Shown here in pieces: positions 1-64,000 of a DNA stretch of 64,000 nt; within the stretch, counting starts at the first letter, position 1; every line of letters begins with the position of its first letter. A program made the position numbers and the translations under genes. The notes beneath the pieces were generated by a model. That model was not told the origin of the DNA and searched no databases. It saw only the letters and a list, made by a program, of their open reading frames with translations. The stretch is from Bacteroidales bacterium. GTDB lineage: Bacteria; Bacteroidota; Bacteroidia; Bacteroidales; UBA3663. The DNA is taken from the NCBI GenBank assembly GCA_004557315.1, contig SFEH01000005.1, forward strand, positions 3,816 to 67,815, in the 5' to 3' direction.

Positions 1-250
1 CCTCGAACACCGTGCGATGGTCTTCGGTCATGAGGTGCTGAGGCAGGTAGCAGATGGTGCAGTCCTTGGGTGCAGAGACTGTGCCTCGGGTGGCTTGCCT
101 TACGCCGGCAAGGATCTTGAGCAAGGTCGATTTGCCAGCACCATTCTTGCCCATCAGTGCGATGCGGTCTTTCTCGTTGATTACAAACGAAATGTCCTTA
201 AACAGAGTCGTTCCTCCAAATTCGACTGTCAGTCCGTCAATACTTACCAT
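1..250 (-). CDS. ABC-F family ATP-binding protein, N-terminal part only (gene runs off window start)
   Basis: Own reverse translation from ATG (complement of 248-250): MVSIDGLTVEFGGTTLFKDISFVINEKDRIALMGKNGAGKSTLLKILAG...; Walker A GKNGAGKST. Not in the ORF track because it has no stop inside the window. Confidence 0.8.
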   Translation of the reverse strand, partial: MVSIDGLTVEFGGTTLFKDISFVINEKDRIALMGKNGAGKSTLLKILAGVRQATRGTVSAPKDCTICYLPQHLMTEDHRTVFE

Positions 251-581
251 TTATGAAATATTTATGTGTTATTTGTCAATAATTTTGTGCGCAAAGGTAA
301 GTATAATTTTTCTCTTTTCCAATTTTCAAAATACTATTCTTTTGGCAAAATTTTGAATGAAAATTGTATATTTTGAGCGAGAGATGGCAAAATCGTGCGA
401 AATTCGACTTTTTTATTGAAGAAAATTTGTCGGAAATAAATAAATTCATAACTTTGTGCGACAATTTGCATGGTTTTATTGTCAATATGCAAGCAAAATA
501 CACCTTTCAGTTGCATATTTTTAAGGTGTTTTTTTATTCAGGTTGAGACGTTATAATTCAGATTTAAAACATATCATTAAA

Positions 582-2150
582 ATGAAAAAGTATTTGTTGA
601 CTGTTTTGGCAATGGCTTGCCTCAACAGCTATGCGCAGAACGCATTGTCCGACGAACTCGCTTTTCGTCTGAAGGACGAGGCTTTCGCCAATTCGAAGAT
701 GGAGGAACTCGCACAGTTTATGACCGATGAACTTGGTTCGCGCCTTGCGGCTTCGCAGCAGAAGCTCCGCTCGGAGAAGCTTGTGGTCGAGAAGCTTGCT
801 GACCTTGGCTTGAGCAATCCTCGCGCTGAAAAGGCAATGGATTTTGCCAAAGGCGGATGGGATAATCAGAAGAATTACGTGGCTATGACTGCTCCTTATT
901 ACTGCAGTTTCGCAGCCAATCCAAAGGCTTGGTCAGGCAGCACCAACGGCTTGGTGAAGGGTGAGGTTGTCTTGATCGACAATCCACAGAGCGAGGAAGA
1001 CATTGAGAACCTTCGTGGCAAGCTCGCTGGCAAGATTATCCTGATGCCTGTGACCCAGCATTATGAGGTATCGTTCGAGCCTCTTGCCTATCGCTATACC
1101 GATGAGGAACTTGCTGCTATGGAGACAGATGCGCGTCCTGGTCGTCACAACTATCGTCGTCAGCAAGGTGGTGGTGCCTATGTGATGCCTTCCCGCGAGC
1201 AGATGATGAAGATGCGCGAGTTGCAGCAGAAACTCTCGAAGATGATCCAGGAAGAAGGTGCACTTGCCATTGTAAATACACGAGGCACATTCAATGTAGT
1301 GAGCGGCACTGGCGTGCAGTATAAGTCGGGCGATCCAGAGCCGACTCCAGAGATCATGGTTCCACTTGAGGATGGCGGACGCATGGCTCGTCTCATCAAG
1401 CGTGGCGAGAAGGTGGAGATGGAGCTTGACATCAAGAACGTCTTTACCGACAATAAGCAGATCAACAACGTATATGCCGAAATCCCGGGCACTGACCCTA
1501 AACTCAAGGATCAGATTGTGCTCATCGGTGCTCACCTCGATTCATGGCATGGCGGAACTGGTGCAGCCGACAACTCATCGGGCTGTGTAGTCATGATGGA
1601 GGCAATGCGCATCATCAAGGCTCTCGGTGTTTCTCCTCGCCGCACTATCCGCATCGCTCTCTGGGGTGGTGAGGAACAGGGTCTCTATGGTTCGCGTGGC
1701 TACCTTGAGAACTACCTCTACGACCGCAAGAACGACAAGAAGCTGCCTGGTTACGACAAGTTCGCTCTCTATCTCAACATGGACAATGGTTCAGGCCGTT
1801 TCCGTGGCATCTATCTTGAGCAGAACGACATGGCTTTCCCATATTTCAAGGAATGGATGAAGGGCATCGAGACTCTTGGTTTCAAGACCCTCTCTCCTCG
1901 TCAGACAGGCAGCACTGACCATGTCACCTTCGACCGTGTGGGTCTTCCTGCTTTCCAGTTCATCCAGGATGAGCTCGAGTATGACCGCACCTACCACACA
2001 ACAATGGATACCTACGAGCGTCTCTCCATTGCCGACCTCAAGCTCGATGCAGCTATGGTGGCATGGATTGCCTTGAGCGCTGCCAACGACAATGGCCGCA
2101 TCCCATTCAAGCCAGGCTATCCAAAGAAGGATCAGGGCCGTCCATTCTGA
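582..2150 (+). CDS. M28 family metallopeptidase (secreted aminopeptidase-like)
   Basis: Signal peptide MKKYLLTVLAMACLNSYAQ. M28 metal-ligand blocks HLDSWHGGTGAADNSSG and ALWGGEEQGLYGSRGY. ATG at 582 preferred over the TTG at 543 used by the track. Confidence 0.9.
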   Translation: MKKYLLTVLAMACLNSYAQNALSDELAFRLKDEAFANSKMEELAQFMTDELGSRLAASQQKLRSEKLVVEKLADLGLSNPRAEKAMDFAKGGWDNQKNYVAMTAPYYCSFAANPKAWSGSTNGLVKGEVVLIDNPQSEEDIENLRGKLAGKIILMPVTQHYEVSFEPLAYRYTDEELAAMETDARPGRHNYRRQQGGGAYVMPSREQMMKMRELQQKLSKMIQEEGALAIVNTRGTFNVVSGTGVQYKSGDPEPTPEIMVPLEDGGRMARLIKRGEKVEMELDIKNVFTDNKQINNVYAEIPGTDPKLKDQIVLIGAHLDSWHGGTGAADNSSGCVVMMEAMRIIKALGVSPRRTIRIALWGGEEQGLYGSRGYLENYLYDRKNDKKLPGYDKFALYLNMDNGSGRFRGIYLEQNDMAFPYFKEWMKGIETLGFKTLSPRQTGSTDHVTFDRVGLPAFQFIQDELEYDRTYHTTMDTYERLSIADLKLDAAMVAWIALSAANDNGRIPFKPGYPKKDQGRPF

Positions 2151-2182
2151 TAAAAGACTCCCAAAAAACTTATTGAATAACG

Positions 2183-2220
2183 ATAAATGCCGGGAAAAAG
2201 AGATTTTTTTCGGCATTTAT
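2183..2220 (+). terminator. Hairpin after the M28 peptidase gene (possible terminator)
   Basis: Perfect 10-bp stem ataaatgccg (2183-2192) / cggcatttat (2211-2220) with an 18-nt loop. The T-run is not immediately adjacent, so this is a weak call. Confidence 0.35.
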
Positions 2221-2265
2221 TATGCCTTTTTTGCCATTCATATTCTATTATTCAAACAAATTTCC

Positions 2266-2273
2266 TATCTTTG
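2266..2273 (+). promoter_or_regulatory. Bacteroidota -7 promoter box TATCTTTG
   Basis: Matches the TAnnTTTG consensus, about 40 nt upstream of the ATG at 2314. Confidence 0.55.
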
Positions 2274-2313
2274 CACCATCCTTATGGACTTTCAATTCGA
2301 GAAACAGAAACAG

Positions 2314-3456
2314 ATGAAAACAATTAAAGCGCTTTTTATATTAATAATCTCACTTTACTCTGTTGCCTCTTGCAGCAAGTCAGATAGTGAAGGAAATGCT
2401 CGGGACGCTTACAACGTCTCTGGTTCGATATTTCAGGATTCTGCATCGGCCGGTGCGGAGCTCCGTCTGTTTGTCGATAAGCATGGCAGCTTCGAAGAGG
2501 TGACTCTGCCTGTGCTCAAGGGAAAGTTTGCCTATAAGGGAAGCACGTTGGGAACCGATGAGCTGTTCCTGGTTGACGATAAAGGAAATGTGGTGAGTTT
2601 CTTTGCCAAGGCGGGCTCACAGATTGACCTGGCCATCGACTCGTTAGGACAAGTCGTGTTCGGTGGTGCGGATTCGCTCAATATGATGTATTCGCAGCTT
2701 GTTGCGCAATTTGAGGAATGTGACGACAGCCAGCGAGGTGACTTCCTCGACTCGGTTTGCTCTACTTATCGCACGTCGATCGTTCCGGCTCTCCTGATTC
2801 GTGACCGTATGCAGCTTCTCAACGACTCTGTGAGACTTCGCCAGTGCCTCGGCAGGATAACCGACGAAGGCAAGCCTCAATGGCTTGTCAATAGCCTCGA
2901 GCAGCGCTTTGACAATGGCGGAAAGAAGATGAAGAGAAACCTCCGCCTCAATCCGTTGCCAAAATTCGGTACTGACAATGATACGGTATTTGTCAATTTC
3001 ACCGAGACAAGGCAGAACTCCATGTATATCTATTTCTGGGCCGACTATAGCCAGGAGTCGGTCGATTCGCTCAAGATGCTCGTGCCTATGGCAAAGTATT
3101 ACGGCTTGCACAAATATCTCGACGAATATGTGAAGAAGGAAAAGAAACGCCGTCCGAAGCGTGTTGACATCATGACAGTGTGCCTTCATGCTGCCGACAG
3201 TGCTGCATGGAAGAAGGCCATCGACAAGCTCCCCGGCTACCATGTGCTGCTGCAGTCGGGCTTCAGCGATCCTACCATGAAGTCGTGGAAGATCACTACA
3301 GTCCCATATAACATCATCACCGACCGATTCAGTAATATTCAAGATAGTTACCTGTGGGGAAAAGACCTGCGCGATGCGCTGGAAAAGACCCCGTCTAATT
3401 TTTCAGTTAAGCTAAATGGTAGTAAAAACAGTGTCAGCCGCACTGCAAGGCATTGA
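2314..3456 (+). CDS. Lipoprotein with TlpA-like thioredoxin fold lacking the CxxC active site
   Basis: Lipobox in MKTIKALFILIISLYSVASC. C-terminal layout resembles TlpA/ResA-type proteins (MYIYFWADYSQES...WKITTVPYNIITD), but the WCxxC position reads DYSQ. Alternative start at 2284. Confidence 0.75.
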   Translation: MKTIKALFILIISLYSVASCSKSDSEGNARDAYNVSGSIFQDSASAGAELRLFVDKHGSFEEVTLPVLKGKFAYKGSTLGTDELFLVDDKGNVVSFFAKAGSQIDLAIDSLGQVVFGGADSLNMMYSQLVAQFEECDDSQRGDFLDSVCSTYRTSIVPALLIRDRMQLLNDSVRLRQCLGRITDEGKPQWLVNSLEQRFDNGGKKMKRNLRLNPLPKFGTDNDTVFVNFTETRQNSMYIYFWADYSQESVDSLKMLVPMAKYYGLHKYLDEYVKKEKKRRPKRVDIMTVCLHAADSAAWKKAIDKLPGYHVLLQSGFSDPTMKSWKITTVPYNIITDRFSNIQDSYLWGKDLRDALEKTPSNFSVKLNGSKNSVSRTARH

Positions 3457-4951
3457 TGCTACTCCTGTTTATTGTGAGACATCAGCCTCTTTAGGCTGCC
3501 GAATAATCATGATCGGGTTACCAGACACGGCAGTAAAAGAGAGCAGAGACAGAATTGAGAGTGCGTTTCGTGAGGCGGGATTGCGTTTCCCGCGTCATCA
3601 GATTACCATCAACCTTGCGCCTGCCGATGTGCGCAAGGAGGGTTCGCTGTATGACGTGCCCATTGCCGTGGCCATAATGGCTGTAGGTCAGATAATCAAG
3701 ACCGACAAGATCAACGACTACATGATGGTCGGCGAATTGTCGCTCGATGGCTGTGTCAAGACCGTGAAGGGTTGCCTCCCCTTTGCAATCCTTGCACGCG
3801 AGATGAAGATGAAAGGCATCATCGTGCCACGCGAAAATGCACGCGAGGCTGCTGTGGTCAATAATCTCGAAGTGCTTGTGGCAGACAACCTTCAAAATAT
3901 TATAGACTTCATGAACGGCAAGTCGGAACTCGAGCGCGTTGAGGTCAATACCCGCCAGCTCTTCTATGCTGCCGAAAACAACTTCACAGCCGACTTTGCC
4001 GATGTCAAGGGGCAGAATGCCGTGAAACGCGCTTTTGCCATTGCTGCCAGTGGCGGACACAACCTCATCATGGTGGGTCCTCCAGGTGCGGGCAAGAGCA
4101 TGATGGCAAAATGCCTGCCTTCCATCCTTCCTCCGCTGTCGCTTTCCGAAGCCCTTGAGACCACCAAGATACATTCGGTAGCCGGATTGAGATCAGCCTC
4201 TGGTCTCATCACCCAGCGCCCTTTCCGATCGCCCCATCACTCGATATCAAGTGCTGCATTGATTGGTGGCGGTCAGAACCCTATGCCAGGAGAAGTGTCG
4301 CTTGCTCACAACGGAACGCTCTATCTTGATGAGCTTCCCGAGTTTTCGAGAAGCGTGCTCGAAGTGCTGCGACAGCCTCTTGAAGACAGACAGATCACTA
4401 TAGCCCGTGCCAAGAACACCGTCGTCTATCCTTCGTCGGTCATGCTAGTCGCAAGCATGAACCCCTGCCCTTGCGGCTATTATACTCATCCCACCAAGCA
4501 GTGTACATGTACGGCTATGCAGGTGCAGAAATATCTTGGCAGGATCTCTGGCCCTTTGCTCGACCGGATAGATCTGCAGATTGAAATAGCGCCACTGTCG
4601 TTTGATGAGATGAGCCAGACGACGGCAAGCGAGCCGAGCACGGCAATCCGTGAACGTGTGGTGAAGGCAAGGCAGAGGCAAGAAGAAAGGTACAGGGATC
4701 ATCCGCTGATTCACTGCAACGCGCAGATGACCTCTGCACAGATCCGCGAATACTGTCAGCTCGATGACAGGTCGATGAGGGTGCTCCGTAACGCAATGTC
4801 CAAGCTCGACCTCTCTGCTCGTGCCTACGACCGCATACTCAAGGTGGCACGCACGATAGCCGACTACGAGGGTCTCGACCAGATAACATCGACACACATA
4901 GCCGAGGCCATCTCCTATCGCAACCTTGATAGGACCAATAGAGGATATTGA
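3416..4951 (+). CDS. yifB: YifB/ComM family Mg-chelatase-like AAA ATPase
   Basis: N-terminus MVVKTVSAALQGIDA..., Walker A GPPGAGKS, MNPCPCGY cysteine block, C-terminal ARAYDRILKVARTIAD. Overlaps the upstream gene by 41 nt. Confidence 0.92.
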   Translation: MVVKTVSAALQGIDATPVYCETSASLGCRIIMIGLPDTAVKESRDRIESAFREAGLRFPRHQITINLAPADVRKEGSLYDVPIAVAIMAVGQIIKTDKINDYMMVGELSLDGCVKTVKGCLPFAILAREMKMKGIIVPRENAREAAVVNNLEVLVADNLQNIIDFMNGKSELERVEVNTRQLFYAAENNFTADFADVKGQNAVKRAFAIAASGGHNLIMVGPPGAGKSMMAKCLPSILPPLSLSEALETTKIHSVAGLRSASGLITQRPFRSPHHSISSAALIGGGQNPMPGEVSLAHNGTLYLDELPEFSRSVLEVLRQPLEDRQITIARAKNTVVYPSSVMLVASMNPCPCGYYTHPTKQCTCTAMQVQKYLGRISGPLLDRIDLQIEIAPLSFDEMSQTTASEPSTAIRERVVKARQRQEERYRDHPLIHCNAQMTSAQIREYCQLDDRSMRVLRNAMSKLDLSARAYDRILKVARTIADYEGLDQITSTHIAEAISYRNLDRTNRGY

Positions 4952-4976
4952 TAAAGAATATCAAAGTGAATGCAAG

Positions 4977-5019
4977 AAGGGCAGTTCTCTGTGAAGAGAG
5001 CTGCCCTTTTTCTTTTTTT
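4977..5019 (+). terminator. Rho-independent terminator after yifB (may also serve the convergent peptidase gene)
   Basis: Stem aagggcagttctct / agagagctgccctt with one mismatch, followed by tttttcttttttt. Confidence 0.7.
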
Positions 5020-5073
5020 GTGAAAGACTGAATGGATAAGGTGATGCTTTTTTTTTTTACCACCCTTGAATCA

Positions 5074-6252
5074 TTATAATCCTAACTTTTTCTTCAATGC
5101 CTTTGGAAGTGCGTCCTTGTGAACCATGACGTAGATGGTCTTGGCGCGAACGAAGCTCTCGGACATGTTGAGATAGCCGCCGTTGCTGTTGCGCTCTGTG
5201 CCCCAAGAGTTCTTGGTGATGTAGTATTTTGTGCCGTTCTGATCCTTCACGATGCCTGTGATGTGCATGAGGTGGTCGTCGGTGGTGACGAATGACTCAT
5301 AGCCCTGCTGACGGATCTCCTGGGTGACGTTGATCTCTGGACATGGAGCTTCGAACTTGAATGCTTCTTCCTTAAGCTGCTGTGGAGTCATGTTCTCGAA
5401 ACGGGCGCGATCGGAGCCTGAATAATCCTCTACCTTCTCGAGCTGTGGATTGATGGCAACGCCATTCTTGTGGCTGAATCCCTTCTCGCTCACATCGCCA
5501 TCCCAGCATACCGAATAGCCATTGTCGATGGCATGGTCGATGACTTCCATCATCTCATCGAGTGGCACGTTATACTGCTGGAAGCCCTCCCAGTTGTCAT
5601 GAACCTCCACCGCGAATGGCTGGTAGAATGGCTTATGGCTGAAGCTTGTGATCTCGACATAGTCGTCCATGTTGAGTCCAAGGCTCTCGGCAAATGTCTT
5701 TGCTGTGTATTCCTTGCCATTGTATTTGAATGTCTCTGGCAGCGGACCTAGATAGATATCGAACACACTGTTGAGAAGCTTGTAATATTCTGGCGAACGC
5801 TTCTTGAGCTTGACCGCTGTCTGTGCGATGGCATTGACATACTGGTTGAACTCTCCGTGGTTGTGATGGTCGGAGTTGTAGTTGATGCCTGTATAGACCT
5901 CCTCTGGCACGATGCCCACCTGCCTATAGGCGTTCATCCATGTGTGAGAAAGACTGCCCTGTCCGACGTTTCCTCGTCCACGACGCAGGTAATTGTCTTC
6001 TGCCTGATTGAAGTACTTCTGGCGCACGATAAACATCTCTGAAAGGTCGTATTCGCCCTTGCCCATGCGGAGCAGCTCTGTCTCCATGAACGATGTTGTG
6101 GCGAAGCACCAGCACGTGCCTGTCGAGGCCTGGTTCTTGACTGGTGTTGTCTTGATGGATTTGACTGTGGTGAACTGATAGCCCGATTCCTGGGCATTCA
6201 TTCCTGCTGCCCCTGCCATGAGGAGTGCAGTAAGCAATAAAGTTTTTTTCAT
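5074..6252 (-). CDS. C1 family cysteine peptidase (PepC/bleomycin-hydrolase-like, with signal peptide)
   Basis: MKKTLLLTALLMAGAAGMNAQ signal. Catalytic Cys block QASTGTCWCFATTSFME. ATG at 6252 chosen over the longer track ORF. Confidence 0.88.
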   Translation of the reverse strand: MKKTLLLTALLMAGAAGMNAQESGYQFTTVKSIKTTPVKNQASTGTCWCFATTSFMETELLRMGKGEYDLSEMFIVRQKYFNQAEDNYLRRGRGNVGQGSLSHTWMNAYRQVGIVPEEVYTGINYNSDHHNHGEFNQYVNAIAQTAVKLKKRSPEYYKLLNSVFDIYLGPLPETFKYNGKEYTAKTFAESLGLNMDDYVEITSFSHKPFYQPFAVEVHDNWEGFQQYNVPLDEMMEVIDHAIDNGYSVCWDGDVSEKGFSHKNGVAINPQLEKVEDYSGSDRARFENMTPQQLKEEAFKFEAPCPEINVTQEIRQQGYESFVTTDDHLMHITGIVKDQNGTKYYITKNSWGTERNSNGGYLNMSESFVRAKTIYVMVHKDALPKALKKKLGL

Positions 6253-6291
6253 TGTGTTGTATTTTAGGATATTATATTCTTGTTTGATCTG

Positions 6292-6299
6292 CAAATTTA
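6292..6299 (-). promoter_or_regulatory. -7 box TAAATTTG (minus strand) for the C1 peptidase gene
   Basis: Reverse complement of caaattta. Lies 40 nt upstream of the ATG at 6252. Confidence 0.5.
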
Positions 6300-6414
6300 G
6301 AGTTTTTTGATCAATATGCAACAATTATCGACTAATATTTGAATTCTTCCATGTTATTTACTCCTTTTCTGCATATTTTTCCATTTTTAATAAATAATAT
6401 TTGAGAAAAATCAT

Positions 6415-6422
6415 TATTTTTG
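6415..6422 (+). promoter_or_regulatory. -7 box TATTTTTG for the GT2 gene
   Basis: TAnnTTTG match 33 nt upstream of the ATG at 6455. Confidence 0.5.
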
Positions 6423-6454
6423 CATCTGCTTATCCTTTAATAATATCTTTCAAT

Positions 6455-7483
6455 ATGCGCGAGGTCATCTCTGTCATTATTCCTGCCTATAATTCTGAAA
6501 GTACGCTCGAATCCTGTGTTGCGAGTGTGCTCGATCAGACATATCGTGAGACGGAGATCGTCATAGTAGATGATGGATCGGTCGATGGCACACTGAAGAT
6601 GGGAAATCGATTGTCCTCTATTTATAATAATGTCAGAGTGGAGAGCATCAAGCACGCTGGCCCATCTGCTGCCCGCAATGCTGGGTTACGATTGGCGCGA
6701 GGAAGATACATTGCATTTGTTGATAGTGACGATAGGATCCATCCTGAATACCTTGCGACACTTCACTCTTTGATGTTGGAACACGGGGCTGATATCTCGG
6801 CAGTCACATATCAGATGGTGGCCGATAACAAGCATTCTGCTTCAAACACGCTTTCTGCTTCAAATAAGCCTTCTGCCTACAAGCAGCTTTGTGCGAATGA
6901 TTCGAAGGCAGATGTCAGGGTTTATTCGTCGGCAGAGGCTGTTGCAGACTTGCTTTATCAGAAGCATCTTGACTCTTCACAGTGCTGCAAGCTGTTTAGA
7001 CGGAAGCTTATTGAGGGACACTATTTCCCTGAAGATTGCCGAGTATATGAGGACTTGCTCTTCGTCTATCAAGCGTTCTGTAGGAGCGAGAAAATTGTTT
7101 GGACTGACAAACAGATGTACTACTATCACAAGACAGCCGATGGACAGATGGATAGCGTTTCGCCTTGCGTCACTGATGCCTTCGAGGTCATGGAGCGTAT
7201 CCGAAAGGACTTGTCAAGCCGCTACCCTACTCTATCTCATGCCATCGACAATCGCACAATCAGCGTGTCGTTCAATATCCTTAAGCTGATGGCTGTTTCA
7301 CATGAAACACGTCACGACGAGGGCATCGAACATCGTTGCTGGGACAATATTCGCTCATTGCGTTTTGCAAATTTCTTTGATCCAAACGTGAGGATTAAAA
7401 ACAAGGTTGGTGTCCTCCTCTCCCTTTTCGGATGTCGCTTCACAATGTCGGTTTTCTCGATAGTTGCCTGTTCTCGCAGATGA
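6455..7483 (+). CDS. Family 2 glycosyltransferase
   Basis: VISVIIPAYNSESTLESCVASVLDQTY..EIVIVDDGSVDGT and the FVDSDD DxD motif. Confidence 0.88.
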   Translation: MREVISVIIPAYNSESTLESCVASVLDQTYRETEIVIVDDGSVDGTLKMGNRLSSIYNNVRVESIKHAGPSAARNAGLRLARGRYIAFVDSDDRIHPEYLATLHSLMLEHGADISAVTYQMVADNKHSASNTLSASNKPSAYKQLCANDSKADVRVYSSAEAVADLLYQKHLDSSQCCKLFRRKLIEGHYFPEDCRVYEDLLFVYQAFCRSEKIVWTDKQMYYYHKTADGQMDSVSPCVTDAFEVMERIRKDLSSRYPTLSHAIDNRTISVSFNILKLMAVSHETRHDEGIEHRCWDNIRSLRFANFFDPNVRIKNKVGVLLSLFGCRFTMSVFSIVACSRR

Positions 7484-7728
7484 GCAGAAGCGAGACAATT
7501 ATTTCGATTACTATCATTGCTGCAGCTACGATATGAGGTGGATAGATAAGTCCGACACAAAGGGATGACAATCGGGATTACGACAGACAGCACTATGTAT
7601 GATTTGTTTCATCGTGCAGTCGAGTTTCAGTTCTTTTAAGTGTTCCGTAATTTTTGATTTGTGAAATATTTCTCCTATAATTGGTGCCTGTTTCACGTGG
7701 AACAATGATATATCCCTCTATATATTCA

Positions 7729-7783
7729 GAATCGTTCAAGAATCGTTCAAGAATCGTTCAAGAATCGTTTAAGAATCGTTTAA
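7729..7783. repeat. Tandem repeat, 11-bp unit x5 (gaatcgttcaa x3, gaatcgtttaa x2)
   Basis: Read directly; the units abut with no spacer. It sits just downstream (minus sense) of the tRNA-Ser terminator. Confidence 0.95.
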
Positions 7784-7822
7784 GAAAAGAAAAAGGCCGA
7801 AGTCGTTTAAGCTTCAGCCTTT
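7784..7822 (-). terminator. Rho-independent terminator of tRNA-Ser
   Basis: On the minus strand, aaaggctgaag / cttcggccttt form an 11-bp stem with one G-U, followed by ttcttttc. The wobble pairs only on the minus-strand RNA. Confidence 0.7.
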
Positions 7823-7845
7823 CCTTTGTGATTGCGTGTTCGAAG

Positions 7846-7932
7846 CGGAAAGAGGGGGATTCGAACCCCCGGTACAGTCACCCGTACACTGCATTTCGAG
7901 TGCAGCGCGTTCGACCACTCCGCCATCTTTCC
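7846..7932 (-). tRNA. tRNA-Ser (anticodon CGA), class II with long variable arm, no encoded CCA
   Basis: Minus strand: GGAAAGA-TG-GCGGAGTGGTCGAACGC-G-CTGCA CTCGAAA TGCAG-TGTACGGGTGACTGTACC-GGGGGTTCGAATCCCCC-TCTTTCC-G. Has acceptor, anticodon and T stems, a GTTCGAATC T-loop, and discriminator G. Confidence 0.93.
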
Positions 7933-8040
7933 TCGTCATATTGTTCGATTCAGCGTGGCAAATTTACTAATTATTTCGATAGGTTGTGCAAAAGTTATTA
8001 AAAATTTTTCAAAAAAAGTTCAGTTATGAAATAAAATGCC

Positions 8041-8048
8041 TAATTTTG
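8041..8048 (+). promoter_or_regulatory. -7 box TAATTTTG
   Basis: TAnnTTTG match upstream of the membrane protein gene at 8118. Confidence 0.45.
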
Positions 8049-8117
8049 CAGTGTCTTTTATAGACAAAGTGGGTGTTAATCGTTATTAGTTTGACAATCT
8101 TTAATATCACAATCACT

Positions 8118-8690
8118 ATGCATCATTTCATCAGTTTCATCCTTCGCATTGCTTATGCGGCAGTGTTCGGTGTCATTCTTCTGTGGCACACAGGCGACAT
8201 CATCAAGTATATTCCACAGTTGCTCGGCGGTCTTTTGTTGTTTGAGTGTGTTGCCCAATTGTTGGAATTGTTTGTCCTGAAGACAAAGACAAAAGTGCAT
8301 GGAGGCTTCTTTATCGTGCCTGCTTCGATCATGCTCTATGGCTTGTTCCTTGTGTTCTTCTGCAACCTTCCGCTCAATATCAACCTGAACGAATTTGCAT
8401 CGAGTCTTGGAACGATGATTGCCCTGAAGATCGAGCTTAAGATTGGCGGGTTCTGCTTCCTTGCTTTCGTGTTGTCTGAACTCGCGATTTCGGCTGTCTT
8501 CTTCAAGCCGCTTTATCAGCCAAAGAAGTTTGCCGAGGAGCAGGCAAAGATACGCGAGGCTCAGCGAGTGCTCGAAGAAGAGCGTACGCGCCAAGCTTAT
8601 GAGGAGGCTGCAAGAGCTGCAGACTTGGCGGAAAAAGAAGCAGCAAAGACAGTTCAAACTGCCAATGCTGCTGATAAGCCAGAGGGATAA
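8118..8690 (+). CDS. Hypothetical multi-pass membrane protein with Ala/Glu-rich C-terminal tail
   Basis: ATG at 8118 (MHHFISFILRIAYAAVFGVILLW). About five hydrophobic segments, then a charged tail KFAEEQAKIREAQRVLEEERTRQAYEEAARAADLAEKEAAK. No family recognised. Confidence 0.65.
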   Translation: MHHFISFILRIAYAAVFGVILLWHTGDIIKYIPQLLGGLLLFECVAQLLELFVLKTKTKVHGGFFIVPASIMLYGLFLVFFCNLPLNINLNEFASSLGTMIALKIELKIGGFCFLAFVLSELAISAVFFKPLYQPKKFAEEQAKIREAQRVLEEERTRQAYEEAARAADLAEKEAAKTVQTANAADKPEG

Positions 8691-8699
8691 AACCCTGCT

Positions 8700-10571
8700 T
8701 TATGTCACTGATGTTTCACGTGAAGCATCGAAGTAATCTCTGATTTTTTGAGCCTTTGAAGAGCCCACAATCGTCGTTAGTTCGTCGGTTGTGGCTTCTT
8801 TTATTCTCTTTACACTCTTCAGTGCCTTGATCAGTTGCTGGCGTGTCTTTGGCCCAATTCCTGAGATGTTGTCGAGCTCCGACTTCACTTGCGACTTGCT
8901 TCTTTTGTCTCGGTGGAAAGAGATGGCAAAGCGGTGAACCTCCTCCTGAATTCGTTCGAGAAGATGGAAAAGATTGGAGCTAGGCTTGACATCGACTTCT
9001 TTTGCGGGGCTGCCGAAGAGAAGATGTCGTGTGCGGTGTTGACCGTCTTTGACCAGACCTCCGACTGGAATCTGCAGTTTCTCGCGGATGTCGTGAAGCG
9101 TTTTCTCGTCAATCTCTCCTCGCATGTGGGTTGCTACGTATTGCGATTCGAGGTCGATGAGGGCTTCGCGAATTACGCCCATCTGCCCTACCCCACCGTC
9201 GGCAATGATGAGGTCGGGAACCTCGAGTTGCTCGTCGATCACGCGTCGGTAGCGTCGAATCACTACCTCGTGCATTGAGGCATAGTCGTCGGCACCGACC
9301 ACTGTTTTGATGTTGAATTTGCGGTACTGTTTCTTGTCGGGTTTGCCCGCAATGAAGACAACGCATGAGGCCACTGCATCTGTTCCCGACACGTTGGAGT
9401 TGTCGAAACTCTCGATGTGCATAGGCAGTTTCGGCAAGCCCAGCTGCTTCTGGATTTCCGAAAGCAAGAGCAAGTTGCGCTGCTCGGGATTGAGCTTTTC
9501 CGCTTGCTTGATCTGGTCGATGCGATACTGCTTGCAGTTCTTGTCGGCAAGCTCGAGCAGCTTGCGCTTGTCGCCTCTCTGCGGAATGGTACACTCCACG
9601 CCCTCGGGCAACATCGACGGAGCAAAAGGCACTATCACCTCCTGTGACATGCTCTCGAAACGCTCTCTCATTTCGCTTATTCCAAGCGCCAGAACGTCCT
9701 CCTTTTCCTCGTCGATATTCTTCTTGTATTCGAAGATGTAGCTCTGGATGATGGCTCCCTGCATGATGTGGAAATAAGCCACAACGGCGTTATTTTCCTC
9801 CTCGTCGTAGGCAAACACATCGACGTTGCTGATAGTCGATGGCACAATGTTGCTGCGGGTCCTGTAGCTCTCTATTAGCTCGCATCGTTCCTTTATGGCA
9901 GCAGCCTCTTCGAACTTCATCTCCTCGGCTTTTGCTGTCATCTGGTCGTGCAGGGTGCGTATCAGTTCGGATGTGCGCCCGCGCAGAATCTGTTTGATTT
10001 CTTCGATTCCCTCCTGGTATGTTTCACGTGAAACGAGGTTGGCGCATGGAGCCTGGCACTTCTCGATGTGGTATTTCAGACACACCTTATAGTTCTTCTC
10101 CTCGATCATGGTCTCTTGCAGATTGAGGCTGCAAGTGCGGATTTTGTACATTCGCTCGAACAGGTCGATGAGGGTTTTGGCGACCATGATGTTGGTGTAG
10201 GGTCCGAAATATGACGAGCCGTCCTTCACCACGTTTCGGGTGAGAAAGACGCGCGGGAAGGCTTCGTTTCTGACGCAGATCCATGGGTAGGTCTTGCCGT
10301 CTTTGAGCAGGACATTGTACTTTGGCTGATGCGCCTTGATCATTCTGTTCTCCAGGTTGAGCGCATCGTTCTCGGTGTTTACTACTATATATTTAAGGTC
10401 GTAGATCTGGCGCACGAGATTGGCAGTGCGACGAGATTCGTGTTCTTTGGTAAAGTAGCTCGACACACGACGTTTTAGGTTCTTCGCCTTGCCCACATAG
10501 ATGATTGTTCCCTCGGCATCATAATAACGATATACGCCTGGGGAATCGGGCATGATGTTGACGATCGACAT
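8700..10571 (-). CDS. uvrC: Excinuclease ABC subunit C
   Basis: GIY-YIG block GVYRYYDAEGTIIYVGKAKNLKRRVSSYF; UvrBC-interaction and HhH-type C-terminus (ISGIGPKTRQQLIKAL). ATG at 10571 chosen because the longest ORF starts at a TTG at 10634. Confidence 0.92.
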   Translation of the reverse strand: MSIVNIMPDSPGVYRYYDAEGTIIYVGKAKNLKRRVSSYFTKEHESRRTANLVRQIYDLKYIVVNTENDALNLENRMIKAHQPKYNVLLKDGKTYPWICVRNEAFPRVFLTRNVVKDGSSYFGPYTNIMVAKTLIDLFERMYKIRTCSLNLQETMIEEKNYKVCLKYHIEKCQAPCANLVSRETYQEGIEEIKQILRGRTSELIRTLHDQMTAKAEEMKFEEAAAIKERCELIESYRTRSNIVPSTISNVDVFAYDEEENNAVVAYFHIMQGAIIQSYIFEYKKNIDEEKEDVLALGISEMRERFESMSQEVIVPFAPSMLPEGVECTIPQRGDKRKLLELADKNCKQYRIDQIKQAEKLNPEQRNLLLLSEIQKQLGLPKLPMHIESFDNSNVSGTDAVASCVVFIAGKPDKKQYRKFNIKTVVGADDYASMHEVVIRRYRRVIDEQLEVPDLIIADGGVGQMGVIREALIDLESQYVATHMRGEIDEKTLHDIREKLQIPVGGLVKDGQHRTRHLLFGSPAKEVDVKPSSNLFHLLERIQEEVHRFAISFHRDKRSKSQVKSELDNISGIGPKTRQQLIKALKSVKRIKEATTDELTTIVGSSKAQKIRDYFDASRETSVT

Positions 10572-10736
10572 CAGGTAGTCGTAGCGAGGATTGTCTTTAG
10601 CTTGAATCACTCTTCTTGGTATTTTAAATAACAATGCCTAGTAGTTTGTAAACTCTAAAAGTTGATTTTGAAAATGCAAATTAAAGCCTATTATTCAACA
10701 CGAACATCAATCGACGTTTGTAAACTTTTAGGCTTA

Positions 10737-10791
10737 CAATGCCTACGTTAGCTTAGTTTTGTTTTTAATTATCTTGGCAACGTAGGCATTG
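10737..10791. repeat. 13-bp perfect inverted repeat between apt and uvrC
   Basis: caatgcctacgtt (10737-10749) and aacgtaggcattg (10779-10791). The word acaatgccta recurs at 10631-10640, and gtttgtaaact occurs twice (10645, 10716). Confidence 0.8.
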
Positions 10792-10813
10792 GTGTTATCG
10801 ACTATTGTTTAGT

Positions 10814-11347
10814 TTATTCTCCTTCGTAGGTTATTGGGCAATAAACTTCCGCATCTTCTGGGAACACTTCCCTACCCTTTAGATCGACGAGTTCGATGAT
10901 GCAGTTGATATAGACCTTCTTTACGCCAAGCTTCTTGCAGAGGTCGTAGGCAGCTTTCATTGTGCCGCCAGTAGCCATGAGGTCATCGTGGATGAGCACG
11001 ATATCATCGGCACAGAGGGCGTCCTTGTGGATCTCGATTTTGTCTGTTCCGTATTCGAGGGCATACTCCTGTGAGATGGTCTCTGCTGGCAGCTTGCCAG
11101 GTTTGCGGATGGTGACAAAGCCTGCGTTGATGTTGTTGGCAATTATCGGTCCAAGGATGAAGCCACGGCTCTCGATGCCGAGCACCTTGGTGATGCCACG
11201 TCCAGTGTAGTAGCCTGTCAGTCCGTTGGCGAGTTCGCGAAGGCAAGCAGGGTTCTTGAGTACGGTGGTGATGTCGCGGAACATGATTCCTGGCTTTGGG
11301 AAGTCTGGGACAGTGCGCAGGTTGGCTTTGATCAATTCGGTGTTCAT
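10814..11347 (-). CDS. apt: Adenine phosphoribosyltransferase
   Basis: 177 aa; VPDFPKPGIMFRDIT and PRTase motif VLIHDDLMATGGT. Confidence 0.93.
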   Translation of the reverse strand: MNTELIKANLRTVPDFPKPGIMFRDITTVLKNPACLRELANGLTGYYTGRGITKVLGIESRGFILGPIIANNINAGFVTIRKPGKLPAETISQEYALEYGTDKIEIHKDALCADDIVLIHDDLMATGGTMKAAYDLCKKLGVKKVYINCIIELVDLKGREVFPEDAEVYCPITYEGE

Positions 11348-11400
11348 AATTTTGATGGGTTAAATAATATGTTTGATTGTTTATGATTCTTTTGTTGCCT

Positions 11401-11435
11401 CGCTCTTCTTCGGTGTCGCGCTCTTCTTCGGTGTC
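11401..11435. repeat. Tandem duplication of a 17-nt word (cgctcttcttcggtgtc x2, period 18)
   Basis: Read directly. Lies immediately 3' of the mnmG stop codon (11438-11440). Confidence 0.9.
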
Positions 11436-11437
11436 TC

Positions 11438-13330
11438 TCACCTGCCCATCAGGACGAGCAGTATGTTGATGTCGGCAGGTGAAATGCCTGGGATTCTCGA
11501 TGCCTGTCCGATGGTCTCTGGGCGAATCTTCGAGAGTTTCTGTCGAGCCTCTATCGTGAGTTGCATAAGCGAATTGTAGTCGATGGTCTTTGGCAATTTG
11601 ATGTTCTCGAGTCGCTGAAGCTTGTCGGCTATCATGCGTTCGCGGTCGATGTAGCCCGCATACTTGATGCGTATCTCTGTTGCCTCGATGATCTCTTCGC
11701 GTCGGTTAGGGATTGAGTCGAGCAGTTCCTTCAACTCTGGAATGTATTCGGCAAGCAGGAGGATTGAGAGCTGTGGGCGATTGACGAGCGAGATGAGTCG
11801 GCAGCCTTCCTTGAGTGGAGTCTCGTTGAGTGCGACAAGAGTGTCGTTGAACGAAAGTTTCACGTGGAACAATTCGCAGAAGCTGATGATCTTCTCGATC
11901 CATTCTTTCTTCTCGACCATCAGGTCGTAGCGTTGCTGGTCGGCAAGTCCGATGGCATAGCCTCGCGGAGTGAGACGCATGTCGGCATCGTCCTGTCGGA
12001 GAAGGATGCGGTATTCGGCACGGCTCGTGAACATGCGGTATGGCTCATCGACACCCTTGGTCACAAGGTCGTCGATAAGGACGCCGATGTACGACTCGTC
12101 GCGACCCAGTGTGAAAGGCTCCTTGCCCTGTACTCGCAGGCAGGCATTGATACCGGCCACCAAGCCTTGTCCGCCTGCTTCCTCATAACCCGTCGTGCCG
12201 TTGATCTGTCCTGCGAAATATAGATTATCGACAAGCTTCGTTTCAAGAGTGTGCAGAAGCTGGGTTGGGTCGAAGAAGTCGTATTCGATGGCATAGCCAG
12301 GGCGGAAAGCCCTGGCATTGGCGAGAGCAGGTATCTTGTGGAGAGCCTCCATCTGAATGTCGATAGGAAGCGATGACGAGAAGCCATTGAGATAATACTC
12401 CTGGGTGTCGTTGCCTTCGGGCTCGAGAAAGAGCAAGTGATGATCCTTGTCGGCAAACGTCACTATCTTGGTCTCGATGCTCGGACAGTAGCGAGGGCCT
12501 ATGCTTTGGATCTGTCCGTTGTAGAGCGGAGAGTCGGGCAAGCCTCTTCGAAGTATGTCATGAACCTCCTCGTTGGTCTGAATTGTCCAGCATGGCATCT
12601 GCTGAAGCGACTTATGTGCTTGATAATCAAGGAAGGAGAACTTATGAAAATCCATTTCTCCATCCTGTCGTTCGGCTTTGCTGAAGTCGATTGTCTTGCC
12701 GTCGATGCGTACGGGTGTCCCTGTTTTCATGCGTGAAGTGCTGAATCCCAGTGCTTTAAGCTGTTCTGTTAGCCCATAGCTGGCAGGTTCGCCCACTCGT
12801 CCGCCCTCAATCATGGTTCGTCCGATGTGCATCAGACCATTGAGGAAGGTGCCGGCTGTGAGCACGACTGTCTTGGCATTGAACTGCACGCCCATCTGCG
12901 TGACAGCACCCGTGACTTTGAGTTTCTGCTCCTCCCCTACCCTCTCGAAGAGGAACTCGCTGACAGTGTCCTGCCAGATTGAGAGGTTGGGGGTATTCTC
13001 GAGCACCTTGCGCCAAGCCCAGATGAACTTGCCGCGGTCGGACTGTGAACGAGGGCTCCACATGGCAGGACCCTTTGAGCGGTTGAGCATGCGGAACTGG
13101 ATGGAGGTCTCATCGGTGATCTCTCCCATCTTTCCGCCAAGGGCATCGATCTCTCGGACGATCTGTCCCTTTGCTATTCCTCCCACTGCGGGATTGCAGC
13201 TCATCTGTCCGATCTTGTTCATGTCCATTGTGATGAGGCAGGTGCTTGCTCCCATGCGGGCAGCAGCATGAGCTGCCTCGCATCCGGCATGTCCTGCGCC
13301 GATCACCAATACGTCATAGTCGAAAGTCAT
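11438..13330 (-). CDS. mnmG: tRNA uridine 5-carboxymethylaminomethyl modification enzyme MnmG (GidA)
   Basis: FAD-binding N-terminus MTFDYDVLVIGAGHAGCEAA; 630 aa; GidA C-terminal region. The track ORF is extended 60 codons upstream of the ATG at 13330. Confidence 0.93.
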   Translation of the reverse strand: MTFDYDVLVIGAGHAGCEAAHAAARMGASTCLITMDMNKIGQMSCNPAVGGIAKGQIVREIDALGGKMGEITDETSIQFRMLNRSKGPAMWSPRSQSDRGKFIWAWRKVLENTPNLSIWQDTVSEFLFERVGEEQKLKVTGAVTQMGVQFNAKTVVLTAGTFLNGLMHIGRTMIEGGRVGEPASYGLTEQLKALGFSTSRMKTGTPVRIDGKTIDFSKAERQDGEMDFHKFSFLDYQAHKSLQQMPCWTIQTNEEVHDILRRGLPDSPLYNGQIQSIGPRYCPSIETKIVTFADKDHHLLFLEPEGNDTQEYYLNGFSSSLPIDIQMEALHKIPALANARAFRPGYAIEYDFFDPTQLLHTLETKLVDNLYFAGQINGTTGYEEAGGQGLVAGINACLRVQGKEPFTLGRDESYIGVLIDDLVTKGVDEPYRMFTSRAEYRILLRQDDADMRLTPRGYAIGLADQQRYDLMVEKKEWIEKIISFCELFHVKLSFNDTLVALNETPLKEGCRLISLVNRPQLSILLLAEYIPELKELLDSIPNRREEIIEATEIRIKYAGYIDRERMIADKLQRLENIKLPKTIDYNSLMQLTIEARQKLSKIRPETIGQASRIPGISPADINILLVLMGR

Positions 13331-13409
13331 TTCTGTAAATCTGTTTTTTTTCTTTAGCCAAAATTGTAAACTGACCTTTTTGTGAGAGAATGTCGTTCCC
13401 GACTTTTGT

Positions 13410-13829
13410 TTATGCAGGCAGAAGTGCCAAAGCCTTTTCCTCTTCGGCTTCCATGATCTCTCTCTCGCCCGGGCCCTTGTCGTTGATGCCGCAAAGGTGG
13501 AGGATGCCATGGATGATCACTCGGTGCAGTTCGCGTTCGTAAGGCTGCTCAAACTGTTCGGCATTGGTGCGCACGGTGTCGAGACTGATGAAGAGGTCGC
13601 CTGATATCTTGTTGCCCTCGGTGTAGTCGAACGTGATGATGTCGGTGTAGTAATCGTGCTGGAGGTACTGACGATTCACCTCAAGTATCTTCTCGTCGTC
13701 GCAGAAGATATAGGCTATGGCACCCACACGCTTGCCGTGCAGCTCTGCCACCTGCTTGACCCAGTTCCTGATGTCGGTCTTGTTGATTGAAGGCATTTCT
13801 GAACCTTCGTTGTAAAATGATACTGCCAT
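13410..13829 (-). CDS. ybeY: rRNA maturation endoribonuclease YbeY
   Basis: 139 aa; metal-binding motif HGILHLCGINDKG. Confidence 0.9.
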   Translation of the reverse strand: MAVSFYNEGSEMPSINKTDIRNWVKQVAELHGKRVGAIAYIFCDDEKILEVNRQYLQHDYYTDIITFDYTEGNKISGDLFISLDTVRTNAEQFEQPYERELHRVIIHGILHLCGINDKGPGEREIMEAEEEKALALLPA

Positions 13830-13858
13830 AAAATGTAGAGTTTCTTAAATTTTTATTG

Positions 13859-13866
13859 CAAAGATA
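13859..13866 (-). promoter_or_regulatory. -7 box TATCTTTG (minus strand) for ybeY-mnmG
   Basis: Reverse complement of caaagata. Lies 30 nt upstream of the ATG at 13829. Confidence 0.55.
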
Positions 13867-13981
13867 AATAATTAATGTATGAATTGAACAATGATTGGCT
13901 AAAAACTCGCACTTATTATTCTTTTTTTCTACAAATAAACAATTTTACGCTCAAAAAGTTTGTTATGAAAAAATTTAAAAC

Positions 13982-13989
13982 TATATTTG
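13982..13989 (+). promoter_or_regulatory. -7 box TATATTTG for the atp operon
   Basis: TAnnTTTG match 88 nt upstream of the atpD ATG at 14077. Confidence 0.5.
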
Positions 13990-13998
13990 CGAAGCTAA

Positions 13999-15597
<1,599 letters not shown>

Positions 15598-15660
15598 TAA
15601 GCTCTCTGCGTGATTGATAATTGATAATAATAATCGGTAACTATTAATTATCTATTAATT

Positions 15661-15900
15661 ATGTTGAAGCTTATTATCTATAGTCCAGAAAAGACCGTGT
15701 TTGAGGGAGAAGTGTCGCTTTGCGAGGTTCCTGGCAAGAAGGGTCGTTTCGTGATTCTTCAGGATCATGACTCGATTATCTCTACGCTACAGCCTGGAAA
15801 TATTCGTTATGTGGTTGACGGAGAGGAAATTCTGCAACCCGTAACATCGGGCTATGTCGAGGTGCACAATAATGTCATCTCTGCTTGCGTACATCTATGA
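15661..15900 (+). CDS. atpC: F1 ATP synthase epsilon subunit (short form)
   Basis: 79 aa beta-sandwich-only epsilon, placed directly after atpD. Confidence 0.85.
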   Translation: MLKLIIYSPEKTVFEGEVSLCEVPGKKGRFVILQDHDSIISTLQPGNIRYVVDGEEILQPVTSGYVEVHNNVISACVHL

Positions 15901-16172
15901 ACTGGATTGTGGTGCTGATTATTGCGACTGTCGTTGTCGAAGCAGCAATAATCTGGTTCTATCGATGGGTGCAGGCTAATGCGCCAGAGCAAGGCCTGTG
16001 GGTGATACTTGGCTCGAAGGTGGTGAAGCTTCTGCTTGCCGTTGTCGCAATAGTGGCAGTATATGCTCTTGCCGATGGCATCGACATCAAGCATTTCAGC
16101 ATCGGCGTAATAGCAGCCTATCTGGTTTCCTTGTTATTTGAAACAGTATTCTTTCTCAAAAAGAAGAAATAA
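15897..16172 (+). CDS. Small membrane protein of the atp operon (AtpI/AtpZ-like position)
   Basis: ATGA start/stop overlap with atpC. Three hydrophobic segments. Function inferred from position only. Confidence 0.65.
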   Translation: MNWIVVLIIATVVVEAAIIWFYRWVQANAPEQGLWVILGSKVVKLLLAVVAIVAVYALADGIDIKHFSIGVIAAYLVSLLFETVFFLKKKK

Positions 16173-16181
16173 CTAACAATT

Positions 16182-17285
16182 ATGAATATTAGAAATAAGG
16201 CCTGGATGTCTTTTCTTTCAATGATGCTGGCTGTGAGCATGCTCCTCTCCCCTACTGCCGCCATGGCTCAGGAGGGAGAAAGTCATGCAGAGCAGGAAGA
16301 GTCGTCAAAGATTGACATGACTTCCCTTATCCTTGACCATATCAGCGACTCATACGAGTGGCATTTCTGCGGTGAAGGTGAGAATGCCGTGGCTATTCCA
16401 TTGCCAGTATTTGTCTATTCGAAGGTGCGTGGCGAGTGGTTCTTCTTCAGCTTCAAGCATATCGAAGAGGCTGAACACCATCACACTACCTATGAGGGCT
16501 TCAAGCTTGCAGAGGAAGGTGAGGCAAATGAAGGCAAGATTGTCGAACTGAACCCAGCAACAGGCGAATGGGAGCGTCCGCTCGACCTCTCGCTCACCAA
16601 GAATGCGGTGGGACTGTTCCTCAACAGCATCATTCTCATCTGTATCGTCATGTATTGTGCCAACTGGTATAAGAAAAAGAAGCCTGAAGATACTGCTCCA
16701 AAGGGCTTTGTCGGCTTGATTGAGATGATGGTGTCGATGGTCTATAACGACATTATCAAGGCAAATATCCCACAGCACGTACAGCGTTATTCGGGTTATC
16801 TGCTTTGCGCCTTCTTCTTCATCTTCCTGACCAATCTCATTGGTTTGATCCCAGGTTCCGCCAATCTCACAGGAAACATCGCTATCACTTGTGTATTAGC
16901 ATGTTGCACCTTCCTTTTTACCAATATCGGTGGTAACAAGGAATACTGGAAAGAGATATTCTGGGCCGACGGAATGCCAACATGGCTGAAGCCAATTATG
17001 GCAGTCATCGAGTTCTTTGGACTCTTCACTAAGCCAGTCGCACTCATGATCCGTCTCTTTGCCAACATCATGGCAGGTCATGCTGCACTCTTGGCGTTGA
17101 TAGGCGTTATCTTCATCACAGCCCAGATTGGAGCTGCGATTAATGGCATCATGACTCCTTTGGCAGTGTTCTTTGCAATCTTCCTTGATTGCCTCGAACT
17201 CCTCGTTGCCTTCATTCAGGCATACGTCTTCACAATGCTTTCGGCAGTGTTCATCGGACTGTCAGTGCCGAAACATCATCATTGA
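16182..17285 (+). CDS. atpB: F0 ATP synthase subunit a
   Basis: 367 aa polytopic protein; conserved LMIRLFANIMAGH arginine block. Confidence 0.93.
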   Translation: MNIRNKAWMSFLSMMLAVSMLLSPTAAMAQEGESHAEQEESSKIDMTSLILDHISDSYEWHFCGEGENAVAIPLPVFVYSKVRGEWFFFSFKHIEEAEHHHTTYEGFKLAEEGEANEGKIVELNPATGEWERPLDLSLTKNAVGLFLNSIILICIVMYCANWYKKKKPEDTAPKGFVGLIEMMVSMVYNDIIKANIPQHVQRYSGYLLCAFFFIFLTNLIGLIPGSANLTGNIAITCVLACCTFLFTNIGGNKEYWKEIFWADGMPTWLKPIMAVIEFFGLFTKPVALMIRLFANIMAGHAALLALIGVIFITAQIGAAINGIMTPLAVFFAIFLDCLELLVAFIQAYVFTMLSAVFIGLSVPKHHH

Positions 17286-17330
17286 TATTAATCAGAAACA
17301 ATAAATAATAACACTTAAAATTTTACAACT

Positions 17331-17561
17331 ATGCTTTTGGAAATTCTTTCTACACAGGGTGCAGCCGCAATTGGCGCAGGTATCGTAGCAATCGGTGCAG
17401 GTCTTGGTCTTGGCAAGATCGGTTCAGCTGCAATGGACGCAATGGCTCGTCAGCCAGAGGCAATCAGCAAGATTCAGACTCCTATGATCATCATCGGCGC
17501 TCTCGTTGAAGGTGTATCACTTATCGGTGTCGTTGCTTGTCTTCTCGGCGTTCTCGCATAA
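17331..17561 (+). CDS. atpE: F0 ATP synthase subunit c
   Basis: 76 aa hairpin proteolipid; GAGLGLGKIG loop, ARQPE, carboxylate in ALVEGV. Confidence 0.93.
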   Translation: MLLEILSTQGAAAIGAGIVAIGAGLGLGKIGSAAMDAMARQPEAISKIQTPMIIIGALVEGVSLIGVVACLLGVLA

Positions 17562-17641
17562 GTATAAACATATCTGCAAGTTGCCGTAACAGTCAAATGG
17601 CTTGTAATTAGCAATTTGCGTTTAATTATCACATAGCATAT

Positions 17642-18136
17642 ATGTCATTGTTAACTCCCGAAATAGGACTTCTTTTCTGGATGATCGTCGCTTTCGGCGT
17701 GGTCTTCTTTGTGCTTGCGAAGTTCGGTTTCCCAATCATCACCCAGATGGTTGACGAACGCAAGAAGTACATTGACGAGTCGCTTGAGGCTGCTCGCGAG
17801 GCCAACGAGAAACTGGCAAAGATTCAGGAAGAGAGTGCCGCAATGCTTAAGCAGGCCCAGGAAAAGCAAAGCCAGATACTGGCCGAGGCAATGGAGATGC
17901 GTAAGCAGATTGTCGAGAAAGCAGAGACAGAAGCGACTGCTGCAGGCCAGAAGATTATATCTGAAGCCCGCCAGCAGATCCAGGCAGAGAAGGAAGATGC
18001 CATCCGCGACATCCGTCGTCAGGTAGGCGAACTCTCTGTGCAGGTTGCCGAGAAGGTGCTTCGTCAGACCCTTTCGACCGACAAGGAACAAATGGCAATG
18101 ATCGACCGTATGCTCGATGAGTTAGAAACCAAATAA
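17642..18136 (+). CDS. atpF: F0 ATP synthase subunit b
   Basis: N-terminal TM segment followed by a long charged helix; position in operon. Confidence 0.9.
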
Positions 18137-18144
18137 TATCAGAC

Positions 18145-18705
18145 ATGGATATTGGAGTAATCGCCAAACGTTATGCCAAGGCACTGTTGCTCTTTGCACA
18201 GGAGCAGAAGGCTGAAGACACTGTCTATCAGGAGGTTCTTCAGTTTATCGACTCGTATGGCAAGGTGGAGCAGTTGGCTACCGTACTGGGAAACCCTCTT
18301 TTGCCAGCTGAGCAGAAAGAGCAGGTTATCTGCCAGGCAGCATCAATCGAGGTGAGCCCAGTCTTCCGGAAATTTGCAACTTTGGTTGTCGCTCATCGTC
18401 GAGAGTCGTTCATGCTCTTCATCGCCTATAGTTATGTTTCTCTCTATCGTGAGCTGAAGCATATCAGCATTGGCAAGCTCATCACTGCCGTACCGGCAAG
18501 CGAAGCTGTTGCCAATCGTCTTGAGAAGCTCATCGAGCAGCGTTCGCAGAACTCTGTAGATGTGGTTCTTGAGACCAAGGTTGATCCAAACATTTTAGGC
18601 GGTTTCATCTTCCAGCTCGACGACTTGCGACTCGATGCAAGTGTGTCGTCGCAGTTTGAGCAGATCAAGAAGCAATTTATTGAAAAGAACAAACGAATCA
18701 TTTGA
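18145..18705 (+). CDS. atpH: F1 ATP synthase delta subunit (OSCP)
   Basis: 186 aa; RYAKALLLFA N-terminus, LGGFIFQLDDLRLDASV C-terminus. Confidence 0.9.
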   Translation: MDIGVIAKRYAKALLLFAQEQKAEDTVYQEVLQFIDSYGKVEQLATVLGNPLLPAEQKEQVICQAASIEVSPVFRKFATLVVAHRRESFMLFIAYSYVSLYRELKHISIGKLITAVPASEAVANRLEKLIEQRSQNSVDVVLETKVDPNILGGFIFQLDDLRLDASVSSQFEQIKKQFIEKNKRII

Positions 18706-18823
18706 CAATTGGACTATTTACGATTTTACAATTGCTTGACTACCAATGAGGTCTTTGTCGGATTGTAAATTGTCAAATGGTAAAATAAGAGAATTGTCAA
18801 ATTGTAAATTGTCAAATTGTAAG
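18703..18823. repeat. Imperfect palindromic element with ATTGTAAA/TTGTCAAA tandem-word arms (element E0), atpH-atpA intergenic
   Basis: The reverse complement of the left arm tgacaattggactatttacgattttacaattgcttgac aligns with gtcggattgtaaattgtcaaatggtaaaataagagaattgtca. The right arm continues as aattgtaaattgtcaaattgtaag. Confidence 0.8.
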
Positions 18824-18831
18824 AAATCAAT

Positions 18832-20412
18832 ATGAGTAATATCAAAGCCAGCGAAGTTAGCGAGGTGCTCCTTGAACAACTCAAGGGCATAGATACAAGC
18901 GCAAAGCTCGACGAGGTGGGCTCGGTGCTCACTGTCGGCGATGGCGTGGCTCGTATCTATGGTCTGCGCAATGCAGAGGCTAACGAATTGTTGGAATTCG
19001 AGAATGGTGTCATGGCCATTGTCATGAACCTCGAAGAGGACAACGTGGGTGCTGTGCTTCTCGGTGGTGCTGAAAAGGTTCGCGAAGGTATGATAGTAAA
19101 ACGTACCAAGCGCATCGCCTCTATTCAGGTCAATGAGAAGATGTTCGGTCGCGTTATCAACCCTCTTGGCGAGCCTCTCGACGGTATGGGTCCTATCGAA
19201 GGCACCAAGTACGAGATGCCACTTGAGCGCAAGGCTCCTGGTGTTGTGTTCCGTCAGCCTGTAAAGCAGCCTCTCCAGACCGGTCTGAAGGCTGTCGATG
19301 CAATGATCCCTATCGGACGTGGACAGCGTGAGCTTATCATCGGTGACCGTCAGACAGGTAAGACTGCCATCGCTATCGACACCATCATCAACCAGAAGGC
19401 CAACTATGAGGCAGGCAAGCCTGTCTATTGTATCTATGTGGCTATAGGTCAGAAGGGTTCGACTGTAGCATCGCTCGTACAGACTCTCCGTGAGAAGGGT
19501 GCAATGCCTTATACTTGCGTCGTGGCTGCTACGGCTGCCGACTCTGCGGCTCTTCAGTATTTCGCTCCTTTTGCAGGTGCAGCTATCGGAGAGTATATCC
19601 GCGACACAGGAGGCCACGCCCTCGTTGTATATGATGACCTTTCAAAGCAGGCCGTTGCCTATCGTGAGGTTTCGTTGATCTTGCGTCGTCCTTCAGGACG
19701 AGAGGCTTACCCAGGCGATGTGTTCTATCTGCACTCTCGTCTCTTGGAGCGTGCGGCAAAGATCATTGAGCAGCAGGAGGTTGCCGAGCAGATGAATGAC
19801 CTTCCAGAGTCGCTCAAGGGTAAGGTAAAGGCTGGTGGTTCGCTCACAGCCCTCCCTATCATCGAGACACAGGCTGGTGACGTTTCTGCTTATATCCCAA
19901 CCAACGTTATCTCAATCACCGATGGACAGATCTTCCTTGAGACCGACCTCTTCAACCAGGGCTTCCGTCCTGCCATCAACGTAGGTATCTCGGTATCTCG
20001 TGTAGGTGGTTCGGCTCAGGTCAAGTCGATGAAGAAGGTGGCAGGTACGCTCAAGATCGACCAGGCACAGTATCGCGAGCTTGAGGCTTTCTCGAAGTTC
20101 TCGAGCGATATGGATGCGGTGACTGCTATGGCTATCGACCGTGGACGCAAGAACAACAAGCTCCTCATCCAGCCACAGTATTGCCCAATGCCTGTAGGTG
20201 AACAGATTGCCATCCTCTATTGCGGTACAAAGGGCTTGATGGCCAAGCTTTCGGTTGATCAGGTTCCAGAGTTCCAGGACAAGTTCCTCTCATTGCTCCG
20301 TGCCGCTCATCAGGAAGACGTCATCGCTCCTCTTGCAGCAGGTAAGATCGACGATAACATCACGGGCATTATCACAGAGATTGCAGCCAACATCTGCACT
20401 GAAATGTTGTAA
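18832..20412 (+). CDS. atpA: F1 ATP synthase alpha subunit
   Basis: Walker [16 protein letters not shown]; 526 aa. Confidence 0.96.
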
Positions 20413-20432
20413 TCAAAATATACATTTGAACA

Positions 20433-21305
20433 ATGGCTTCATTAAAAGAAATCAAAGGACGCATCGGCTCGGTCGAAGGAACGCTCAAGATCACTTCGGC
20501 AATGAAGATGGTGGCTTCGGCAAAGCTTCACAAGGCACAGGGTGCCATAGAAAGCATGCTGCCTTATGACCGCCAGCTACATAAGATCATGGTGAGTCTT
20601 TTGAGCGGTGATGCAAAGGTCACGACACCTCTTTGCCAGCCCCACGACAAGATAAAGCGCGTTGCCATCGTTGCCATAGCCTCAAACAGCTCGCTCTGTG
20701 GCGGTTATAACAGCAATGTGGTGCGTCATGCTACGGCTGTCATCAACGAGTACGGCAAGGATATTCCTGGCGAAGCCATCGACTGTTATGTCATCGGACG
20801 AAAGCTCGACCAGTCGCTCGGTAAGCTCAAGGGCTTCAACCAGATACGCGATTATGTCGAAAAGGGCGATAACCCGACTTTTGCTACAGCACAGGCTCTT
20901 GCTACTCGCCTCATGAACGATTATATCGCAGGAAAGATTGATCGTGTTGAGCTCGTCTATATGCATTTCAAGAATACGGCAAGTCAGATTGCAACCCGAG
21001 AGGTGTTCCTGCCAGTTCCGCTTGAAACTGGTGGCGAGGCTGCTGTCTCGACTTCGGGCTACATCATCGAGCCAACCCCCTCGGAGGTGCTCAATGAACT
21101 CATTCCCGATGCTCTCTGCATGAAGATCTTCACTGTAATGCTCGATGCACAGGCTGCTGAACATGCAGCTCGTACGGTGGCTATGCAGACAGCAACCGAC
21201 AATGCCAACGACCTGCTCGACGAACTCCGTATTCAGTATAACAAGGGTCGTCAGGCTGCTATTACTGCCGAATTGCTCGATATCGTGGGCGGTTCTATGC
21301 ATTAA
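20433..21305 (+). CDS. atpG: F1 ATP synthase gamma subunit
   Basis: MASLKEIKGRIGSVEGTLKITSAMKMVASAKL N-terminus, ITAELLDIVGG C-terminus. Confidence 0.94.
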   Translation: MASLKEIKGRIGSVEGTLKITSAMKMVASAKLHKAQGAIESMLPYDRQLHKIMVSLLSGDAKVTTPLCQPHDKIKRVAIVAIASNSSLCGGYNSNVVRHATAVINEYGKDIPGEAIDCYVIGRKLDQSLGKLKGFNQIRDYVEKGDNPTFATAQALATRLMNDYIAGKIDRVELVYMHFKNTASQIATREVFLPVPLETGGEAAVSTSGYIIEPTPSEVLNELIPDALCMKIFTVMLDAQAAEHAARTVAMQTATDNANDLLDELRIQYNKGRQAAITAELLDIVGGSMH

Positions 21306-21325
21306 TATTTGTTTCAATCAGCATA

Positions 21326-21364
21326 AAAGACAGAATCTGAAAAGATGGATTCTGTCTTTTTTTC
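21326..21364 (+). terminator. Rho-independent terminator of the atp operon
   Basis: Stem aagacagaatc / gattctgtctt (11 bp, perfect) followed by a T7 run. Confidence 0.85.
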
Positions 21365-21378
21365 AACTAATTTTGTCT

Positions 21379-22680
21379 ATGAAGAAGTTTCTATCTGTTT
21401 TGTTTGCGGCAGTTACCTTGAGTTCGGCCTTTGCTCAGCAGCAGCGTTTTGTGGGTGGCGACATCTCGCTCCTCCCCTCTTATGAGGCTGCTGGTGATGT
21501 CTATCTGTCGTATGATGGCTCGAAGATCGACGATCTCATCACCTATCTGCACGAGACTTGTGGCTGGAATGCGGCTCGCGTGCGCCTATTTGTAAATCCA
21601 GATGGCCATTCCAACGATGGCAAAAGCGAAGACCCTGCAGTGTGTCAGGATCTTGAGTATGTGGCTAATTTAGGCAAACGTATCAAGGACGCAGGAATGG
21701 CATTCCTGCTCGATTTCCATTATTCCGACACTTGGGCTGACCCATCATACCAGAAGATTCCTTCACGTTGGACAAAAGACAATGACGAAGTGCTTGCCGA
21801 TTCGGTATATCAATATACCAAGGATTGCCTGAATCAGCTCATTGCACGTGGCGCTACTCCTGATTTCGTGCAGATAGGCAATGAGATCACTTATGGCATG
21901 CTCCTGCGTAACGACAATGACAAGGTTTATCCATCACAGGACAAGTCTGAACGCTCTGCTCAGTGGAAAAGACTATCTACATTGCTCACCAAGGCATCTA
22001 AAGCCGTGCGTGAGGCTTGTTCGGGTGCAAAGATAATAGTTCATACCGAGAGGTCGGGAAAAGCCGCTGAGACGGCAAATTTCTATGCTTATATCAGCGA
22101 TGTGGATTATGACATCATTGGTCTTAGCTACTACCCTTTCTGGCATGGCGACCTCAAGGCGTTGGGTTCTACGCTCGACAAGCTTGCTGAAACACAGTCT
22201 GACAAGCAAGTGCAAATAGTTGAAACAGCCTATTATCATCAGTATTTCCCAAATGATGCCACCTATAATACGACAAGCGTCTGGCCAGCCAATGCCACTG
22301 GTCAGTATAAGTTCGTCAGTGACCTTGTGTCTGCCTTGGCCGACCGCTCACAGGTCGATGGCCTGTACTATTGGTTCCCAGAAGAATGTGGCAACGGCTA
22401 TCAGAAAGAAGTTCTTAAAGGCTGGGTCAACCGTGGCTTGTGGGACGAAGTGTGGCAAGCAAAGGAACATAAGCCAATCACCAAGACCTCGGGCAAGGAC
22501 GATGGTGCATTGTACATCCTTCGCGATTTCGCCAAAGGCAATGGCGCACAGTCGCTCGACCCTACCCTTTCCGATGTTCAAGAAAATTCAGTAAAGTACA
22601 ATATCGCAGGTCAGCCTATCTCACAACCGACCCGAGGAGAATTGTATATCCAGAGAGGAAAGAAACGTATTGTCCGCTAA
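21379..22680 (+). CDS. GH53 arabinogalactan endo-beta-1,4-galactanase
   Basis: Signal peptide [22 protein letters not shown]53 hallmarks [50 protein letters not shown]. Confidence 0.88.
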
Positions 22681-22727
22681 TTTCCGTTATCTCCCATAAA
22701 CTTCCACTAACTCCCTTTTATAAAATA

Positions 22728-23189
22728 ATGGATCGTTCTCAAGAAGAAACTCTCACGCTCCTTGGCAACAAGAAGACAGTGTACCGACAGGATTATGCTC
22801 CAGAAGTGCTGGAGACGTTCATCAACAAGCATCAGGACAACGACTACTGGGTCAAGTTCAACTGCCCAGAGTTCACGAGCCTCTGTCCTATCACTGGTCA
22901 GCCCGATTTTGCCAATATCGTCATCAGTTATATTCCTGATGTCAAGATGGTCGAAAGCAAGAGCCTCAAGCTCTATCTCTTCAGCTTCCGTAATCATGGC
23001 GACTTCCACGAAGACTGTGTCAATATAATAATGAAAGACCTGATTCGTCTTATGGATCCTCGTTACATCGAGGTCACTGGCATCTTCACGCCACGTGGAG
23101 GCATTGCAATTCATCCATACGCCAACTATGGCCGACCAGGAACCAAGTACGAGCAGCTGGCATTCGATCGTCTCAGTCGGCATGAGTAA
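22728..23189 (+). CDS. queF: NADPH-dependent 7-cyano-7-deazaguanine (preQ0) reductase
   Basis: 153 aa; [15 protein letters not shown] catalytic Cys block and [16 protein letters not shown]. Confidence 0.92.
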
Positions 23190-23218
23190 AGAATAATGAG
23201 TATTAAAATACGCGATTT

Positions 23219-23263
23219 ATACATCTGAAAGGCATTTTTTACTTTTCAGATGTATTTTCTTTT
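23219..23263 (+). terminator. Rho-independent terminator after queF
   Basis: 12-bp perfect stem atacatctgaaa / tttcagatgtat followed by tttcttttaaaa. Confidence 0.8.
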
Positions 23264-23300
23264 AAAACCATTTGCATAATATTTTGCCAAAAAATCATCA

Positions 23301-23380
23301 CCATTCGTCACAGAAATTCGCCATTCGTCACAAAAAACGGCCTTTTGTCACAGATTTAATGTCATCCATCACAGAAATTT
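23301..23380 (+). promoter_or_regulatory. Four direct repeats with 20-bp phasing (ccattcGTCACAGAAA-like), candidate activator binding array
   Basis: ccattcgtcacagaaa (23301), ccattcgtcacaaaaa (23321), ccttttgtcacagatt (23341), tccatcacagaaa (23365). A fifth GTCACAAAAA lies at 23500-23509. Confidence 0.6.
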
Positions 23381-23436
23381 GGAACATTGAAAAATAACCA
23401 TCAACTTTGCATCGTCAAACATAAAATGACAAAACA

Positions 23437-23469
23437 TCGAATAGGAGAATCTTATTCGGAATAGGAGAA
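23437..23469 (+). repeat. Two copies of GAATAGGAGAA spaced exactly 20 bp in the leader of the 23521 gene
   Basis: tcgaataggagaa (23437-23449) and tcggaataggagaa (23456-23469). cgaata...tattcg is also a short palindrome. Confidence 0.8.
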
Positions 23470-23520
23470 AAATTATTATTATATTAACAACTGACTTCGG
23501 TCACAAAAACATTATTAATT

Positions 23521-23904
23521 ATGAAAAAGTATTTTATGATGATGGTTGCAACAATGATGATGACAACAGTAAGCGCTAACGCAAAGGTTGGGAATGTGGA
23601 GAAAAGCGATATGCCTGCCAGTTGCGAAATGAATATGGCATCGCTCGCTCGCACGCTCGGTCTTGACGACTCACAGACAAAGGCTCTTGAAGCCGCAAGT
23701 ACCGAGCTGAGTGCAAGCTTGAATGGCGAGGTGGTCTATGATGATTCAACCCGCATGCTTCTCACCCTCACACAGGCTGTAAACCGTAATCTCAAAGTGG
23801 CTCACCGCGTGCTTAATACCAAGCAATACCATAAGTACCAGACAATTATCAACAGCACGCTCGTGAACAAGGGTCTCGACGATGAGTATTACAACGCAAA
23901 GTAA
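23521..23904 (+). CDS. Hypothetical small secreted protein
   Basis: Met-rich signal peptide MKKYFMMMVATMMMTTVSANA followed by a helical-looking 105 aa. No family recognised. Confidence 0.65.
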   Translation: MKKYFMMMVATMMMTTVSANAKVGNVEKSDMPASCEMNMASLARTLGLDDSQTKALEAASTELSASLNGEVVYDDSTRMLLTLTQAVNRNLKVAHRVLNTKQYHKYQTIINSTLVNKGLDDEYYNAK

Positions 23905-23906
23905 AT

Positions 23907-24773
23907 TCAGGGACGAAAAACGTATGTGGAGTTACGATACTCCAATGGCGTTTTGCCAACGATTTTCTTGAAGAGGCGATTGAAGTAAGAGTGATCGTCA
24001 AAGCCGAGAGAATATGCGATGCTCTTGACAGGCATCTCTTCGGTACTCAACATCAGTTCGGCACGCTCTATCTTACGTTGTGTGATGTATTGCACAGGGG
24101 TGCTGCCAGTCTCTTCCTTGAAGATCCTGATGAAATGATCTCTCGATATAAATGCCATATTGGCAAGATTGTCGATGTCTAGACGCTCGTGCAGATTGCG
24201 ACGAATATACAGTAACACCCTCTGTATGCGATCGTCATTTACAAGTGTCTTGGGTGTCGCTTCCTTGAAAAAACGCGACAGCAATACAAGTATGATGCCA
24301 CGACCCTCCACTCGGTCAGAAAACGAACGCACTTTGTTGCGACGGATATTCTCGAGTAGGGACGTGGCATTGTCGTAACTGCTTGGGTTGGATTCGGGCA
24401 GCTTCATGCTCGGATCCATGTCACACAGTCGCTTGAACAGTGCGAGGTCGAGATCGTTGGCCTTTACCTCTTTCGGAAAACTATAGTTCTCAAACATGCT
24501 TGATTCGTTTTCCAGATCCTCATAGAGGTGAACATAGTAATGCTCGAAGTGACCATTGCAGACATCAGAATGAAGTGTATATGAAGGAATGAGGTAAAGA
24601 TTGCCTGGAGTCAGATGTATCATACCATCGGGCAGTATCACATCAGCTTCACCAGCGCTCACGTAATAGAGGCGGGCAAACGGACTCCGCACATTCTTCC
24701 AGTTCCAGTCGGATTCATGAACGGCATAACCGACATTCAAGGCCAGTGGTATTAAATTCTCTGGATTCTCCAT
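23907..24773 (-). CDS. AraC family transcriptional regulator (cupin + HTH)
   Basis: N-terminal cupin-like sensor. C-terminal double HTH (DNLANMAFISRDHFIRIFKEETGSTPVQYI...KSIAYSLGFDDHSYFNRLFKKIVGKTPLEYR). Confidence 0.9.
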   Translation of the reverse strand: MENPENLIPLALNVGYAVHESDWNWKNVRSPFARLYYVSAGEADVILPDGMIHLTPGNLYLIPSYTLHSDVCNGHFEHYYVHLYEDLENESSMFENYSFPKEVKANDLDLALFKRLCDMDPSMKLPESNPSSYDNATSLLENIRRNKVRSFSDRVEGRGIILVLLSRFFKEATPKTLVNDDRIQRVLLYIRRNLHERLDIDNLANMAFISRDHFIRIFKEETGSTPVQYITQRKIERAELMLSTEEMPVKSIAYSLGFDDHSYFNRLFKKIVGKTPLEYRNSTYVFRP

Positions 24774-24895
24774 AATACTCAGATTCTATAGTCAGACATA
24801 GGGCAAATATAGTCATTTTCTTGTAGAAAAAGATGAAATGTCGAAAAAATCTCATCAATTGTCAAAAAAACATACCATAATTGCATAAAATATCC

Positions 24896-24903
24896 TATCT
24901 TTG
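24896..24903 (+). promoter_or_regulatory. -7 box TATCTTTG for the DMT transporter gene
   Basis: TAnnTTTG match 33 nt upstream of the ATG at 24936. Confidence 0.55.
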
Positions 24904-24935
24904 CGTTGAAATTATTGTTATTGACAAGAAAAATA

Positions 24936-25892
24936 ATGAGCGAAAAAGAGAATATCAGCATATTTCAGCGCCCTCTTTGGGTATCAATCTTCGCCCTTAC
25001 AGCAGCCATCGTATGGGGTTGGGCATATCCTCTCATCAAGTTGGGATTTGCCGAATTTGGCATCACCCAAACGATGACGGGTAGCAAGATGCTTTTTGCT
25101 GGAATACGCTTCGCCTTTTCTGGCATCATCATCCTCCTGATAGCGTTGTGCACAGGCAAGAGCTTCGCCTTCAAGCAGAGCCAGAAACCGACCACTTTAG
25201 CTTCTTCTCATTTCGTCACAGTCTTGTATATCCTTGCTTTCTCGCTGATCAATACGACATTGCATTACACCTTTTTCTATATCGGACTGTCGTATAGTCA
25301 GGGAGCAAGAGCCGCCATACTCAACTCGATGAGTGTCTTTGCAGTGGTCATTCTCGCCTGCATCTTCTTCAAGAGCGACAAGATGACGATGCGCAAGGTT
25401 GTGGGTTGTGTGATAGGTATCTGCGGAATCTTGGCACTCAATCTTGGTGCTGCAGAAAGCGGTTCGTTCACGCTCATGGGCGACGGAATGATCATTCTCA
25501 ATGCTCTGTGTGGTGCCACTGCCGCACTCATGACACGAGGCTTGAACAAGAGGGTGGAAGTGTTTGTAGGCACAGGATACAGCCTTGCGGTGGGAGGGGC
25601 GTTGCTCGTCATTCCTGGGCTTCTGATGGGTGGCACATTGCCCAATATCACGCCTTGGGGTTGTGCTATCTTGCTGATGCTCATTGGAATATCGACCTTG
25701 GGCTTTAGTCTCTACAATAAACTGCTGACATGCAATCCTGTAGGTAAGGTGGCTATATACAACTCGCTCATTCCAGTGGTCGGAGCAGTCACTTCGTGCC
25801 TCTGCCTTGGTGAGCCATTCTACTGGAAATATGTCGTTGCCGGCACATTGGCGACAGCAGGAATCTACATTATCAACAAAGGAAAGAAATAG
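24936..25892 (+). CDS. DMT superfamily (EamA-type) transporter
   Basis: About ten hydrophobic segments in a two-EamA-repeat architecture. ATG at 24936 preferred to the TTG at 24906. Confidence 0.85.
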   Translation: MSEKENISIFQRPLWVSIFALTAAIVWGWAYPLIKLGFAEFGITQTMTGSKMLFAGIRFAFSGIIILLIALCTGKSFAFKQSQKPTTLASSHFVTVLYILAFSLINTTLHYTFFYIGLSYSQGARAAILNSMSVFAVVILACIFFKSDKMTMRKVVGCVIGICGILALNLGAAESGSFTLMGDGMIILNALCGATAALMTRGLNKRVEVFVGTGYSLAVGGALLVIPGLLMGGTLPNITPWGCAILLMLIGISTLGFSLYNKLLTCNPVGKVAIYNSLIPVVGAVTSCLCLGEPFYWKYVVAGTLATAGIYIINKGKK

Positions 25893-25965
25893 ATTCTGCC
25901 TACTGGCAAAACCATACAGTTACATTTGCGACTTAATTACATTTACCAACTAATACACAAAAAAA

Positions 25966-27327
25966 ATGAAGAAAAGACATCTACTTTCAGCTCTGATGCT
26001 TACAGCAGTTGCCTCTGCTTCGGCACAGAACCCCGCTATCAGTGCGATTTACACTCCCGATCCTGCACCTTACGTCCATGGCGACAAGGTCTATCTCTTT
26101 GTCGATCATGACGAAGATGACGCCTTATATTTCAAGATGAAAGACTGGCTTGTCTTCGAGACTGAAGACATGGTCAACTGGACTTACCTTGGAGCACAGG
26201 TATCGACCTCTACCTTCGAATGGGCAAAGCAGGGTGACCGTGCATGGGCTGCACAGGCTGTGGAGCGCAATGGCAAATGGTACTGGTATCTGTGCTGCAA
26301 CACTGCCGAGGGCAAGGATGCTCTTGCCGTAGCGGTGGCCGACAAACCTACAGGTCCATGGGTCGATGCCATTGGCGGGCCTCTTGCCGTAGGTCACGGC
26401 TTCATCGATCCGACAATCTTCATCGACGACGATGGCACTCCTTATCTCTTCTGGGGCAACAAGGGTTTCTGGTATGGCGAGCTCAACGACGACATGATAT
26501 CGTTCAAGAACGGCTATGCTGAGGTTACTGGCTATACTGATCCGAAGAGTTTCGGTGAACTTCAGTCGAAGATGGACTGGAGCATAGGCAAGGAGCGCAT
26601 GATGACTCAGTATGAGGAGGGCCCATGGGTGACCAAGCGAGGCGACATCTATTATGCGGTCTATCCTGCTGGTGGCGTTCCTGAATACATGGCTTATTCA
26701 ACAGCACCTTCAGTACATGGACCATGGACTTTCCGCGGACGCATCATGGACGAAGCTGAGAACAGCTTCACCATCCATGGAGGCAACATCCATTTCAAGG
26801 GTCACAACTATATGTTCTATCACAATGGTCAGCTTCCAAATGGCGGAGGCTTCCGTCGTTCGACTGCCATCGAGGAGTTCTCTTTTAATGCCGACGGCAC
26901 CATTCCGTTCATCCCATTCACCAAGGAGGGTGTGAAGCCTCTCGGCACCATCAATCCTTATGACGTGGTTCAGGCAGAGACGATGTCTTCAAGCTGGGGC
27001 GTGAAGCTGGATCGCCTGCCAGGAGAGAAGCACTTCGTCACATCGATCCATAATGGCGACTGGATCAAGGTGCGCAATGTCGATTTTGGCTCTGAAGCTC
27101 CGACTCTTGCCACAATGGAGATGCTCAATTTCAAGAGCGAAGGTGTCGTAGAGCTTTATGTCGATCAGCTTGGTGGAAGCCCATTTGCCACCTTTACGGT
27201 CAACAATGGAGACAAAGAGATCAAGACACCAGTCGCCAAAGGTCCGACAGGCGTTCACGATGTCTATCTCTTCTTCCGAGGTGGAGATGGCGAACTGTTC
27301 GACATCGACTGGTGGAAAATTCAATAA
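25966..27327 (+). CDS. GH43 glycoside hydrolase with C-terminal CBM6-like module
   Basis: Signal peptide. GH43 N-terminus IYTPDPAPYVHGDKVYLFVDHDED and WAAQAVERNGKWYWY. C-terminus GDWIKVRNVDFG...FDIDWWKI is typical of CBM6. Confidence 0.87.
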   Translation: MKKRHLLSALMLTAVASASAQNPAISAIYTPDPAPYVHGDKVYLFVDHDEDDALYFKMKDWLVFETEDMVNWTYLGAQVSTSTFEWAKQGDRAWAAQAVERNGKWYWYLCCNTAEGKDALAVAVADKPTGPWVDAIGGPLAVGHGFIDPTIFIDDDGTPYLFWGNKGFWYGELNDDMISFKNGYAEVTGYTDPKSFGELQSKMDWSIGKERMMTQYEEGPWVTKRGDIYYAVYPAGGVPEYMAYSTAPSVHGPWTFRGRIMDEAENSFTIHGGNIHFKGHNYMFYHNGQLPNGGGFRRSTAIEEFSFNADGTIPFIPFTKEGVKPLGTINPYDVVQAETMSSSWGVKLDRLPGEKHFVTSIHNGDWIKVRNVDFGSEAPTLATMEMLNFKSEGVVELYVDQLGGSPFATFTVNNGDKEIKTPVAKGPTGVHDVYLFFRGGDGELFDIDWWKIQ

Positions 27328-27340
27328 AGAAATACTTGCA

Positions 27341-27380
27341 GACAGGGTAGGAGTTAGCGCTTCTATCCTGTCATTTTGTA
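27341..27380 (+). terminator. Probable terminator after the GH43-CBM6 gene
   Basis: Stem gacagggtag / ctatcctgtc (one G-U) followed by attttgtatt. Confidence 0.55.
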
Positions 27381-27473
27381 TTATGAAGTTATAAAAAATG
27401 AATAAAATTTATATAATTTTGCATATATTCTCTATATATTTAACTATGATTTGGAAGAAATCGAAATAAACGT

Positions 27474-27481
27474 TAATTTTG
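27474..27481 (+). promoter_or_regulatory. -7 box TAATTTTG for uraA
   Basis: TAnnTTTG match 47 nt upstream of the ATG at 27528. Confidence 0.5.
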
Positions 27482-27527
27482 TATCGTCAAAAACGATTTT
27501 TTTCATATCGCCAGAAATTTATTGATA

Positions 27528-28853
27528 ATGGAAATCAAAACTCGACAAGGCATCAACGATGCACGCCAGCTTGGTTATGGCAAGTTTGCTATCCTTGGTA
27601 TTCAGCATTTGTTCGCAATGTTTGGCGCAACGATCCTCGTTCCCGCATTGACAGGTCTTCCAGTATCCACGACTCTGCTTTTCGCGGGTTTGGGCACATT
27701 AGTCTTCCACGCTATTTCTAAAGGTATTGTTCCAGCTTTCCTTGGTTCCAGCTTTGCCTTCATCGGTGGCTATCTGTCGGTCAAGCAGATGGGCATGGAG
27801 CTTGGCATGAGCGAGACTCTTGCCTTGGGCTATGCTTGCCTGGGTGTATGCTGTGCAGGTCTGTGCTACTTCGTCATGGCGGCATTGATCAAATGGTTCG
27901 GTTCGAAGAGAGTCCTCACGTTCTTTCCTCCTGTGGTGACTGGCCCTATGGTCATTGCCATCGGTCTTACGCTCTCGGGCTCTGCCATCACCAACTGTAC
28001 GAGCAACTGGCTGCTTGCCATCGTTGCCATTATAGGAGTGATAGTCAGTAGTATATGGGGTAGGGGCATTGTCAAGATCATCCCTATTCTTCTTGGCGTA
28101 GTCGTCTCTTATGTCTTGGCAGCAGTCATGGGTGAAGTCGATTTCAGCAGTGTCTCGGATGCTGCGTGGTTTGGCTTGCCTTTCAGCCGCGAAACCAGTG
28201 TGCTTGCCGTTTTCGACAATCTTGACAGCACTCTTCTCGTGAGCAGCATCATCGCTATTGTACCTATTGCCTTTGCCACTATAATGGAGCATATTGGCGA
28301 TATGTGCGCCATCTCATCGACCGTAGGCAAGGACTTCCTTGACAAGCCGGGACTTCATCGCACCCTGGTGGGCGATGGTCTTGCCACTTCACTTGCAAGC
28401 CTCTTTGGAGCACCAGCCAATACTACATACGGAGAGAATACAGGAGTCCTGAACCTCACCAAGGTTTTCGATCCTGCTGTCATACGTCTGGCAGCCTGCT
28501 TGAGCATAGTGCTCAGCTTCTGTCCGAAGTTCGCATGTCTCATCGGACTCATGCCAGCAGCCACTATCGGTGGAGTGAGTCTCATCCTCTATGGAATGAT
28601 CTCGGCTGTGGGTGTCCGCAACCTCGTGGAGTCGGCTGTCGATTTCTCAAATTCGCGCAATGTCTTTGTTGCAGCCCTCATCCTTGTGCTCGCTATAGGT
28701 GTGAAGTACGGAGCAGGCGACAGTGTTGCCATCGGCAGCATCCATCTCTCGGGTCTCGCCATAGCAGCTATCGTTGGCATCGTGCTCAATGCTATCCTTC
28801 CTGACAAGCTTGGCATGAAAGTCAAGAGTTTCCATGGAAAGGAGAAGAATTAA
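27528..28853 (+). CDS. uraA: NCS2 family uracil/xanthine permease
   Basis: LGIQHLFAMFGATILVP N-terminal signature; 12-14 TM segments; NTTYGENTGV motif. Confidence 0.88.
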   Translation: MEIKTRQGINDARQLGYGKFAILGIQHLFAMFGATILVPALTGLPVSTTLLFAGLGTLVFHAISKGIVPAFLGSSFAFIGGYLSVKQMGMELGMSETLALGYACLGVCCAGLCYFVMAALIKWFGSKRVLTFFPPVVTGPMVIAIGLTLSGSAITNCTSNWLLAIVAIIGVIVSSIWGRGIVKIIPILLGVVVSYVLAAVMGEVDFSSVSDAAWFGLPFSRETSVLAVFDNLDSTLLVSSIIAIVPIAFATIMEHIGDMCAISSTVGKDFLDKPGLHRTLVGDGLATSLASLFGAPANTTYGENTGVLNLTKVFDPAVIRLAACLSIVLSFCPKFACLIGLMPAATIGGVSLILYGMISAVGVRNLVESAVDFSNSRNVFVAALILVLAIGVKYGAGDSVAIGSIHLSGLAIAAIVGIVLNAILPDKLGMKVKSFHGKEKN

Positions 28854-28922
28854 GCAAGGCTATTGCCTTTTTCAATTATGTACATAATCAACATTTTTAT
28901 ATTCAAACAAATCTTTTTTTTT

Positions 28923-29651
28923 ATGAAGAAACTATTTCTTTTGAGCATTATGCTCGTATCTGCTTTTGTTGCAAATGCACAGAATCTCCAGGTTCACTAC
29001 GACTTCGGACGTGCAATCTATTCAGATGAAGAAGCTACTCGTCAGCGTGTTACATTGACATTCGAGCAGTTCAAGGCCGACAAGCTCGGTTCTTGGTTCT
29101 GGTTCATCGATCTCGATATGTATCACGATGGCATGAAGGGCGCATATACAGAGATCTCTCGTGAGTTTACTGCCAAGAACCTCACCGACAATCTCTCACT
29201 TGCTGCACACGTTGAGTATGATGGAGGTATGACTACCTTCAAGCCTGCTGGTGGCACACGTTTCCAGAATGCTGCCCTCGTTGGTCCTGCCCTCAATGGT
29301 CACAGTGCAGATTATTCAAAGACTTGGTCGATCCAGGCTATGTATAAGCAGTTCTTCAAGGGTGCAGGTGGCGATGCCTATGCTTCATTCCAGCTCACGG
29401 GTGTCTGGGGCATCAACTTCGCTGGAGGCAAGGGAACATTCTCTGGCTTCATCGATTTCTGGCGTGCTGAAACGGCCAATCACCATGGTCAGCTTCAGAT
29501 TATCTCTGAGCCACAGCTCTGGTACAATGTCAACAGTCATCTCTCGCTCGGTGGTGAGGTTGAGATCAGCAACAACTTCATCATTCCTGAGTGCGAAACT
29601 GACAAGACATTCTATGTCAACCCAACTTTGGGCGTTAAGTACGTATTCTAA
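28923..29651 (+). CDS. Small outer-membrane beta-barrel, DUF5020/Tsx-like (family recalled from memory)
   Basis: Signal peptide MKKLFLLSIMLVSAFVANAQ. Alternating beta-strand pattern, aromatic-rich, ends in ...LGVKYVF. Sandwiched between two nucleobase permeases. Confidence 0.7.
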   Translation: MKKLFLLSIMLVSAFVANAQNLQVHYDFGRAIYSDEEATRQRVTLTFEQFKADKLGSWFWFIDLDMYHDGMKGAYTEISREFTAKNLTDNLSLAAHVEYDGGMTTFKPAGGTRFQNAALVGPALNGHSADYSKTWSIQAMYKQFFKGAGGDAYASFQLTGVWGINFAGGKGTFSGFIDFWRAETANHHGQLQIISEPQLWYNVNSHLSLGGEVEISNNFIIPECETDKTFYVNPTLGVKYVF

Positions 29652-29683
29652 TCATTGATAATCAATAGAAAAAGGTTGATACC

Positions 29684-30973
29684 ATGTTGCAGAAATTATT
29701 CGGGTACGACCCACGAACCATGACACTTCAGAAGGAGGTTATGGGAGGAATCACCACTTTCCTCACAATGGCTTATATCCTCGCTGTCAATCCAAGCATC
29801 CTTGGCGATGCTGGCATGGACAGTGGAGCAGTTTTCACCGCAACCGTCGTTTCATCGATCGTTGCCACACTTGTGATGGCCATCTATGCCAAGCTGCCAT
29901 TCTCATTGGCACCAGGCATGGGACTGAATGCCTTCTTTGCCTACACCATTGTGCTCACAATGGGCTACACATGGCAGTTTGCATTGACTGCTGTCCTTAT
30001 CGAAGGTCTCATCTTTATCCTCTTGACCCTTACAGGTTTGCGCCAAAGGATAGTCGATTGTATGCCATTGCTTCTGCGTCGTTCCATTTCTCCTGGTATC
30101 GGCCTTTTCATTGCCTTCATCGGTCTCAAGAATGCAGGCATCGTCGCAGACAATGCCTCTACACTTGTTTCTCTTGGCAATCTTCATGACCCAGCAGTGC
30201 TGTTGGCGTGCTTCGGCATTATGCTCAGTGCTGTTCTCTTGGTGCGCAATGTCACAGGAGCCTTGCTTATTGGCATTATTGTCACAGCCCTTGTCGGCAT
30301 TCCTTTAGGTATAACCAATTTATCATCGGTAGTCGATGTGCCACCAAGTCTTGCACCTATCTTCTGCCAGTTTGAGTGGACGAGCCTTTTGAGCATTGAT
30401 ATGCTGGTATGCGTGTTTACCTTCCTCTTCATCGATATGTTCGATACTATAGGTACACTCATTGGTGTCAGCAACCGTGCTGGTATGGTCGATGATCAGG
30501 GCAATATCCCTCGTCTCAAACAGGCATTTATGGCAGATGCCCTTGGAACGGCTGTTGGAGCGATACTTGGAACATCGACAGTCACAACCTATGTTGAGAG
30601 TGCTTCGGGTGTCAATGTCGGCGGTCGCAGTGGCCTCACCTCATTTACTACGGTCATCTGCTTCGTCCTTGCCCTGTTCCTCGCTCCATTGTTCCTCTCT
30701 ATCCCTGCACAGGCCACAGCTCCTGCATTGATATTGGTGGGCGTGATGATGATGCACGACATCCGCAAGATCAATTTCCAGGATTATATCACAGCCATTC
30801 CATGCTTTGTCTGCATCGCCTTCATGCCACTCACATATTCAATCAGCGATGGTATTCTCATGGGTCTTATCTCATGGGTTCTTATCCATCTCTTCTGTGG
30901 TAAGGCCAAGGAACTCAATGTGGGCATGATTATCCTAGCAGGATTGTTCATTCTCAAATACGCGTTCCTTTGA
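29684..30973 (+). CDS. NCS2/AzgA family purine (adenine/guanine/hypoxanthine) permease
   Basis: EVMGGITTFLTMAYILAVNPSILG N-terminal signature; 429 aa polytopic. Confidence 0.88.
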   Translation: MLQKLFGYDPRTMTLQKEVMGGITTFLTMAYILAVNPSILGDAGMDSGAVFTATVVSSIVATLVMAIYAKLPFSLAPGMGLNAFFAYTIVLTMGYTWQFALTAVLIEGLIFILLTLTGLRQRIVDCMPLLLRRSISPGIGLFIAFIGLKNAGIVADNASTLVSLGNLHDPAVLLACFGIMLSAVLLVRNVTGALLIGIIVTALVGIPLGITNLSSVVDVPPSLAPIFCQFEWTSLLSIDMLVCVFTFLFIDMFDTIGTLIGVSNRAGMVDDQGNIPRLKQAFMADALGTAVGAILGTSTVTTYVESASGVNVGGRSGLTSFTTVICFVLALFLAPLFLSIPAQATAPALILVGVMMMHDIRKINFQDYITAIPCFVCIAFMPLTYSISDGILMGLISWVLIHLFCGKAKELNVGMIILAGLFILKYAFL

Positions 30974-31015
30974 TAAAGGTGCAGTTAATATGAGTTAGTG
31001 AGAGATAGTAATCCT

Positions 31016-33217
31016 TTACATTCTTGCCTTGATTTCGTTTCCTGCACCAGTGCCGCGATACTTGTTCTTGGTTGTGTTGAACTTATATCTCACTGTGAGC
31101 GAGACGGTCTGTGGGTCATAGATCGAACGCTCTACGCCATTGATGTGAGTCTGGCTCATGACATAGTTTCCGAGGTCAATGCGAACATTGTGATGAGCCT
31201 TTCCGAAGATGTCGTTGACGGCGAGACGCACCGAGAGGGCATCGTTTTCGAGCCATGATTTCTGGATGGCGCACGAGAGATTCCAATAGCAGTTGGCCAC
31301 TTCGGCATTTCCCCAATGGAAATCCGACAAAAACTCCGAGTTGAGTTCAAACTGCCAAGCCCCGAAGCCGTCGTCGCGTCGTGAAGGCAAGCGCCATGCG
31401 TTGTAGGCATTGACGATATACATAGGCCTGTTGTACTTCACCGTACGCTTGCCGCTCGTCTCGCGTGGGTCATCAAGGTTGAAGCTGAGCCACTGCTTCT
31501 GCAAGCCCACTGTATAGCTTGGAGTCCAGTGTCCCCAGGTGTTGGTGACATTGACAAAGGTGCCGAGGCTGTGGATAGGCTTGTCGAAATTCACCCAGTC
31601 GAACATCACTGTTCCGTCTTCACCGTAAGGGTGCGTCCAGTCGTAGATGCCGTTCTGCTGGTTCTGGTAGTTGACCGACATCGAAAGGAAGCGCCAGCGC
31701 ATGTTGATGGCAGCCTGATTGTTGATTTCGTTCTTCAGCTTCGGATTGCCTGTCGAGAGCGTGTAGCGGTTGTTGTACTCGATGTTGCTTCTCAGTAAGC
31801 GATAGTTCGGACGACGGGTCTTGACCGAATACGAGAGCGAAGCCTGCACCTCTTTGATCTGTGTGCCGAAGCTCACGGTAGGGTAGAGGTGGTCTTGTCC
31901 ACGGTTGATGTTCTGCGATGCGTCAAAGAGATTCTTGAACTCGAAATCGACGTGCTCATATCTCAAGCCGAGGTTGAGCATTCCATAGGGAGTCATAGTG
32001 CCATATTCGACAAAGACTGCATAGGTGTTCTCGTTGACTTTCGACTTGTCGTCGGCAATCTCCTTCTGGTCGATGGTGTATTCGTTGTCGCGTTTCACTA
32101 TATCGACTTCCGCACCAGCCTGCAGCTTGCCTTTGCCCAACGGATAGGAGAATACCACCTTTCCGGCATAGAGATCATTGCTCGACGTTCCCTTTGAATC
32201 GACTGTCCGATTGCCTGTCTTCGCCTTTTCTGTTGTCATGGCATGGTTCTCGTCATCGGTGTGATAATAATCGATGTTGAGGTTCATCTCCATCTTGCCT
32301 ATCTGTCCCTGATAGTAGGCATTGGTTGACCAGCTGTCAACGCCATCTTCCATAGTCAGAGTGTGCGACGAGAGCTGTTCGATCAGAGTGCGCGTACGGC
32401 TATATATATCGGCATCCATCTGATATGAAGTGCGTCCGTGCAGATTGTCATTGCGCTCGACCCTGAATCCTGCCGAATGGTTGTCGGCAATCTGCCAGTC
32501 GGCACCGAGGCTGTATTGTAAGCCTTTGTAGTGCTGGCCGAGGTCGGTCTTGCCGATCTGCTCGATATTAGCCTTGCTGAATGTGCTTTGGTTGAAGTCA
32601 GTCTTGTAATGCTCAAGACGGTGGTCGTTCAATGTCAAGCCGCCGAACAGTTCTACGCTCTTCTGTCGATAGTTGAGGTTGAGTGTGCCGTTGAGGCGGT
32701 TGTCACCGAAGCGCAATCCGTAGTAGTCGTTGGCATCAAGGCTGCCGCCAAGACCCTTTCCGCGACGTTTCACAGTCTTGATCCTCACCACGGCATTGAC
32801 CTGGGCATCATATTGAGCTCCAGGAGTGTTGATCACTTCCACCTCCTTGATTTCCTGACTCGAAAGACGCTGGAGTTCGCTGATGTCATTGACCTTCCTT
32901 CCATTGATATAATATATAGGAGAGCCCTTTCCAATCACCTCAATACTGCCATTTCGACGCATGAGCCCGGGCATACGTGCAAGAGCATCGGCTGCCGAGC
33001 CTGCGTTAGCGAGCGGAGTGCCCACCAGTCGGGTCACGAGCACGTCGCCATTCATCTTTGTCTTCTCCACTCTGGTCACCACCTCCACATTGTCGAGAGC
33101 CTGAGCCACCTTGGTCATGCTCTGTGTTGTGTCTTTTACTACTTTCAGCTTGCCATCCTGTGCAGCTGCTGTTGCAGCACTCGCAAGCATCATCATTCCA
33201 AAAATCAGCTTTTTCAT
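31016..33217 (-). CDS. Plug-containing outer-membrane beta-barrel protein (TonB-dependent-receptor-like, OMP_b-brl_3 type), paralog 1
   Basis: Signal peptide. Plug-like LARMPGLMRRNGSIEVIGKGSPIYYINGRKV...IKEVEVINTPGAQYDAQVNAVVRIKT. C-terminus KYRGTGAGNEIKARM. Paralogous to 58387-60534. Confidence 0.85.
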   Translation of the reverse strand: MKKLIFGMMMLASAATAAAQDGKLKVVKDTTQSMTKVAQALDNVEVVTRVEKTKMNGDVLVTRLVGTPLANAGSAADALARMPGLMRRNGSIEVIGKGSPIYYINGRKVNDISELQRLSSQEIKEVEVINTPGAQYDAQVNAVVRIKTVKRRGKGLGGSLDANDYYGLRFGDNRLNGTLNLNYRQKSVELFGGLTLNDHRLEHYKTDFNQSTFSKANIEQIGKTDLGQHYKGLQYSLGADWQIADNHSAGFRVERNDNLHGRTSYQMDADIYSRTRTLIEQLSSHTLTMEDGVDSWSTNAYYQGQIGKMEMNLNIDYYHTDDENHAMTTEKAKTGNRTVDSKGTSSNDLYAGKVVFSYPLGKGKLQAGAEVDIVKRDNEYTIDQKEIADDKSKVNENTYAVFVEYGTMTPYGMLNLGLRYEHVDFEFKNLFDASQNINRGQDHLYPTVSFGTQIKEVQASLSYSVKTRRPNYRLLRSNIEYNNRYTLSTGNPKLKNEINNQAAINMRWRFLSMSVNYQNQQNGIYDWTHPYGEDGTVMFDWVNFDKPIHSLGTFVNVTNTWGHWTPSYTVGLQKQWLSFNLDDPRETSGKRTVKYNRPMYIVNAYNAWRLPSRRDDGFGAWQFELNSEFLSDFHWGNAEVANCYWNLSCAIQKSWLENDALSVRLAVNDIFGKAHHNVRIDLGNYVMSQTHINGVERSIYDPQTVSLTVRYKFNTTKNKYRGTGAGNEIKARM

Positions 33218-33281
33218 TTTTCTCTTTGTTATTTATTATTGTTAATTTGTTTTCTCTAGCCCATATCGGTTTTGTCTGCTG

Positions 33282-33289
33282 CAAAGTTA
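33282..33289 (-). promoter_or_regulatory. -7 box TAACTTTG (minus strand) for the OM barrel gene
   Basis: Reverse complement of caaagtta. The same tgcaaagttat...tacataa string recurs at the GH26 promoter (52075-52090). Confidence 0.5.
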
Positions 33290-33426
33290 TTATACATAAC
33301 AAAATTATGCAATACTGAGTGACAGACAACCTTCTTTTAGGTACCGAATCCAAGGTTTAGGGATGTTTGTGGTCTTTGTAGGGACGAATAACAATAGAAA
33401 ATCTTGCAAAACTCAATATGTCTGCT

Positions 33427-33434
33427 TACCTTTG
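33427..33434 (+). promoter_or_regulatory. -7 box TACCTTTG for the LytTR gene
   Basis: TAnnTTTG match 19 nt upstream of the ATG at 33453. Confidence 0.55.
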
Positions 33435-33452
33435 CGCATCAATTAATGGTCT

Positions 33453-34382
33453 ATGAAGCAAATCCTTTATTCTCCTGTGTATGGCAGCATTGGTTCGATG
33501 ATTATCCTTGCCTTGCTCCAGCCTTTCGGCATTGACCAACTCGGATCCCAGCGCATACCATTCATCCTTGGTGAGTGCGCTTGTGTCTTTGTGTGCCTGT
33601 TCCTGTCGGAATGCTTTTTCCTATGGGTGTGTCCACGCCTCAGTTCAACAGGCAATGCCAAAAGGAAAGAGTCATCGAGCATCTGGCGTTTAGCCGTAGC
33701 CCTTGCACCTTCCTGCATCATCAATACGTGTCTGGTATCAGCATCTTTGCTGTGTTTCTGCGGCTGGTTTTATTTCGACGATATCTTCAATGGTTGGATC
33801 GGTCCAGAAGGTTTCACGCTTCGACCTTATCTCAATATGACTGCTCAGGTGATGTTTGTTGGTTTTTTTATCTATATCTGGGCAATCTACAGAGCGAGTA
33901 ATGTACAACTAAAGGATGAACTCAGTGAGCTACGTGCGCTCAACAAGCTGCTTGAAGAGCGTCAGGAGGCGGTGGCAACAATGAATGAAGAAAAACAGGA
34001 AGAACCTTGCCCCACAGCCGTTTGCCGCATCGAGGGCAATTACCATAACGACATTCTCGAGATTGATCCTCAGAACATTGTCTATGTCGAGTCAATGTCC
34101 AACTATGCCGACATCTGCTATATGCAGGAAGGCACGATGGAGCATAAGACAATGCGCATCACTCTCAAGCAGCTTCGCGAATCACTTTCGGAAGTCGAAT
34201 GCCTGATGTCGTGCCACCGAGCCTTCATCGTCAACCTCAATTTCGTGGTCTCAATCTCTCCGCGAGTTTCAGGTGGCTACCAGCTCGATGTCTTTGGCTG
34301 CGACAAGCAGATTCCTGTGTCGCGCACTTACATTGATGAGATTAAACAGCGAATGAAAAAAGAAGTAAAAAACAATAAATGA
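33453..34382 (+). CDS. Membrane-anchored LytTR-domain DNA-binding protein, paralog 1
   Basis: About four N-terminal TM segments, a coiled-coil linker (LKDELSELRALNKLLEERQ), and a C-terminal LytTR domain (IVYVESMSNYADICY...CHRAFIVNLNFV...IPVSRTY). No receiver domain. Confidence 0.85.
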   Translation: MKQILYSPVYGSIGSMIILALLQPFGIDQLGSQRIPFILGECACVFVCLFLSECFFLWVCPRLSSTGNAKRKESSSIWRLAVALAPSCIINTCLVSASLLCFCGWFYFDDIFNGWIGPEGFTLRPYLNMTAQVMFVGFFIYIWAIYRASNVQLKDELSELRALNKLLEERQEAVATMNEEKQEEPCPTAVCRIEGNYHNDILEIDPQNIVYVESMSNYADICYMQEGTMEHKTMRITLKQLRESLSEVECLMSCHRAFIVNLNFVVSISPRVSGGYQLDVFGCDKQIPVSRTYIDEIKQRMKKEVKNNK

Positions 34383-34390
34383 GAATAATT

Positions 34391-35185
34391 ATGGCAGAAG
34401 AAACCAAGCTTGTGGCAGTTGTCATTCCGATTTATAAATCGCACTTGTCTGATCAGGACAGAATCTCCCTAGACCAGACCTATAAGGTTCTTGCCCGATA
34501 CCCAATGATAGTGGTACATCCTGAAGGCTTGGATCTGAGCGAATTTCGACGCGACTATCCTGCCTTGCAGTACCAGTCGTTCGACAAGTCCTACTTCAGC
34601 AGTATTGTCGGCTACAACAAGCTGATGCTCGCTGAGGAGTTCTATTTGGCTTTTTCCGACTATCAATACATTCTGATCGACCAGCTCGATGTGTTTATCT
34701 TCAAGGACGAGCTTGAACAGTGGTGTCTCAAAGGCTACGACTATATTGGTGCCCCATGGATTCAGAATAAGATCGGCAGATTGCCGGTCGTCAGGCATTT
34801 CTCAAAGCTCATCGCTTATACTAAGCGACTTTTTGGCAAGAAGAGCAAGTATTACCGTTATGGCAAGGTCGGCAACGGAGGGCTGTCGCTTCGTAAGGTT
34901 CAGAGCCATATCAACGTGATCAGGACTCAGCCGGCACAGGTGCGCCTGTATGCCGAAATCAAAAACCGCCAGCATCTCTACAACGAAGATACGTTCTGGG
35001 CTATGGAGCCTATCGGATTCAAGTATCCAAGCGCCCAGGAGGCAATGCTCTTCTCCTACAACAAATACCCCGAGCAGAGCTACAAGCTCACAAAAGGCGC
35101 AACTCCCTTTGGCTGCCATGGATGGACGAAGCCCAAATACCGAAAGTTCTGGTGCACAAAGGGAGAAGTGCCAACAATGCCATGA
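34391..35185 (+). CDS. DUF5672-like protein (putative glycosyltransferase-like; family recalled from memory)
   Basis: VAVVIPIYKSHLS...YDYIGAPW. The upstream in-frame ATG at 34379 overlaps the LytTR stop (ATGA), so translational coupling is possible. Confidence 0.7.
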   Translation: MAEETKLVAVVIPIYKSHLSDQDRISLDQTYKVLARYPMIVVHPEGLDLSEFRRDYPALQYQSFDKSYFSSIVGYNKLMLAEEFYLAFSDYQYILIDQLDVFIFKDELEQWCLKGYDYIGAPWIQNKIGRLPVVRHFSKLIAYTKRLFGKKSKYYRYGKVGNGGLSLRKVQSHINVIRTQPAQVRLYAEIKNRQHLYNEDTFWAMEPIGFKYPSAQEAMLFSYNKYPEQSYKLTKGATPFGCHGWTKPKYRKFWCTKGEVPTMP

Positions 35186-35309
35186 GGTGTTAAGGTGTTA
35201 AGGCGCTGCGCTTGTTAAGATGTGAAGGTGTTCATTGCCTTTAGAAGAGGCTGTCTGCGCTGTCAAAACAACACCTTAACACCTTCACATCTTCACATCT
35301 TCACACCTT
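35186..35309. repeat. Octamer-armed palindromic element E1, wedged between two convergent stop codons
   Basis: Left arm ggtgttaaggtgttaaggcgctgcgcttgttaagatgtgaaggtgtt. Right arm aacaccttaacaccttcacatcttcacatcttcacacctt. Bounded by TGA at 35183-35185 and the complement TGA at 35310-35312. Confidence 0.9.
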
Positions 35310-37028
35310 TCACATCTCCACGTGGAACCAATCCACATCAACCCATCCGCCAGTCTTCTTGGTTGCATAGTTGAAGATAGCGAACTTACTGCCCATGAAG
35401 TGACGGCGGTAGTCGAAGATCATCTTGATGTCGCGTCCGATGTTCTTCCAGTTGGTGCCGTCGGTGCTGTAGGCAAACGAAGCGAGGTCGCGTCCGTCGT
35501 TGAAGTCAGCATGCAGCCTGAGATAGATGAGCTGCTGGGGCTTCTTGGTGTCAGGAGCCTTGGTCTTCTTTAGGTTGAGTGCAACCTCCTCAATCACTGT
35601 TTCATCGACTTTCTCCACCACCTTATTGTCGTTGAGCACCACATTCTCTTCGGTGAGCTGCAGATAGAGCTTGTTGCCACGCTTCACTACACGGAGCACG
35701 CCACTGTCGCCATTGTATGCAGCCAGACCGCAACGGTCGCCATCTTTCATGTTGGCAACATCGATGCAGACACTGCCTGTGCTCTGAGGTCCGCCAATGC
35801 GCTGAGTGATGGTGTTTGGAGCGACATTGATGTTATCGACTACGCGGGCTGTCTTAAGGCGCAAATATCCTGGGCGGTCAAGCAGACTCCATGCTTCGTC
35901 GATAGGGTTGTGGTTCCATTGCCAGTATAGCTTCAGTCCCTTGTCCTCATGATAGCCCGATTTGCGCATACGGTTGAGTGCCTGAGTTGGGAAATCAAAC
36001 TCGTCGCTGTTGATGATGCCGCGAAGCGAAGGATGCTGCTTTGTGAGGTCGTTAGGAATATGGTAGTTTTTTGGATTCAGGCAAGCCTCGGTGTCGCTTG
36101 GATTCACTCCTTCGTTCAGCTCACCGCACATTGGCCAGCCATCGACCCATGTTACTCGCATCGCACAAGGCACACGGCCTATGCCGCCACGATCCTGGAA
36201 GATGAGTGCCCACCAGTTAAGATCGCTCTGGTCATCACCTACCAGACAGCCTTGGCCTACACCACCATACACCTCGAACGGAGTTTCGAGAATGACGTGC
36301 TTCTCATATGGGCCAGTGATATTGTCGGCACGATAGCAGACCTCACGGCGAACGCGTCCAGGCACATCCCATTTCATCGAGATCATGCAGAGGTAATACT
36401 TGCCATTGTGCTTGATTACGCTGCTTCCTTCGAGCAATGCGCCTCGTTCCTCTGGATCGTCGGCACTATCGACAATCTTCTTGTTCACGCCACCTTCCTT
36501 TGGCTCAAAGTTGTTGTCGAGTTCAACCAGTGTGCAGCCTCCCGAACCAGTAAACATATAGATCTTGCCGTCTTCGTCAAAGAAGAGCGAGCCGTCGTGC
36601 ATGTGAGGCGGACGAGCCACGAGCGTCCAAGGTCCTTCAGCCCTGTCGGCCGAGAAGACAAAGCCTTTGCCAGGAGCGCCATTGGCAGTAAACCACACAT
36701 AGAACTTGCCCATGTGATAGCGGATGCTCGAAGCCCACTGACCTTGTCCATAGACAGTCTTGTTGTCGGTGAGGTTGTAGCGGTCGCCATCGTCGATGCG
36801 GTCAAACACATAGCTGATCGTCTCCCAGTTGACCATGTCCTTCGAACGCATGATAGGTCCTCCAGGCATGAGGTGCATTGTCGTACTGATCATGTAATAG
36901 GTATCGGCAACCTTGCACACGCTGATGTCAGGAACATCGGCATTAATAACTGGATTGCGGAAAGTCTCTTGCGCCTTGATGCTCATTGCAAATACCACAA
37001 CAAGGCATAACATTAAAATTTTTTTCAT
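35310..37028 (-). CDS. GH43 glycoside hydrolase with C-terminal ConA-like beta-sandwich domain
   Basis: Signal peptide. NPVINADVPDISVCKVADTYYMISTTMHLMPGGPIMRSKDMVNWE, GQWASSIRYHMGKFYVWF, LLEGSSVIKHNGKYYL. 572 aa. Confidence 0.85.
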   Translation of the reverse strand: MKKILMLCLVVVFAMSIKAQETFRNPVINADVPDISVCKVADTYYMISTTMHLMPGGPIMRSKDMVNWETISYVFDRIDDGDRYNLTDNKTVYGQGQWASSIRYHMGKFYVWFTANGAPGKGFVFSADRAEGPWTLVARPPHMHDGSLFFDEDGKIYMFTGSGGCTLVELDNNFEPKEGGVNKKIVDSADDPEERGALLEGSSVIKHNGKYYLCMISMKWDVPGRVRREVCYRADNITGPYEKHVILETPFEVYGGVGQGCLVGDDQSDLNWWALIFQDRGGIGRVPCAMRVTWVDGWPMCGELNEGVNPSDTEACLNPKNYHIPNDLTKQHPSLRGIINSDEFDFPTQALNRMRKSGYHEDKGLKLYWQWNHNPIDEAWSLLDRPGYLRLKTARVVDNINVAPNTITQRIGGPQSTGSVCIDVANMKDGDRCGLAAYNGDSGVLRVVKRGNKLYLQLTEENVVLNDNKVVEKVDETVIEEVALNLKKTKAPDTKKPQQLIYLRLHADFNDGRDLASFAYSTDGTNWKNIGRDIKMIFDYRRHFMGSKFAIFNYATKKTGGWVDVDWFHVEM

Positions 37029-37051
37029 AAAAAAAGGTAATGTATTAATAA

Positions 37052-37222
37052 TTAGGTTGTGAGGTTTTGAGGTTATGAGGTTGTGAGGTTGTGAGGTTGT
37101 GAGGTTGCAAGATTCAGTATCTATGAGGATAATTGTCTGCGCGGAGCTACCTTAAAACCTCAAAACCTTAAAACCTCAAAACCTTATAACCTTATAACCT
37201 TATAACCTTATAACCTTATAAA
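37052..37222. repeat. Octamer-armed palindromic element E2 (TGAGGTT / AACCT[CT]A words), intercistronic GH130-GH43
   Basis: Left arm is seven TGAGGTTN-type octamers (37052-37110). Right arm is about nine AACCT(C/T)A(A/T)A octamers (37148-37222), which overlap the GH130 stop at 37216-37218. Confidence 0.9.
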
Positions 37223-38181
37223 GAATTATTCTTAGTCCACTCAATAATCTCATCGATATAACCACAGGCGATGCAGACAGTGGTGTCGGCAGCTCCATAA
37301 TAAAGTGTCACGCGGTTGCCATCGCGCAATGTTGCGCAAGGGAACACGACATTCGGCACATCGCCCGTCATCTCATACATCTCGGCAGGAGCAAGGAGGT
37401 AAGGGCTTGAGCGATACAGCACTTTCGACGGATCGTCCTTGTCGAGAATAGCTGTGCCGAGCGAATAGCGATAGCCGTTGCAGGTGTGGATAACGCCATG
37501 ATAGAACAGCAGCCATCCGTCGTCGGTCAGCATAGGCACCGCGCCTGCGCCAATCTTCAAGCATTGCCATGCGCTCTGTTCGAAAGGAGTGGGCTTCATC
37601 ACAACACGGTGTTTGCCCCAGAAGATCATGTCTGGAGAGTAGCTGATGTAGATGTCACCAAATGGAGTGTGACCATTGTCCGACGGACGGCTCAACATAG
37701 CATACATGCCATTGATCTTCTGTGGGAAGAGCACACCATTGCGGTTGAAAGGCAAGAACGCGTTCTCACACTGGAAGAAATCCTTGAAGTCGAAAGTATA
37801 GCCGATGCCGATGGTCGGACCGTTGTAGCCATTGCACCAAGTGATCCAGTAGCGGTCTTCGATCCAAGTCACACGCGGGTCATATTTGTAGTCGGAATGG
37901 ATGAAGTCAGTATTGCCGCACTTGAACTTGATCGGTTCGTGAGCGATGTCCCAGTTGATGCCATCCTTGCTGAATCCCGCAAAGATGTTCATCTGCACCG
38001 AACGGTTGTCGCAACGGAAGACACCGGCATAGCCGCCATTGAAAGGCACCACCGCACTGTTGAAAATGCTGTTGGCACATGGAATATGATAGCGTCCGAT
38101 AATAGGATTGGCAGAATATCTCCACATAGGTTCGGAGCACTGCTCCGGCCTGTTTTCCCATGGAAAAGAAAGTTCGTTCAT
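37216..38181 (-). CDS. GH130 family beta-mannoside phosphorylase/hydrolase-like protein
   Basis: No signal peptide. [35 protein letters not shown]..., [17 protein letters not shown] at 38181 preferred to the TTG at 38223. Confidence 0.85.
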
Positions 38182-38220
38182 TTCTATGTAGTTTTTGTGT
38201 TTATGACTCAAAAATTGCTG

Positions 38221-38228
38221 CAAATATA
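38221..38228 (-). promoter_or_regulatory. -7 box TATATTTG (minus strand) for the GH130-GH43 pair
   Basis: Reverse complement of caaatata. Lies 40 nt upstream of the ATG at 38181. Confidence 0.5.
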
Positions 38229-38312
38229 TTGTTTATTTGCGCATCTTCAAAAAAATATAACAATATTTATAAAAATATTGCCCGATTCGCTCAATTTGCA
38301 AAAAATATAGCT

Positions 38313-38320
38313 TATCTTTG
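38313..38320 (+). promoter_or_regulatory. -7 box TATCTTTG for the HD-GYP gene
   Basis: TAnnTTTG match 30 nt upstream of the ATG at 38350. Confidence 0.55.
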
Positions 38321-38349
38321 CGCAATCAGTCATGTAAATTAAGTGCTAT

Positions 38350-40392
38350 ATGAATTTTAAGGGAATCGCAGTTTGTCTTTTTTTCTTTGTGCTTGGTTCT
38401 TGCCTGAAAGCTCAGGACTATGTCTATCCGGCCTTGCCTTCAGAGATGTGGGGCATCGAGATATTCAAGGAGCAGGAACAGCAGATGGTCATCGACGAGA
38501 GTTCCTTCATGCCACAGGGCGCTCCTTCGATCGGTGACACCTATGCCAGATATGAGCAGAATCTTGACTTGTTCAATCTGTACAACGACAGTATATATAT
38601 TGATTTGCCTACCGAGGATTGGGTTCAGATGTTCCGCCGCCGAGCCCGCACTCATGCTGCCATCTACAAGGAGAACAACAAGAACCTTACAGCAGTCAAC
38701 AAGTTCTTTGCAGCGGGCAACGTGCCCGACCAAGCTTATGATTTAGTCTATCACTGGTGTGCACACATGCTGTACAACAAGGTTTACGACATCTTCCTGT
38801 GCGAGGAGATGGTGAATCTCATCATGCCTCATTACAGCGAGATCCCCGACGACGAACATCTTGTCCTATGCTATCTTATGCAGGGAATATGCTTCTATCA
38901 GTGTTATCGAATGGGAGAGAGCGGTTCGGAAAAGAAGTCGCTCGACTATTTCAGGAAGGCACTCGAGTTTTCCAACGATTTCGCTCGTTTCGAAAACCCG
39001 CTCAACCGCTATTACCTGTTGTTGGCTTATTTCAACATTATTGTGCTCCACACCCAGCGAGGAACAATCTCGATGGAAGAGAGTCTGGAACTGGCAGAGA
39101 AGATGCGGTCGATTCTCGATAAGCCCGAGAGCCGCAAGATTCTGAATCAGGACAAGAAATTGGCAGAACTGGCCGACTGGGTCACAGCGATGTACAGTTT
39201 CCGTGCCATTACCGCCTATATCAGCCGAGGCGAAGAAAATCCGGCTTTGCGCGACCAGCTCTATGCCTTGTATTGCGATGCAAAGAAGGAGATCGGACTG
39301 AAACCAGCCGATCCGACTCGCTACTACACCAATCTTGAGTACGACGATTGCGTCATCGAGGCATATATGGGACATATCACCTGGGATGAAGCATACGACA
39401 AATTCATGCGTCTTTCCGAACATGACCCCTTCATTGAGACAAAGAAAGGAGAGCTCATAGTCAAGGTTCACTATGTGTACAACATCTATTCTTGTTTCAC
39501 CGAGCTTCTCGACAAGACAAGCCTGACATTTGAGCAGAAGAGCCAGATACTGAAGGAGCATATCGAATTGGCATACGACATGCTGCCAATGCTCGACTAT
39601 AAGGTCTATCCTTATGAGATAGGTCAGATCCTGTCCAACATCATCTGCGACGAGAAGGCACATCGCTATATCGACGAATCGGAGCTTGTCGATTTCATGT
39701 TCCGTCCGTTCGTCATGGAGCAGCCTACCACCTTCGTCCATGTCTCGATGGTGGCCGACTTGTCGCGCATCCTTGCCACGGCACTTGTCGAATACCGCCC
39801 AGGCTTCTTCATCGGAGTGCCTGGATATGAGACTACCAAGGACGTGAAGGCAAAGAAAGACGAGCTCATCGAGTTCATCTATCAGGCTGCACTCTATCAC
39901 GATTTCGGCAAGATCAACATGCCTACCATCATTGGCAACAGCTATCGCCGCATCAACGACCATGAGTATGGAATCATCAAGATCCATCCTGTCCTTTCTG
40001 CTCGCATCCTCGACTCCAATCCAGTGTTGAAGCCATATAGCGATGTGGCGCAAGGACATCATAAGTGGTACAATGGCAAGGGCTATCCATATTCGTTCAA
40101 CAACCGTCAGTCGCCTTATTTCTCCATCATCTGTCTTGTCACTATGTGCGACTGTATGGATGCAGCCACCGAGAATATCAGCCGAAACTACCATTCGACC
40201 AAGACTTTCGAGCGACTGATGCGCGAATACGACGATGCCGCTGCTGCCCAGTACCATCAGGCACTCCTGAAGTTCCTGAACACTCATCCCGAGACCTATC
40301 GCCAGATGAAAGCCTGCATCACCGAGGGCCGCTATTCACAGTACATCGAACTGTATAAGAAATATATCGAGAAGCATTTCCTCACGGATTGA
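38350..40392 (+). CDS. HD-GYP-type HD domain protein with N-terminal signal/lipobox and ~470-aa helical (TPR-like) region
   Basis: MNFKGIAVCLFFFVLGSCLKAQ. C-terminal HVSMVADLS...AALYHDFGKINMP...HPVLSARIL...GHHKWYNGKGYPYSF...MCDCMDAAT matches the HD...HHExxDGxGYP layout with substitutions. Confidence 0.8.
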   Translation: MNFKGIAVCLFFFVLGSCLKAQDYVYPALPSEMWGIEIFKEQEQQMVIDESSFMPQGAPSIGDTYARYEQNLDLFNLYNDSIYIDLPTEDWVQMFRRRARTHAAIYKENNKNLTAVNKFFAAGNVPDQAYDLVYHWCAHMLYNKVYDIFLCEEMVNLIMPHYSEIPDDEHLVLCYLMQGICFYQCYRMGESGSEKKSLDYFRKALEFSNDFARFENPLNRYYLLLAYFNIIVLHTQRGTISMEESLELAEKMRSILDKPESRKILNQDKKLAELADWVTAMYSFRAITAYISRGEENPALRDQLYALYCDAKKEIGLKPADPTRYYTNLEYDDCVIEAYMGHITWDEAYDKFMRLSEHDPFIETKKGELIVKVHYVYNIYSCFTELLDKTSLTFEQKSQILKEHIELAYDMLPMLDYKVYPYEIGQILSNIICDEKAHRYIDESELVDFMFRPFVMEQPTTFVHVSMVADLSRILATALVEYRPGFFIGVPGYETTKDVKAKKDELIEFIYQAALYHDFGKINMPTIIGNSYRRINDHEYGIIKIHPVLSARILDSNPVLKPYSDVAQGHHKWYNGKGYPYSFNNRQSPYFSIICLVTMCDCMDAATENISRNYHSTKTFERLMREYDDAAAAQYHQALLKFLNTHPETYRQMKACITEGRYSQYIELYKKYIEKHFLTD

Positions 40393-40517
40393 GAAGGCAA
40401 AAAATATGCAAAAATATGTATATGATTGGATTTCATGATGGATTGCTATTGTTGTCACCCATTCACAGCATCAATGATATTAATACCGCATCTTCTCGAC
40501 ATGCAAAACGTTTTTTT

Positions 40518-40549
40518 AAAATCGCATCGAGTTAACAGTTAACGTTAAC
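40518..40549. repeat. GTTAAC-rich repeat copy A (aaaatcgcatcgagttaacagttaacgttaac)
   Basis: 32 nt identical to copy C (40976-41007). Its last 28 nt are the inverted complement of copy B, with 1 mismatch. Confidence 0.95.
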
Positions 40550-40612
40550 ACCCTTTTTCATGGTGATGGACAGGCATGAGAAGCGGGTGATGTGCGGTTG
40601 TCGGGGAGTTAA

Positions 40613-40637
40613 TTTTTTTCCCTCGCGAGGAAAAAAA
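40613..40637. repeat. Near-perfect 25-bp palindrome T7-CCCTCGCGAGG-A7
   Basis: tttttttccctcgcgaggaaaaaaa, read directly. Lies inside the A-B segment; a second tcgcgag follows at 40643. Confidence 0.9.
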
Positions 40638-40687
40638 TCTTGTCGCGAGAAGTACCTTGAGAGGTGTTGGTTGAAGAGAGCTGGAGC

Positions 40688-40715
40688 GTTAACGTTAACT
40701 GTTAACTCAATGCGA
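40688..40715. repeat. GTTAAC-rich repeat copy B (inverted orientation)
   Basis: The reverse complement of gttaacgttaactgttaactcaatgcga is tcgcattgagttaacagttaacgttaac, against tcgcatcgag... in copy A. Confidence 0.95.
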
Positions 40716-40975
40716 ATGTGAATTACATCAAGACTCATCTTCGACAGCAAAGCACCATCGCCAGCAAAGCACCTTCAAACATCCACACCCCAACATCTTC
40801 ACTCCTTCATCTCTCAAGGTATTTCTTTTCTGTAATGCTACTAAAAATATTTCTGCTAAAATTGTTTCTGCTATATAAATATATAATAATATAATTTTAA
40901 ACTATTAATATGCGCGCGAGCGCGATATATAATGTATAAAATAACGTTAACCCTCTCGCAATCATTGAAATAAAC

Positions 40976-41007
40976 AAAATCGCATCGAGTTAACAGTTAA
41001 CGTTAAC
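40976..41007. repeat. GTTAAC-rich repeat copy C (direct with A)
   Basis: Exact 32-nt match to 40518-40549. Confidence 0.95.
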
Positions 41008-41196
41008 GCCTTTCGGGTCAGCTTGAATTATTTGATGAGAGCAGTAGTGTTCTCGCGTTTTCAGTTTATAGTTAGCGCAGCCCAAAAGAACTTTAATATC
41101 TATACCAGTTACGAACGTTTGGAACAATTGACTGTTCTCAACCTTCAGTTCTGGTTGTCAAAATTAATTTGCTGACTTTTGATTTCTATAAAGCAT

Positions 41197-41250
41197 AAAA
41201 CAATGCACCGGCTGTCTTTGCATCTGCAAGGCAGTTGGTGCATTGTTTTT
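41197..41250 (+). terminator. Strong hairpin plus U-tract in a gene-free region (orphan or bidirectional terminator)
   Basis: acaatgcaccggctg / cagttggtgcattgt form a 15-bp stem. Its two G-U pairs form only in the plus-strand RNA. Flanked by A4 upstream and T5 downstream. Confidence 0.65.
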
Positions 41251-41345
41251 CAGCAATGAAGATTTTGGTATTAAAAAAGAAATAATGTGACTTATTTCAA
41301 TTCCTCTTCTATCTGCATATATATGCAAAATATCAATACGTCATC

Positions 41346-41378
41346 AACTCGAAGGGAACTCGAAGGAAACTCGAACAA
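41346..41378. repeat. Tandem repeat, 11-bp unit x3 (aactcgaaggg, aactcgaagga, aactcgaacaa)
   Basis: Read directly. A 14-bp palindrome tgcatatatatgca lies about 30 bp upstream. Confidence 0.85.
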
Positions 41379-41481
41379 ACTTGATGTGTTTGAAGCGTGA
41401 GACTTTTGCATATATTACGTAAATCTACCAAAATAGTGATGCTCAAAATATCCAATACAAGATAGTTGCGATATGGATCCT

Positions 41482-43326
41482 TCAGCGCTTGGCAGGCTTT
41501 GCGTCAAACTCGGCCTTCTTCTGCTCGTAGTAGCGTTGCATGACGTAGAAGGCGAGTTTCCTCTGGCCGGTGTTGGATACAAGCCCCTTGCGATTGAACC
41601 AGTCCTGGACATCAGACAATGGTCGGCGAGGAGAGAGGAAGTCCTTGAGGATCCATGGCGAGAGGCCAGAGAGGCCGTCGATCTTGTCCATCATCTTTAG
41701 GCCTTCGATATAGAGATCCTCTTGGAACTCTTCGCTGAAGCGGACGTTCTTGTTGGCATGCCAGCCAGCGACTGCACCACCGCCGAATTCGCTCACGATG
41801 ACAGGCTTGTCGTATGGCACCTCCCATGTCATCTTGGCTGCATCCTGGGTGTCGCGATACCAGCCGACATACTGGTTGAATGCCACCACATCGACATATT
41901 CGTTCATGTTGTCCTGCAGGCGGTTGTGATAGTTGGTGGCAGAAGTCACCTCCATCGCCATGCTGATGAGACGAGTGTCGTCGAGCGAACGGGCGAACTT
42001 GGCAAGCGAAGAGAGGAAGCGGTCGCGAGGCTCACTATGAGGAGTCTCGTTGGCTATGCTCCAGATGATGACGTTGGCACGGTTTTTGTCGCGGCGTATC
42101 ATGTCGCCAAGCTGACGTTCGGCATTCTTATATGTGTCGGGATTCTCCCAGGCGATGGTCCAGTAGCAAGGAATCTCGCTCCACACCATGATGCCCATAC
42201 GCTCGGCTTCGCGCACAGCATGTTCGTTGTGAGGGTAGTGAGCCAGACGCACGTAGTTGCAGCCCAGCTCCTTTGCCCAGTTGAGCAATGTGCGAGCATC
42301 CTCGGCTGAATGAGCACGACCTTGGCTGAAGGCTTTTTCTTCGTGGATGCTGACACCGCGTAGGAAGATGTGCTTGCCGTTGAGGAGAATCTTCTTTCCT
42401 TGGGTCTCAATGCAGCGGAAGCCTATCTCGTCGGTGAGCACCTCATTGCCCTTGGCAATCTCAACATCGTAGAGCTTCGGGTTTTCAGGACACCATAGCA
42501 CAGGCTTTGCCTTGAATGAGATGCTGGCGCGTCCGTCGGCATCGGTCACAACCTTCTGGGCAATCTTGAGTTCAGGGATGCGAACTTCGATCTCAACGCC
42601 TTCCTGTGGCTTGTTGAGACTGATCCAGCCATAGATATGCTGCCAGTTCTTCTTGTCGAGCTGGATGCTGTAGTCCTGGATGAAAGTCGTCTCGACAGGC
42701 ACGAGGAGCACATCGCGAGTGATGCCGCCGTAGTTCCACCAGTCGAAGATATTGGTAGGAATGGCTTCTGGATGGCGCTTGTTATCGACCTTCACAATCA
42801 CATTGTTCTGTCCTTCTTTCAGAGCATCGGTGATGTCGAAGTTGAAAGGCGTGAAGCCACCGAAGTGAGTGCCCTGCTTCTTGCCGTTGACATAGACCAC
42901 AGCTTCGTAGTTGACAGCGCCGAAATAGAGCAGCATGCGCTTGTCGGCTTGTGGCTTATAGTCGAAGGTGCGACGGAACCATACAGTGCCCTCGTAGAAG
43001 AAGAGACGTTCGTCCTGAATGTTCCAGTCGCCAGGGATGTCCATCTGGTCGGTGGTGTCGAAATTGTATTCTACCAGTTCGAGCGGAGATTTCTGATGAG
43101 CATCGAGGAAGAAGCCCCAAGGAGATTCTTTCATTCGGTAGTCGTAGAAGCCGATTTCCTGCTGGTCGATGATGTAACGCCATTTTCCGTTGAGCGAAGT
43201 CACGTCCTGACGGCCATAGATGTTGCCGACGAGAGGAATCTCGGTCGATGCTTGAGGTTGCTGTGCATGAAGCCCCGCAAGGGAAACGACAGCAAGCAGA
43301 GCGGAGAGAATGTAGCGAATTTTCAT
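41482..43326 (-). CDS. GH2 family glycoside hydrolase
   Basis: Signal peptide MKIRYILSALLAVVSLAGLHAQ. GH2 sugar-binding, Ig-like and TIM layout. NYVRLAHYPHNEH, NRANVIIWSIANE, WSEIPCYW. Confidence 0.87.
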   Translation of the reverse strand: MKIRYILSALLAVVSLAGLHAQQPQASTEIPLVGNIYGRQDVTSLNGKWRYIIDQQEIGFYDYRMKESPWGFFLDAHQKSPLELVEYNFDTTDQMDIPGDWNIQDERLFFYEGTVWFRRTFDYKPQADKRMLLYFGAVNYEAVVYVNGKKQGTHFGGFTPFNFDITDALKEGQNNVIVKVDNKRHPEAIPTNIFDWWNYGGITRDVLLVPVETTFIQDYSIQLDKKNWQHIYGWISLNKPQEGVEIEVRIPELKIAQKVVTDADGRASISFKAKPVLWCPENPKLYDVEIAKGNEVLTDEIGFRCIETQGKKILLNGKHIFLRGVSIHEEKAFSQGRAHSAEDARTLLNWAKELGCNYVRLAHYPHNEHAVREAERMGIMVWSEIPCYWTIAWENPDTYKNAERQLGDMIRRDKNRANVIIWSIANETPHSEPRDRFLSSLAKFARSLDDTRLISMAMEVTSATNYHNRLQDNMNEYVDVVAFNQYVGWYRDTQDAAKMTWEVPYDKPVIVSEFGGGAVAGWHANKNVRFSEEFQEDLYIEGLKMMDKIDGLSGLSPWILKDFLSPRRPLSDVQDWFNRKGLVSNTGQRKLAFYVMQRYYEQKKAEFDAKPAKR

Positions 43327-43359
43327 AGCGATAAAAATTATGTTTGTGTGTATTTTCTG

Positions 43360-43367
43360 CAAAAATA
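43360..43367 (-). promoter_or_regulatory. -7 box TATTTTTG (minus strand) upstream of GH2
   Basis: Reverse complement of caaaaata. Lies 34 nt upstream of the ATG at 43326. Confidence 0.45.
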
Positions 43368-43420
43368 ATCATTTCCTGAATAATATCTGCAATTTATTTG
43401 CAAATATTTTTATTTTACCT

Positions 43421-43428
43421 TATTTTTG
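43421..43428 (+). promoter_or_regulatory. -7 box TATTTTTG for the small ORF at 43453
   Basis: TAnnTTTG match 25 nt upstream of the ATG. Confidence 0.5.
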
Positions 43429-43452
43429 CCGCAAAATATAGAATATTACAAT

Positions 43453-43584
43453 ATGGCAGACAACTTTTTGGAAAGACAATATGCAGCTTATGAGGAACGA
43501 AAGGCTGCAATGAAGTCGGGGAAAAAGGCAAGCGCGTCGAAGACGAAGTTCTATACCCGACCAGGAAAGAAAGTGGAGAAGTAA
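43453..43584 (+). CDS. Small basic protein, 43 aa (MADNFLERQYAAYEERKAAMKSGKKASASKTKFYTRPGKKVEK)
   Basis: Own translation; too short for the ORF track. It has its own -7 box and terminator. The N-terminal MADN(F/Y)LE resembles small conserved Bacteroidales ORFs, recalled from memory and unverified. Confidence 0.5.
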   Translation: MADNFLERQYAAYEERKAAMKSGKKASASKTKFYTRPGKKVEK

Positions 43585-43594
43585 CAAGACAGAA

Positions 43595-43626
43595 AGAGCC
43601 GGCAAGTAAATGCCAGCTCTTTTTTA
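43595..43626 (+). terminator. Terminator after the small ORF
   Basis: Stem agagccggca / tgccagctct (one mismatch) followed by T5. Confidence 0.6.
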
Positions 43627-43683
43627 TTACATATATGACTTTCTTTTTACATAAAAGACTTTAGGAAAAAGCCATGACATGAC

Positions 43684-45909
43684 TTACTCTGCAACGAGAT
43701 GGAGCACACGTGAGCTCCAGTCATTCTGCTTGTGATATTCTACAGTATGGCTCTTTGGGATCTCGAGTCCGACGTTCATGAGATAGGCACCGCTGAAGCT
43801 CTTGCCCTCGAAGTCGAGAGGACGGGTGTCGATGCGATTGAGCTCATGGATGGTGTATGTCTTGTTAGGGTCAAGTCCTGCCATCTTAACGCGAGGGAAG
43901 TGCTGGTTCATGAATGTCTCGAGCTTCCACCAGTAGAACACTGCCTGATTCTTGTCTTCGCCCACATACATCACCGATGCGAGGTCCTGACCAGCATAAG
44001 GAGAGAGGAGACGGTAGAGGTCGCCAAACTGCACGATAGGACGGATCTTCTTGTAGTCGGCAATAGCCTTGCGGCACAGATCCTTCTCTTCGTCGGTCAT
44101 GTGCTTTGGCTGGATCTCCATTCCGAGGCGTCCGCTCATGGCAACGTCGATGCGGAACTTGAGAGGTGTGGTGCGGAAAGTCTGATGGTTTGGTGCAGCC
44201 GAGATGTGACTTGCCATGGCAATGGCAGGGTAGAAGTAAGATGTTCCCCACTGCATGCGCACACGCTGCAAAGCATCGGTATTGTCGCTCACCCAGAACT
44301 CATCGAAGTAAGGGAGCAAGCCGTAGTTGACACGTCCGCCACCAGAAGCACAGTCCTGAATGACCACATCAGGATACTTCTCACGTATGCGCTGGCAGGT
44401 CTTGATCAAGCCTTCGTGGTATTTGATGTAGAGGTGTGACTGATCTTCCATTGGAAGATACTGCGAACCATGGTTCATCACTGGAGCATTGGCATCCCAC
44501 TTGATATATGCAATCTCTGGATAGTTGGTGAGGAGGGTGTCAACGAGGTTGAACACGAAGTCCTGAACCTTTGGATTTGCCATATCGAGAACCACCTGTG
44601 TGCCGCCACGTCCCAAGACTGGCTCGCGACCTGGAGCCTTGATAATCCAGTCAGGATGAGCCTCATAGAGTTCAGATACGGTATTTGACATCTCTGGCTC
44701 GATCCAGATGCCGAACTTCACGCCATTCTTCTTGGCATCGCGCAACAGACCGTTGATGCCATCAGGGAGTTTGCGGGTATCCACTACCCAGTCACCGAGC
44801 GATGAGTTATCGACATTGCGAGGATATTTGTCGCCAAACCATCCGTCGTCCATCACGAAGAGTTCGCCACCCATTGATGCGATGTCCTTCATCATCTGAT
44901 CCATCTCTGGAGCCTTGATGTCGAGATATACGCCTTCCCAAGAGTTGAGCAGGATCATGCGTTCCTGATTGCCGTGGCGAAGCTGATAGCGACGAGCCCA
45001 GCGGTGGAAAGCCTGACTCACGCCATTGGTACCCTTGGTTGAATAGGTGATGGCAGAATGTGGAGTGGTGAAGGTCTCGCCCTTCTTGAGGTGGTATTCC
45101 GAATTGTCGGGATTGATGCCTGCGAAGTAATAGTGATAGTCGGTATCGTCGGTGTCGATTGTGACGCGATAAGGACCGCTGTAGAGCAAAGACGCACCGA
45201 TCACAGCACCTTCGTTCTCCTGTGCCTTGCCGTCGAGCGAGAGCATGACCTCATTGCGGCTGATGAACGCATTGCGGATGCCGTCTTTCTCCTTGAGCAC
45301 GATGGTTCCGTTGGTCAATGGCTCATCGTAGAGCTGTGCCTCGGCAGCCCATGTGCCATGGAAGTGAGAGCACCATACATTGCCTCGGCGCACAGGCAGG
45401 AGAGGGTTGTAGAACTGTGTGAGAGTGACAGTCTTCTTCTCGCCATTGGTGATGTCGCTCCAGTATTCAATCATATCCACATCGTCGTAGCTCTGATAGT
45501 AGAGACGCACGGTGGTAGGATAGAGAGGGTCGGTGAGAGTGATGGTGAGCAATTCTCCGGAACGGTCAGCACCGTTTGGAGCCTTGTCCTTGATCGAAGA
45601 AACCTTATAGTCTGAAATCAGCATCTGTGTTGACATGTTGCCATCTGCATGACGCATGGCAAGACATGTCTCGGTAGTAGTATGTGTTGCACCGTAGGCA
45701 GGATAGAGTTCGGCACGTCCGCCAGAGAGCGATGGCAGCTGTGCAATGTCCTGTGACTTGAGGGCGGGACCATAATAGACAAATAGAGGCTCTGCACCCT
45801 TGTTCAGCTCGAGCACGAGGCTGTTGTTAGGTGTGCGGAGCTCAATCTTTTCAGCCATGGCAGTGCTTGCTGCAAATAATGCCGAAAGGAATATGAGACT
45901 CTTTTTCAT
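43684..45909 (-). CDS. GH36 alpha-galactosidase
   Basis: Signal peptide. FVMDDGWFGDKYPRNVDNSSLGDW, KFGIWIEPEM, YIKWDAN, CASGGGR. 741 aa. Confidence 0.92.
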   Translation of the reverse strand: MKKSLIFLSALFAASTAMAEKIELRTPNNSLVLELNKGAEPLFVYYGPALKSQDIAQLPSLSGGRAELYPAYGATHTTTETCLAMRHADGNMSTQMLISDYKVSSIKDKAPNGADRSGELLTITLTDPLYPTTVRLYYQSYDDVDMIEYWSDITNGEKKTVTLTQFYNPLLPVRRGNVWCSHFHGTWAAEAQLYDEPLTNGTIVLKEKDGIRNAFISRNEVMLSLDGKAQENEGAVIGASLLYSGPYRVTIDTDDTDYHYYFAGINPDNSEYHLKKGETFTTPHSAITYSTKGTNGVSQAFHRWARRYQLRHGNQERMILLNSWEGVYLDIKAPEMDQMMKDIASMGGELFVMDDGWFGDKYPRNVDNSSLGDWVVDTRKLPDGINGLLRDAKKNGVKFGIWIEPEMSNTVSELYEAHPDWIIKAPGREPVLGRGGTQVVLDMANPKVQDFVFNLVDTLLTNYPEIAYIKWDANAPVMNHGSQYLPMEDQSHLYIKYHEGLIKTCQRIREKYPDVVIQDCASGGGRVNYGLLPYFDEFWVSDNTDALQRVRMQWGTSYFYPAIAMASHISAAPNHQTFRTTPLKFRIDVAMSGRLGMEIQPKHMTDEEKDLCRKAIADYKKIRPIVQFGDLYRLLSPYAGQDLASVMYVGEDKNQAVFYWWKLETFMNQHFPRVKMAGLDPNKTYTIHELNRIDTRPLDFEGKSFSGAYLMNVGLEIPKSHTVEYHKQNDWSSRVLHLVAE

Positions 45910-46019
45910 AATTAATGATGTTTGTAGATTGAATAAAGTGTGCTATAATATAACATTATAGTGTAAAACCGCTCTGGCAGAACAACTTGTCCTGTCAGAG
46001 CAGGTAAGTATTGATATTA

Positions 46020-46994
46020 TTAGTGGATTGTAGCTGTCAAGAATGTGGCATTGCCAAAGATGTTAAGCACGTTTTCTGACGCAGGTACAAGCAGAGTCTC
46101 GCCTTGATGCACCTTCACGCCATTGATGTTTGCATCACCATGCAGGCACACTACTATGACAAACGAGTCGGTGTGGAGATCTACTTGCTGAGCATGCTGA
46201 ACCACTACGCGGCTTACAGAGAAATAAGGACATTCGACGAGAGGTGCTACTGGCAGAGTGCTGTCGTATGACGAGCGATATTCTGGATAGACCTTATAGT
46301 CGATGGCATCCTTTGCCAATTCGGTGTGAAGCTCGCGGGTGTTGCCATTGGCATCTCGGCGGCCAAAGTCATAGACGCGGTAGGTGATGTCGCTGGTCTG
46401 CTGAATCTCAGCAAGGAAGTTGCCTGCACCGATGGCATGCATGCGTCCTGCAGGGAGGAAGAAGAGGTCGCCTTGATGAGATTCGTGAGTAGCGATGATG
46501 TCAGCCATAGGGTTCACGCCCTCCACCTCATTGGTCAGCAGGTTCTCATATTCGTCGGGAGTGATAGACTTCTTCATGCCTGCATAGATCTTTGCACCAG
46601 GGTCGCTCTTGATGATATACCACATCTCAGTCTTGCCGGCACAGCGATGGCGCTTGCCTGCCAGTTCATCATCAGGGTGAACCTGAATGCTGAGATCTTG
46701 ACGTGAGTCGATGAACTTGACCAACAGAGGAAAGTTGTTGCCAAAACGCTCAAAGACCTTGTCGCCCACGAGAAGACCTTTGTATTTGTCGATGAGGGCA
46801 GGAAGAGTCATGTCGAGATCAACATCATTGACCAGTCCACGGTCGGCAGTGATGCTTTCGTGACCTGGAACGCCACTGATTTCCCACGATTCACCGATAT
46901 TGGTTTCGTCGGTATGGATACACTTGAATGGAGCAATCTGCTCGCCTCCCCAGATAGTGCTCTTGAGGAAAGGTACAAACTTATACGGTTTCAT
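46020..46994 (-). CDS. manA: Class I mannose-6-phosphate isomerase
   Basis: STIWGGEQI, ESWEISGVPGHES, FPLLVKFIDSRQDLSIQVHPDD, KTEMWYII, GDLFFLPAGRMHAIG. Confidence 0.9.
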   Translation of the reverse strand: MKPYKFVPFLKSTIWGGEQIAPFKCIHTDETNIGESWEISGVPGHESITADRGLVNDVDLDMTLPALIDKYKGLLVGDKVFERFGNNFPLLVKFIDSRQDLSIQVHPDDELAGKRHRCAGKTEMWYIIKSDPGAKIYAGMKKSITPDEYENLLTNEVEGVNPMADIIATHESHQGDLFFLPAGRMHAIGAGNFLAEIQQTSDITYRVYDFGRRDANGNTRELHTELAKDAIDYKVYPEYRSSYDSTLPVAPLVECPYFSVSRVVVQHAQQVDLHTDSFVIVVCLHGDANINGVKVHQGETLLVPASENVLNIFGNATFLTATIH

Positions 46995-47013
46995 GTTTTT
47001 GGTAGATTTTGGA

Positions 47014-48255
47014 TTAGAATTCTCGTTCGATTATCTCAAGACACATGCGGCTGTTGTGGTATGGGCATTTCCAGAACCCAGCCTTGTCGTCCTTGCGATT
47101 GATGTTGCGCTTGCTGTCGCGACTCCAGAACCACTCACCTCCTTCGTAGTCGATGAGGTTGTCCTTGATATATTGCCAGCATTTTACACCCTTGTCGAGT
47201 GCGTCGGTATCTCCGAAGTACTGGTAGAGATTGAGGAAACCGACCACAGCCTCGGCCTGAACCCACCAGTGACGGTCATCGTCGATGTGGCCTGTGTCGA
47301 GGTTTGCCTCATGAGTCATCGAGCCATCGGCATTAAGACCCTTCTCGCTTGCTTTGGCAACAAGCTTGACTATAGGCTCAACCTTTGCCAATACCTCCTT
47401 GTCACCAAGAACCAGAGCAGCCTCGTGCATCAGCCACGAACATTCGATGTCGTGACCATAGCTCTCTAACCAGCCTGCTCCTCGTTTCCAGTCCATGTCG
47501 AAGAAGAGGTCGAGGTGATGAGTCTCTGGATTGAGTATCTTGTCGGTGAAGATGTAGATGAGGTTGCGCAAAGCTTTCTCAACCTCTAAAGTCACTTCCT
47601 TGTATTCGTCCTTGTACTTGTCGCAACTAGCCACGCTCTGCAATACACGATAGAGATTGGTGTAAGGCTCAATGATGTGCAGGTGGGTGTTCTGCGACTT
47701 CGGATAGTTGGCATCGAAGTCAGACAGACGCATGTCGGCAATCTCGCCCCATTCACGGGTGCAAGCTTCGATATAGCCGTTGTTGGCATGATCGAACGAA
47801 TGTTGCTCGATGCAGTGGAACAGCTCGATCGACTTGTCGAGAGCCTCCTTGTCGTGGGTGGCGCGTGCATATTCAGACAATCCGTAGATGGCGAAGCCTA
47901 TTGCATAGAACTGCTTCTTGGTGTCGATAGGGTTGCCATCAGCATCCAGCTCCCAGAAGATTCCGCCATATTCCTTGTCGATGAAGTGCGATAGTAGATA
48001 GTCCTTGGCGTGAGTTGCAGCCTCAAGATACTCAGGACGTTGCAAGACACGGTAAGCAGCAGAGAAAGCCCAGAGGATTCGAGCATTGAGGATTCCTCCT
48101 TTGCTGGCATCTTTCACGAGAGTGCCATCGCCTCGCATCTGACCATAGAAGCCTCCACGTTCAGTGTCCTGCATCTTAAGCCAAAACGAGAGGATGTTGT
48201 TCTCAACAACATCCTTCATTTCGGTTTTTAATAAGTTGATAGGTGTATTGTTCAT
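47014..48255 (-). CDS. AGE-family epimerase, cellobiose 2-epimerase-like
   Basis: 413 aa (alpha/alpha)6-type repeat pattern, with RGGFYGQ, WAFSAAY, HLHIIEPYTNLY, WWVQAEAVVG, FWKCPYHNSR. Sits directly after the symporter, as in the known mannan pathway. Confidence 0.85.
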   Translation of the reverse strand: MNNTPINLLKTEMKDVVENNILSFWLKMQDTERGGFYGQMRGDGTLVKDASKGGILNARILWAFSAAYRVLQRPEYLEAATHAKDYLLSHFIDKEYGGIFWELDADGNPIDTKKQFYAIGFAIYGLSEYARATHDKEALDKSIELFHCIEQHSFDHANNGYIEACTREWGEIADMRLSDFDANYPKSQNTHLHIIEPYTNLYRVLQSVASCDKYKDEYKEVTLEVEKALRNLIYIFTDKILNPETHHLDLFFDMDWKRGAGWLESYGHDIECSWLMHEAALVLGDKEVLAKVEPIVKLVAKASEKGLNADGSMTHEANLDTGHIDDDRHWWVQAEAVVGFLNLYQYFGDTDALDKGVKCWQYIKDNLIDYEGGEWFWSRDSKRNINRKDDKAGFWKCPYHNSRMCLEIIEREF

Positions 48256-48257
48256 TA

Positions 48258-49601
48258 TTACTTTTTCAAAGGGAATTTATAAGCCAAGAATCCCATAAGG
48301 GCAGCAATGGCTGCTGGGAACAGAGAGAAGAGTGACCATACCATAGTCTTGACTGATTCTGGGTCGGTAATAGTTACAACTGTCTCGCCAGTGTTTGGGT
48401 CGGTGGTAGAGATGAGTCCAGCCATGCCAAGAAGGAGAGCGATGAGCGAACCAGAAATAGCGCTTCCGAACTTTTGTGCCATTGTTCCTGATGAGAAGAT
48501 CAAGCCGGTAGATGATGCACCATAGGTCTCAGTCGCATAGTCAGATACATCGGCATACATCGACCAAAGGAGTGGAGAGTAGAAACCTACTCCGATTGAT
48601 GTGATGATAGAGACTGCCACCATTACCCAAATGTAGGCAGGATCCATTGGGATGAAGAAATATGCCACCGAAGAGACAGTGCACAGAATAGCCGACCAGA
48701 TGAAAGCCCTGCGCTTTGAGCCTACCCAACGGGTGAAGGCTGGAGAGAGTCCACCAAAGATCATGCAGGTCACCTCGCCAAATGCCATGAAGACTGTGTA
48801 GTTGATGATGAGTGCACCAATGGTAACATCGCCTCCAAGGCAGTAGGTCATCATGTAGCCAGCAGCAGCATAGCGGAACCCGTTGAAGAAGTTGGTGCTG
48901 ATCGCCACCAGGGTCATATAGATCCACGGCTTGTTGGCGATGAGGTCGGAATACTGCTTGGTTGAGAATTTTTCGGCACGCTTAGGCTTGATGCGCTCCT
49001 TGGTGAGCAAGCCACATGCCAAAGTCATTACTGCGGCAACAACACCGAAGCCTGCACCAAGCACAGAATACTGGTGTGCCTCGGAACCTCCGACCCACTT
49101 CTGGAGATATGGGAAAGAGATCAAGGTCACGAAGCCCATAGCATAGGCACCGACCATGCGGTATGACGAGAACTGGTTTTTTTCGTCATCGTCTTCGGTC
49201 ATCACTCCGAGCAAAGAGCCGTAAGGCACATTGACCAAGGTATAGACCGCCATCATGAGCAGGTAGAAGGTATAAGCCCACACACGCTTACCGCCAGGAC
49301 CGAGTTCAGGTGTGAAGAGAAGACATGCGAAGATGATGCCGAATGGGATAGATCCCCAGATGAGCCACGGACGATAAGTGCCCCAGCGGCTCTGTGTTCG
49401 GTCGGCGATTGAACCCATCAGTGGGTCGGTGACCACATCGAACATGCGGGCGATGAGCATCAGGAGTCCGGCATCGGCAAATGATAGTCCGAACACGTTG
49501 GTGAAGAACAGAGGGAAGGCTGTTGACATGATTTTCCAAGTGATACCTCCCGAAGCTGCATCACCCAAGGCATAGCCGATTTTTTCTTTTAATGTTGCCA
49601 T
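48258..49601 (-). CDS. GPH family glycoside-pentoside-hexuronide:cation symporter
   Basis: MATLKEKIGYALGDAASGG N-terminus, DVVTDPLMGSIADRT motif, 12 TM segments. Confidence 0.9.
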   Translation of the reverse strand: MATLKEKIGYALGDAASGGITWKIMSTAFPLFFTNVFGLSFADAGLLMLIARMFDVVTDPLMGSIADRTQSRWGTYRPWLIWGSIPFGIIFACLLFTPELGPGGKRVWAYTFYLLMMAVYTLVNVPYGSLLGVMTEDDDEKNQFSSYRMVGAYAMGFVTLISFPYLQKWVGGSEAHQYSVLGAGFGVVAAVMTLACGLLTKERIKPKRAEKFSTKQYSDLIANKPWIYMTLVAISTNFFNGFRYAAAGYMMTYCLGGDVTIGALIINYTVFMAFGEVTCMIFGGLSPAFTRWVGSKRRAFIWSAILCTVSSVAYFFIPMDPAYIWVMVAVSIITSIGVGFYSPLLWSMYADVSDYATETYGASSTGLIFSSGTMAQKFGSAISGSLIALLLGMAGLISTTDPNTGETVVTITDPESVKTMVWSLFSLFPAAIAALMGFLAYKFPLKK

Positions 49602-49614
49602 AGTATTGGTTTTA

Positions 49615-49665
49615 ATTATTATATTTGCAGGTTTTAGATTTTAAAATCGCTGCAAATATAATAAT
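49615..49665. promoter_or_regulatory. Perfect 16-bp inverted repeat carrying mirrored TATATTTG boxes, between GH130 and symporter genes
   Basis: attattatatttgcag (49615-49630) and ctgcaaatataataat (49650-49665), separated by a 19-nt spacer. The minus-strand copy faces the symporter ATG at 49601. Confidence 0.6.
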
Positions 49666-49674
49666 TTTTTTTAT

Positions 49675-50895
49675 TTATCGGTTAAGAAAAGCAATATTTT
49701 TATCAATAAGTGCATTTCTGGTCTTAACTGAAGCACCAGTTGTGAGTCCGTCGCTTGGTGTATTCATGCAATAATCGACGAGTTGTCCGATGGTTGATGT
49801 TGCCACATGCATGCGGGTGTCGCTTGCTGCATAGTAGATAAACACCTTGTCGTCCATCGAGTGCATGTCAGCACCTGTGCCGCCTTCTGCAATCCAGCCG
49901 TTGGTGAACAATACGTTCATCACGTCGCCGATATATTCGCCTCCCTGTGGCACCATCAGTGCGCCGCCAGGAGTGGCAATCTCGCGCCAAGGCTCGTCGA
50001 GGGCAGTCATATACATATATAATACATAACGCAGACCGCTAGCGCAACCACGCACGCCATGAGCAAGGTGGAGCCAGCCCTTTGGTGTCTTGAAAGGATG
50101 AGGACCTTCGCCATTCTTCACTTCCTTGATGGTATGATAATAGCGCTGATCGATGATCTTCTCTTCGTTCACTACGGCATTGGTGATATCGTCAACGAGA
50201 GCCCAGCCGATGCCTCCGCCGCTGCCTGCGTCGATGAATCCGTCCTGTGGACGAGTATAGAGAGCATACTTGCCATCGACAAATTCAGGGTGGAGCACCA
50301 CATTGCGCTGCTGAGACTTGCTCTTGAGGTCAGGCAGACGCTCCCAGTTCACAAGATCCTTGGTGCGTGCAATGCCGCAGGTGGCAGTAGCTGCGCTGAG
50401 GTCTCCAGGGCGGCTGTCATCATGACGCTCTACGCAGAAGAGTCCGTAGATCCAGCCATCTTCATGCTGTGTCAGACGCATGTCATAGACGTTGGTGGCA
50501 GGAGCATCGAGTCCTGCAGCACATGTTCCTTCCGGTGCTTCAGGCATTGTGATAGGATGCTCCCAGAAACGGAAGTTATCGACACCATTTGGCGATTCGG
50601 CAACGGCAAAGAACGACTTGCGGTCGGCTCCCTCTACACGAACCACCAGCACATACTTGTCGCCCCACTTGATTGCTCCAGAGTTGAGAGTGGCATTGAC
50701 GCCTATTCTCTCCATGAAGTATGGATTGGTCTCTGGATTGAAGTCGTAGCGCCATGCCAATGGTACTGTCTCAGCTTCGATGATTGGGTTCTCCCAGCGT
50801 GTATATACGCCATTGCCCTCAATTGGGCTATTCTTTTTTGTTACAAATGCCTCATGTTGAGCTTCAACAAAGGCTTTTCTTTCTTCGAATGTCAT
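49675..50895 (-). CDS. GH130 phosphorylase, 4-O-beta-D-mannosyl-D-glucose phosphorylase-like
   Basis: MTFEERKAFVEAQHEAFV..., NSGAIKWGDKYVLVVRVEGADRKSFFAVAES, GWLHLAHGVR, FIYYAASDTRMHVA. ATG at 50895; the track ORF is over-extended. Confidence 0.88.
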   Translation of the reverse strand: MTFEERKAFVEAQHEAFVTKKNSPIEGNGVYTRWENPIIEAETVPLAWRYDFNPETNPYFMERIGVNATLNSGAIKWGDKYVLVVRVEGADRKSFFAVAESPNGVDNFRFWEHPITMPEAPEGTCAAGLDAPATNVYDMRLTQHEDGWIYGLFCVERHDDSRPGDLSAATATCGIARTKDLVNWERLPDLKSKSQQRNVVLHPEFVDGKYALYTRPQDGFIDAGSGGGIGWALVDDITNAVVNEEKIIDQRYYHTIKEVKNGEGPHPFKTPKGWLHLAHGVRGCASGLRYVLYMYMTALDEPWREIATPGGALMVPQGGEYIGDVMNVLFTNGWIAEGGTGADMHSMDDKVFIYYAASDTRMHVATSTIGQLVDYCMNTPSDGLTTGASVKTRNALIDKNIAFLNR

Positions 50896-50902
50896 TTTTT
50901 TA

Positions 50903-52036
50903 TTATTTAATGTCCTTGATGTCGTTGAGGAATAATGTGTTAGGTAACTCGTAGAACTTCTTGAAGTCTTCGGCTGTAGGAGTCTCCTTCGAAGGGCCGA
51001 AGTGCTCCTTTGGATAGTTGCGCCAAGGGAGGCAATAGCAGATAGGGAAGTCCTTGACCGAAGCATCGAAGATGCGTGTCCACCAGTCAGGGATTACGGA
51101 GTTGGTCTTGCCACATTCTGTCACGGCTACAAGGATGTTGCGCTCCTTGGCATAGTCGCACATCATGGTGAGCAAACGGTCGAGCTGTGCCATGTAATCC
51201 TCGTCCGAGCCATACTGATAAGCATCGGTGCCAAGAAGCTGCACGCGGTCATCGCCTGGCCAACGCTCAAGGAAATGCTCAAGCGAACGAGGTCCTGGGG
51301 AATAGCTCCACACGAGCTGTCCTTCAAGACGCTCATCCATATAGTCCTGTGTCATGTTCCACAATGCCTTGTATTCTTCAGCCGAGCAGTTTGCCTCGCC
51401 CCACCAGAACCAGTTGCCTGTATTCTCGTGCCAAGGACGGAAGATCACCGGCACGACCTCACCATCGGAAGTCTTGAGTGAGCCAATGAACTCTGTCACC
51501 TTATCGAGCCAGCCGATGAATTTCTCGTGCACCTCGCCTCCTTCGAGGGTTGCTGCTACGGTGTGCTTTGGGTCGATGAGCTCGTCAGCGCTCTTGCCAT
51601 CGGCAAGTGCTTGCTCATATTCCTTTATGTCTTCGTCAATCCATGCTGTCTTGCCGTTCAGCGGGTTGCGCAGATGCCATGAGATAGTGATGATGCCACC
51701 ACGCTCATGATGTGCGATGATTTCCTCGCGCATAAGGTTGAATGGCACAGAGTCGAGATTCTTCAGGTCGCCCATTTCTATACCGCCGATGTCAAAACCC
51801 ATAACGGCAGGATAGTCGCCAACAAGTTCCTTGGTGTCCGAACGACCGTCCTCATATTCCCAGGTGAGTCCATAGAATGGGTCATCCTGGTGTCCGAACA
51901 TGTAGCCCTTCTGGCTGATTTTAGAAAGACGTGAACAGAGAGCATCAGCAGGTGTTGTTTCTGTTACTGGTTGTTGTGGCTTGCACGCAATCAATGCGAT
52001 GGCAAGAATTGCAGATAGAAAAATAGTCTTTTTCAT
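50903..52036 (-). CDS. GH26 endo-beta-1,4-mannanase (lipoprotein)
   Basis: MKKTIFLSAILAIALIAC lipobox. GYMFGHQDDPFYG, ISWHLRNP, FRPWHENTGNWFWWG, WSYSPG. Confidence 0.9.
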   Translation of the reverse strand: MKKTIFLSAILAIALIACKPQQPVTETTPADALCSRLSKISQKGYMFGHQDDPFYGLTWEYEDGRSDTKELVGDYPAVMGFDIGGIEMGDLKNLDSVPFNLMREEIIAHHERGGIITISWHLRNPLNGKTAWIDEDIKEYEQALADGKSADELIDPKHTVAATLEGGEVHEKFIGWLDKVTEFIGSLKTSDGEVVPVIFRPWHENTGNWFWWGEANCSAEEYKALWNMTQDYMDERLEGQLVWSYSPGPRSLEHFLERWPGDDRVQLLGTDAYQYGSDEDYMAQLDRLLTMMCDYAKERNILVAVTECGKTNSVIPDWWTRIFDASVKDFPICYCLPWRNYPKEHFGPSKETPTAEDFKKFYELPNTLFLNDIKDIK

Positions 52037-52076
52037 TTTGATAAGTTGTTTGTTCACAATATTAATTTTCACGGTG

Positions 52077-52084
52077 CAAAGTTA
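52077..52084 (-). promoter_or_regulatory. -7 box TAACTTTG (minus strand), likely promoter of the mannan operon
   Basis: Reverse complement of caaagtta. Lies 41 nt upstream of the GH26 ATG at 52036. Confidence 0.55.
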
Positions 52085-52251
52085 TACATAATATAAAATA
52101 CATAAAAATACTATTTTATCATTATGTAATCTTTTTTTGTCTATTGGTGCAAAATTAAGTATTTTTCTACAATTATTGCCCGATTTTGGAAATAATTCCA
52201 CCAATTCATCAGAAATATTTTACGTTTGTTGGGGATTTGAAATTTATTGCC

Positions 52252-52259
52252 TATATTTG
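52252..52259 (+). promoter_or_regulatory. -7 box TATATTTG for the lipoprotein gene
   Basis: TAnnTTTG match 80 nt upstream of the ATG at 52339. Confidence 0.45.
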
Positions 52260-52338
52260 CAGCAGAATCATTCGGTGTCCATAATAGGATCACTTATTTT
52301 ATCAACAAGGCTATAAACCATTTTTTTAATATTATATA

Positions 52339-53553
52339 ATGTGTAAGTTCATTCAATCGTTCAAGTCGTTACCATCAGTGGTATCCTTGATCACAGGTTT
52401 GAGTCTGACTGGATGCTATCAGGAAGCTCCAGTGGAAGACGTCGTTTCGGGCAGTGGCACAAAGCTCAATGTCATCACGCGCAGCGCCACGAGCAATGCT
52501 GTCATCTATCCGCTTTCTATCTATGCTTTCGGGGCTGATGGGTCGTGCAAAGCCCAGCAAGTCATTGAGGATGAGAGTGAGTCGGTGAGTCTGAAACTCG
52601 GCAAGGGCAATTATCGCATCACGGCAATATCGGGCTTCGGAGACTTCGTCTTTCCCCAGACCCCCAAAAAGAATGCCCTGATAACTACTAACGTGGGAAA
52701 CTATTCCGTCACGCCCCTCTCTGTCGGTCAAGCCGATGTCGCGCTCTCTGGTTCTTCGTCCGTCACCGTTCAGATGTCGCTTCAGGTGGCAAGTGTCGAG
52801 TTTGCACTCCATGGCCTGCCCGATGATGTGACCGAAGTCTCGGTGACGATTGCCGATGTGTACAGTGCCATCACGTTCGGTGGCGAATGTCAGTCTCCCG
52901 AGCCGGCTGTGTTGGAATGTAGTAAGGTCGGTGGCGTGTGGACCACCGGCAAGGTCTATCTCTTGCCCCTATCTTCTTCGTCAATGGTGGTCTCAATCAT
53001 TGTGGCCGATGATACAGGAAGCAATACCTACGGCTATACCTATAACACACCTGTCAGGGCTGGCGTGCCTTATCAGCTCAACGGTACTTTCTCTGCGGGC
53101 ATTGTCTTGAATGGCACGGTTGAAGCCATCGGATGGGATGAGGATGTGGTGCTCGACTTTGATTTTGGCACGAATGTGAGCGATAGCGGAGGGGATGAAG
53201 GTGAAGAACCCTCTGCATCGGAGGAGGTCACTGTTGCCGAAATTCCTGAAGCATGTTCGCTGTGGCAAGGTCATGTAGTGGCTATGGTCGGCAATGTCAC
53301 ATCGTCCGAAGCCGATCTGCTGCTCTTGGCTTTGCCTGAAGAGGTCAATGTGATGTCGAAGGTGTCGGACGAACCTGATGCTGCTGCTCAAATAGCACAG
53401 GCATATTCAGAATATGGGCTGACGGGATGGCGTATTCCTACTAAAGAAGAGGCAACGGCATTGCGAAACTGCTATTATGGCGACAAAGTATCGAAGACGC
53501 GCTCTACACCTATTCGTTTGCAACGTCGAGTGATGGCGATGCGTTGCAAATAA
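52339..53553 (+). CDS. Surface lipoprotein with fimbrillin-like beta-sandwich repeats, acidic linker and GWRIPTKEE (DUF1566/FISUMP-like) C-terminal module; 3' end probably frameshifted
   Basis: Lipobox SLTGC. GDEGEEPSASEE linker. GWRIPTKEEATALRN. An alternative frame continues as ...IEDALYTYSFATSSDGDALQITKAGATVKYRLRLVKTIHVKKQ to 53621. Confidence 0.7.
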   Translation: MCKFIQSFKSLPSVVSLITGLSLTGCYQEAPVEDVVSGSGTKLNVITRSATSNAVIYPLSIYAFGADGSCKAQQVIEDESESVSLKLGKGNYRITAISGFGDFVFPQTPKKNALITTNVGNYSVTPLSVGQADVALSGSSSVTVQMSLQVASVEFALHGLPDDVTEVSVTIADVYSAITFGGECQSPEPAVLECSKVGGVWTTGKVYLLPLSSSSMVVSIIVADDTGSNTYGYTYNTPVRAGVPYQLNGTFSAGIVLNGTVEAIGWDEDVVLDFDFGTNVSDSGGDEGEEPSASEEVTVAEIPEACSLWQGHVVAMVGNVTSSEADLLLLALPEEVNVMSKVSDEPDAAAQIAQAYSEYGLTGWRIPTKEEATALRNCYYGDKVSKTRSTPIRLQRRVMAMRCK

Positions 53554-53598
53554 CAAAGGCGGGTGCAACGGTAAAGTACCGGCTCCGCCTTGTTAAGA

Positions 53599-56500
53599 CT
53601 ATTCACGTGAAAAAGCAGTAGCGTGCCCACCTTGCAAGATCACGCCCTCGCGATGTGCGCCATCGACCTTAATGGTCATTGGCTGTGGCAGGTGAACGTG
53701 ACGTAGGTGTTCGGTCTCTTCGACAGCATGAAGGGTGTCGAGGATGTCTTCGCGATAGACGCCATCGTTGCGGAAGGCATTGATGGTGAAATAGCAGACT
53801 CCTAGACTCGTGAGATTCTGGAAGAAGTGCGTGCCCTGGCTTGGATCTACCTGAAAGTTCTTGAGTCCTGCCTCTACGATGACACGTGCCGCCGATATAT
53901 GTGGCCACTTGACAGGAATACCTAGCCAGGGGTCGCTGCTTCCCCAGCGTCCAGGACCGATGAGCAGATACTTCTTGTCGTGCTCAAGGAACTTGCGGTT
54001 CATCCTGTCGCACTCTTCTGCAATGACAGGATTGAAGCTTGGCGAATAACTGTTGTCGAGAGTCTTGACATAGACGATATCCGAGATGTCGGATATGATG
54101 CCGTGGCCAATGGCGCTATGTGAGCGGAGCAGGCAATCTTCGTCGGGCACTTCTGCAAGGTTCTCATCGAGCATCATGCGATTATCCACCATCGGACGTA
54201 TCTGCAGCAGATAGAACTCGCCCGTACGGTCATCGTGAAGATTGACGGCAAACTCTATCTCTACTGGGCGTTGCATCTCTTTCTCTCCGTAAGCCAATAC
54301 CTTCTGCATGAGTTCTGGCAGAGGAAAGACACCATTCTGCAATACACCAGCAAAGGAGATGATCTTGCGGTTGCGTCCTTCGTAATAGCCGTCGCGGATG
54401 ATCTGGTCTTCCGGATCGTAGGTCGAGCAGATGTATTTCAGCGTTCCGTCGCCATCGGCTTTCCTCACTGGTACCTTGACAAGGTCGAAGCCATCGTCAA
54501 CGCAGAACTTGTGAGGATCGGTCGATTTGAGGTCGAGGGCAAGGAAGGCCGTCTGTGTGTCGCGCAAAGCAGTCTCCATTTCGCTCATCTGCAGCACCTT
54601 GTCGGGATGATATGGATTGACACGCAGGCTCTGTCCACCATCGACGATGTATTTGCCAAGACCCATTGCCAACGACACCGTTCCTTCTTCCGCCTTCTCG
54701 TCACCGATAGGATAGTAGTTGACACTTCGTGCCACACCCGAGATCACAGGATAGAATCGGTCGCCGTGAGCCTCTCCCACAACCTCCTGCAGGATGACAG
54801 CCATCTTCTCCTGGTCAATCACATTGCTTGTGGCTGTCATGTAGTCCTTCGAGCTCTGGTAATAGACACTCGCATATACAGCCTTGACAGCATAGGCAAG
54901 CAGCTCGATGCGCTTGTACTTGTCGGTGACGTAAGGTATCATATAGGTCGAATAGACTCCGGCAAACGGCTGATAGTGTGAGTCTTCGAGCAAAGAAGAA
55001 CTGCGCACTGCAAGCGGACCGTTCACGACCTCCATGAAGGCTTCAAGATCGACTAGTAGTCGCTGTGGCAGATGGGCATGAAGGAAGGCTTCGAGTATCT
55101 CTTCGTCCGTGCGGTTGCTCAAAGCGATAGGATAGAGCTGGTTGGTGTCCATAAACTCGTCGAAGATGTCGGTACACAGCACCACCGTTTTCGGGATCAT
55201 GGTCGGTGCAGGGAGGTCTTCGTGTCGGGTGAGCATTCGGTCGATGAAGGCAAGGCCACGTCCTTTGCCTCCCAACGATCCGTCGCCGATGCGGGCGAAG
55301 TTGCTGTATTGGTCGAAGCGTTCGCGCTGGAACACAGCCACTACGCCGTGGTTCTTCATCTTTCGGTATGCCACAATGGCATCGAAGGTGATCTGGCGAT
55401 GGGCATCGACGTCCTGGAGCGAGTCCCAAGTGATGTGCTTCAGGAACTGTGAGATTGGGAACAAGGCGCGTGAGCCTAACCAGCGTGAGATGTTGTTGTG
55501 GGTGATGTGGTTGAGCAACGACTCGCGAGGCAGCGTGAAGATGTTGTTCTGCAGCTCCTTGAGGTTGTGGATGCGGGCAATTTCCTCGCCAGTATCAGGG
55601 TCGGTGAATACGAAGTCGCCAAAGCCGAAATACTGTCGCACCATGTCGCGCAGATCCACATCCATCTTCTTCGAGTTCTTGTCGATGAAGTGGTAGCCGC
55701 AGCTCTCGGCACGTTCGGCATTCTCGGTCTCGGCACTGTCCATGATGAGCGGAATGTATGGGTCGTTGTCGCGGATGGCACCAAGGAGCTTGAAGCCGGC
55801 AAGCTGGTCTTTCTCCTCTTCCGTAGGGCGAGCACCCTTGATAGGAGTCATTGGAAAACGGCAGTCGCTGATCACGCCGAGCGTGTTCTCGCTGTAGCGG
55901 CTATACAGGCTCCATGCTTCTTCGTAGTTGCGGGCAAGCACGATCTTCGGGCGGCCACGCATGCGGAGTGTCTCAAGGGTGGCATTGAGCGCCTCGGTCG
56001 CAAATTCGAGACTCTGCTGGAGCACGAACTTATAGAGGTTGGGCAGAATGGAGCTGTAGAAGCGGATATTGTCCTCCACCAAGAGAATCATCTGCACGCC
56101 TGCTTCCACGTCATGCTCAAGGTTCATCTTGTCCTCGACCAGCTTGATGATGGTCAGGAGCAAGTCGGTATTGCCGAGCCAGCAGAACACATATTCAAAG
56201 ATTGAGAGGTCAGTGTCCTGCATTCGGGTCCTGATACCGTGGCTGAAAGGCGTGAGCACCACGATTGGAATGTTCTCGTGGCGTTCTTTCAGTGTGCGGG
56301 CAATGTCAAATACGTCGTTGTTGTCGGTTCCTGGCATACAGATGATGAGGTCGATACCTATTTCTGACATCGACTTCTCGGCCATCTCAAGCGAAGAGAC
56401 CTGGATGAAGCGTGGAGGGAAGCGGAGTCCCAGGCGGGCATATTCAAAGAAGATCTTCTCATCGACACGTCCATCGTCTTCGAGCATGAAGGCATCGTAG

Positions 56501-56610
56501 GGGTTTGCAAGAATCAGGATGTTGCAGATACGACGTTTCATCAGATCAACGAAATCTGTGTCGCGGAGTCGCGGAATTTGCTTGGTTTGCATATTGCTTG
56601 TCGAAAACAT
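53599..56610 (-). CDS. Receiver-like N-terminal region fused to a PEP/pyruvate-binding (PPDK_N, PpsA ATP-grasp) domain, 1003 aa
   Basis: REC-like stretches ILILANPYDAFMLEDD and VQMILLVEDNIRFYSS. The C-terminal half has GGKGRGLAFI and LAVRSSSLLEDS, typical of the PEP synthase/PPDK nucleotide-binding domain. No obvious phospho-His swivel or TIM domain was recognised. Confidence 0.8.
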   Translation of the reverse strand: MFSTSNMQTKQIPRLRDTDFVDLMKRRICNILILANPYDAFMLEDDGRVDEKIFFEYARLGLRFPPRFIQVSSLEMAEKSMSEIGIDLIICMPGTDNNDVFDIARTLKERHENIPIVVLTPFSHGIRTRMQDTDLSIFEYVFCWLGNTDLLLTIIKLVEDKMNLEHDVEAGVQMILLVEDNIRFYSSILPNLYKFVLQQSLEFATEALNATLETLRMRGRPKIVLARNYEEAWSLYSRYSENTLGVISDCRFPMTPIKGARPTEEEKDQLAGFKLLGAIRDNDPYIPLIMDSAETENAERAESCGYHFIDKNSKKMDVDLRDMVRQYFGFGDFVFTDPDTGEEIARIHNLKELQNNIFTLPRESLLNHITHNNISRWLGSRALFPISQFLKHITWDSLQDVDAHRQITFDAIVAYRKMKNHGVVAVFQRERFDQYSNFARIGDGSLGGKGRGLAFIDRMLTRHEDLPAPTMIPKTVVLCTDIFDEFMDTNQLYPIALSNRTDEEILEAFLHAHLPQRLLVDLEAFMEVVNGPLAVRSSSLLEDSHYQPFAGVYSTYMIPYVTDKYKRIELLAYAVKAVYASVYYQSSKDYMTATSNVIDQEKMAVILQEVVGEAHGDRFYPVISGVARSVNYYPIGDEKAEEGTVSLAMGLGKYIVDGGQSLRVNPYHPDKVLQMSEMETALRDTQTAFLALDLKSTDPHKFCVDDGFDLVKVPVRKADGDGTLKYICSTYDPEDQIIRDGYYEGRNRKIISFAGVLQNGVFPLPELMQKVLAYGEKEMQRPVEIEFAVNLHDDRTGEFYLLQIRPMVDNRMMLDENLAEVPDEDCLLRSHSAIGHGIISDISDIVYVKTLDNSYSPSFNPVIAEECDRMNRKFLEHDKKYLLIGPGRWGSSDPWLGIPVKWPHISAARVIVEAGLKNFQVDPSQGTHFFQNLTSLGVCYFTINAFRNDGVYREDILDTLHAVEETEHLRHVHLPQPMTIKVDGAHREGVILQGGHATAFSRE

Positions 56611-56650
56611 CGTGCGGTTTTGTATTGGGTTTCTGTTTGTTTTAATCTCG

Positions 56651-56658
56651 CAAATATA
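56651..56658 (-). promoter_or_regulatory. -7 box TATATTTG (minus strand) for the REC-PPDK_N gene
   Basis: Reverse complement of caaatata. Lies 41 nt upstream of the ATG at 56610. Confidence 0.5.
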
Positions 56659-56686
56659 TTATCTTTTCAATAAATAAACAAAAAAT

Positions 56687-57061
56687 ATGGAAGAAAGTTA
56701 TAAGCTTGGTCTGAAAGGAGAGGAGATTGCTGTCGATTATCTCCGAAAACATGGGTATCAGATTCTTGAACAACGCTGGAAGGATCATCATCTTGAAATC
56801 GACATCATCGCCTTTGACCCCTCGACCACTGAACTTGTTTCGATTGAGGTGAAGACCCGCTCGACCAACGTATGGGGCTCACCAGAGAATGCAGTGGATT
56901 ATAGGAAAATCCGACGTTCGGTCTATGCCACCGACTTCTATATGAAGCTCAACCATATCACCTACCCCGTCCGCTTTGACATATTCGCCATTGTCATCCC
57001 TCCGAAAGGAGAGGTGCAGCTTAACCATATCAAAGACGCTTTCTATCCTCCTTTAGGGTGA
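56687..57061 (+). CDS. yraN: YraN family (UPF0102) endonuclease-like protein
   Basis: 124 aa; GEEIAVDYLRKHGYQILEQRW...EIDIIAFD...LVSIEVKTR. Confidence 0.85.
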   Translation: MEESYKLGLKGEEIAVDYLRKHGYQILEQRWKDHHLEIDIIAFDPSTTELVSIEVKTRSTNVWGSPENAVDYRKIRRSVYATDFYMKLNHITYPVRFDIFAIVIPPKGEVQLNHIKDAFYPPLG

Positions 57062-57104
57062 AATGTTCATACTGGATGTGTTAAGTCATTATGGTCATTA
57101 GTCA

Positions 57105-58064
57105 TTAAGATTTCAGGGATTCTTTGCTATTGCGTTGGGAGCTTGCACATATAGCCTCTTTGATTGCAGCTCTGTTGGGGCGTGACAAAGGAATCTTTTT
57201 GTCTAAGCTGAACAGATTGATGAAGAAGCGGTTGTTGGCTCCTTCAAGCGACTCGACATACATGAGATTGACGAGGAAGGCACGATGGCACTGAACAATA
57301 AATGAATAATCACGCAGTTCTTCCTTCAGCTGTTTTATCGTGGAGCGCAAAGTGCGACTGCTGATTTGTTCGTTATCTATAAAATAGACATTGCTGTAAT
57401 TGCCTACCGATTCGACATAGATGATCTTGCTTGGGATGATGGTGAAGTCTTGAGACGTATTGTCGGTATGCAGAATGACAGGGCATTCTTCTTTATCCTG
57501 TTTGCCATCATGTTTATCATCATCTTCATCTGCTTCTTTTTCAACTTCTTTACCAACTTCCTCTCCATGTTCATTTTCGTCATTTTCATGCTTGCTCTCC
57601 TCTTTCCATCCATTGGCTGCATTCTGGCGTTCGCGAATCATCTTGTTGATGTCCTTGACCTCGTTTAGTTCCTTACGAATATTCCTTATCCAAATGTATA
57701 GCAGTTGAAAGGCGAAGATGATGAGCGAGACAATAAAGATGGTAGGCATGGTAATGAAGAAATAGGCTATTCCGCATACCACACCATAGGTGACACCAAA
57801 TGCAAAGGCACTAATGCACCATACAATGCTAAGGTCTCGGGCACTGTCTCTCGTCGTTCCGCTGTGGCGGAGTAGGTTGAAGCAGACAGCGATGGAGGCA
57901 GACATCAGGAATACGCCTGCCATACAACCAATAATATTCAGGTTGGAGCAGAATTCTCGTTCCATGCTCAACTTCACTTCAAAGGGCTTGAGGATCACCA
58001 GAACAAAAATCGAGCTTACAAACATGAATAGCGTGAGTTTAAGAATTCTTTTAATCTTACACAT
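57105..58064 (-). CDS. Membrane-anchored LytTR-domain DNA-binding protein, paralog 2
   Basis: Four TM segments, an acidic low-complexity linker (HENDENEHGEEVGKEVEKEADEDDDKHDGKQDKEE), and a LytTR domain (IIYVESVGNYSNVYF...CHRAFLVNLMYV...IPLSRPN). Confidence 0.85.
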   Translation of the reverse strand: MCKIKRILKLTLFMFVSSIFVLVILKPFEVKLSMEREFCSNLNIIGCMAGVFLMSASIAVCFNLLRHSGTTRDSARDLSIVWCISAFAFGVTYGVVCGIAYFFITMPTIFIVSLIIFAFQLLYIWIRNIRKELNEVKDINKMIRERQNAANGWKEESKHENDENEHGEEVGKEVEKEADEDDDKHDGKQDKEECPVILHTDNTSQDFTIIPSKIIYVESVGNYSNVYFIDNEQISSRTLRSTIKQLKEELRDYSFIVQCHRAFLVNLMYVESLEGANNRFFINLFSLDKKIPLSRPNRAAIKEAICASSQRNSKESLKS

Positions 58065-58096
58065 TGTAGTTTCGAGTTTTGAGATTTTTCATTTCG

Positions 58097-58104
58097 CAAA
58101 AATA
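58097..58104 (-). promoter_or_regulatory. -7 box TATTTTTG (minus strand) for LytTR paralog 2
   Basis: Reverse complement of caaaaata. Lies 33 nt upstream of the ATG at 58064. Confidence 0.5.
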
Positions 58105-58159
58105 ATGATAATTTCTGATATGTAGATAAATATGGGATAAAATGTATAGATTTGGGATG

Positions 58160-58284
58160 GAAAGATGTGAAGGTGTGAAGGTGTTAAGGCGCTGCGCTTG
58201 TGAAGATGTTCAATGTCTTCAGTAGTGTTTTGTCTTGTGTAGAGTCAATGAACACCTTAACATCTTCACACCTTCACATCTTTC
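58160..58284. repeat. Octamer-armed palindromic element E3 in the LytTR/OM-barrel divergent region
   Basis: gaaagatgtgaaggtgtgaag (58160-58180) is the exact reverse complement of cttcacaccttcacatctttc (58264-58284). The core at 58206-58274 matches 61475-61543 with 3 substitutions. Confidence 0.95.
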
Positions 58285-58340
58285 TGTCCCAAATTGGCTA
58301 ACGTCTATCCCAACCTATTGCCCGAATGAAAAGATTGCTA

Positions 58341-58348
58341 TACCTTTG
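58341..58348 (+). promoter_or_regulatory. -7 box TACCTTTG for OM barrel paralog 2
   Basis: TAnnTTTG match 39 nt upstream of the ATG at 58387. Confidence 0.55.
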
Positions 58349-58386
58349 CACCGCATACAATTACATTTTAAATTAATTATAAACAG

Positions 58387-60534
58387 ATGAGAAGAATAGG
58401 TTTTTTGTTTTTGCTCCATTCGCTGTGCTTTATGGCGGTCGATGGGCAAAACGTTAACTCGACTGATTCGACAGTCTTTCTTAATGAAGTTGAGGTGCAG
58501 TCATTTGTGCCAAAGACAAAGTTGCGTGGCGACGCGATCGTGACCAAGATTCAAGGCTCGGTGCTTGAGAAATCGGGCTCGCTGCACGAGATGCTGGGCA
58601 AGGTGCCAGGGATGATGATGGAGGGTGAAGAACTCAAGGTGATCGGCAAAGGTGTGCCTGTGTTCTATGTCAATGGCCGCAAGCTATATGACACAGAGGA
58701 ACTGAAGCGCATGAGAAGCGAGGAGATCATGGAGGTGGAGGTGATCAACAACCCCGGTGCGCAGTATGACGCGACGGTGAGCGCGGTGGTCAAGATCCGC
58801 ACCCGTCGCCCACAAGGCGAGGGCTTCGGCTTTAACCTGACAGCAGGACATAGCCAGGACTTGCGCCGAGCAGATTTTGCCGACCCCTCAGCAACGATCA
58901 ACTTCAACTATCGCAACAAGGGTTTGGATGTCTTTGGCATGGTCAATCACTGGAATTCGCACACATTACAGGAAGCCACTACCGATCAGCATATCTATGC
59001 CAACGTTGGCAATCAGGTCAATGACAACTGGCAGAAGGGAAAGATAGTTACAAGCACTGCTGGCTATGGAATGAATTATGCGCTGGGTGTCAATCAGGTG
59101 ATAAGCGAAAATCACAGCATGGGCGCACGTCTTCAGATCGACCATCTGTTGAACAACGAGAGTCCGCTGACTCTCGATCAGGATATCTTTAACAATGATG
59201 TCTTCTATAAATCGCTTTTCTCGGAAACTCACACTATCTACGATCATCCAATCGGCTATAATCTCAACTCATACTACAATGGCCGATGGGGAAAGATCGG
59301 CATCGACTGGAACTTCGATTGGGGCAAGAAAGGGGCTGAAGAAAAGATGGACAGCAAGAGCGACGATGTACATTCGCTGAGCGAGGCTTCGAGCAATCTG
59401 TTTGCAACGAAGCTCGTGGTGTCGTATCCTGTGTGGAAAGGAACGGTCAATGCAGGAACGGAAATGACATGGGTGAGGCGTGACATCGATTATGTTATCA
59501 ATCAGGACTATATCTCAGATTCTCATTCCAAGACTAATGAAGACAGTTATTCCGTGTTCGTTGAGTATCTTGCCAATTTCGACAAGTATGGAACGGCAAG
59601 GATTGGTGCTCGCTATGAATGTGTGAACTTTGATTATGTCAATCTTGCAGATGCTGCTGCCAATGTGCGCGACACTCGCCGAGGCATTTACCCATCGATA
59701 TCGTATTCGGTAGGGTTTGGCAGGGTGAATCTTTCGTTGAGCTACAACACCAAGACCGTCCGCCCAAACTTCTATCGTCTGACCGATGCCACTACCTATG
59801 TGAGTCACTCGATGCTGATGCAGGGCAACTCGCAGCTGCGCAATCAGATCAACCATGAGTTGGGGCTCAATGCCCGATGGAGCTGGATCATAGCTTCAGT
59901 CAGCTACACAAAAAACAACCACATGATGACACAATGGTCTTATCCATACATTGGAGAGCAGGTGCCTGTGGAGGAGGGTGTGCAGGTCGTGAGGGTGATC
60001 AACCTCGCCAAGCCTGTAAAGACTCTTGTCAGCTTCGTCAATGCTTCGCCCACTATAGGTATCTACTCTATGAATACAACGGTGGGTTGTCAGAAGCAGT
60101 TTTTCACTGTGGAAGTGGATGACCCTCGTGAGGCTTCGGGCAAACGAACCAAGTCGTATAACGACCCTGTGCTTTTCATCAATTCCAACAATACGTTGCG
60201 ACTGCCTCACAATTGGCAAGTGGAATGTAGCTTGAATGTCAATTCAAAGGGTAATCTGCAAAACTATCGACTGATGAGGTGGAATACAGGCTTGTCCGCT
60301 GCTATTCAGAAGACTCTGCTGCGCAACAAAGCTCTCACCTTGCGGCTTTCAGCCAATGACATTCTGTATCGCACGGGACAGGATATTCTGCTTGACAGCG
60401 GCGACAACGTGATGTATCAATGCAACCGATACTCGTCGCAACGCTTGGTGTTTTCAATTCGCTATGCATTCAATCAAACCAAGAGCAAGTATAAAGGTAC
60501 CGGAGCTGGTGGGGATGCGAAGAACAGAATGTAG
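58387..60534 (+). CDS. Plug-containing outer-membrane beta-barrel protein (TonB-dependent-receptor-like), paralog 2
   Basis: LGKVPGMMMEGEELKVIGKGVPVFYVNGRKL...IMEVEVINNPGAQYDATVSAVVKIRT. C-terminus KYKGTGAGGDAKNRM. Collinear with 31016-33217. Confidence 0.85.
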   Translation: MRRIGFLFLLHSLCFMAVDGQNVNSTDSTVFLNEVEVQSFVPKTKLRGDAIVTKIQGSVLEKSGSLHEMLGKVPGMMMEGEELKVIGKGVPVFYVNGRKLYDTEELKRMRSEEIMEVEVINNPGAQYDATVSAVVKIRTRRPQGEGFGFNLTAGHSQDLRRADFADPSATINFNYRNKGLDVFGMVNHWNSHTLQEATTDQHIYANVGNQVNDNWQKGKIVTSTAGYGMNYALGVNQVISENHSMGARLQIDHLLNNESPLTLDQDIFNNDVFYKSLFSETHTIYDHPIGYNLNSYYNGRWGKIGIDWNFDWGKKGAEEKMDSKSDDVHSLSEASSNLFATKLVVSYPVWKGTVNAGTEMTWVRRDIDYVINQDYISDSHSKTNEDSYSVFVEYLANFDKYGTARIGARYECVNFDYVNLADAAANVRDTRRGIYPSISYSVGFGRVNLSLSYNTKTVRPNFYRLTDATTYVSHSMLMQGNSQLRNQINHELGLNARWSWIIASVSYTKNNHMMTQWSYPYIGEQVPVEEGVQVVRVINLAKPVKTLVSFVNASPTIGIYSMNTTVGCQKQFFTVEVDDPREASGKRTKSYNDPVLFINSNNTLRLPHNWQVECSLNVNSKGNLQNYRLMRWNTGLSAAIQKTLLRNKALTLRLSANDILYRTGQDILLDSGDNVMYQCNRYSSQRLVFSIRYAFNQTKSKYKGTGAGGDAKNRM

Positions 60535-60743
60535 TGTTGATATGCTTTGCCCTTACAGGGTGTAAACATATATAATTAGTTATTGGTAGCCATTCATCTG
60601 TCGTGAGACAAGTGGGTGGCGTTTAAAATGTTGGACAGATAATGCTATCTGTATATTGCAAAATATAAGGCTTTGCGAATTGTATTTATGCTTGGAGGTC
60701 TGAAATATGGTGCGGAAATTTGGAAGATGACATGAAAATATAA

Positions 60744-60751
60744 TACCTTTG
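60744..60751 (+). promoter_or_regulatory. -7 box TACCTTTG with no gene for about 300 nt downstream
   Basis: Good TAnnTTTG match. The next plus-strand ORF starts at 61055/61067. Confidence 0.45.
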
Positions 60752-61054
60752 CACTGCAATAGCGCAAAAATTGTTATTGCTCAAACTATAAACAACAAAG
60801 TATCAAGATGTTGTAGATTGCTGAAAAATCATTATTGAACGTACCAAACAATCAAACATTTGTAATTGACTGATGTTTGTTTGCCCAATCTCCGCTTGAG
60901 GAGGGAGGACAGCATAAGGTACGTTCTTTGACATATTGATACAACACTTTTTCCCCTGCTTTTTGTGTTTTTATTTTTCAAGATGGAAGCTTCGCAGCGT
61001 CTGTCTTGAGGGTTATTAACCGTCTGTCAATGCGTTTTGTGTTGGCAGACATAA

Positions 61055-61432
61055 ATGTTTATAGTTATGAGATACCGTTTATTACTTACCAATACAGTGA
61101 ATGGAGAGGAAGCGGAAATCGTTGTCCCCTCGTATTTGCCACTCGAAGAGCTTAGCCATAAGATTAAGCTTGAACTTGACTTGCCATTATGCGATAACGG
61201 ATGGCATCGGTTCCAGTCGCTTGGAACTGTCTATGTTATCGACGAGCATCTTTTTGCCGAAACTGAATGGCTGACAAAGTGCAACCTCTATGTCGGCCGA
61301 TACCGCAGCAGCGAAAGAATACGTCTGAAGCACGTGTTCACAGGTATAGGTTCGGCTATTACTTATATTCAGGATGATGAGAATTTCTTCTATATCTTTA
61401 AGATCCGTGTCACTCTGGTGAAAAGGTGTTAA
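61055..61432 (+). CDS. Small protein resembling the pRiA4b ORF-3-like (PRiA4_ORF3) domain (from memory); alternative start 61067
   Basis: YRLLLTNTVNGEEAEIVVPSYLPLEELSHKIKLELDLPLCDNGWHRF... fits the family pattern (YxFKVxL...IWRRIxVP...LxxLHxxIQ...GWxxxHLHxF) only loosely. The last four codons and the stop lie inside element E4. Confidence 0.55.
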   Translation: MFIVMRYRLLLTNTVNGEEAEIVVPSYLPLEELSHKIKLELDLPLCDNGWHRFQSLGTVYVIDEHLFAETEWLTKCNLYVGRYRSSERIRLKHVFTGIGSAITYIQDDENFFYIFKIRVTLVKRC

Positions 61433-61549
61433 GGCGCTTCGCTTGTGAAGGTGTTAAGGTGTTAAGGTGTGAAGATGTTCAATGTCTTCAGTAGTCTGTT
61501 GACTTGTGTAGAGTCAATGAACACCTTAACATCTTCACACCTTAACAAC
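61420..61549. repeat. Octamer-armed palindromic element E4 between convergent genes
   Basis: aaaaggtgttaaggcgcttcgcttgtgaaggtgttaaggtgttaaggtgtgaag...aacaccttaacatcttcacaccttaac. Relative to E3 it carries a 24-nt octamer-repeat insertion in the left arm. Confidence 0.95.
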
Positions 61550-61551
61550 TA

Positions 61552-62595
61552 TCAATCGATTCCTTCGATTGTCTTGATCTTGCCATTCTCGTCCCATTCG
61601 ATCTCGCAAACCTTGAGCGAGCGGAGCCAAGACTTGCCACCAGAAGGCACAGAGTCGTGGTGGAAGAGATACCACTTGCCCTGGAACTCGATTATGGCAT
61701 GGTGGGTTGTCCAGCCAACGACAGGGGTAAGGATCTCGCCCTGATAGGTGAATGGACCATAAGGATTGTCACCTACTGCATAGCAGAGGAGGTGAGAGTC
61801 GCCTGTAGAGTATGAGAAATAGTACTTGCCATCCTTCTTGAATGTCCAAGAAGCCTCGAAGAAGCGATGTGGGTCGTCAGCCTTGAGAGGCTCGCCATTC
61901 TCATCGACAACTACGATAGGACGTGGAGCCTCGGCATAGTTGAGTCCGTCTTTAGTGAGACGCACGCAACGGCTTGGGAGAGCATCGACATGACCTTCTG
62001 GCAGGTATGGAGTCTCGAGATGGATATTGTCCTTATAGCGTTGGAGCTGACCTCCCCAGAGACCACCGAAATAAACATAAACCTCATCGTCGGCATCGTC
62101 GCGGAAAGCGCACATGTCGATGCTGTAGCTGCCAGGTACTGGTGCTGGCTGAGGGATGAATGGTCCTGCAGGATTGTCGGCAATGGCTGTGCCCCAATGG
62201 AACACGTCGTTGCGGTCCTTGAGAGGGAAGTACATGATATACTTCTTCACCTTCTTGCTGAAGCCCAAGCCTGCTGCCTGTTCCTCGGCATTGGTTGGCA
62301 CTTCAACCACATATTCCTGCACGTCGCAATCCCAGAGCTGACGACCTGCCCAAGGGATGTCTTCCTGACGGAGCACACAGCCGTGGTCGGTGACAGTACC
62401 GGTCATTGGGTCACCATCGATCGAAAGGACATGATAGTCCTTCATGATGTACTGGTCACCATTGTCGTTCTCAACATTCGAAGCCTCCCAGTCGTGACTA
62501 GGATAGATATAGATCTTGCCATCGAACACGTGTACCGATGGATCTGCCATATAGTCGGCAGGGAAAAGATAACGCTTTGTTGCCTTTGTAGCCAT
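61552..62595 (-). CDS. GH43 beta-xylosidase/alpha-L-arabinofuranosidase-type enzyme (cytoplasmic)
   Basis: FPADYMADPSVHVFDGKIYIYPSHD, FFEASWTFKKDGKYYFSYSTGD, WTTHHAIIEFQGKWYLFHH. No signal peptide. Confidence 0.88.
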   Translation of the reverse strand: MATKATKRYLFPADYMADPSVHVFDGKIYIYPSHDWEASNVENDNGDQYIMKDYHVLSIDGDPMTGTVTDHGCVLRQEDIPWAGRQLWDCDVQEYVVEVPTNAEEQAAGLGFSKKVKKYIMYFPLKDRNDVFHWGTAIADNPAGPFIPQPAPVPGSYSIDMCAFRDDADDEVYVYFGGLWGGQLQRYKDNIHLETPYLPEGHVDALPSRCVRLTKDGLNYAEAPRPIVVVDENGEPLKADDPHRFFEASWTFKKDGKYYFSYSTGDSHLLCYAVGDNPYGPFTYQGEILTPVVGWTTHHAIIEFQGKWYLFHHDSVPSGGKSWLRSLKVCEIEWDENGKIKTIEGID

Positions 62596-62603
62596 AGTAT
62601 TGT

Positions 62604-63713
62604 TTATTTTTTATTGATAATGTCTTTGAGGAAAGGTTTCATCTCGTAGTTGCGGTCGAAGAGGAGAGGGTAGTTGGTACGACCCTTCATTGGCCAGTCG
62701 TTCTTCCATGAGTCACCGTCCTGAACACCCCATGCCGTCACGCGGCAGATGTGATCCTGATATTTCTCATAGATACTGAATACCTGCGTCATGCGGTCGT
62801 TCCATATCTGGCTCACGCTGTCGGGCAATGCTTCAGGATAAGGGTTCATCTGTGCGGAATATGCAGCTTCATCCTCGACCGATGCTCCGAACGACACAGT
62901 AGGAATGGCATCCATGTCGAGCTCAGTGATTGCCACCTTGACGCCAGCATCGATGAGTGCCTGTATGGTTTTCTCATACTCAGCAAAGTCTGGATGTTCC
63001 ATGCCCATGTGGCTCTGCATTCCCACGGCATCGATGCGCAAGCCTTGCGCCTTGAGGCTCTTGACGAGCTTCACGACACCCTCGCGCTTGCCAGGAAGAG
63101 CCATCGAGTAGTCGTTGTAGTAAAGCTCGGCATCGGGGTCAGCTTCGTGGGCGCACTTGAATGCCCAAGGGATGAACTCCTCGCCTAGAATCTCGTAGAA
63201 CTTGCTGTTGCGGTAATCTCCATTGTCGAGGATTGCCTCGTTGACTACATCATAGCCCTTGATGCGTCCGCGGTAGCGAGTCACGATGGCTGTGATATGG
63301 TCGCGCATACGAGTCTTGAGCTCCTCTGCCGATACCTGCTTGCCGTTTTCGTCGGTGAAGAACCATGGCGAGCACTGTGAGTGCCAGATGAGGCAATGAC
63401 CGATGACTGTCATACCATTTTCTTCGCCAAACTTCACAAACTGGTCGGCATCGTCCCAGTTCCATGTGAAAGGTGTAGGGTGAATCTCTTCGCTCTTCAT
63501 GCAGTTTTCGGCAACTACACTATTGAAGTGCTTCTTGACGATGGCTGCACCCAAGGTGTCACGTTCCCACGACTGATCGACATTGACTGCCACACCAATG
63601 AGGAATTTGTCACCGAAATAGTCTTTGAGAGTTACTTCTGCTTCTGGGGCCTTCTGTGTGCAGCTCAAGAGAGAAGCTGCACAGAAAGCACCGATAAATA
63701 ATCTTTTGATCAT
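62604..63713 (-). CDS. GH10 endo-1,4-beta-xylanase (lipoprotein)
   Basis: Lipobox ASLLSC. FNSVVAENCMK, GHCLIWHSQ, YDVVNEA, VAITELDM catalytic blocks. Confidence 0.92.
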   Translation of the reverse strand: MIKRLFIGAFCAASLLSCTQKAPEAEVTLKDYFGDKFLIGVAVNVDQSWERDTLGAAIVKKHFNSVVAENCMKSEEIHPTPFTWNWDDADQFVKFGEENGMTVIGHCLIWHSQCSPWFFTDENGKQVSAEELKTRMRDHITAIVTRYRGRIKGYDVVNEAILDNGDYRNSKFYEILGEEFIPWAFKCAHEADPDAELYYNDYSMALPGKREGVVKLVKSLKAQGLRIDAVGMQSHMGMEHPDFAEYEKTIQALIDAGVKVAITELDMDAIPTVSFGASVEDEAAYSAQMNPYPEALPDSVSQIWNDRMTQVFSIYEKYQDHICRVTAWGVQDGDSWKNDWPMKGRTNYPLLFDRNYEMKPFLKDIINKK

Positions 63714-63775
63714 TTTTTCGTGATAGATAAATGAAATATGTTAAGTGTCAGAGTTGTTTCGCACGAGTCTTGAGA

Positions 63776-64000
63776 TTATTTTGCACGTGCCTCGATCTCC
63801 TTGTTGATGGCATCGATCTTGTCGTCGGTCAGTTCATACTTTGAAATGATGAACATAGCGAGAGCAAGGAGAGCAGCAGGAATCACACATACGAGCCAGA
63901 GGATACCTTCTTCAGCCAAAGGAGACTGGTCGATGGTTTCGCTGTTGTAAGCGACATAGGCGAGAACGGCAGGGGTGACGATACCACCGAGGGTCATACC
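63776..64000 (-). CDS. C-terminal end of a GPH/MFS-type sugar (xyloside-like) symporter; gene continues beyond window end
   Basis: The last two TM segments plus the ...KYELTDDKIDAINKEIEARAK tail typical of GPH symporters. Sits directly upstream of GH10-GH43. Confidence 0.7.
   Translation of the reverse strand, partial: GMTLGGIVTPAVLAYVAYNSETIDQSPLAEEGILWLVCVIPAALLALAMFIISKYELTDDKIDAINKEIEARAK

Follow-up and report, generated by a model that had tools for sequence, protein, structure and literature searches.

E4 and E3, members of an imperfect-palindrome family with octamer arms in an uncultured gut Bacteroidales bacterium

Introduction

The BOX elements of Streptococcus pneumoniae are modular intergenic repeats of the form boxA-boxB(n)-boxC, which fold into stable hairpins and in which one module varies in number between copies and between strains. 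The Correia elements of Neisseria duplicate TA, and the Foldback (FB) elements of Drosophila have long inverted arms of tandem short subrepeats, whose number differs per copy, and are associated with rearrangement breakpoints. Within the Bacteroidales, Porphyromonas gingivalis carries BrickBuilt, a MITE in the form of a dispersed element with an internal minisatellite of variable number (PMC4596501). The REP and REPIN sequences of the RAYT systems are non-coding palindromes dispersed in intergenic DNA, mostly downstream of genes (PMC6006769; PMC3116915; PMC3733652). RAYT subclass 2.6, which is specific to Bacteroidetes, has atypical secondary structures on its flanks; these have copies elsewhere in the genome, are also reported without a consensus foot, and include, in a supplementary entry, a 122-nt hairpin in a Bacteroidetes genome (PMC6006769).

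The present work deals with a window of 64,000 nucleotides, the whole stretch of DNA that was analyzed, from an uncultured Prevotella/Bacteroidales bacterium of the pig and human gut. The window holds four copies (E1 to E4) of a family of imperfect palindromes 120-190 nt long, against a chance expectation of about 0. With a probability of roughly 0.6, E4 is best explained as one copy of a lineage-restricted, non-coding, foldback-type palindromic repeat family, selfish in the manner of REPINs or MITEs and equipped with microsatellite-like arms. As a class of bacterial junk or mobile DNA such a family is familiar; it adds a twist and is not a new system.

Structure of E4 and of the related copies

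The original prediction, made from the letters of the window, held that E4 has in common with E3 a 69-nt core with 3 substitutions, and the alignment bears this out: positions 61475-61543 and 58206-58274 agree at 66/69 sites, and the exactly 3 differences (61496 C/G, 61498 G/T and 61502 A/T, E4/E3) include one, at 61496, where 4/6 E4 alleles have the base of E3. A 38-nt exact stretch of this core occurs 2 times in the window vs 0 in 100 shuffles. The flanking GC-rich block ttaaggcgct(t/g)cgcttgtgaag was likewise found in both copies (61430-61450 in E4, 58185-58205 in E3), as were, in the left arm of E4 only, the extra 24 nt of octamers (gtgttaag gtgttaag gtgtgaag) between this block and the core. 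E3 and E4 have one loop type and are mutual closest relatives. E3 has arms of 40 nt with 93% complementarity, and its GC box bulges out of the left arm. Against shuffled sequences, folding is strong on both strands, with z = -6.4 and -7.3 for E4 and z = -14.6 and -11.9 for E3. The central region of E4 forms two small sub-hairpins (about 61471-61489 and 61498-61518) and contains, at 61507-61517, the family-conserved one-sided motif TGTAGAGTCAA. The coordinates of all these parts are collected in Table 1.

Table 1. Positions in the window of the four copies, of the parts of E4 and of its neighbors
Feature	Position	Strand	Remarks
E1	35184..35320	+	GC box in left arm, different loop; between convergent DUF5672 and GH43 genes
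E2	37051..37225	+	Same architecture, without GC box; between GH130 stop and GH43 start, at synteny break
E3, sister copy of E4	58150..58294	+	Between divergent LytTR and OMP_b-brl_3 genes
627-nt segment with the 61055 ORF	60803..61429	+	Missing in E4b strains; junctions have only the dinucleotide TA in common
Octamer-like tail GGTGAAAAGGTGT	61417..61429	+	Overlaps V-K-R-C codons of the 61055 ORF; element membership ambiguous
GC box TAAGGCGCTTCGCTT then GTGAAG	61430..61450	+	Outer boundary of E4, set by strain indel
3 inner-left octamers GTGTTAAG GTGTTAAG GTGTGAAG	61451..61474	+	Missing in E3; 2-5 copies among strains
E4 central region, common to E3	61475..61519	+	Contains all 3 E3/E4 substitutions
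E4 right arm AACACCTTAACATCTTCACACCTTAACAAC	61520..61549	+	Octamers complementary to left arm; without GC box
TGA stop of convergent GH43 gene (61552-62595)	61552..61554	-	Within degenerate octamer-like stretch ATTGATAG TTGTTAAG

Further copies were sought in related loci (46, cited below by L numbers), which were reached through proteins, that is, through homologs and cluster members of the flanking genes. In 549 kb of sequence, GC-box copies occupy 8 distinct sites, 2 of which lie on a mobilisable element with a Mob_Pre relaxase, a resolvase and an IS4-like transposase. The arms of the family consist of tandem RTGTKAAG octamers, the GC box TAAGGCGCTKCGCTTGT is present in one or both arms, and an inner stem (GTTCATTG/CAATGAAC) closes a loop with the conserved one-sided motif TGTAGNGTCAA. 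A full member runs through outer octamers, GC box, inner RTGTKAAG octamers, inner stem, a variable loop ending in TGTAGNGTCAA and the complementary arm, and the hairpins have NAG at their feet, where a degenerate octamer ends. The loops vary widely among copies; in copies from 6 independent sites TGTAGNGTCAA is placed identically, on one side only, and the sequence motif of sub-hairpin 2 is retained across copies while its structure is not. One of the two GC boxes is often lost, so that E4, E3 and E1 have it in a single arm and their termini are unmatched. Both arms have it in the L024 copy and in E4b, the copy that occupies the GH43 3' end where E4 does not; E4b also has perfect 29-nt terminal inverted repeats, with TA on both flanks. 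The minimal form is a 37-nt GC-box hairpin that stands alone in L046. E2 uses a variant octamer (GGTTGTGA / ACCTTATA) and has TGTCTGCGC in common with the loop of E1. A TAnnTTTG-type box (TAGATTTG) lies just upstream of E3, and a box of the same type is also found upstream of the L015 copy.

This architecture recalls several of the systems described above. The likeness to Foldback elements, which are eukaryotic and kilobase-sized, is architectural only and implies no homology, and the BOX elements differ in their variable module of 45 nt, which is unpaired in register, in their unrelated sequences and in their Gram-positive host. Bacterial MITEs such as Correia and BrickBuilt are, like the E family, small, non-autonomous, species-restricted intergenic repeats, whose full copies have terminal inverted repeats. 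BrickBuilt, however, consists of a single direct array of 23-nt units enclosed by small inverted ends (PMC4596501), whereas in the E family two inverted 8-nt arrays form the arms themselves.

Strain variation and empty sites

Among six strains, E4 occurs as five length alleles, with 2-5 units in the left arm and 3-4 in the right, the two arms varying independently of each other; the strains of this set that bear the GH43 gene (5/6) have an identical GH43 protein. E2 has 9+6 units in the window vs 5+5 in L042, and its arms have amplified different unit variants from each other. These data support octamer runs that grow and shrink separately in each arm, as microsatellite replication slippage would give, and they agree with the proposal that the left arm of E4 grew by slippage. 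Strong conservation, which had been offered as an alternative to mobility, is not supported, since the element is hypervariable, has decayed in one lineage (E3 in L005) and is sometimes missing altogether.

Recent duplication or mobility, the other part of that proposal, fares better, either as mobility or as recent common origin. At orthologous gene ends in related species the element is absent: the homolog of the 61055 ORF in L002 has no element after it, and a species whose GH43 falls in the same 90% identity cluster (L031) has an ordinary terminator after that gene. Within the species, E1 is filled in the window and in L042 and empty in L026 and L043-46, with identical flanks, the filled site reading GTGGAG-element-GGCATCG and the empty one GTGGAG-TTTTAA-GGCATCG, so that 6 bp (TTTTAA) are replaced. 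Whether E1 was inserted or lost is judged only from outgroups that have no element and a different synteny. In the protein cluster both alleles are frequent, appearing as HVEM* vs HVEF*; strains with the empty site have stop codons that overlap, and they lack a hairpin altogether. Together with the further copies found, including those on the mobilisable element, these sites show that copies are dispersed over unrelated loci and can be present or absent at a given site.

The target-site duplication that the original prediction proposed to look for was not found at the filled/empty pair of E1, the single clean site; at E4b and E2 it was either not found or the site was uninformative, the TA...TA of E4b being self-complementary. 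This bears on the possibility that the copies are classical DDE-type MITEs, deletion derivatives of an insertion sequence that move by cut-and-paste and duplicate their target. Their small size and multiple copies, the perfect terminal repeats of E4b between TA dinucleotides, and the presence in the same mobilisable region of an IS4-like element with inverted repeats from a different octamer (ATAATGAC) could be read in this way. We nevertheless consider it quite unlikely, as the sole clean pair lacks a duplication, the self-complementary TA of E4b may belong to the repeat, and most copies miss one GC box and have unmatched termini. In the related loci examined, moreover, no parent insertion sequence with these ends was found, and no transposase lies between two GC boxes. 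The lack of a target duplication and of a known parent insertion sequence also sets the family apart from the described MITEs.

Gene ends and possible functions of the hairpin

The last four codons of the 61055 ORF (VKRC) and its stop had been placed inside the element, and this is correct in part. The ORF ends in TGT TAA (61427-61432), of which the TAA forms bases 1-3 of the GC box, and both codons are on the element side of the strain indel boundary; the Cys and the stop are thus demonstrably element-derived. The V, K and R codons are ambiguous: GTG AAA AGG and its surroundings resemble a pair of octamers, at 16/18 to the arm consensus, yet the same codons, those before TGT TAA, can also be aligned with K-E-R at the end of the L002 homolog, which has no element. 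On the other side, the GH43 stop abuts the right arm as predicted, 2-3 nt past the last paired base, and the GH43 protein ends in GID* with E4 vs GIDE* in relatives without the element. In pure octamer runs every reading frame of either strand meets a TGA or TAA within 24 nt. These stops, available in every frame from either side, explain the swallowed stop of the 61055 ORF; because of them an insertion at or just inside a gene 3' end costs only 1-2 residues, and because it costs so little the elements come to abut or supply stop codons. The elements in this way account for small differences at gene 3' ends, such as the repeat-supplied stops, GID* vs GIDE* and HVEM* vs HVEF*.

E1 and E4 lie exactly between convergent genes, whose ends in related species (L029, L031) bear ordinary terminators, each a hairpin followed by a T-run. 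A hairpin of this stability, folding on both strands and also filling intercistronic gaps on the mobilisable element, could serve the host as a bidirectional terminator, mRNA 3'-end stabiliser or insulator under selection, in which case the similarity of the copies would reflect function and not mobility. The family does resemble intrinsic terminators in its stable hairpin directly after stop codons, at the place of ordinary terminators in related species. Its stems of 40-60 bp, however, lack a T-run after either arm and also stand between divergent promoters, as E3 does upstream of both promoter-like TAnnTTTG boxes, and a scan for consensus promoters and terminators does not call the elements. 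The family is, in addition, a dispersed sequence family, unlike independently evolved hairpins. With a common E1-empty allele that has no hairpin, arms that are unequal and hypervariable in length, the decay of E3 and no strand consistently favored for folding, a host function as the cause of the similarity appears unlikely. As a copy of a selfish repeat, E4 would probably also have passive effects: its hairpin would lie at RNA 3' ends or be a site of RNA processing, and it would be prone to recombination.

It is most improbable that the copies belong to a family of structured small RNA or cis-regulatory RNA genes whose action depends on the conserved loop and the octamer repeats. The + strand is more stable through G-U pairs in E2, E3 and E4, two compensating wobble changes separate the outer stem of E3 in the window from that in L005, and a TAnnTTTG-type box lies just upstream of two copies, E3 and that of L015. 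The favored strand, on the other hand, varies from copy to copy and shows no relation to the flanking genes, the loops differ widely, sub-hairpin 2 is not conserved despite its motif, and close relatives lack the element. At the gathering threshold, a search of the whole window against Rfam returned only a tRNA, and in E-value mode E1, E3 and E4 matched only generic models of miRNA-precursor long hairpins, far below threshold. The asymmetry of G-U vs A-C pairs was also considered as a sign of the strand of action and was rejected, being striking in E2, E3 and E4 and inconsistent over other copies and gene direction.

Recombination and mobilisation

The 3' end of the GH43 gene holds either E4 or E4b, which are about 77% identical, as compared with about 97% for the core of E3 and E4. 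Directly outside the GC box, some strains have the 627-nt ORF segment and others lack it; E2 lies exactly at a synteny break against the L026 and L043-46 lineage, and in L007 synteny is broken 56 nt past E4b. Since the elements coincide with several synteny breaks in this glycoside-hydrolase-rich region, they may be one source of differences in carbohydrate use between strains. The same breaks, together with an ORF stop that falls within the element as in many integron cassettes, raise the idea of attC-like hairpins at which a site-specific recombinase exchanges the 61055 ORF or the GH130+HD segment. Such a cassette boundary is very unlikely, given that the motif order 5'-GTTAAGG...CCTTAAC-3' is the reverse of the attC order RYYYAAC...GTTRRRY, that the window contains no integrase and no cassette array, and that the ORF homolog of L002 has no element. 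Synteny, moreover, also breaks outside the elements, in L006 at 60619 and in L003 within the ORF, and neither E1 nor E3 borders a cassette. Invertons, CRISPR and retrons were rejected as well: the arms lie too near each other and are found where genes converge, and both a spacer-repeat array and a reverse transcriptase are missing.

For E4 as a copy of a selfish repeat family, a recent origin from an E3-type copy may be proposed, by local gene conversion, by duplication or by import along with the 61055 ORF, in the course of which E4 would have displaced E4b at the GH43 3' end or come to alternate with it. The family would spread as single-stranded hairpins by means of an HUH/Y1 (RAYT-like) enzyme and not a DDE transposase. 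This route is suggested by the clean insertion without duplication, by the conservation of the stem and of one asymmetric motif, and by the recorded Bacteroidetes RAYTs with atypical long hairpins; a Bacteroidetes RAYT is a candidate enzyme for the mobilisation that we infer. On the mobilisable element, where family copies occupy intercistronic gaps, homologous sites differ greatly, from 37 nt to about 190 nt and with the GC box on opposite arms. Such different forms at homologous sites imply that much of the diversity arises in place and that transposition may be rare.

The comparison with the REP/REPIN-RAYT systems reveals resemblances beyond the dispersed intergenic location downstream of genes. 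The E-family hairpins are, like REPs, short imperfect palindromes repeated in intergenic DNA and lineage-restricted, with a conserved hairpin and short asymmetric motif, tolerance of G-T pairs and insertion without target-site duplication (at the single site of E1, with 6 bp replaced). They differ in having no GT[AG]G (or CGTC) foot, with GTAG instead inside the loop motif TGTAGNGTCAA, and in arms of tandem octamers of variable number, which are not described for REPs or REPINs. No RAYT was found with them, either: neither the window nor the 549 kb of related loci yielded a transposase or RAYT, Pfam searches of 39/45 larger ORFs of the window revealed no transposase, and a regular expression for the HUH/Y1 motif found nothing in six-frame translations of the window and the 46 loci.

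The narrow distribution of the family is evident from wider searches. A 22-nt GC-box pattern had a single match in 185,579 reference genomes, an incomplete copy in one Bacteroidales MAG, and the family was otherwise met only in a narrow set of gut metagenomes. A phage collection gave no family match and a plasmid collection gave one irrelevant match, to a tandem GTGAAGGT array on a Klebsiella plasmid. Of four patterns searched in viral contigs, the GC box was not found, and the octamers matched only phage contigs of enterobacterial type, in unrelated tandem arrays that run in one direction. Searches of the literature, by topic and by sequence word, did not retrieve a description of the family.

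A more specific form of the preferred reading, tentative and on the whole doubtful, would make the elements the REPIN-equivalents, of a foldback type not described before, of a Prevotella RAYT (Y1 HUH, subclass 2.6). Their arms would be self-expanding octamer microsatellites, TGTAGNGTCAA would be the guide or cleavage site, and the elements would be preferred breakpoints at which strains exchange glycan-utilisation gene segments. If the family were tied to a Bacteroidetes RAYT, it would supply actual sequences for the 'atypical secondary structures' of that subclass, and it would be a bacterial example of foldback-type repeats with slippage-grown arms.

Of practical consequence is the effect of the elements on short-read assemblies, which break at them: in L008 a run of N lies exactly at the element, and many of the recovered contigs are short. 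The octamer number also provides a hypervariable, strain-resolving marker for an abundant uncultured lineage of gut Prevotella.

Hairpin elements E3 and E4 and the family to which they belong

E4, the hairpin element under study, and its sister copy E3 share a core in which 66 of 69 bases are identical (61475-61543 and 58206-58274, respectively), the substitutions lying at 61496, 61498 and 61502. An exact 38-nt piece of this core is found at two places in the window but in none of 100 shuffles, and E4 and E3, on both strands, form far more stable folds than shuffled sequence does, with z of -6.4 to -14.6; the feature is real, and chance cannot account for it. Upstream of the core both elements carry the block TTAAGGCGCT(T/G)CGCTTGTGAAG, and E4 alone has 24 additional bases, GTGTTAAG GTGTTAAG GTGTGAAG (61451-61474), between block and core. 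To the left lies the 61055 ORF, of 125 aa and with no Pfam domain, whose final codons TGT TAA occupy 61427-61432; on the other side the GH43 gene, convergent and on the minus strand (61552-62595), has its TGA stop at 61552-61554, 2-3 nt past the last paired base of E4. The three-substitution core, the common flank with an expanded left arm in E4 and the abutment of the GH43 stop, all put forward in the original prediction, are thus borne out.

All four elements of the window are long imperfect palindromes. Whichever strand is read, the 5' arm consists of tandem 8-nt units: RTGTKAAG for E1, E3 and E4, and for E2 the related unit TTTTAAGG / TTATAAGG on its minus strand. The E2 loop has TGTCTGCGC in common with that of E1. 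A metagenome scan with the pattern of the GC box, a GC-rich block in the arms, yielded 11 loci, and further loci were reached via proteins. The GC-box copies represent 8 distinct genomic sites within 549 kb of examined sequence; E2, which is without the box, is a ninth site of the family.

Coordinates of hairpin elements and of other repeats and repeated modules
Feature	Sequence	Position
E1	window	35184-35320
E2	window	37051-37225
E3	window	58150-58294
E4	window	about 61417-61553
35-nt octamer-built inverted repeats	L018	1511-1550, 4008-4046
35-nt octamer-built inverted repeats	L025	3385-3422, 4362-4397, 6156-6192
35-nt octamer-built inverted repeat	L017	794-830
GTGTCAAA x4 array (TAGGGTGTCAAAGTGTCAAAGTGTCAAAGTGTCAAACTCA), one-directional	L044	173-212
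GTGTCAAA x4 array (TAGGGTGTCAAAGTGTCAAAGTGTCAAAGTGTCAAACTCA), one-directional	L045	197-236
GTGTCAAA x4 array (TAGGGTGTCAAAGTGTCAAAGTGTCAAAGTGTCAAACTCA), one-directional	L046	544-583
GTTAAC-rich AAAATCGCATCGAGTTAACAGTTAACGTTAAC copies	window	40515-41013
11-nt tandem repeat	window	7728-7782
OMP_b-brl_3/LytTR pairs	window	31016-34382, 57105-60534

In the copies compared, the elements are ordered as outer octamers, GC box TAAGGCGCTKCGCTTGT, inner octamers, inner stem, loop and complementary arm, the inner stem (GTTCATTG...CAATGAAC) enclosing a loop that varies from site to site. This variability, together with a strand preference that is inconsistent among copies, speaks against an sRNA. One loop type is common to E3, E4 and two copies on an element with Mob_Pre relaxase, resolvase and IS4-like transposase fragments, found in four metagenomes; this mobilisable element is a plausible vehicle for the repeats between strains. 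The GC box is present in both arms of the L024 copy and of E4b, a different family member with perfect 29-nt terminal inverted repeats that occupies the site of E4 in other strains, and in a single arm of E1, E3 and E4. L017 and L018, from two metagenomes, have the box on opposite arms of the copy at one homologous site, and a diverged homolog of that site, L046, has nothing but a 37-nt GC-box hairpin. Such diversity in place, seen where copies of the mobilisable element carry the hairpin at homologous sites, shows that much variation arises without transposition. In copies from six independent sites the motif TGTAGNGTCAA stands immediately 5' of the C/A-rich inner arm, and being one-sided it lends polarity to an otherwise symmetric element. 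The order of motifs is wrong for an attC-like cassette site, and no integrase was found among the window ORFs scanned for Pfam domains.

The mobilisable element also contains 35-nt inverted repeats (table; L017, L018 and L025) built of three units of ATAATGAC, unlike the family octamer, which adjoin the IS4-like DDE transposase fragments and stand on either side of a module of small ORFs 2.5 kb long; the hairpin family is thus not alone in having inverted repeats made of octamers.

Presence and absence among strains

E1 shows presence/absence polymorphism: the window and L042 have the filled site, L026 and L043-46 the empty one. The flanks of L042 and L043 are identical, GTGGAG|ATGTGAAGG...CACCTCAT|GGCATCG in the filled site vs GTGGAG|TTTTAA|GGCATCG in the empty one; the element stands in place of six bases, without a target duplication, at the only site informative in this respect. 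A MITE moved by a DDE transposase would account for full copies with perfect terminal repeats, yet this missing duplication, and the lack of any parent IS among the sequences found, argue against it. The C-terminus of the GH43 protein at E1 reports the allele, HVEM* when filled and HVEF* when empty, and both are common in the protein cluster. The stop codons of the two convergent genes overlap in the empty allele, and in the filled one the first octamer supplies a new stop to each.

The 3' end of the GH43 gene at E4 is covered by 12 contigs, ten obtained by exact-protein look-up and two (L004 and L019) separately. All carry a family member there except L008, in which an assembly N run (~11057-11155) falls precisely at the expected element, illustrating how such hairpins break or mask short-read assemblies. 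The E4 form, with the E3-type loop and accompanied by the 61055 ORF, is found in the window, L004, L006, L009, L010 and L012, and the E4b form, which is a complete palindrome and has the GC box in each arm, in L005, L007, L011, L013, L014 and L019; the loops of the two are only about 77% identical. Window positions 60803-61429 are absent from the E4b strains, where the junction reads aaagTA|AGGCGC, compared with aaagTA|tcaag...ggtgtTA|AGGCGC in the window. A related species has a GH43 of the same 90% identity cluster that ends in GIDE*; there an ordinary hairpin-plus-T-run terminator comes after the gene, and no element is present at that point or elsewhere in 21 kb. The orthologous region thus exists in two alternative forms and, in the relative, without the element.

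An element-free homolog of the 61055 ORF, 74% identical, ends in ...TLKERIQ*, and the window ORF, as predicted, ends differently, in ...TLVKRC*. This end and the boundary of the strain indel place the Cys codon and the stop within the element; of the VKRC codons and stop originally assigned to it, V-K-R are ambiguous and may belong to the ORF or to degenerate octamers. In L003 (5232-5500, from window 61298 onward) the ORF homolog is broken off by unrelated DNA up to the contig end, possibly through an insertion or an assembly join.

The main rival explanation is a selected bidirectional terminator, since relatives have canonical terminators at the same positions. However, the elements lack a T-run, their arms are unstable and the empty E1 allele is common. 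Convergent genes flank E1 and E4, and co-directional ones flank E2 and the L017/L018 copies; E3, wrongly placed for a terminator, separates divergent genes whose TAnnTTTG promoter-like boxes both fall outside it.

Octamer variation and the supply of stop codons

Six strains exhibit five length alleles of E4, in which the inner-left octamers number 2-5 and the right-arm units 3-4, the two arms changing independently. The GH43 protein is identical in five of the six (the L004 contig has only a gene fragment). For E2 the unit numbers are 9+6 in the window and 5+5 in L042. Each E2 arm has amplified a variant of its own, the left one TGAGGTTG and the right one ATAACCTT, five times; this is expected if slippage acts locally in each arm, but not if one arm were copied from the other. 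The suggestion of arm growth by slippage is thereby supported. E3 is stable across most strains and degenerate in L005, where the GC box is gone and the right arm decayed. Octamer variation and this decay make strong selection for exact pairing unlikely, and the strong conservation raised as an alternative is not supported.

The octamers themselves carry stops, TGA in GTGAAG and TAA in GTTAAG. Since the unit length is not divisible by 3, at least three pure units stop every frame within 24 nt, and they do so from either side because each strand reads its GT-rich arm first. In the actual elements most frames are stopped within 33 nt and a few stay open for 60-88 nt; the gene ends abutting E1, E2 and E4 all (5/5) stop in the first unit or right next to it. 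An element that lands on the 3' end of a gene, or just within it, thus costs one or two residues (GIDE* to GID*, HVEF* to HVEM*), and in a gene-dense genome such cheap stops explain the tight abutment with no need for a function.

Origin and mode of spread

These data show a dispersed homologous family that is gained or lost at sites, hypervariable in unit number, decaying in some lineages and supplying stops to genes. We infer that these repeats are selfish or neutral DNA, of the REP/REPIN/MITE type. E4 is in this sense a well-known kind of bacterial repeat; what is new is the foldback architecture with microsatellite-like arms. The view of E4 as a product of recent duplication or mobility was largely right, given the E1 polymorphism, the dispersed copies and the E3/E4 core. 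The near-identity of E3 and E4 means a recent common origin, and at 61496 four of the six E4 alleles have the E3 base, so that no more than two differences separated the ancestral E4 from E3. Three routes are compatible with the data: gene conversion in which E3, 3.2 kb distant, overwrote a resident E4b-like copy, a duplication, or one replacement that imported the ORF with an E3-type element through a single crossover in the shared CCTTAAC terminus.

Tentatively, the predicted hairpins may have spread in single-stranded form via a Y1 HUH (RAYT-like) enzyme rather than a DDE transposase. The clean E1 site, with its lack of a duplication, points in this direction, as do the conserved parts, namely the stem and one asymmetric GTAG-containing motif, and a Bacteroidetes-specific RAYT subclass, 2.6, in which atypical secondary structures reportedly flank the gene and have copies elsewhere in the genome, a 122-nt hairpin being included in its supplementary table (PMC6006769). 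Pfam scans covering 39 of the window's 45 larger ORFs gave no transposase, integrase or Y1 gene, and a six-frame search of the window and 46 loci gave no Y1/HUH motif.

Host range

The exact GH43 protein comes from MAGs annotated at NCBI as Bacteroidales bacterium, and close cluster members carry the annotation Prevotella sp.; the source samples are pig-gut and some human-gut metagenomes. The GC-box pattern had a single match, a truncated copy, among 185,579 reference genomes. Viral contigs, phages and plasmids contained only unrelated tandem arrays, Rfam had no matching family, and no description of the hairpin family was found in the literature. Enterobacterial-type phage contigs from IMG/VR (L034-L037) contain a variable array of 3-7 GTGAAGGT units adjoining a GCTGGTGG (Chi-like) sequence, which shares the octamer word and is unrelated to the hairpin family; the lone Klebsiella plasmid match reflects an array of this type.

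Structural variation and other repeats in the window

Structural variation coincides with elements: the 627-nt ORF segment adjoins E4, and E2 lies precisely at the end of synteny with the lineage in which E1 is empty. In that lineage the genes for the HD-domain protein and GH130 are missing, and GH2 stands in inverted orientation beside GH43; further breakpoints nearby are away from elements. The far end of the missing HD+GH130 segment (~4.4 kb, 37029-41481) is a 1.1-kb non-coding gap between the HD-domain and GH2 genes, where the 35-38-nt AAAATCGCATCGAGTTAACAGTTAACGTTAAC, conserved in L042, occurs twice in direct and once in inverted orientation. The GTGTCAAA arrays of the E1-empty lineage lie just past a small ORF, ~200 nt past the GH2 3' end.

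The window also includes two paralogous divergent pairs of an OMP_b-brl_3 outer-membrane protein and a membrane LytTR regulator; E1 is just downstream of the first, past a DUF5672 gene, and E3 is inside the second. In L010, where no LytTR gene is called, the acidic-repeat region of the LytTR sequence (9813-9914; window 57495-57549) is ~100 bases longer and includes a 55-nt duplication. Five units of the 11-nt tandem repeat AGAATCGTT(C/T)A lie 64 nt from a minus-strand tRNA gene at 7846-7932.
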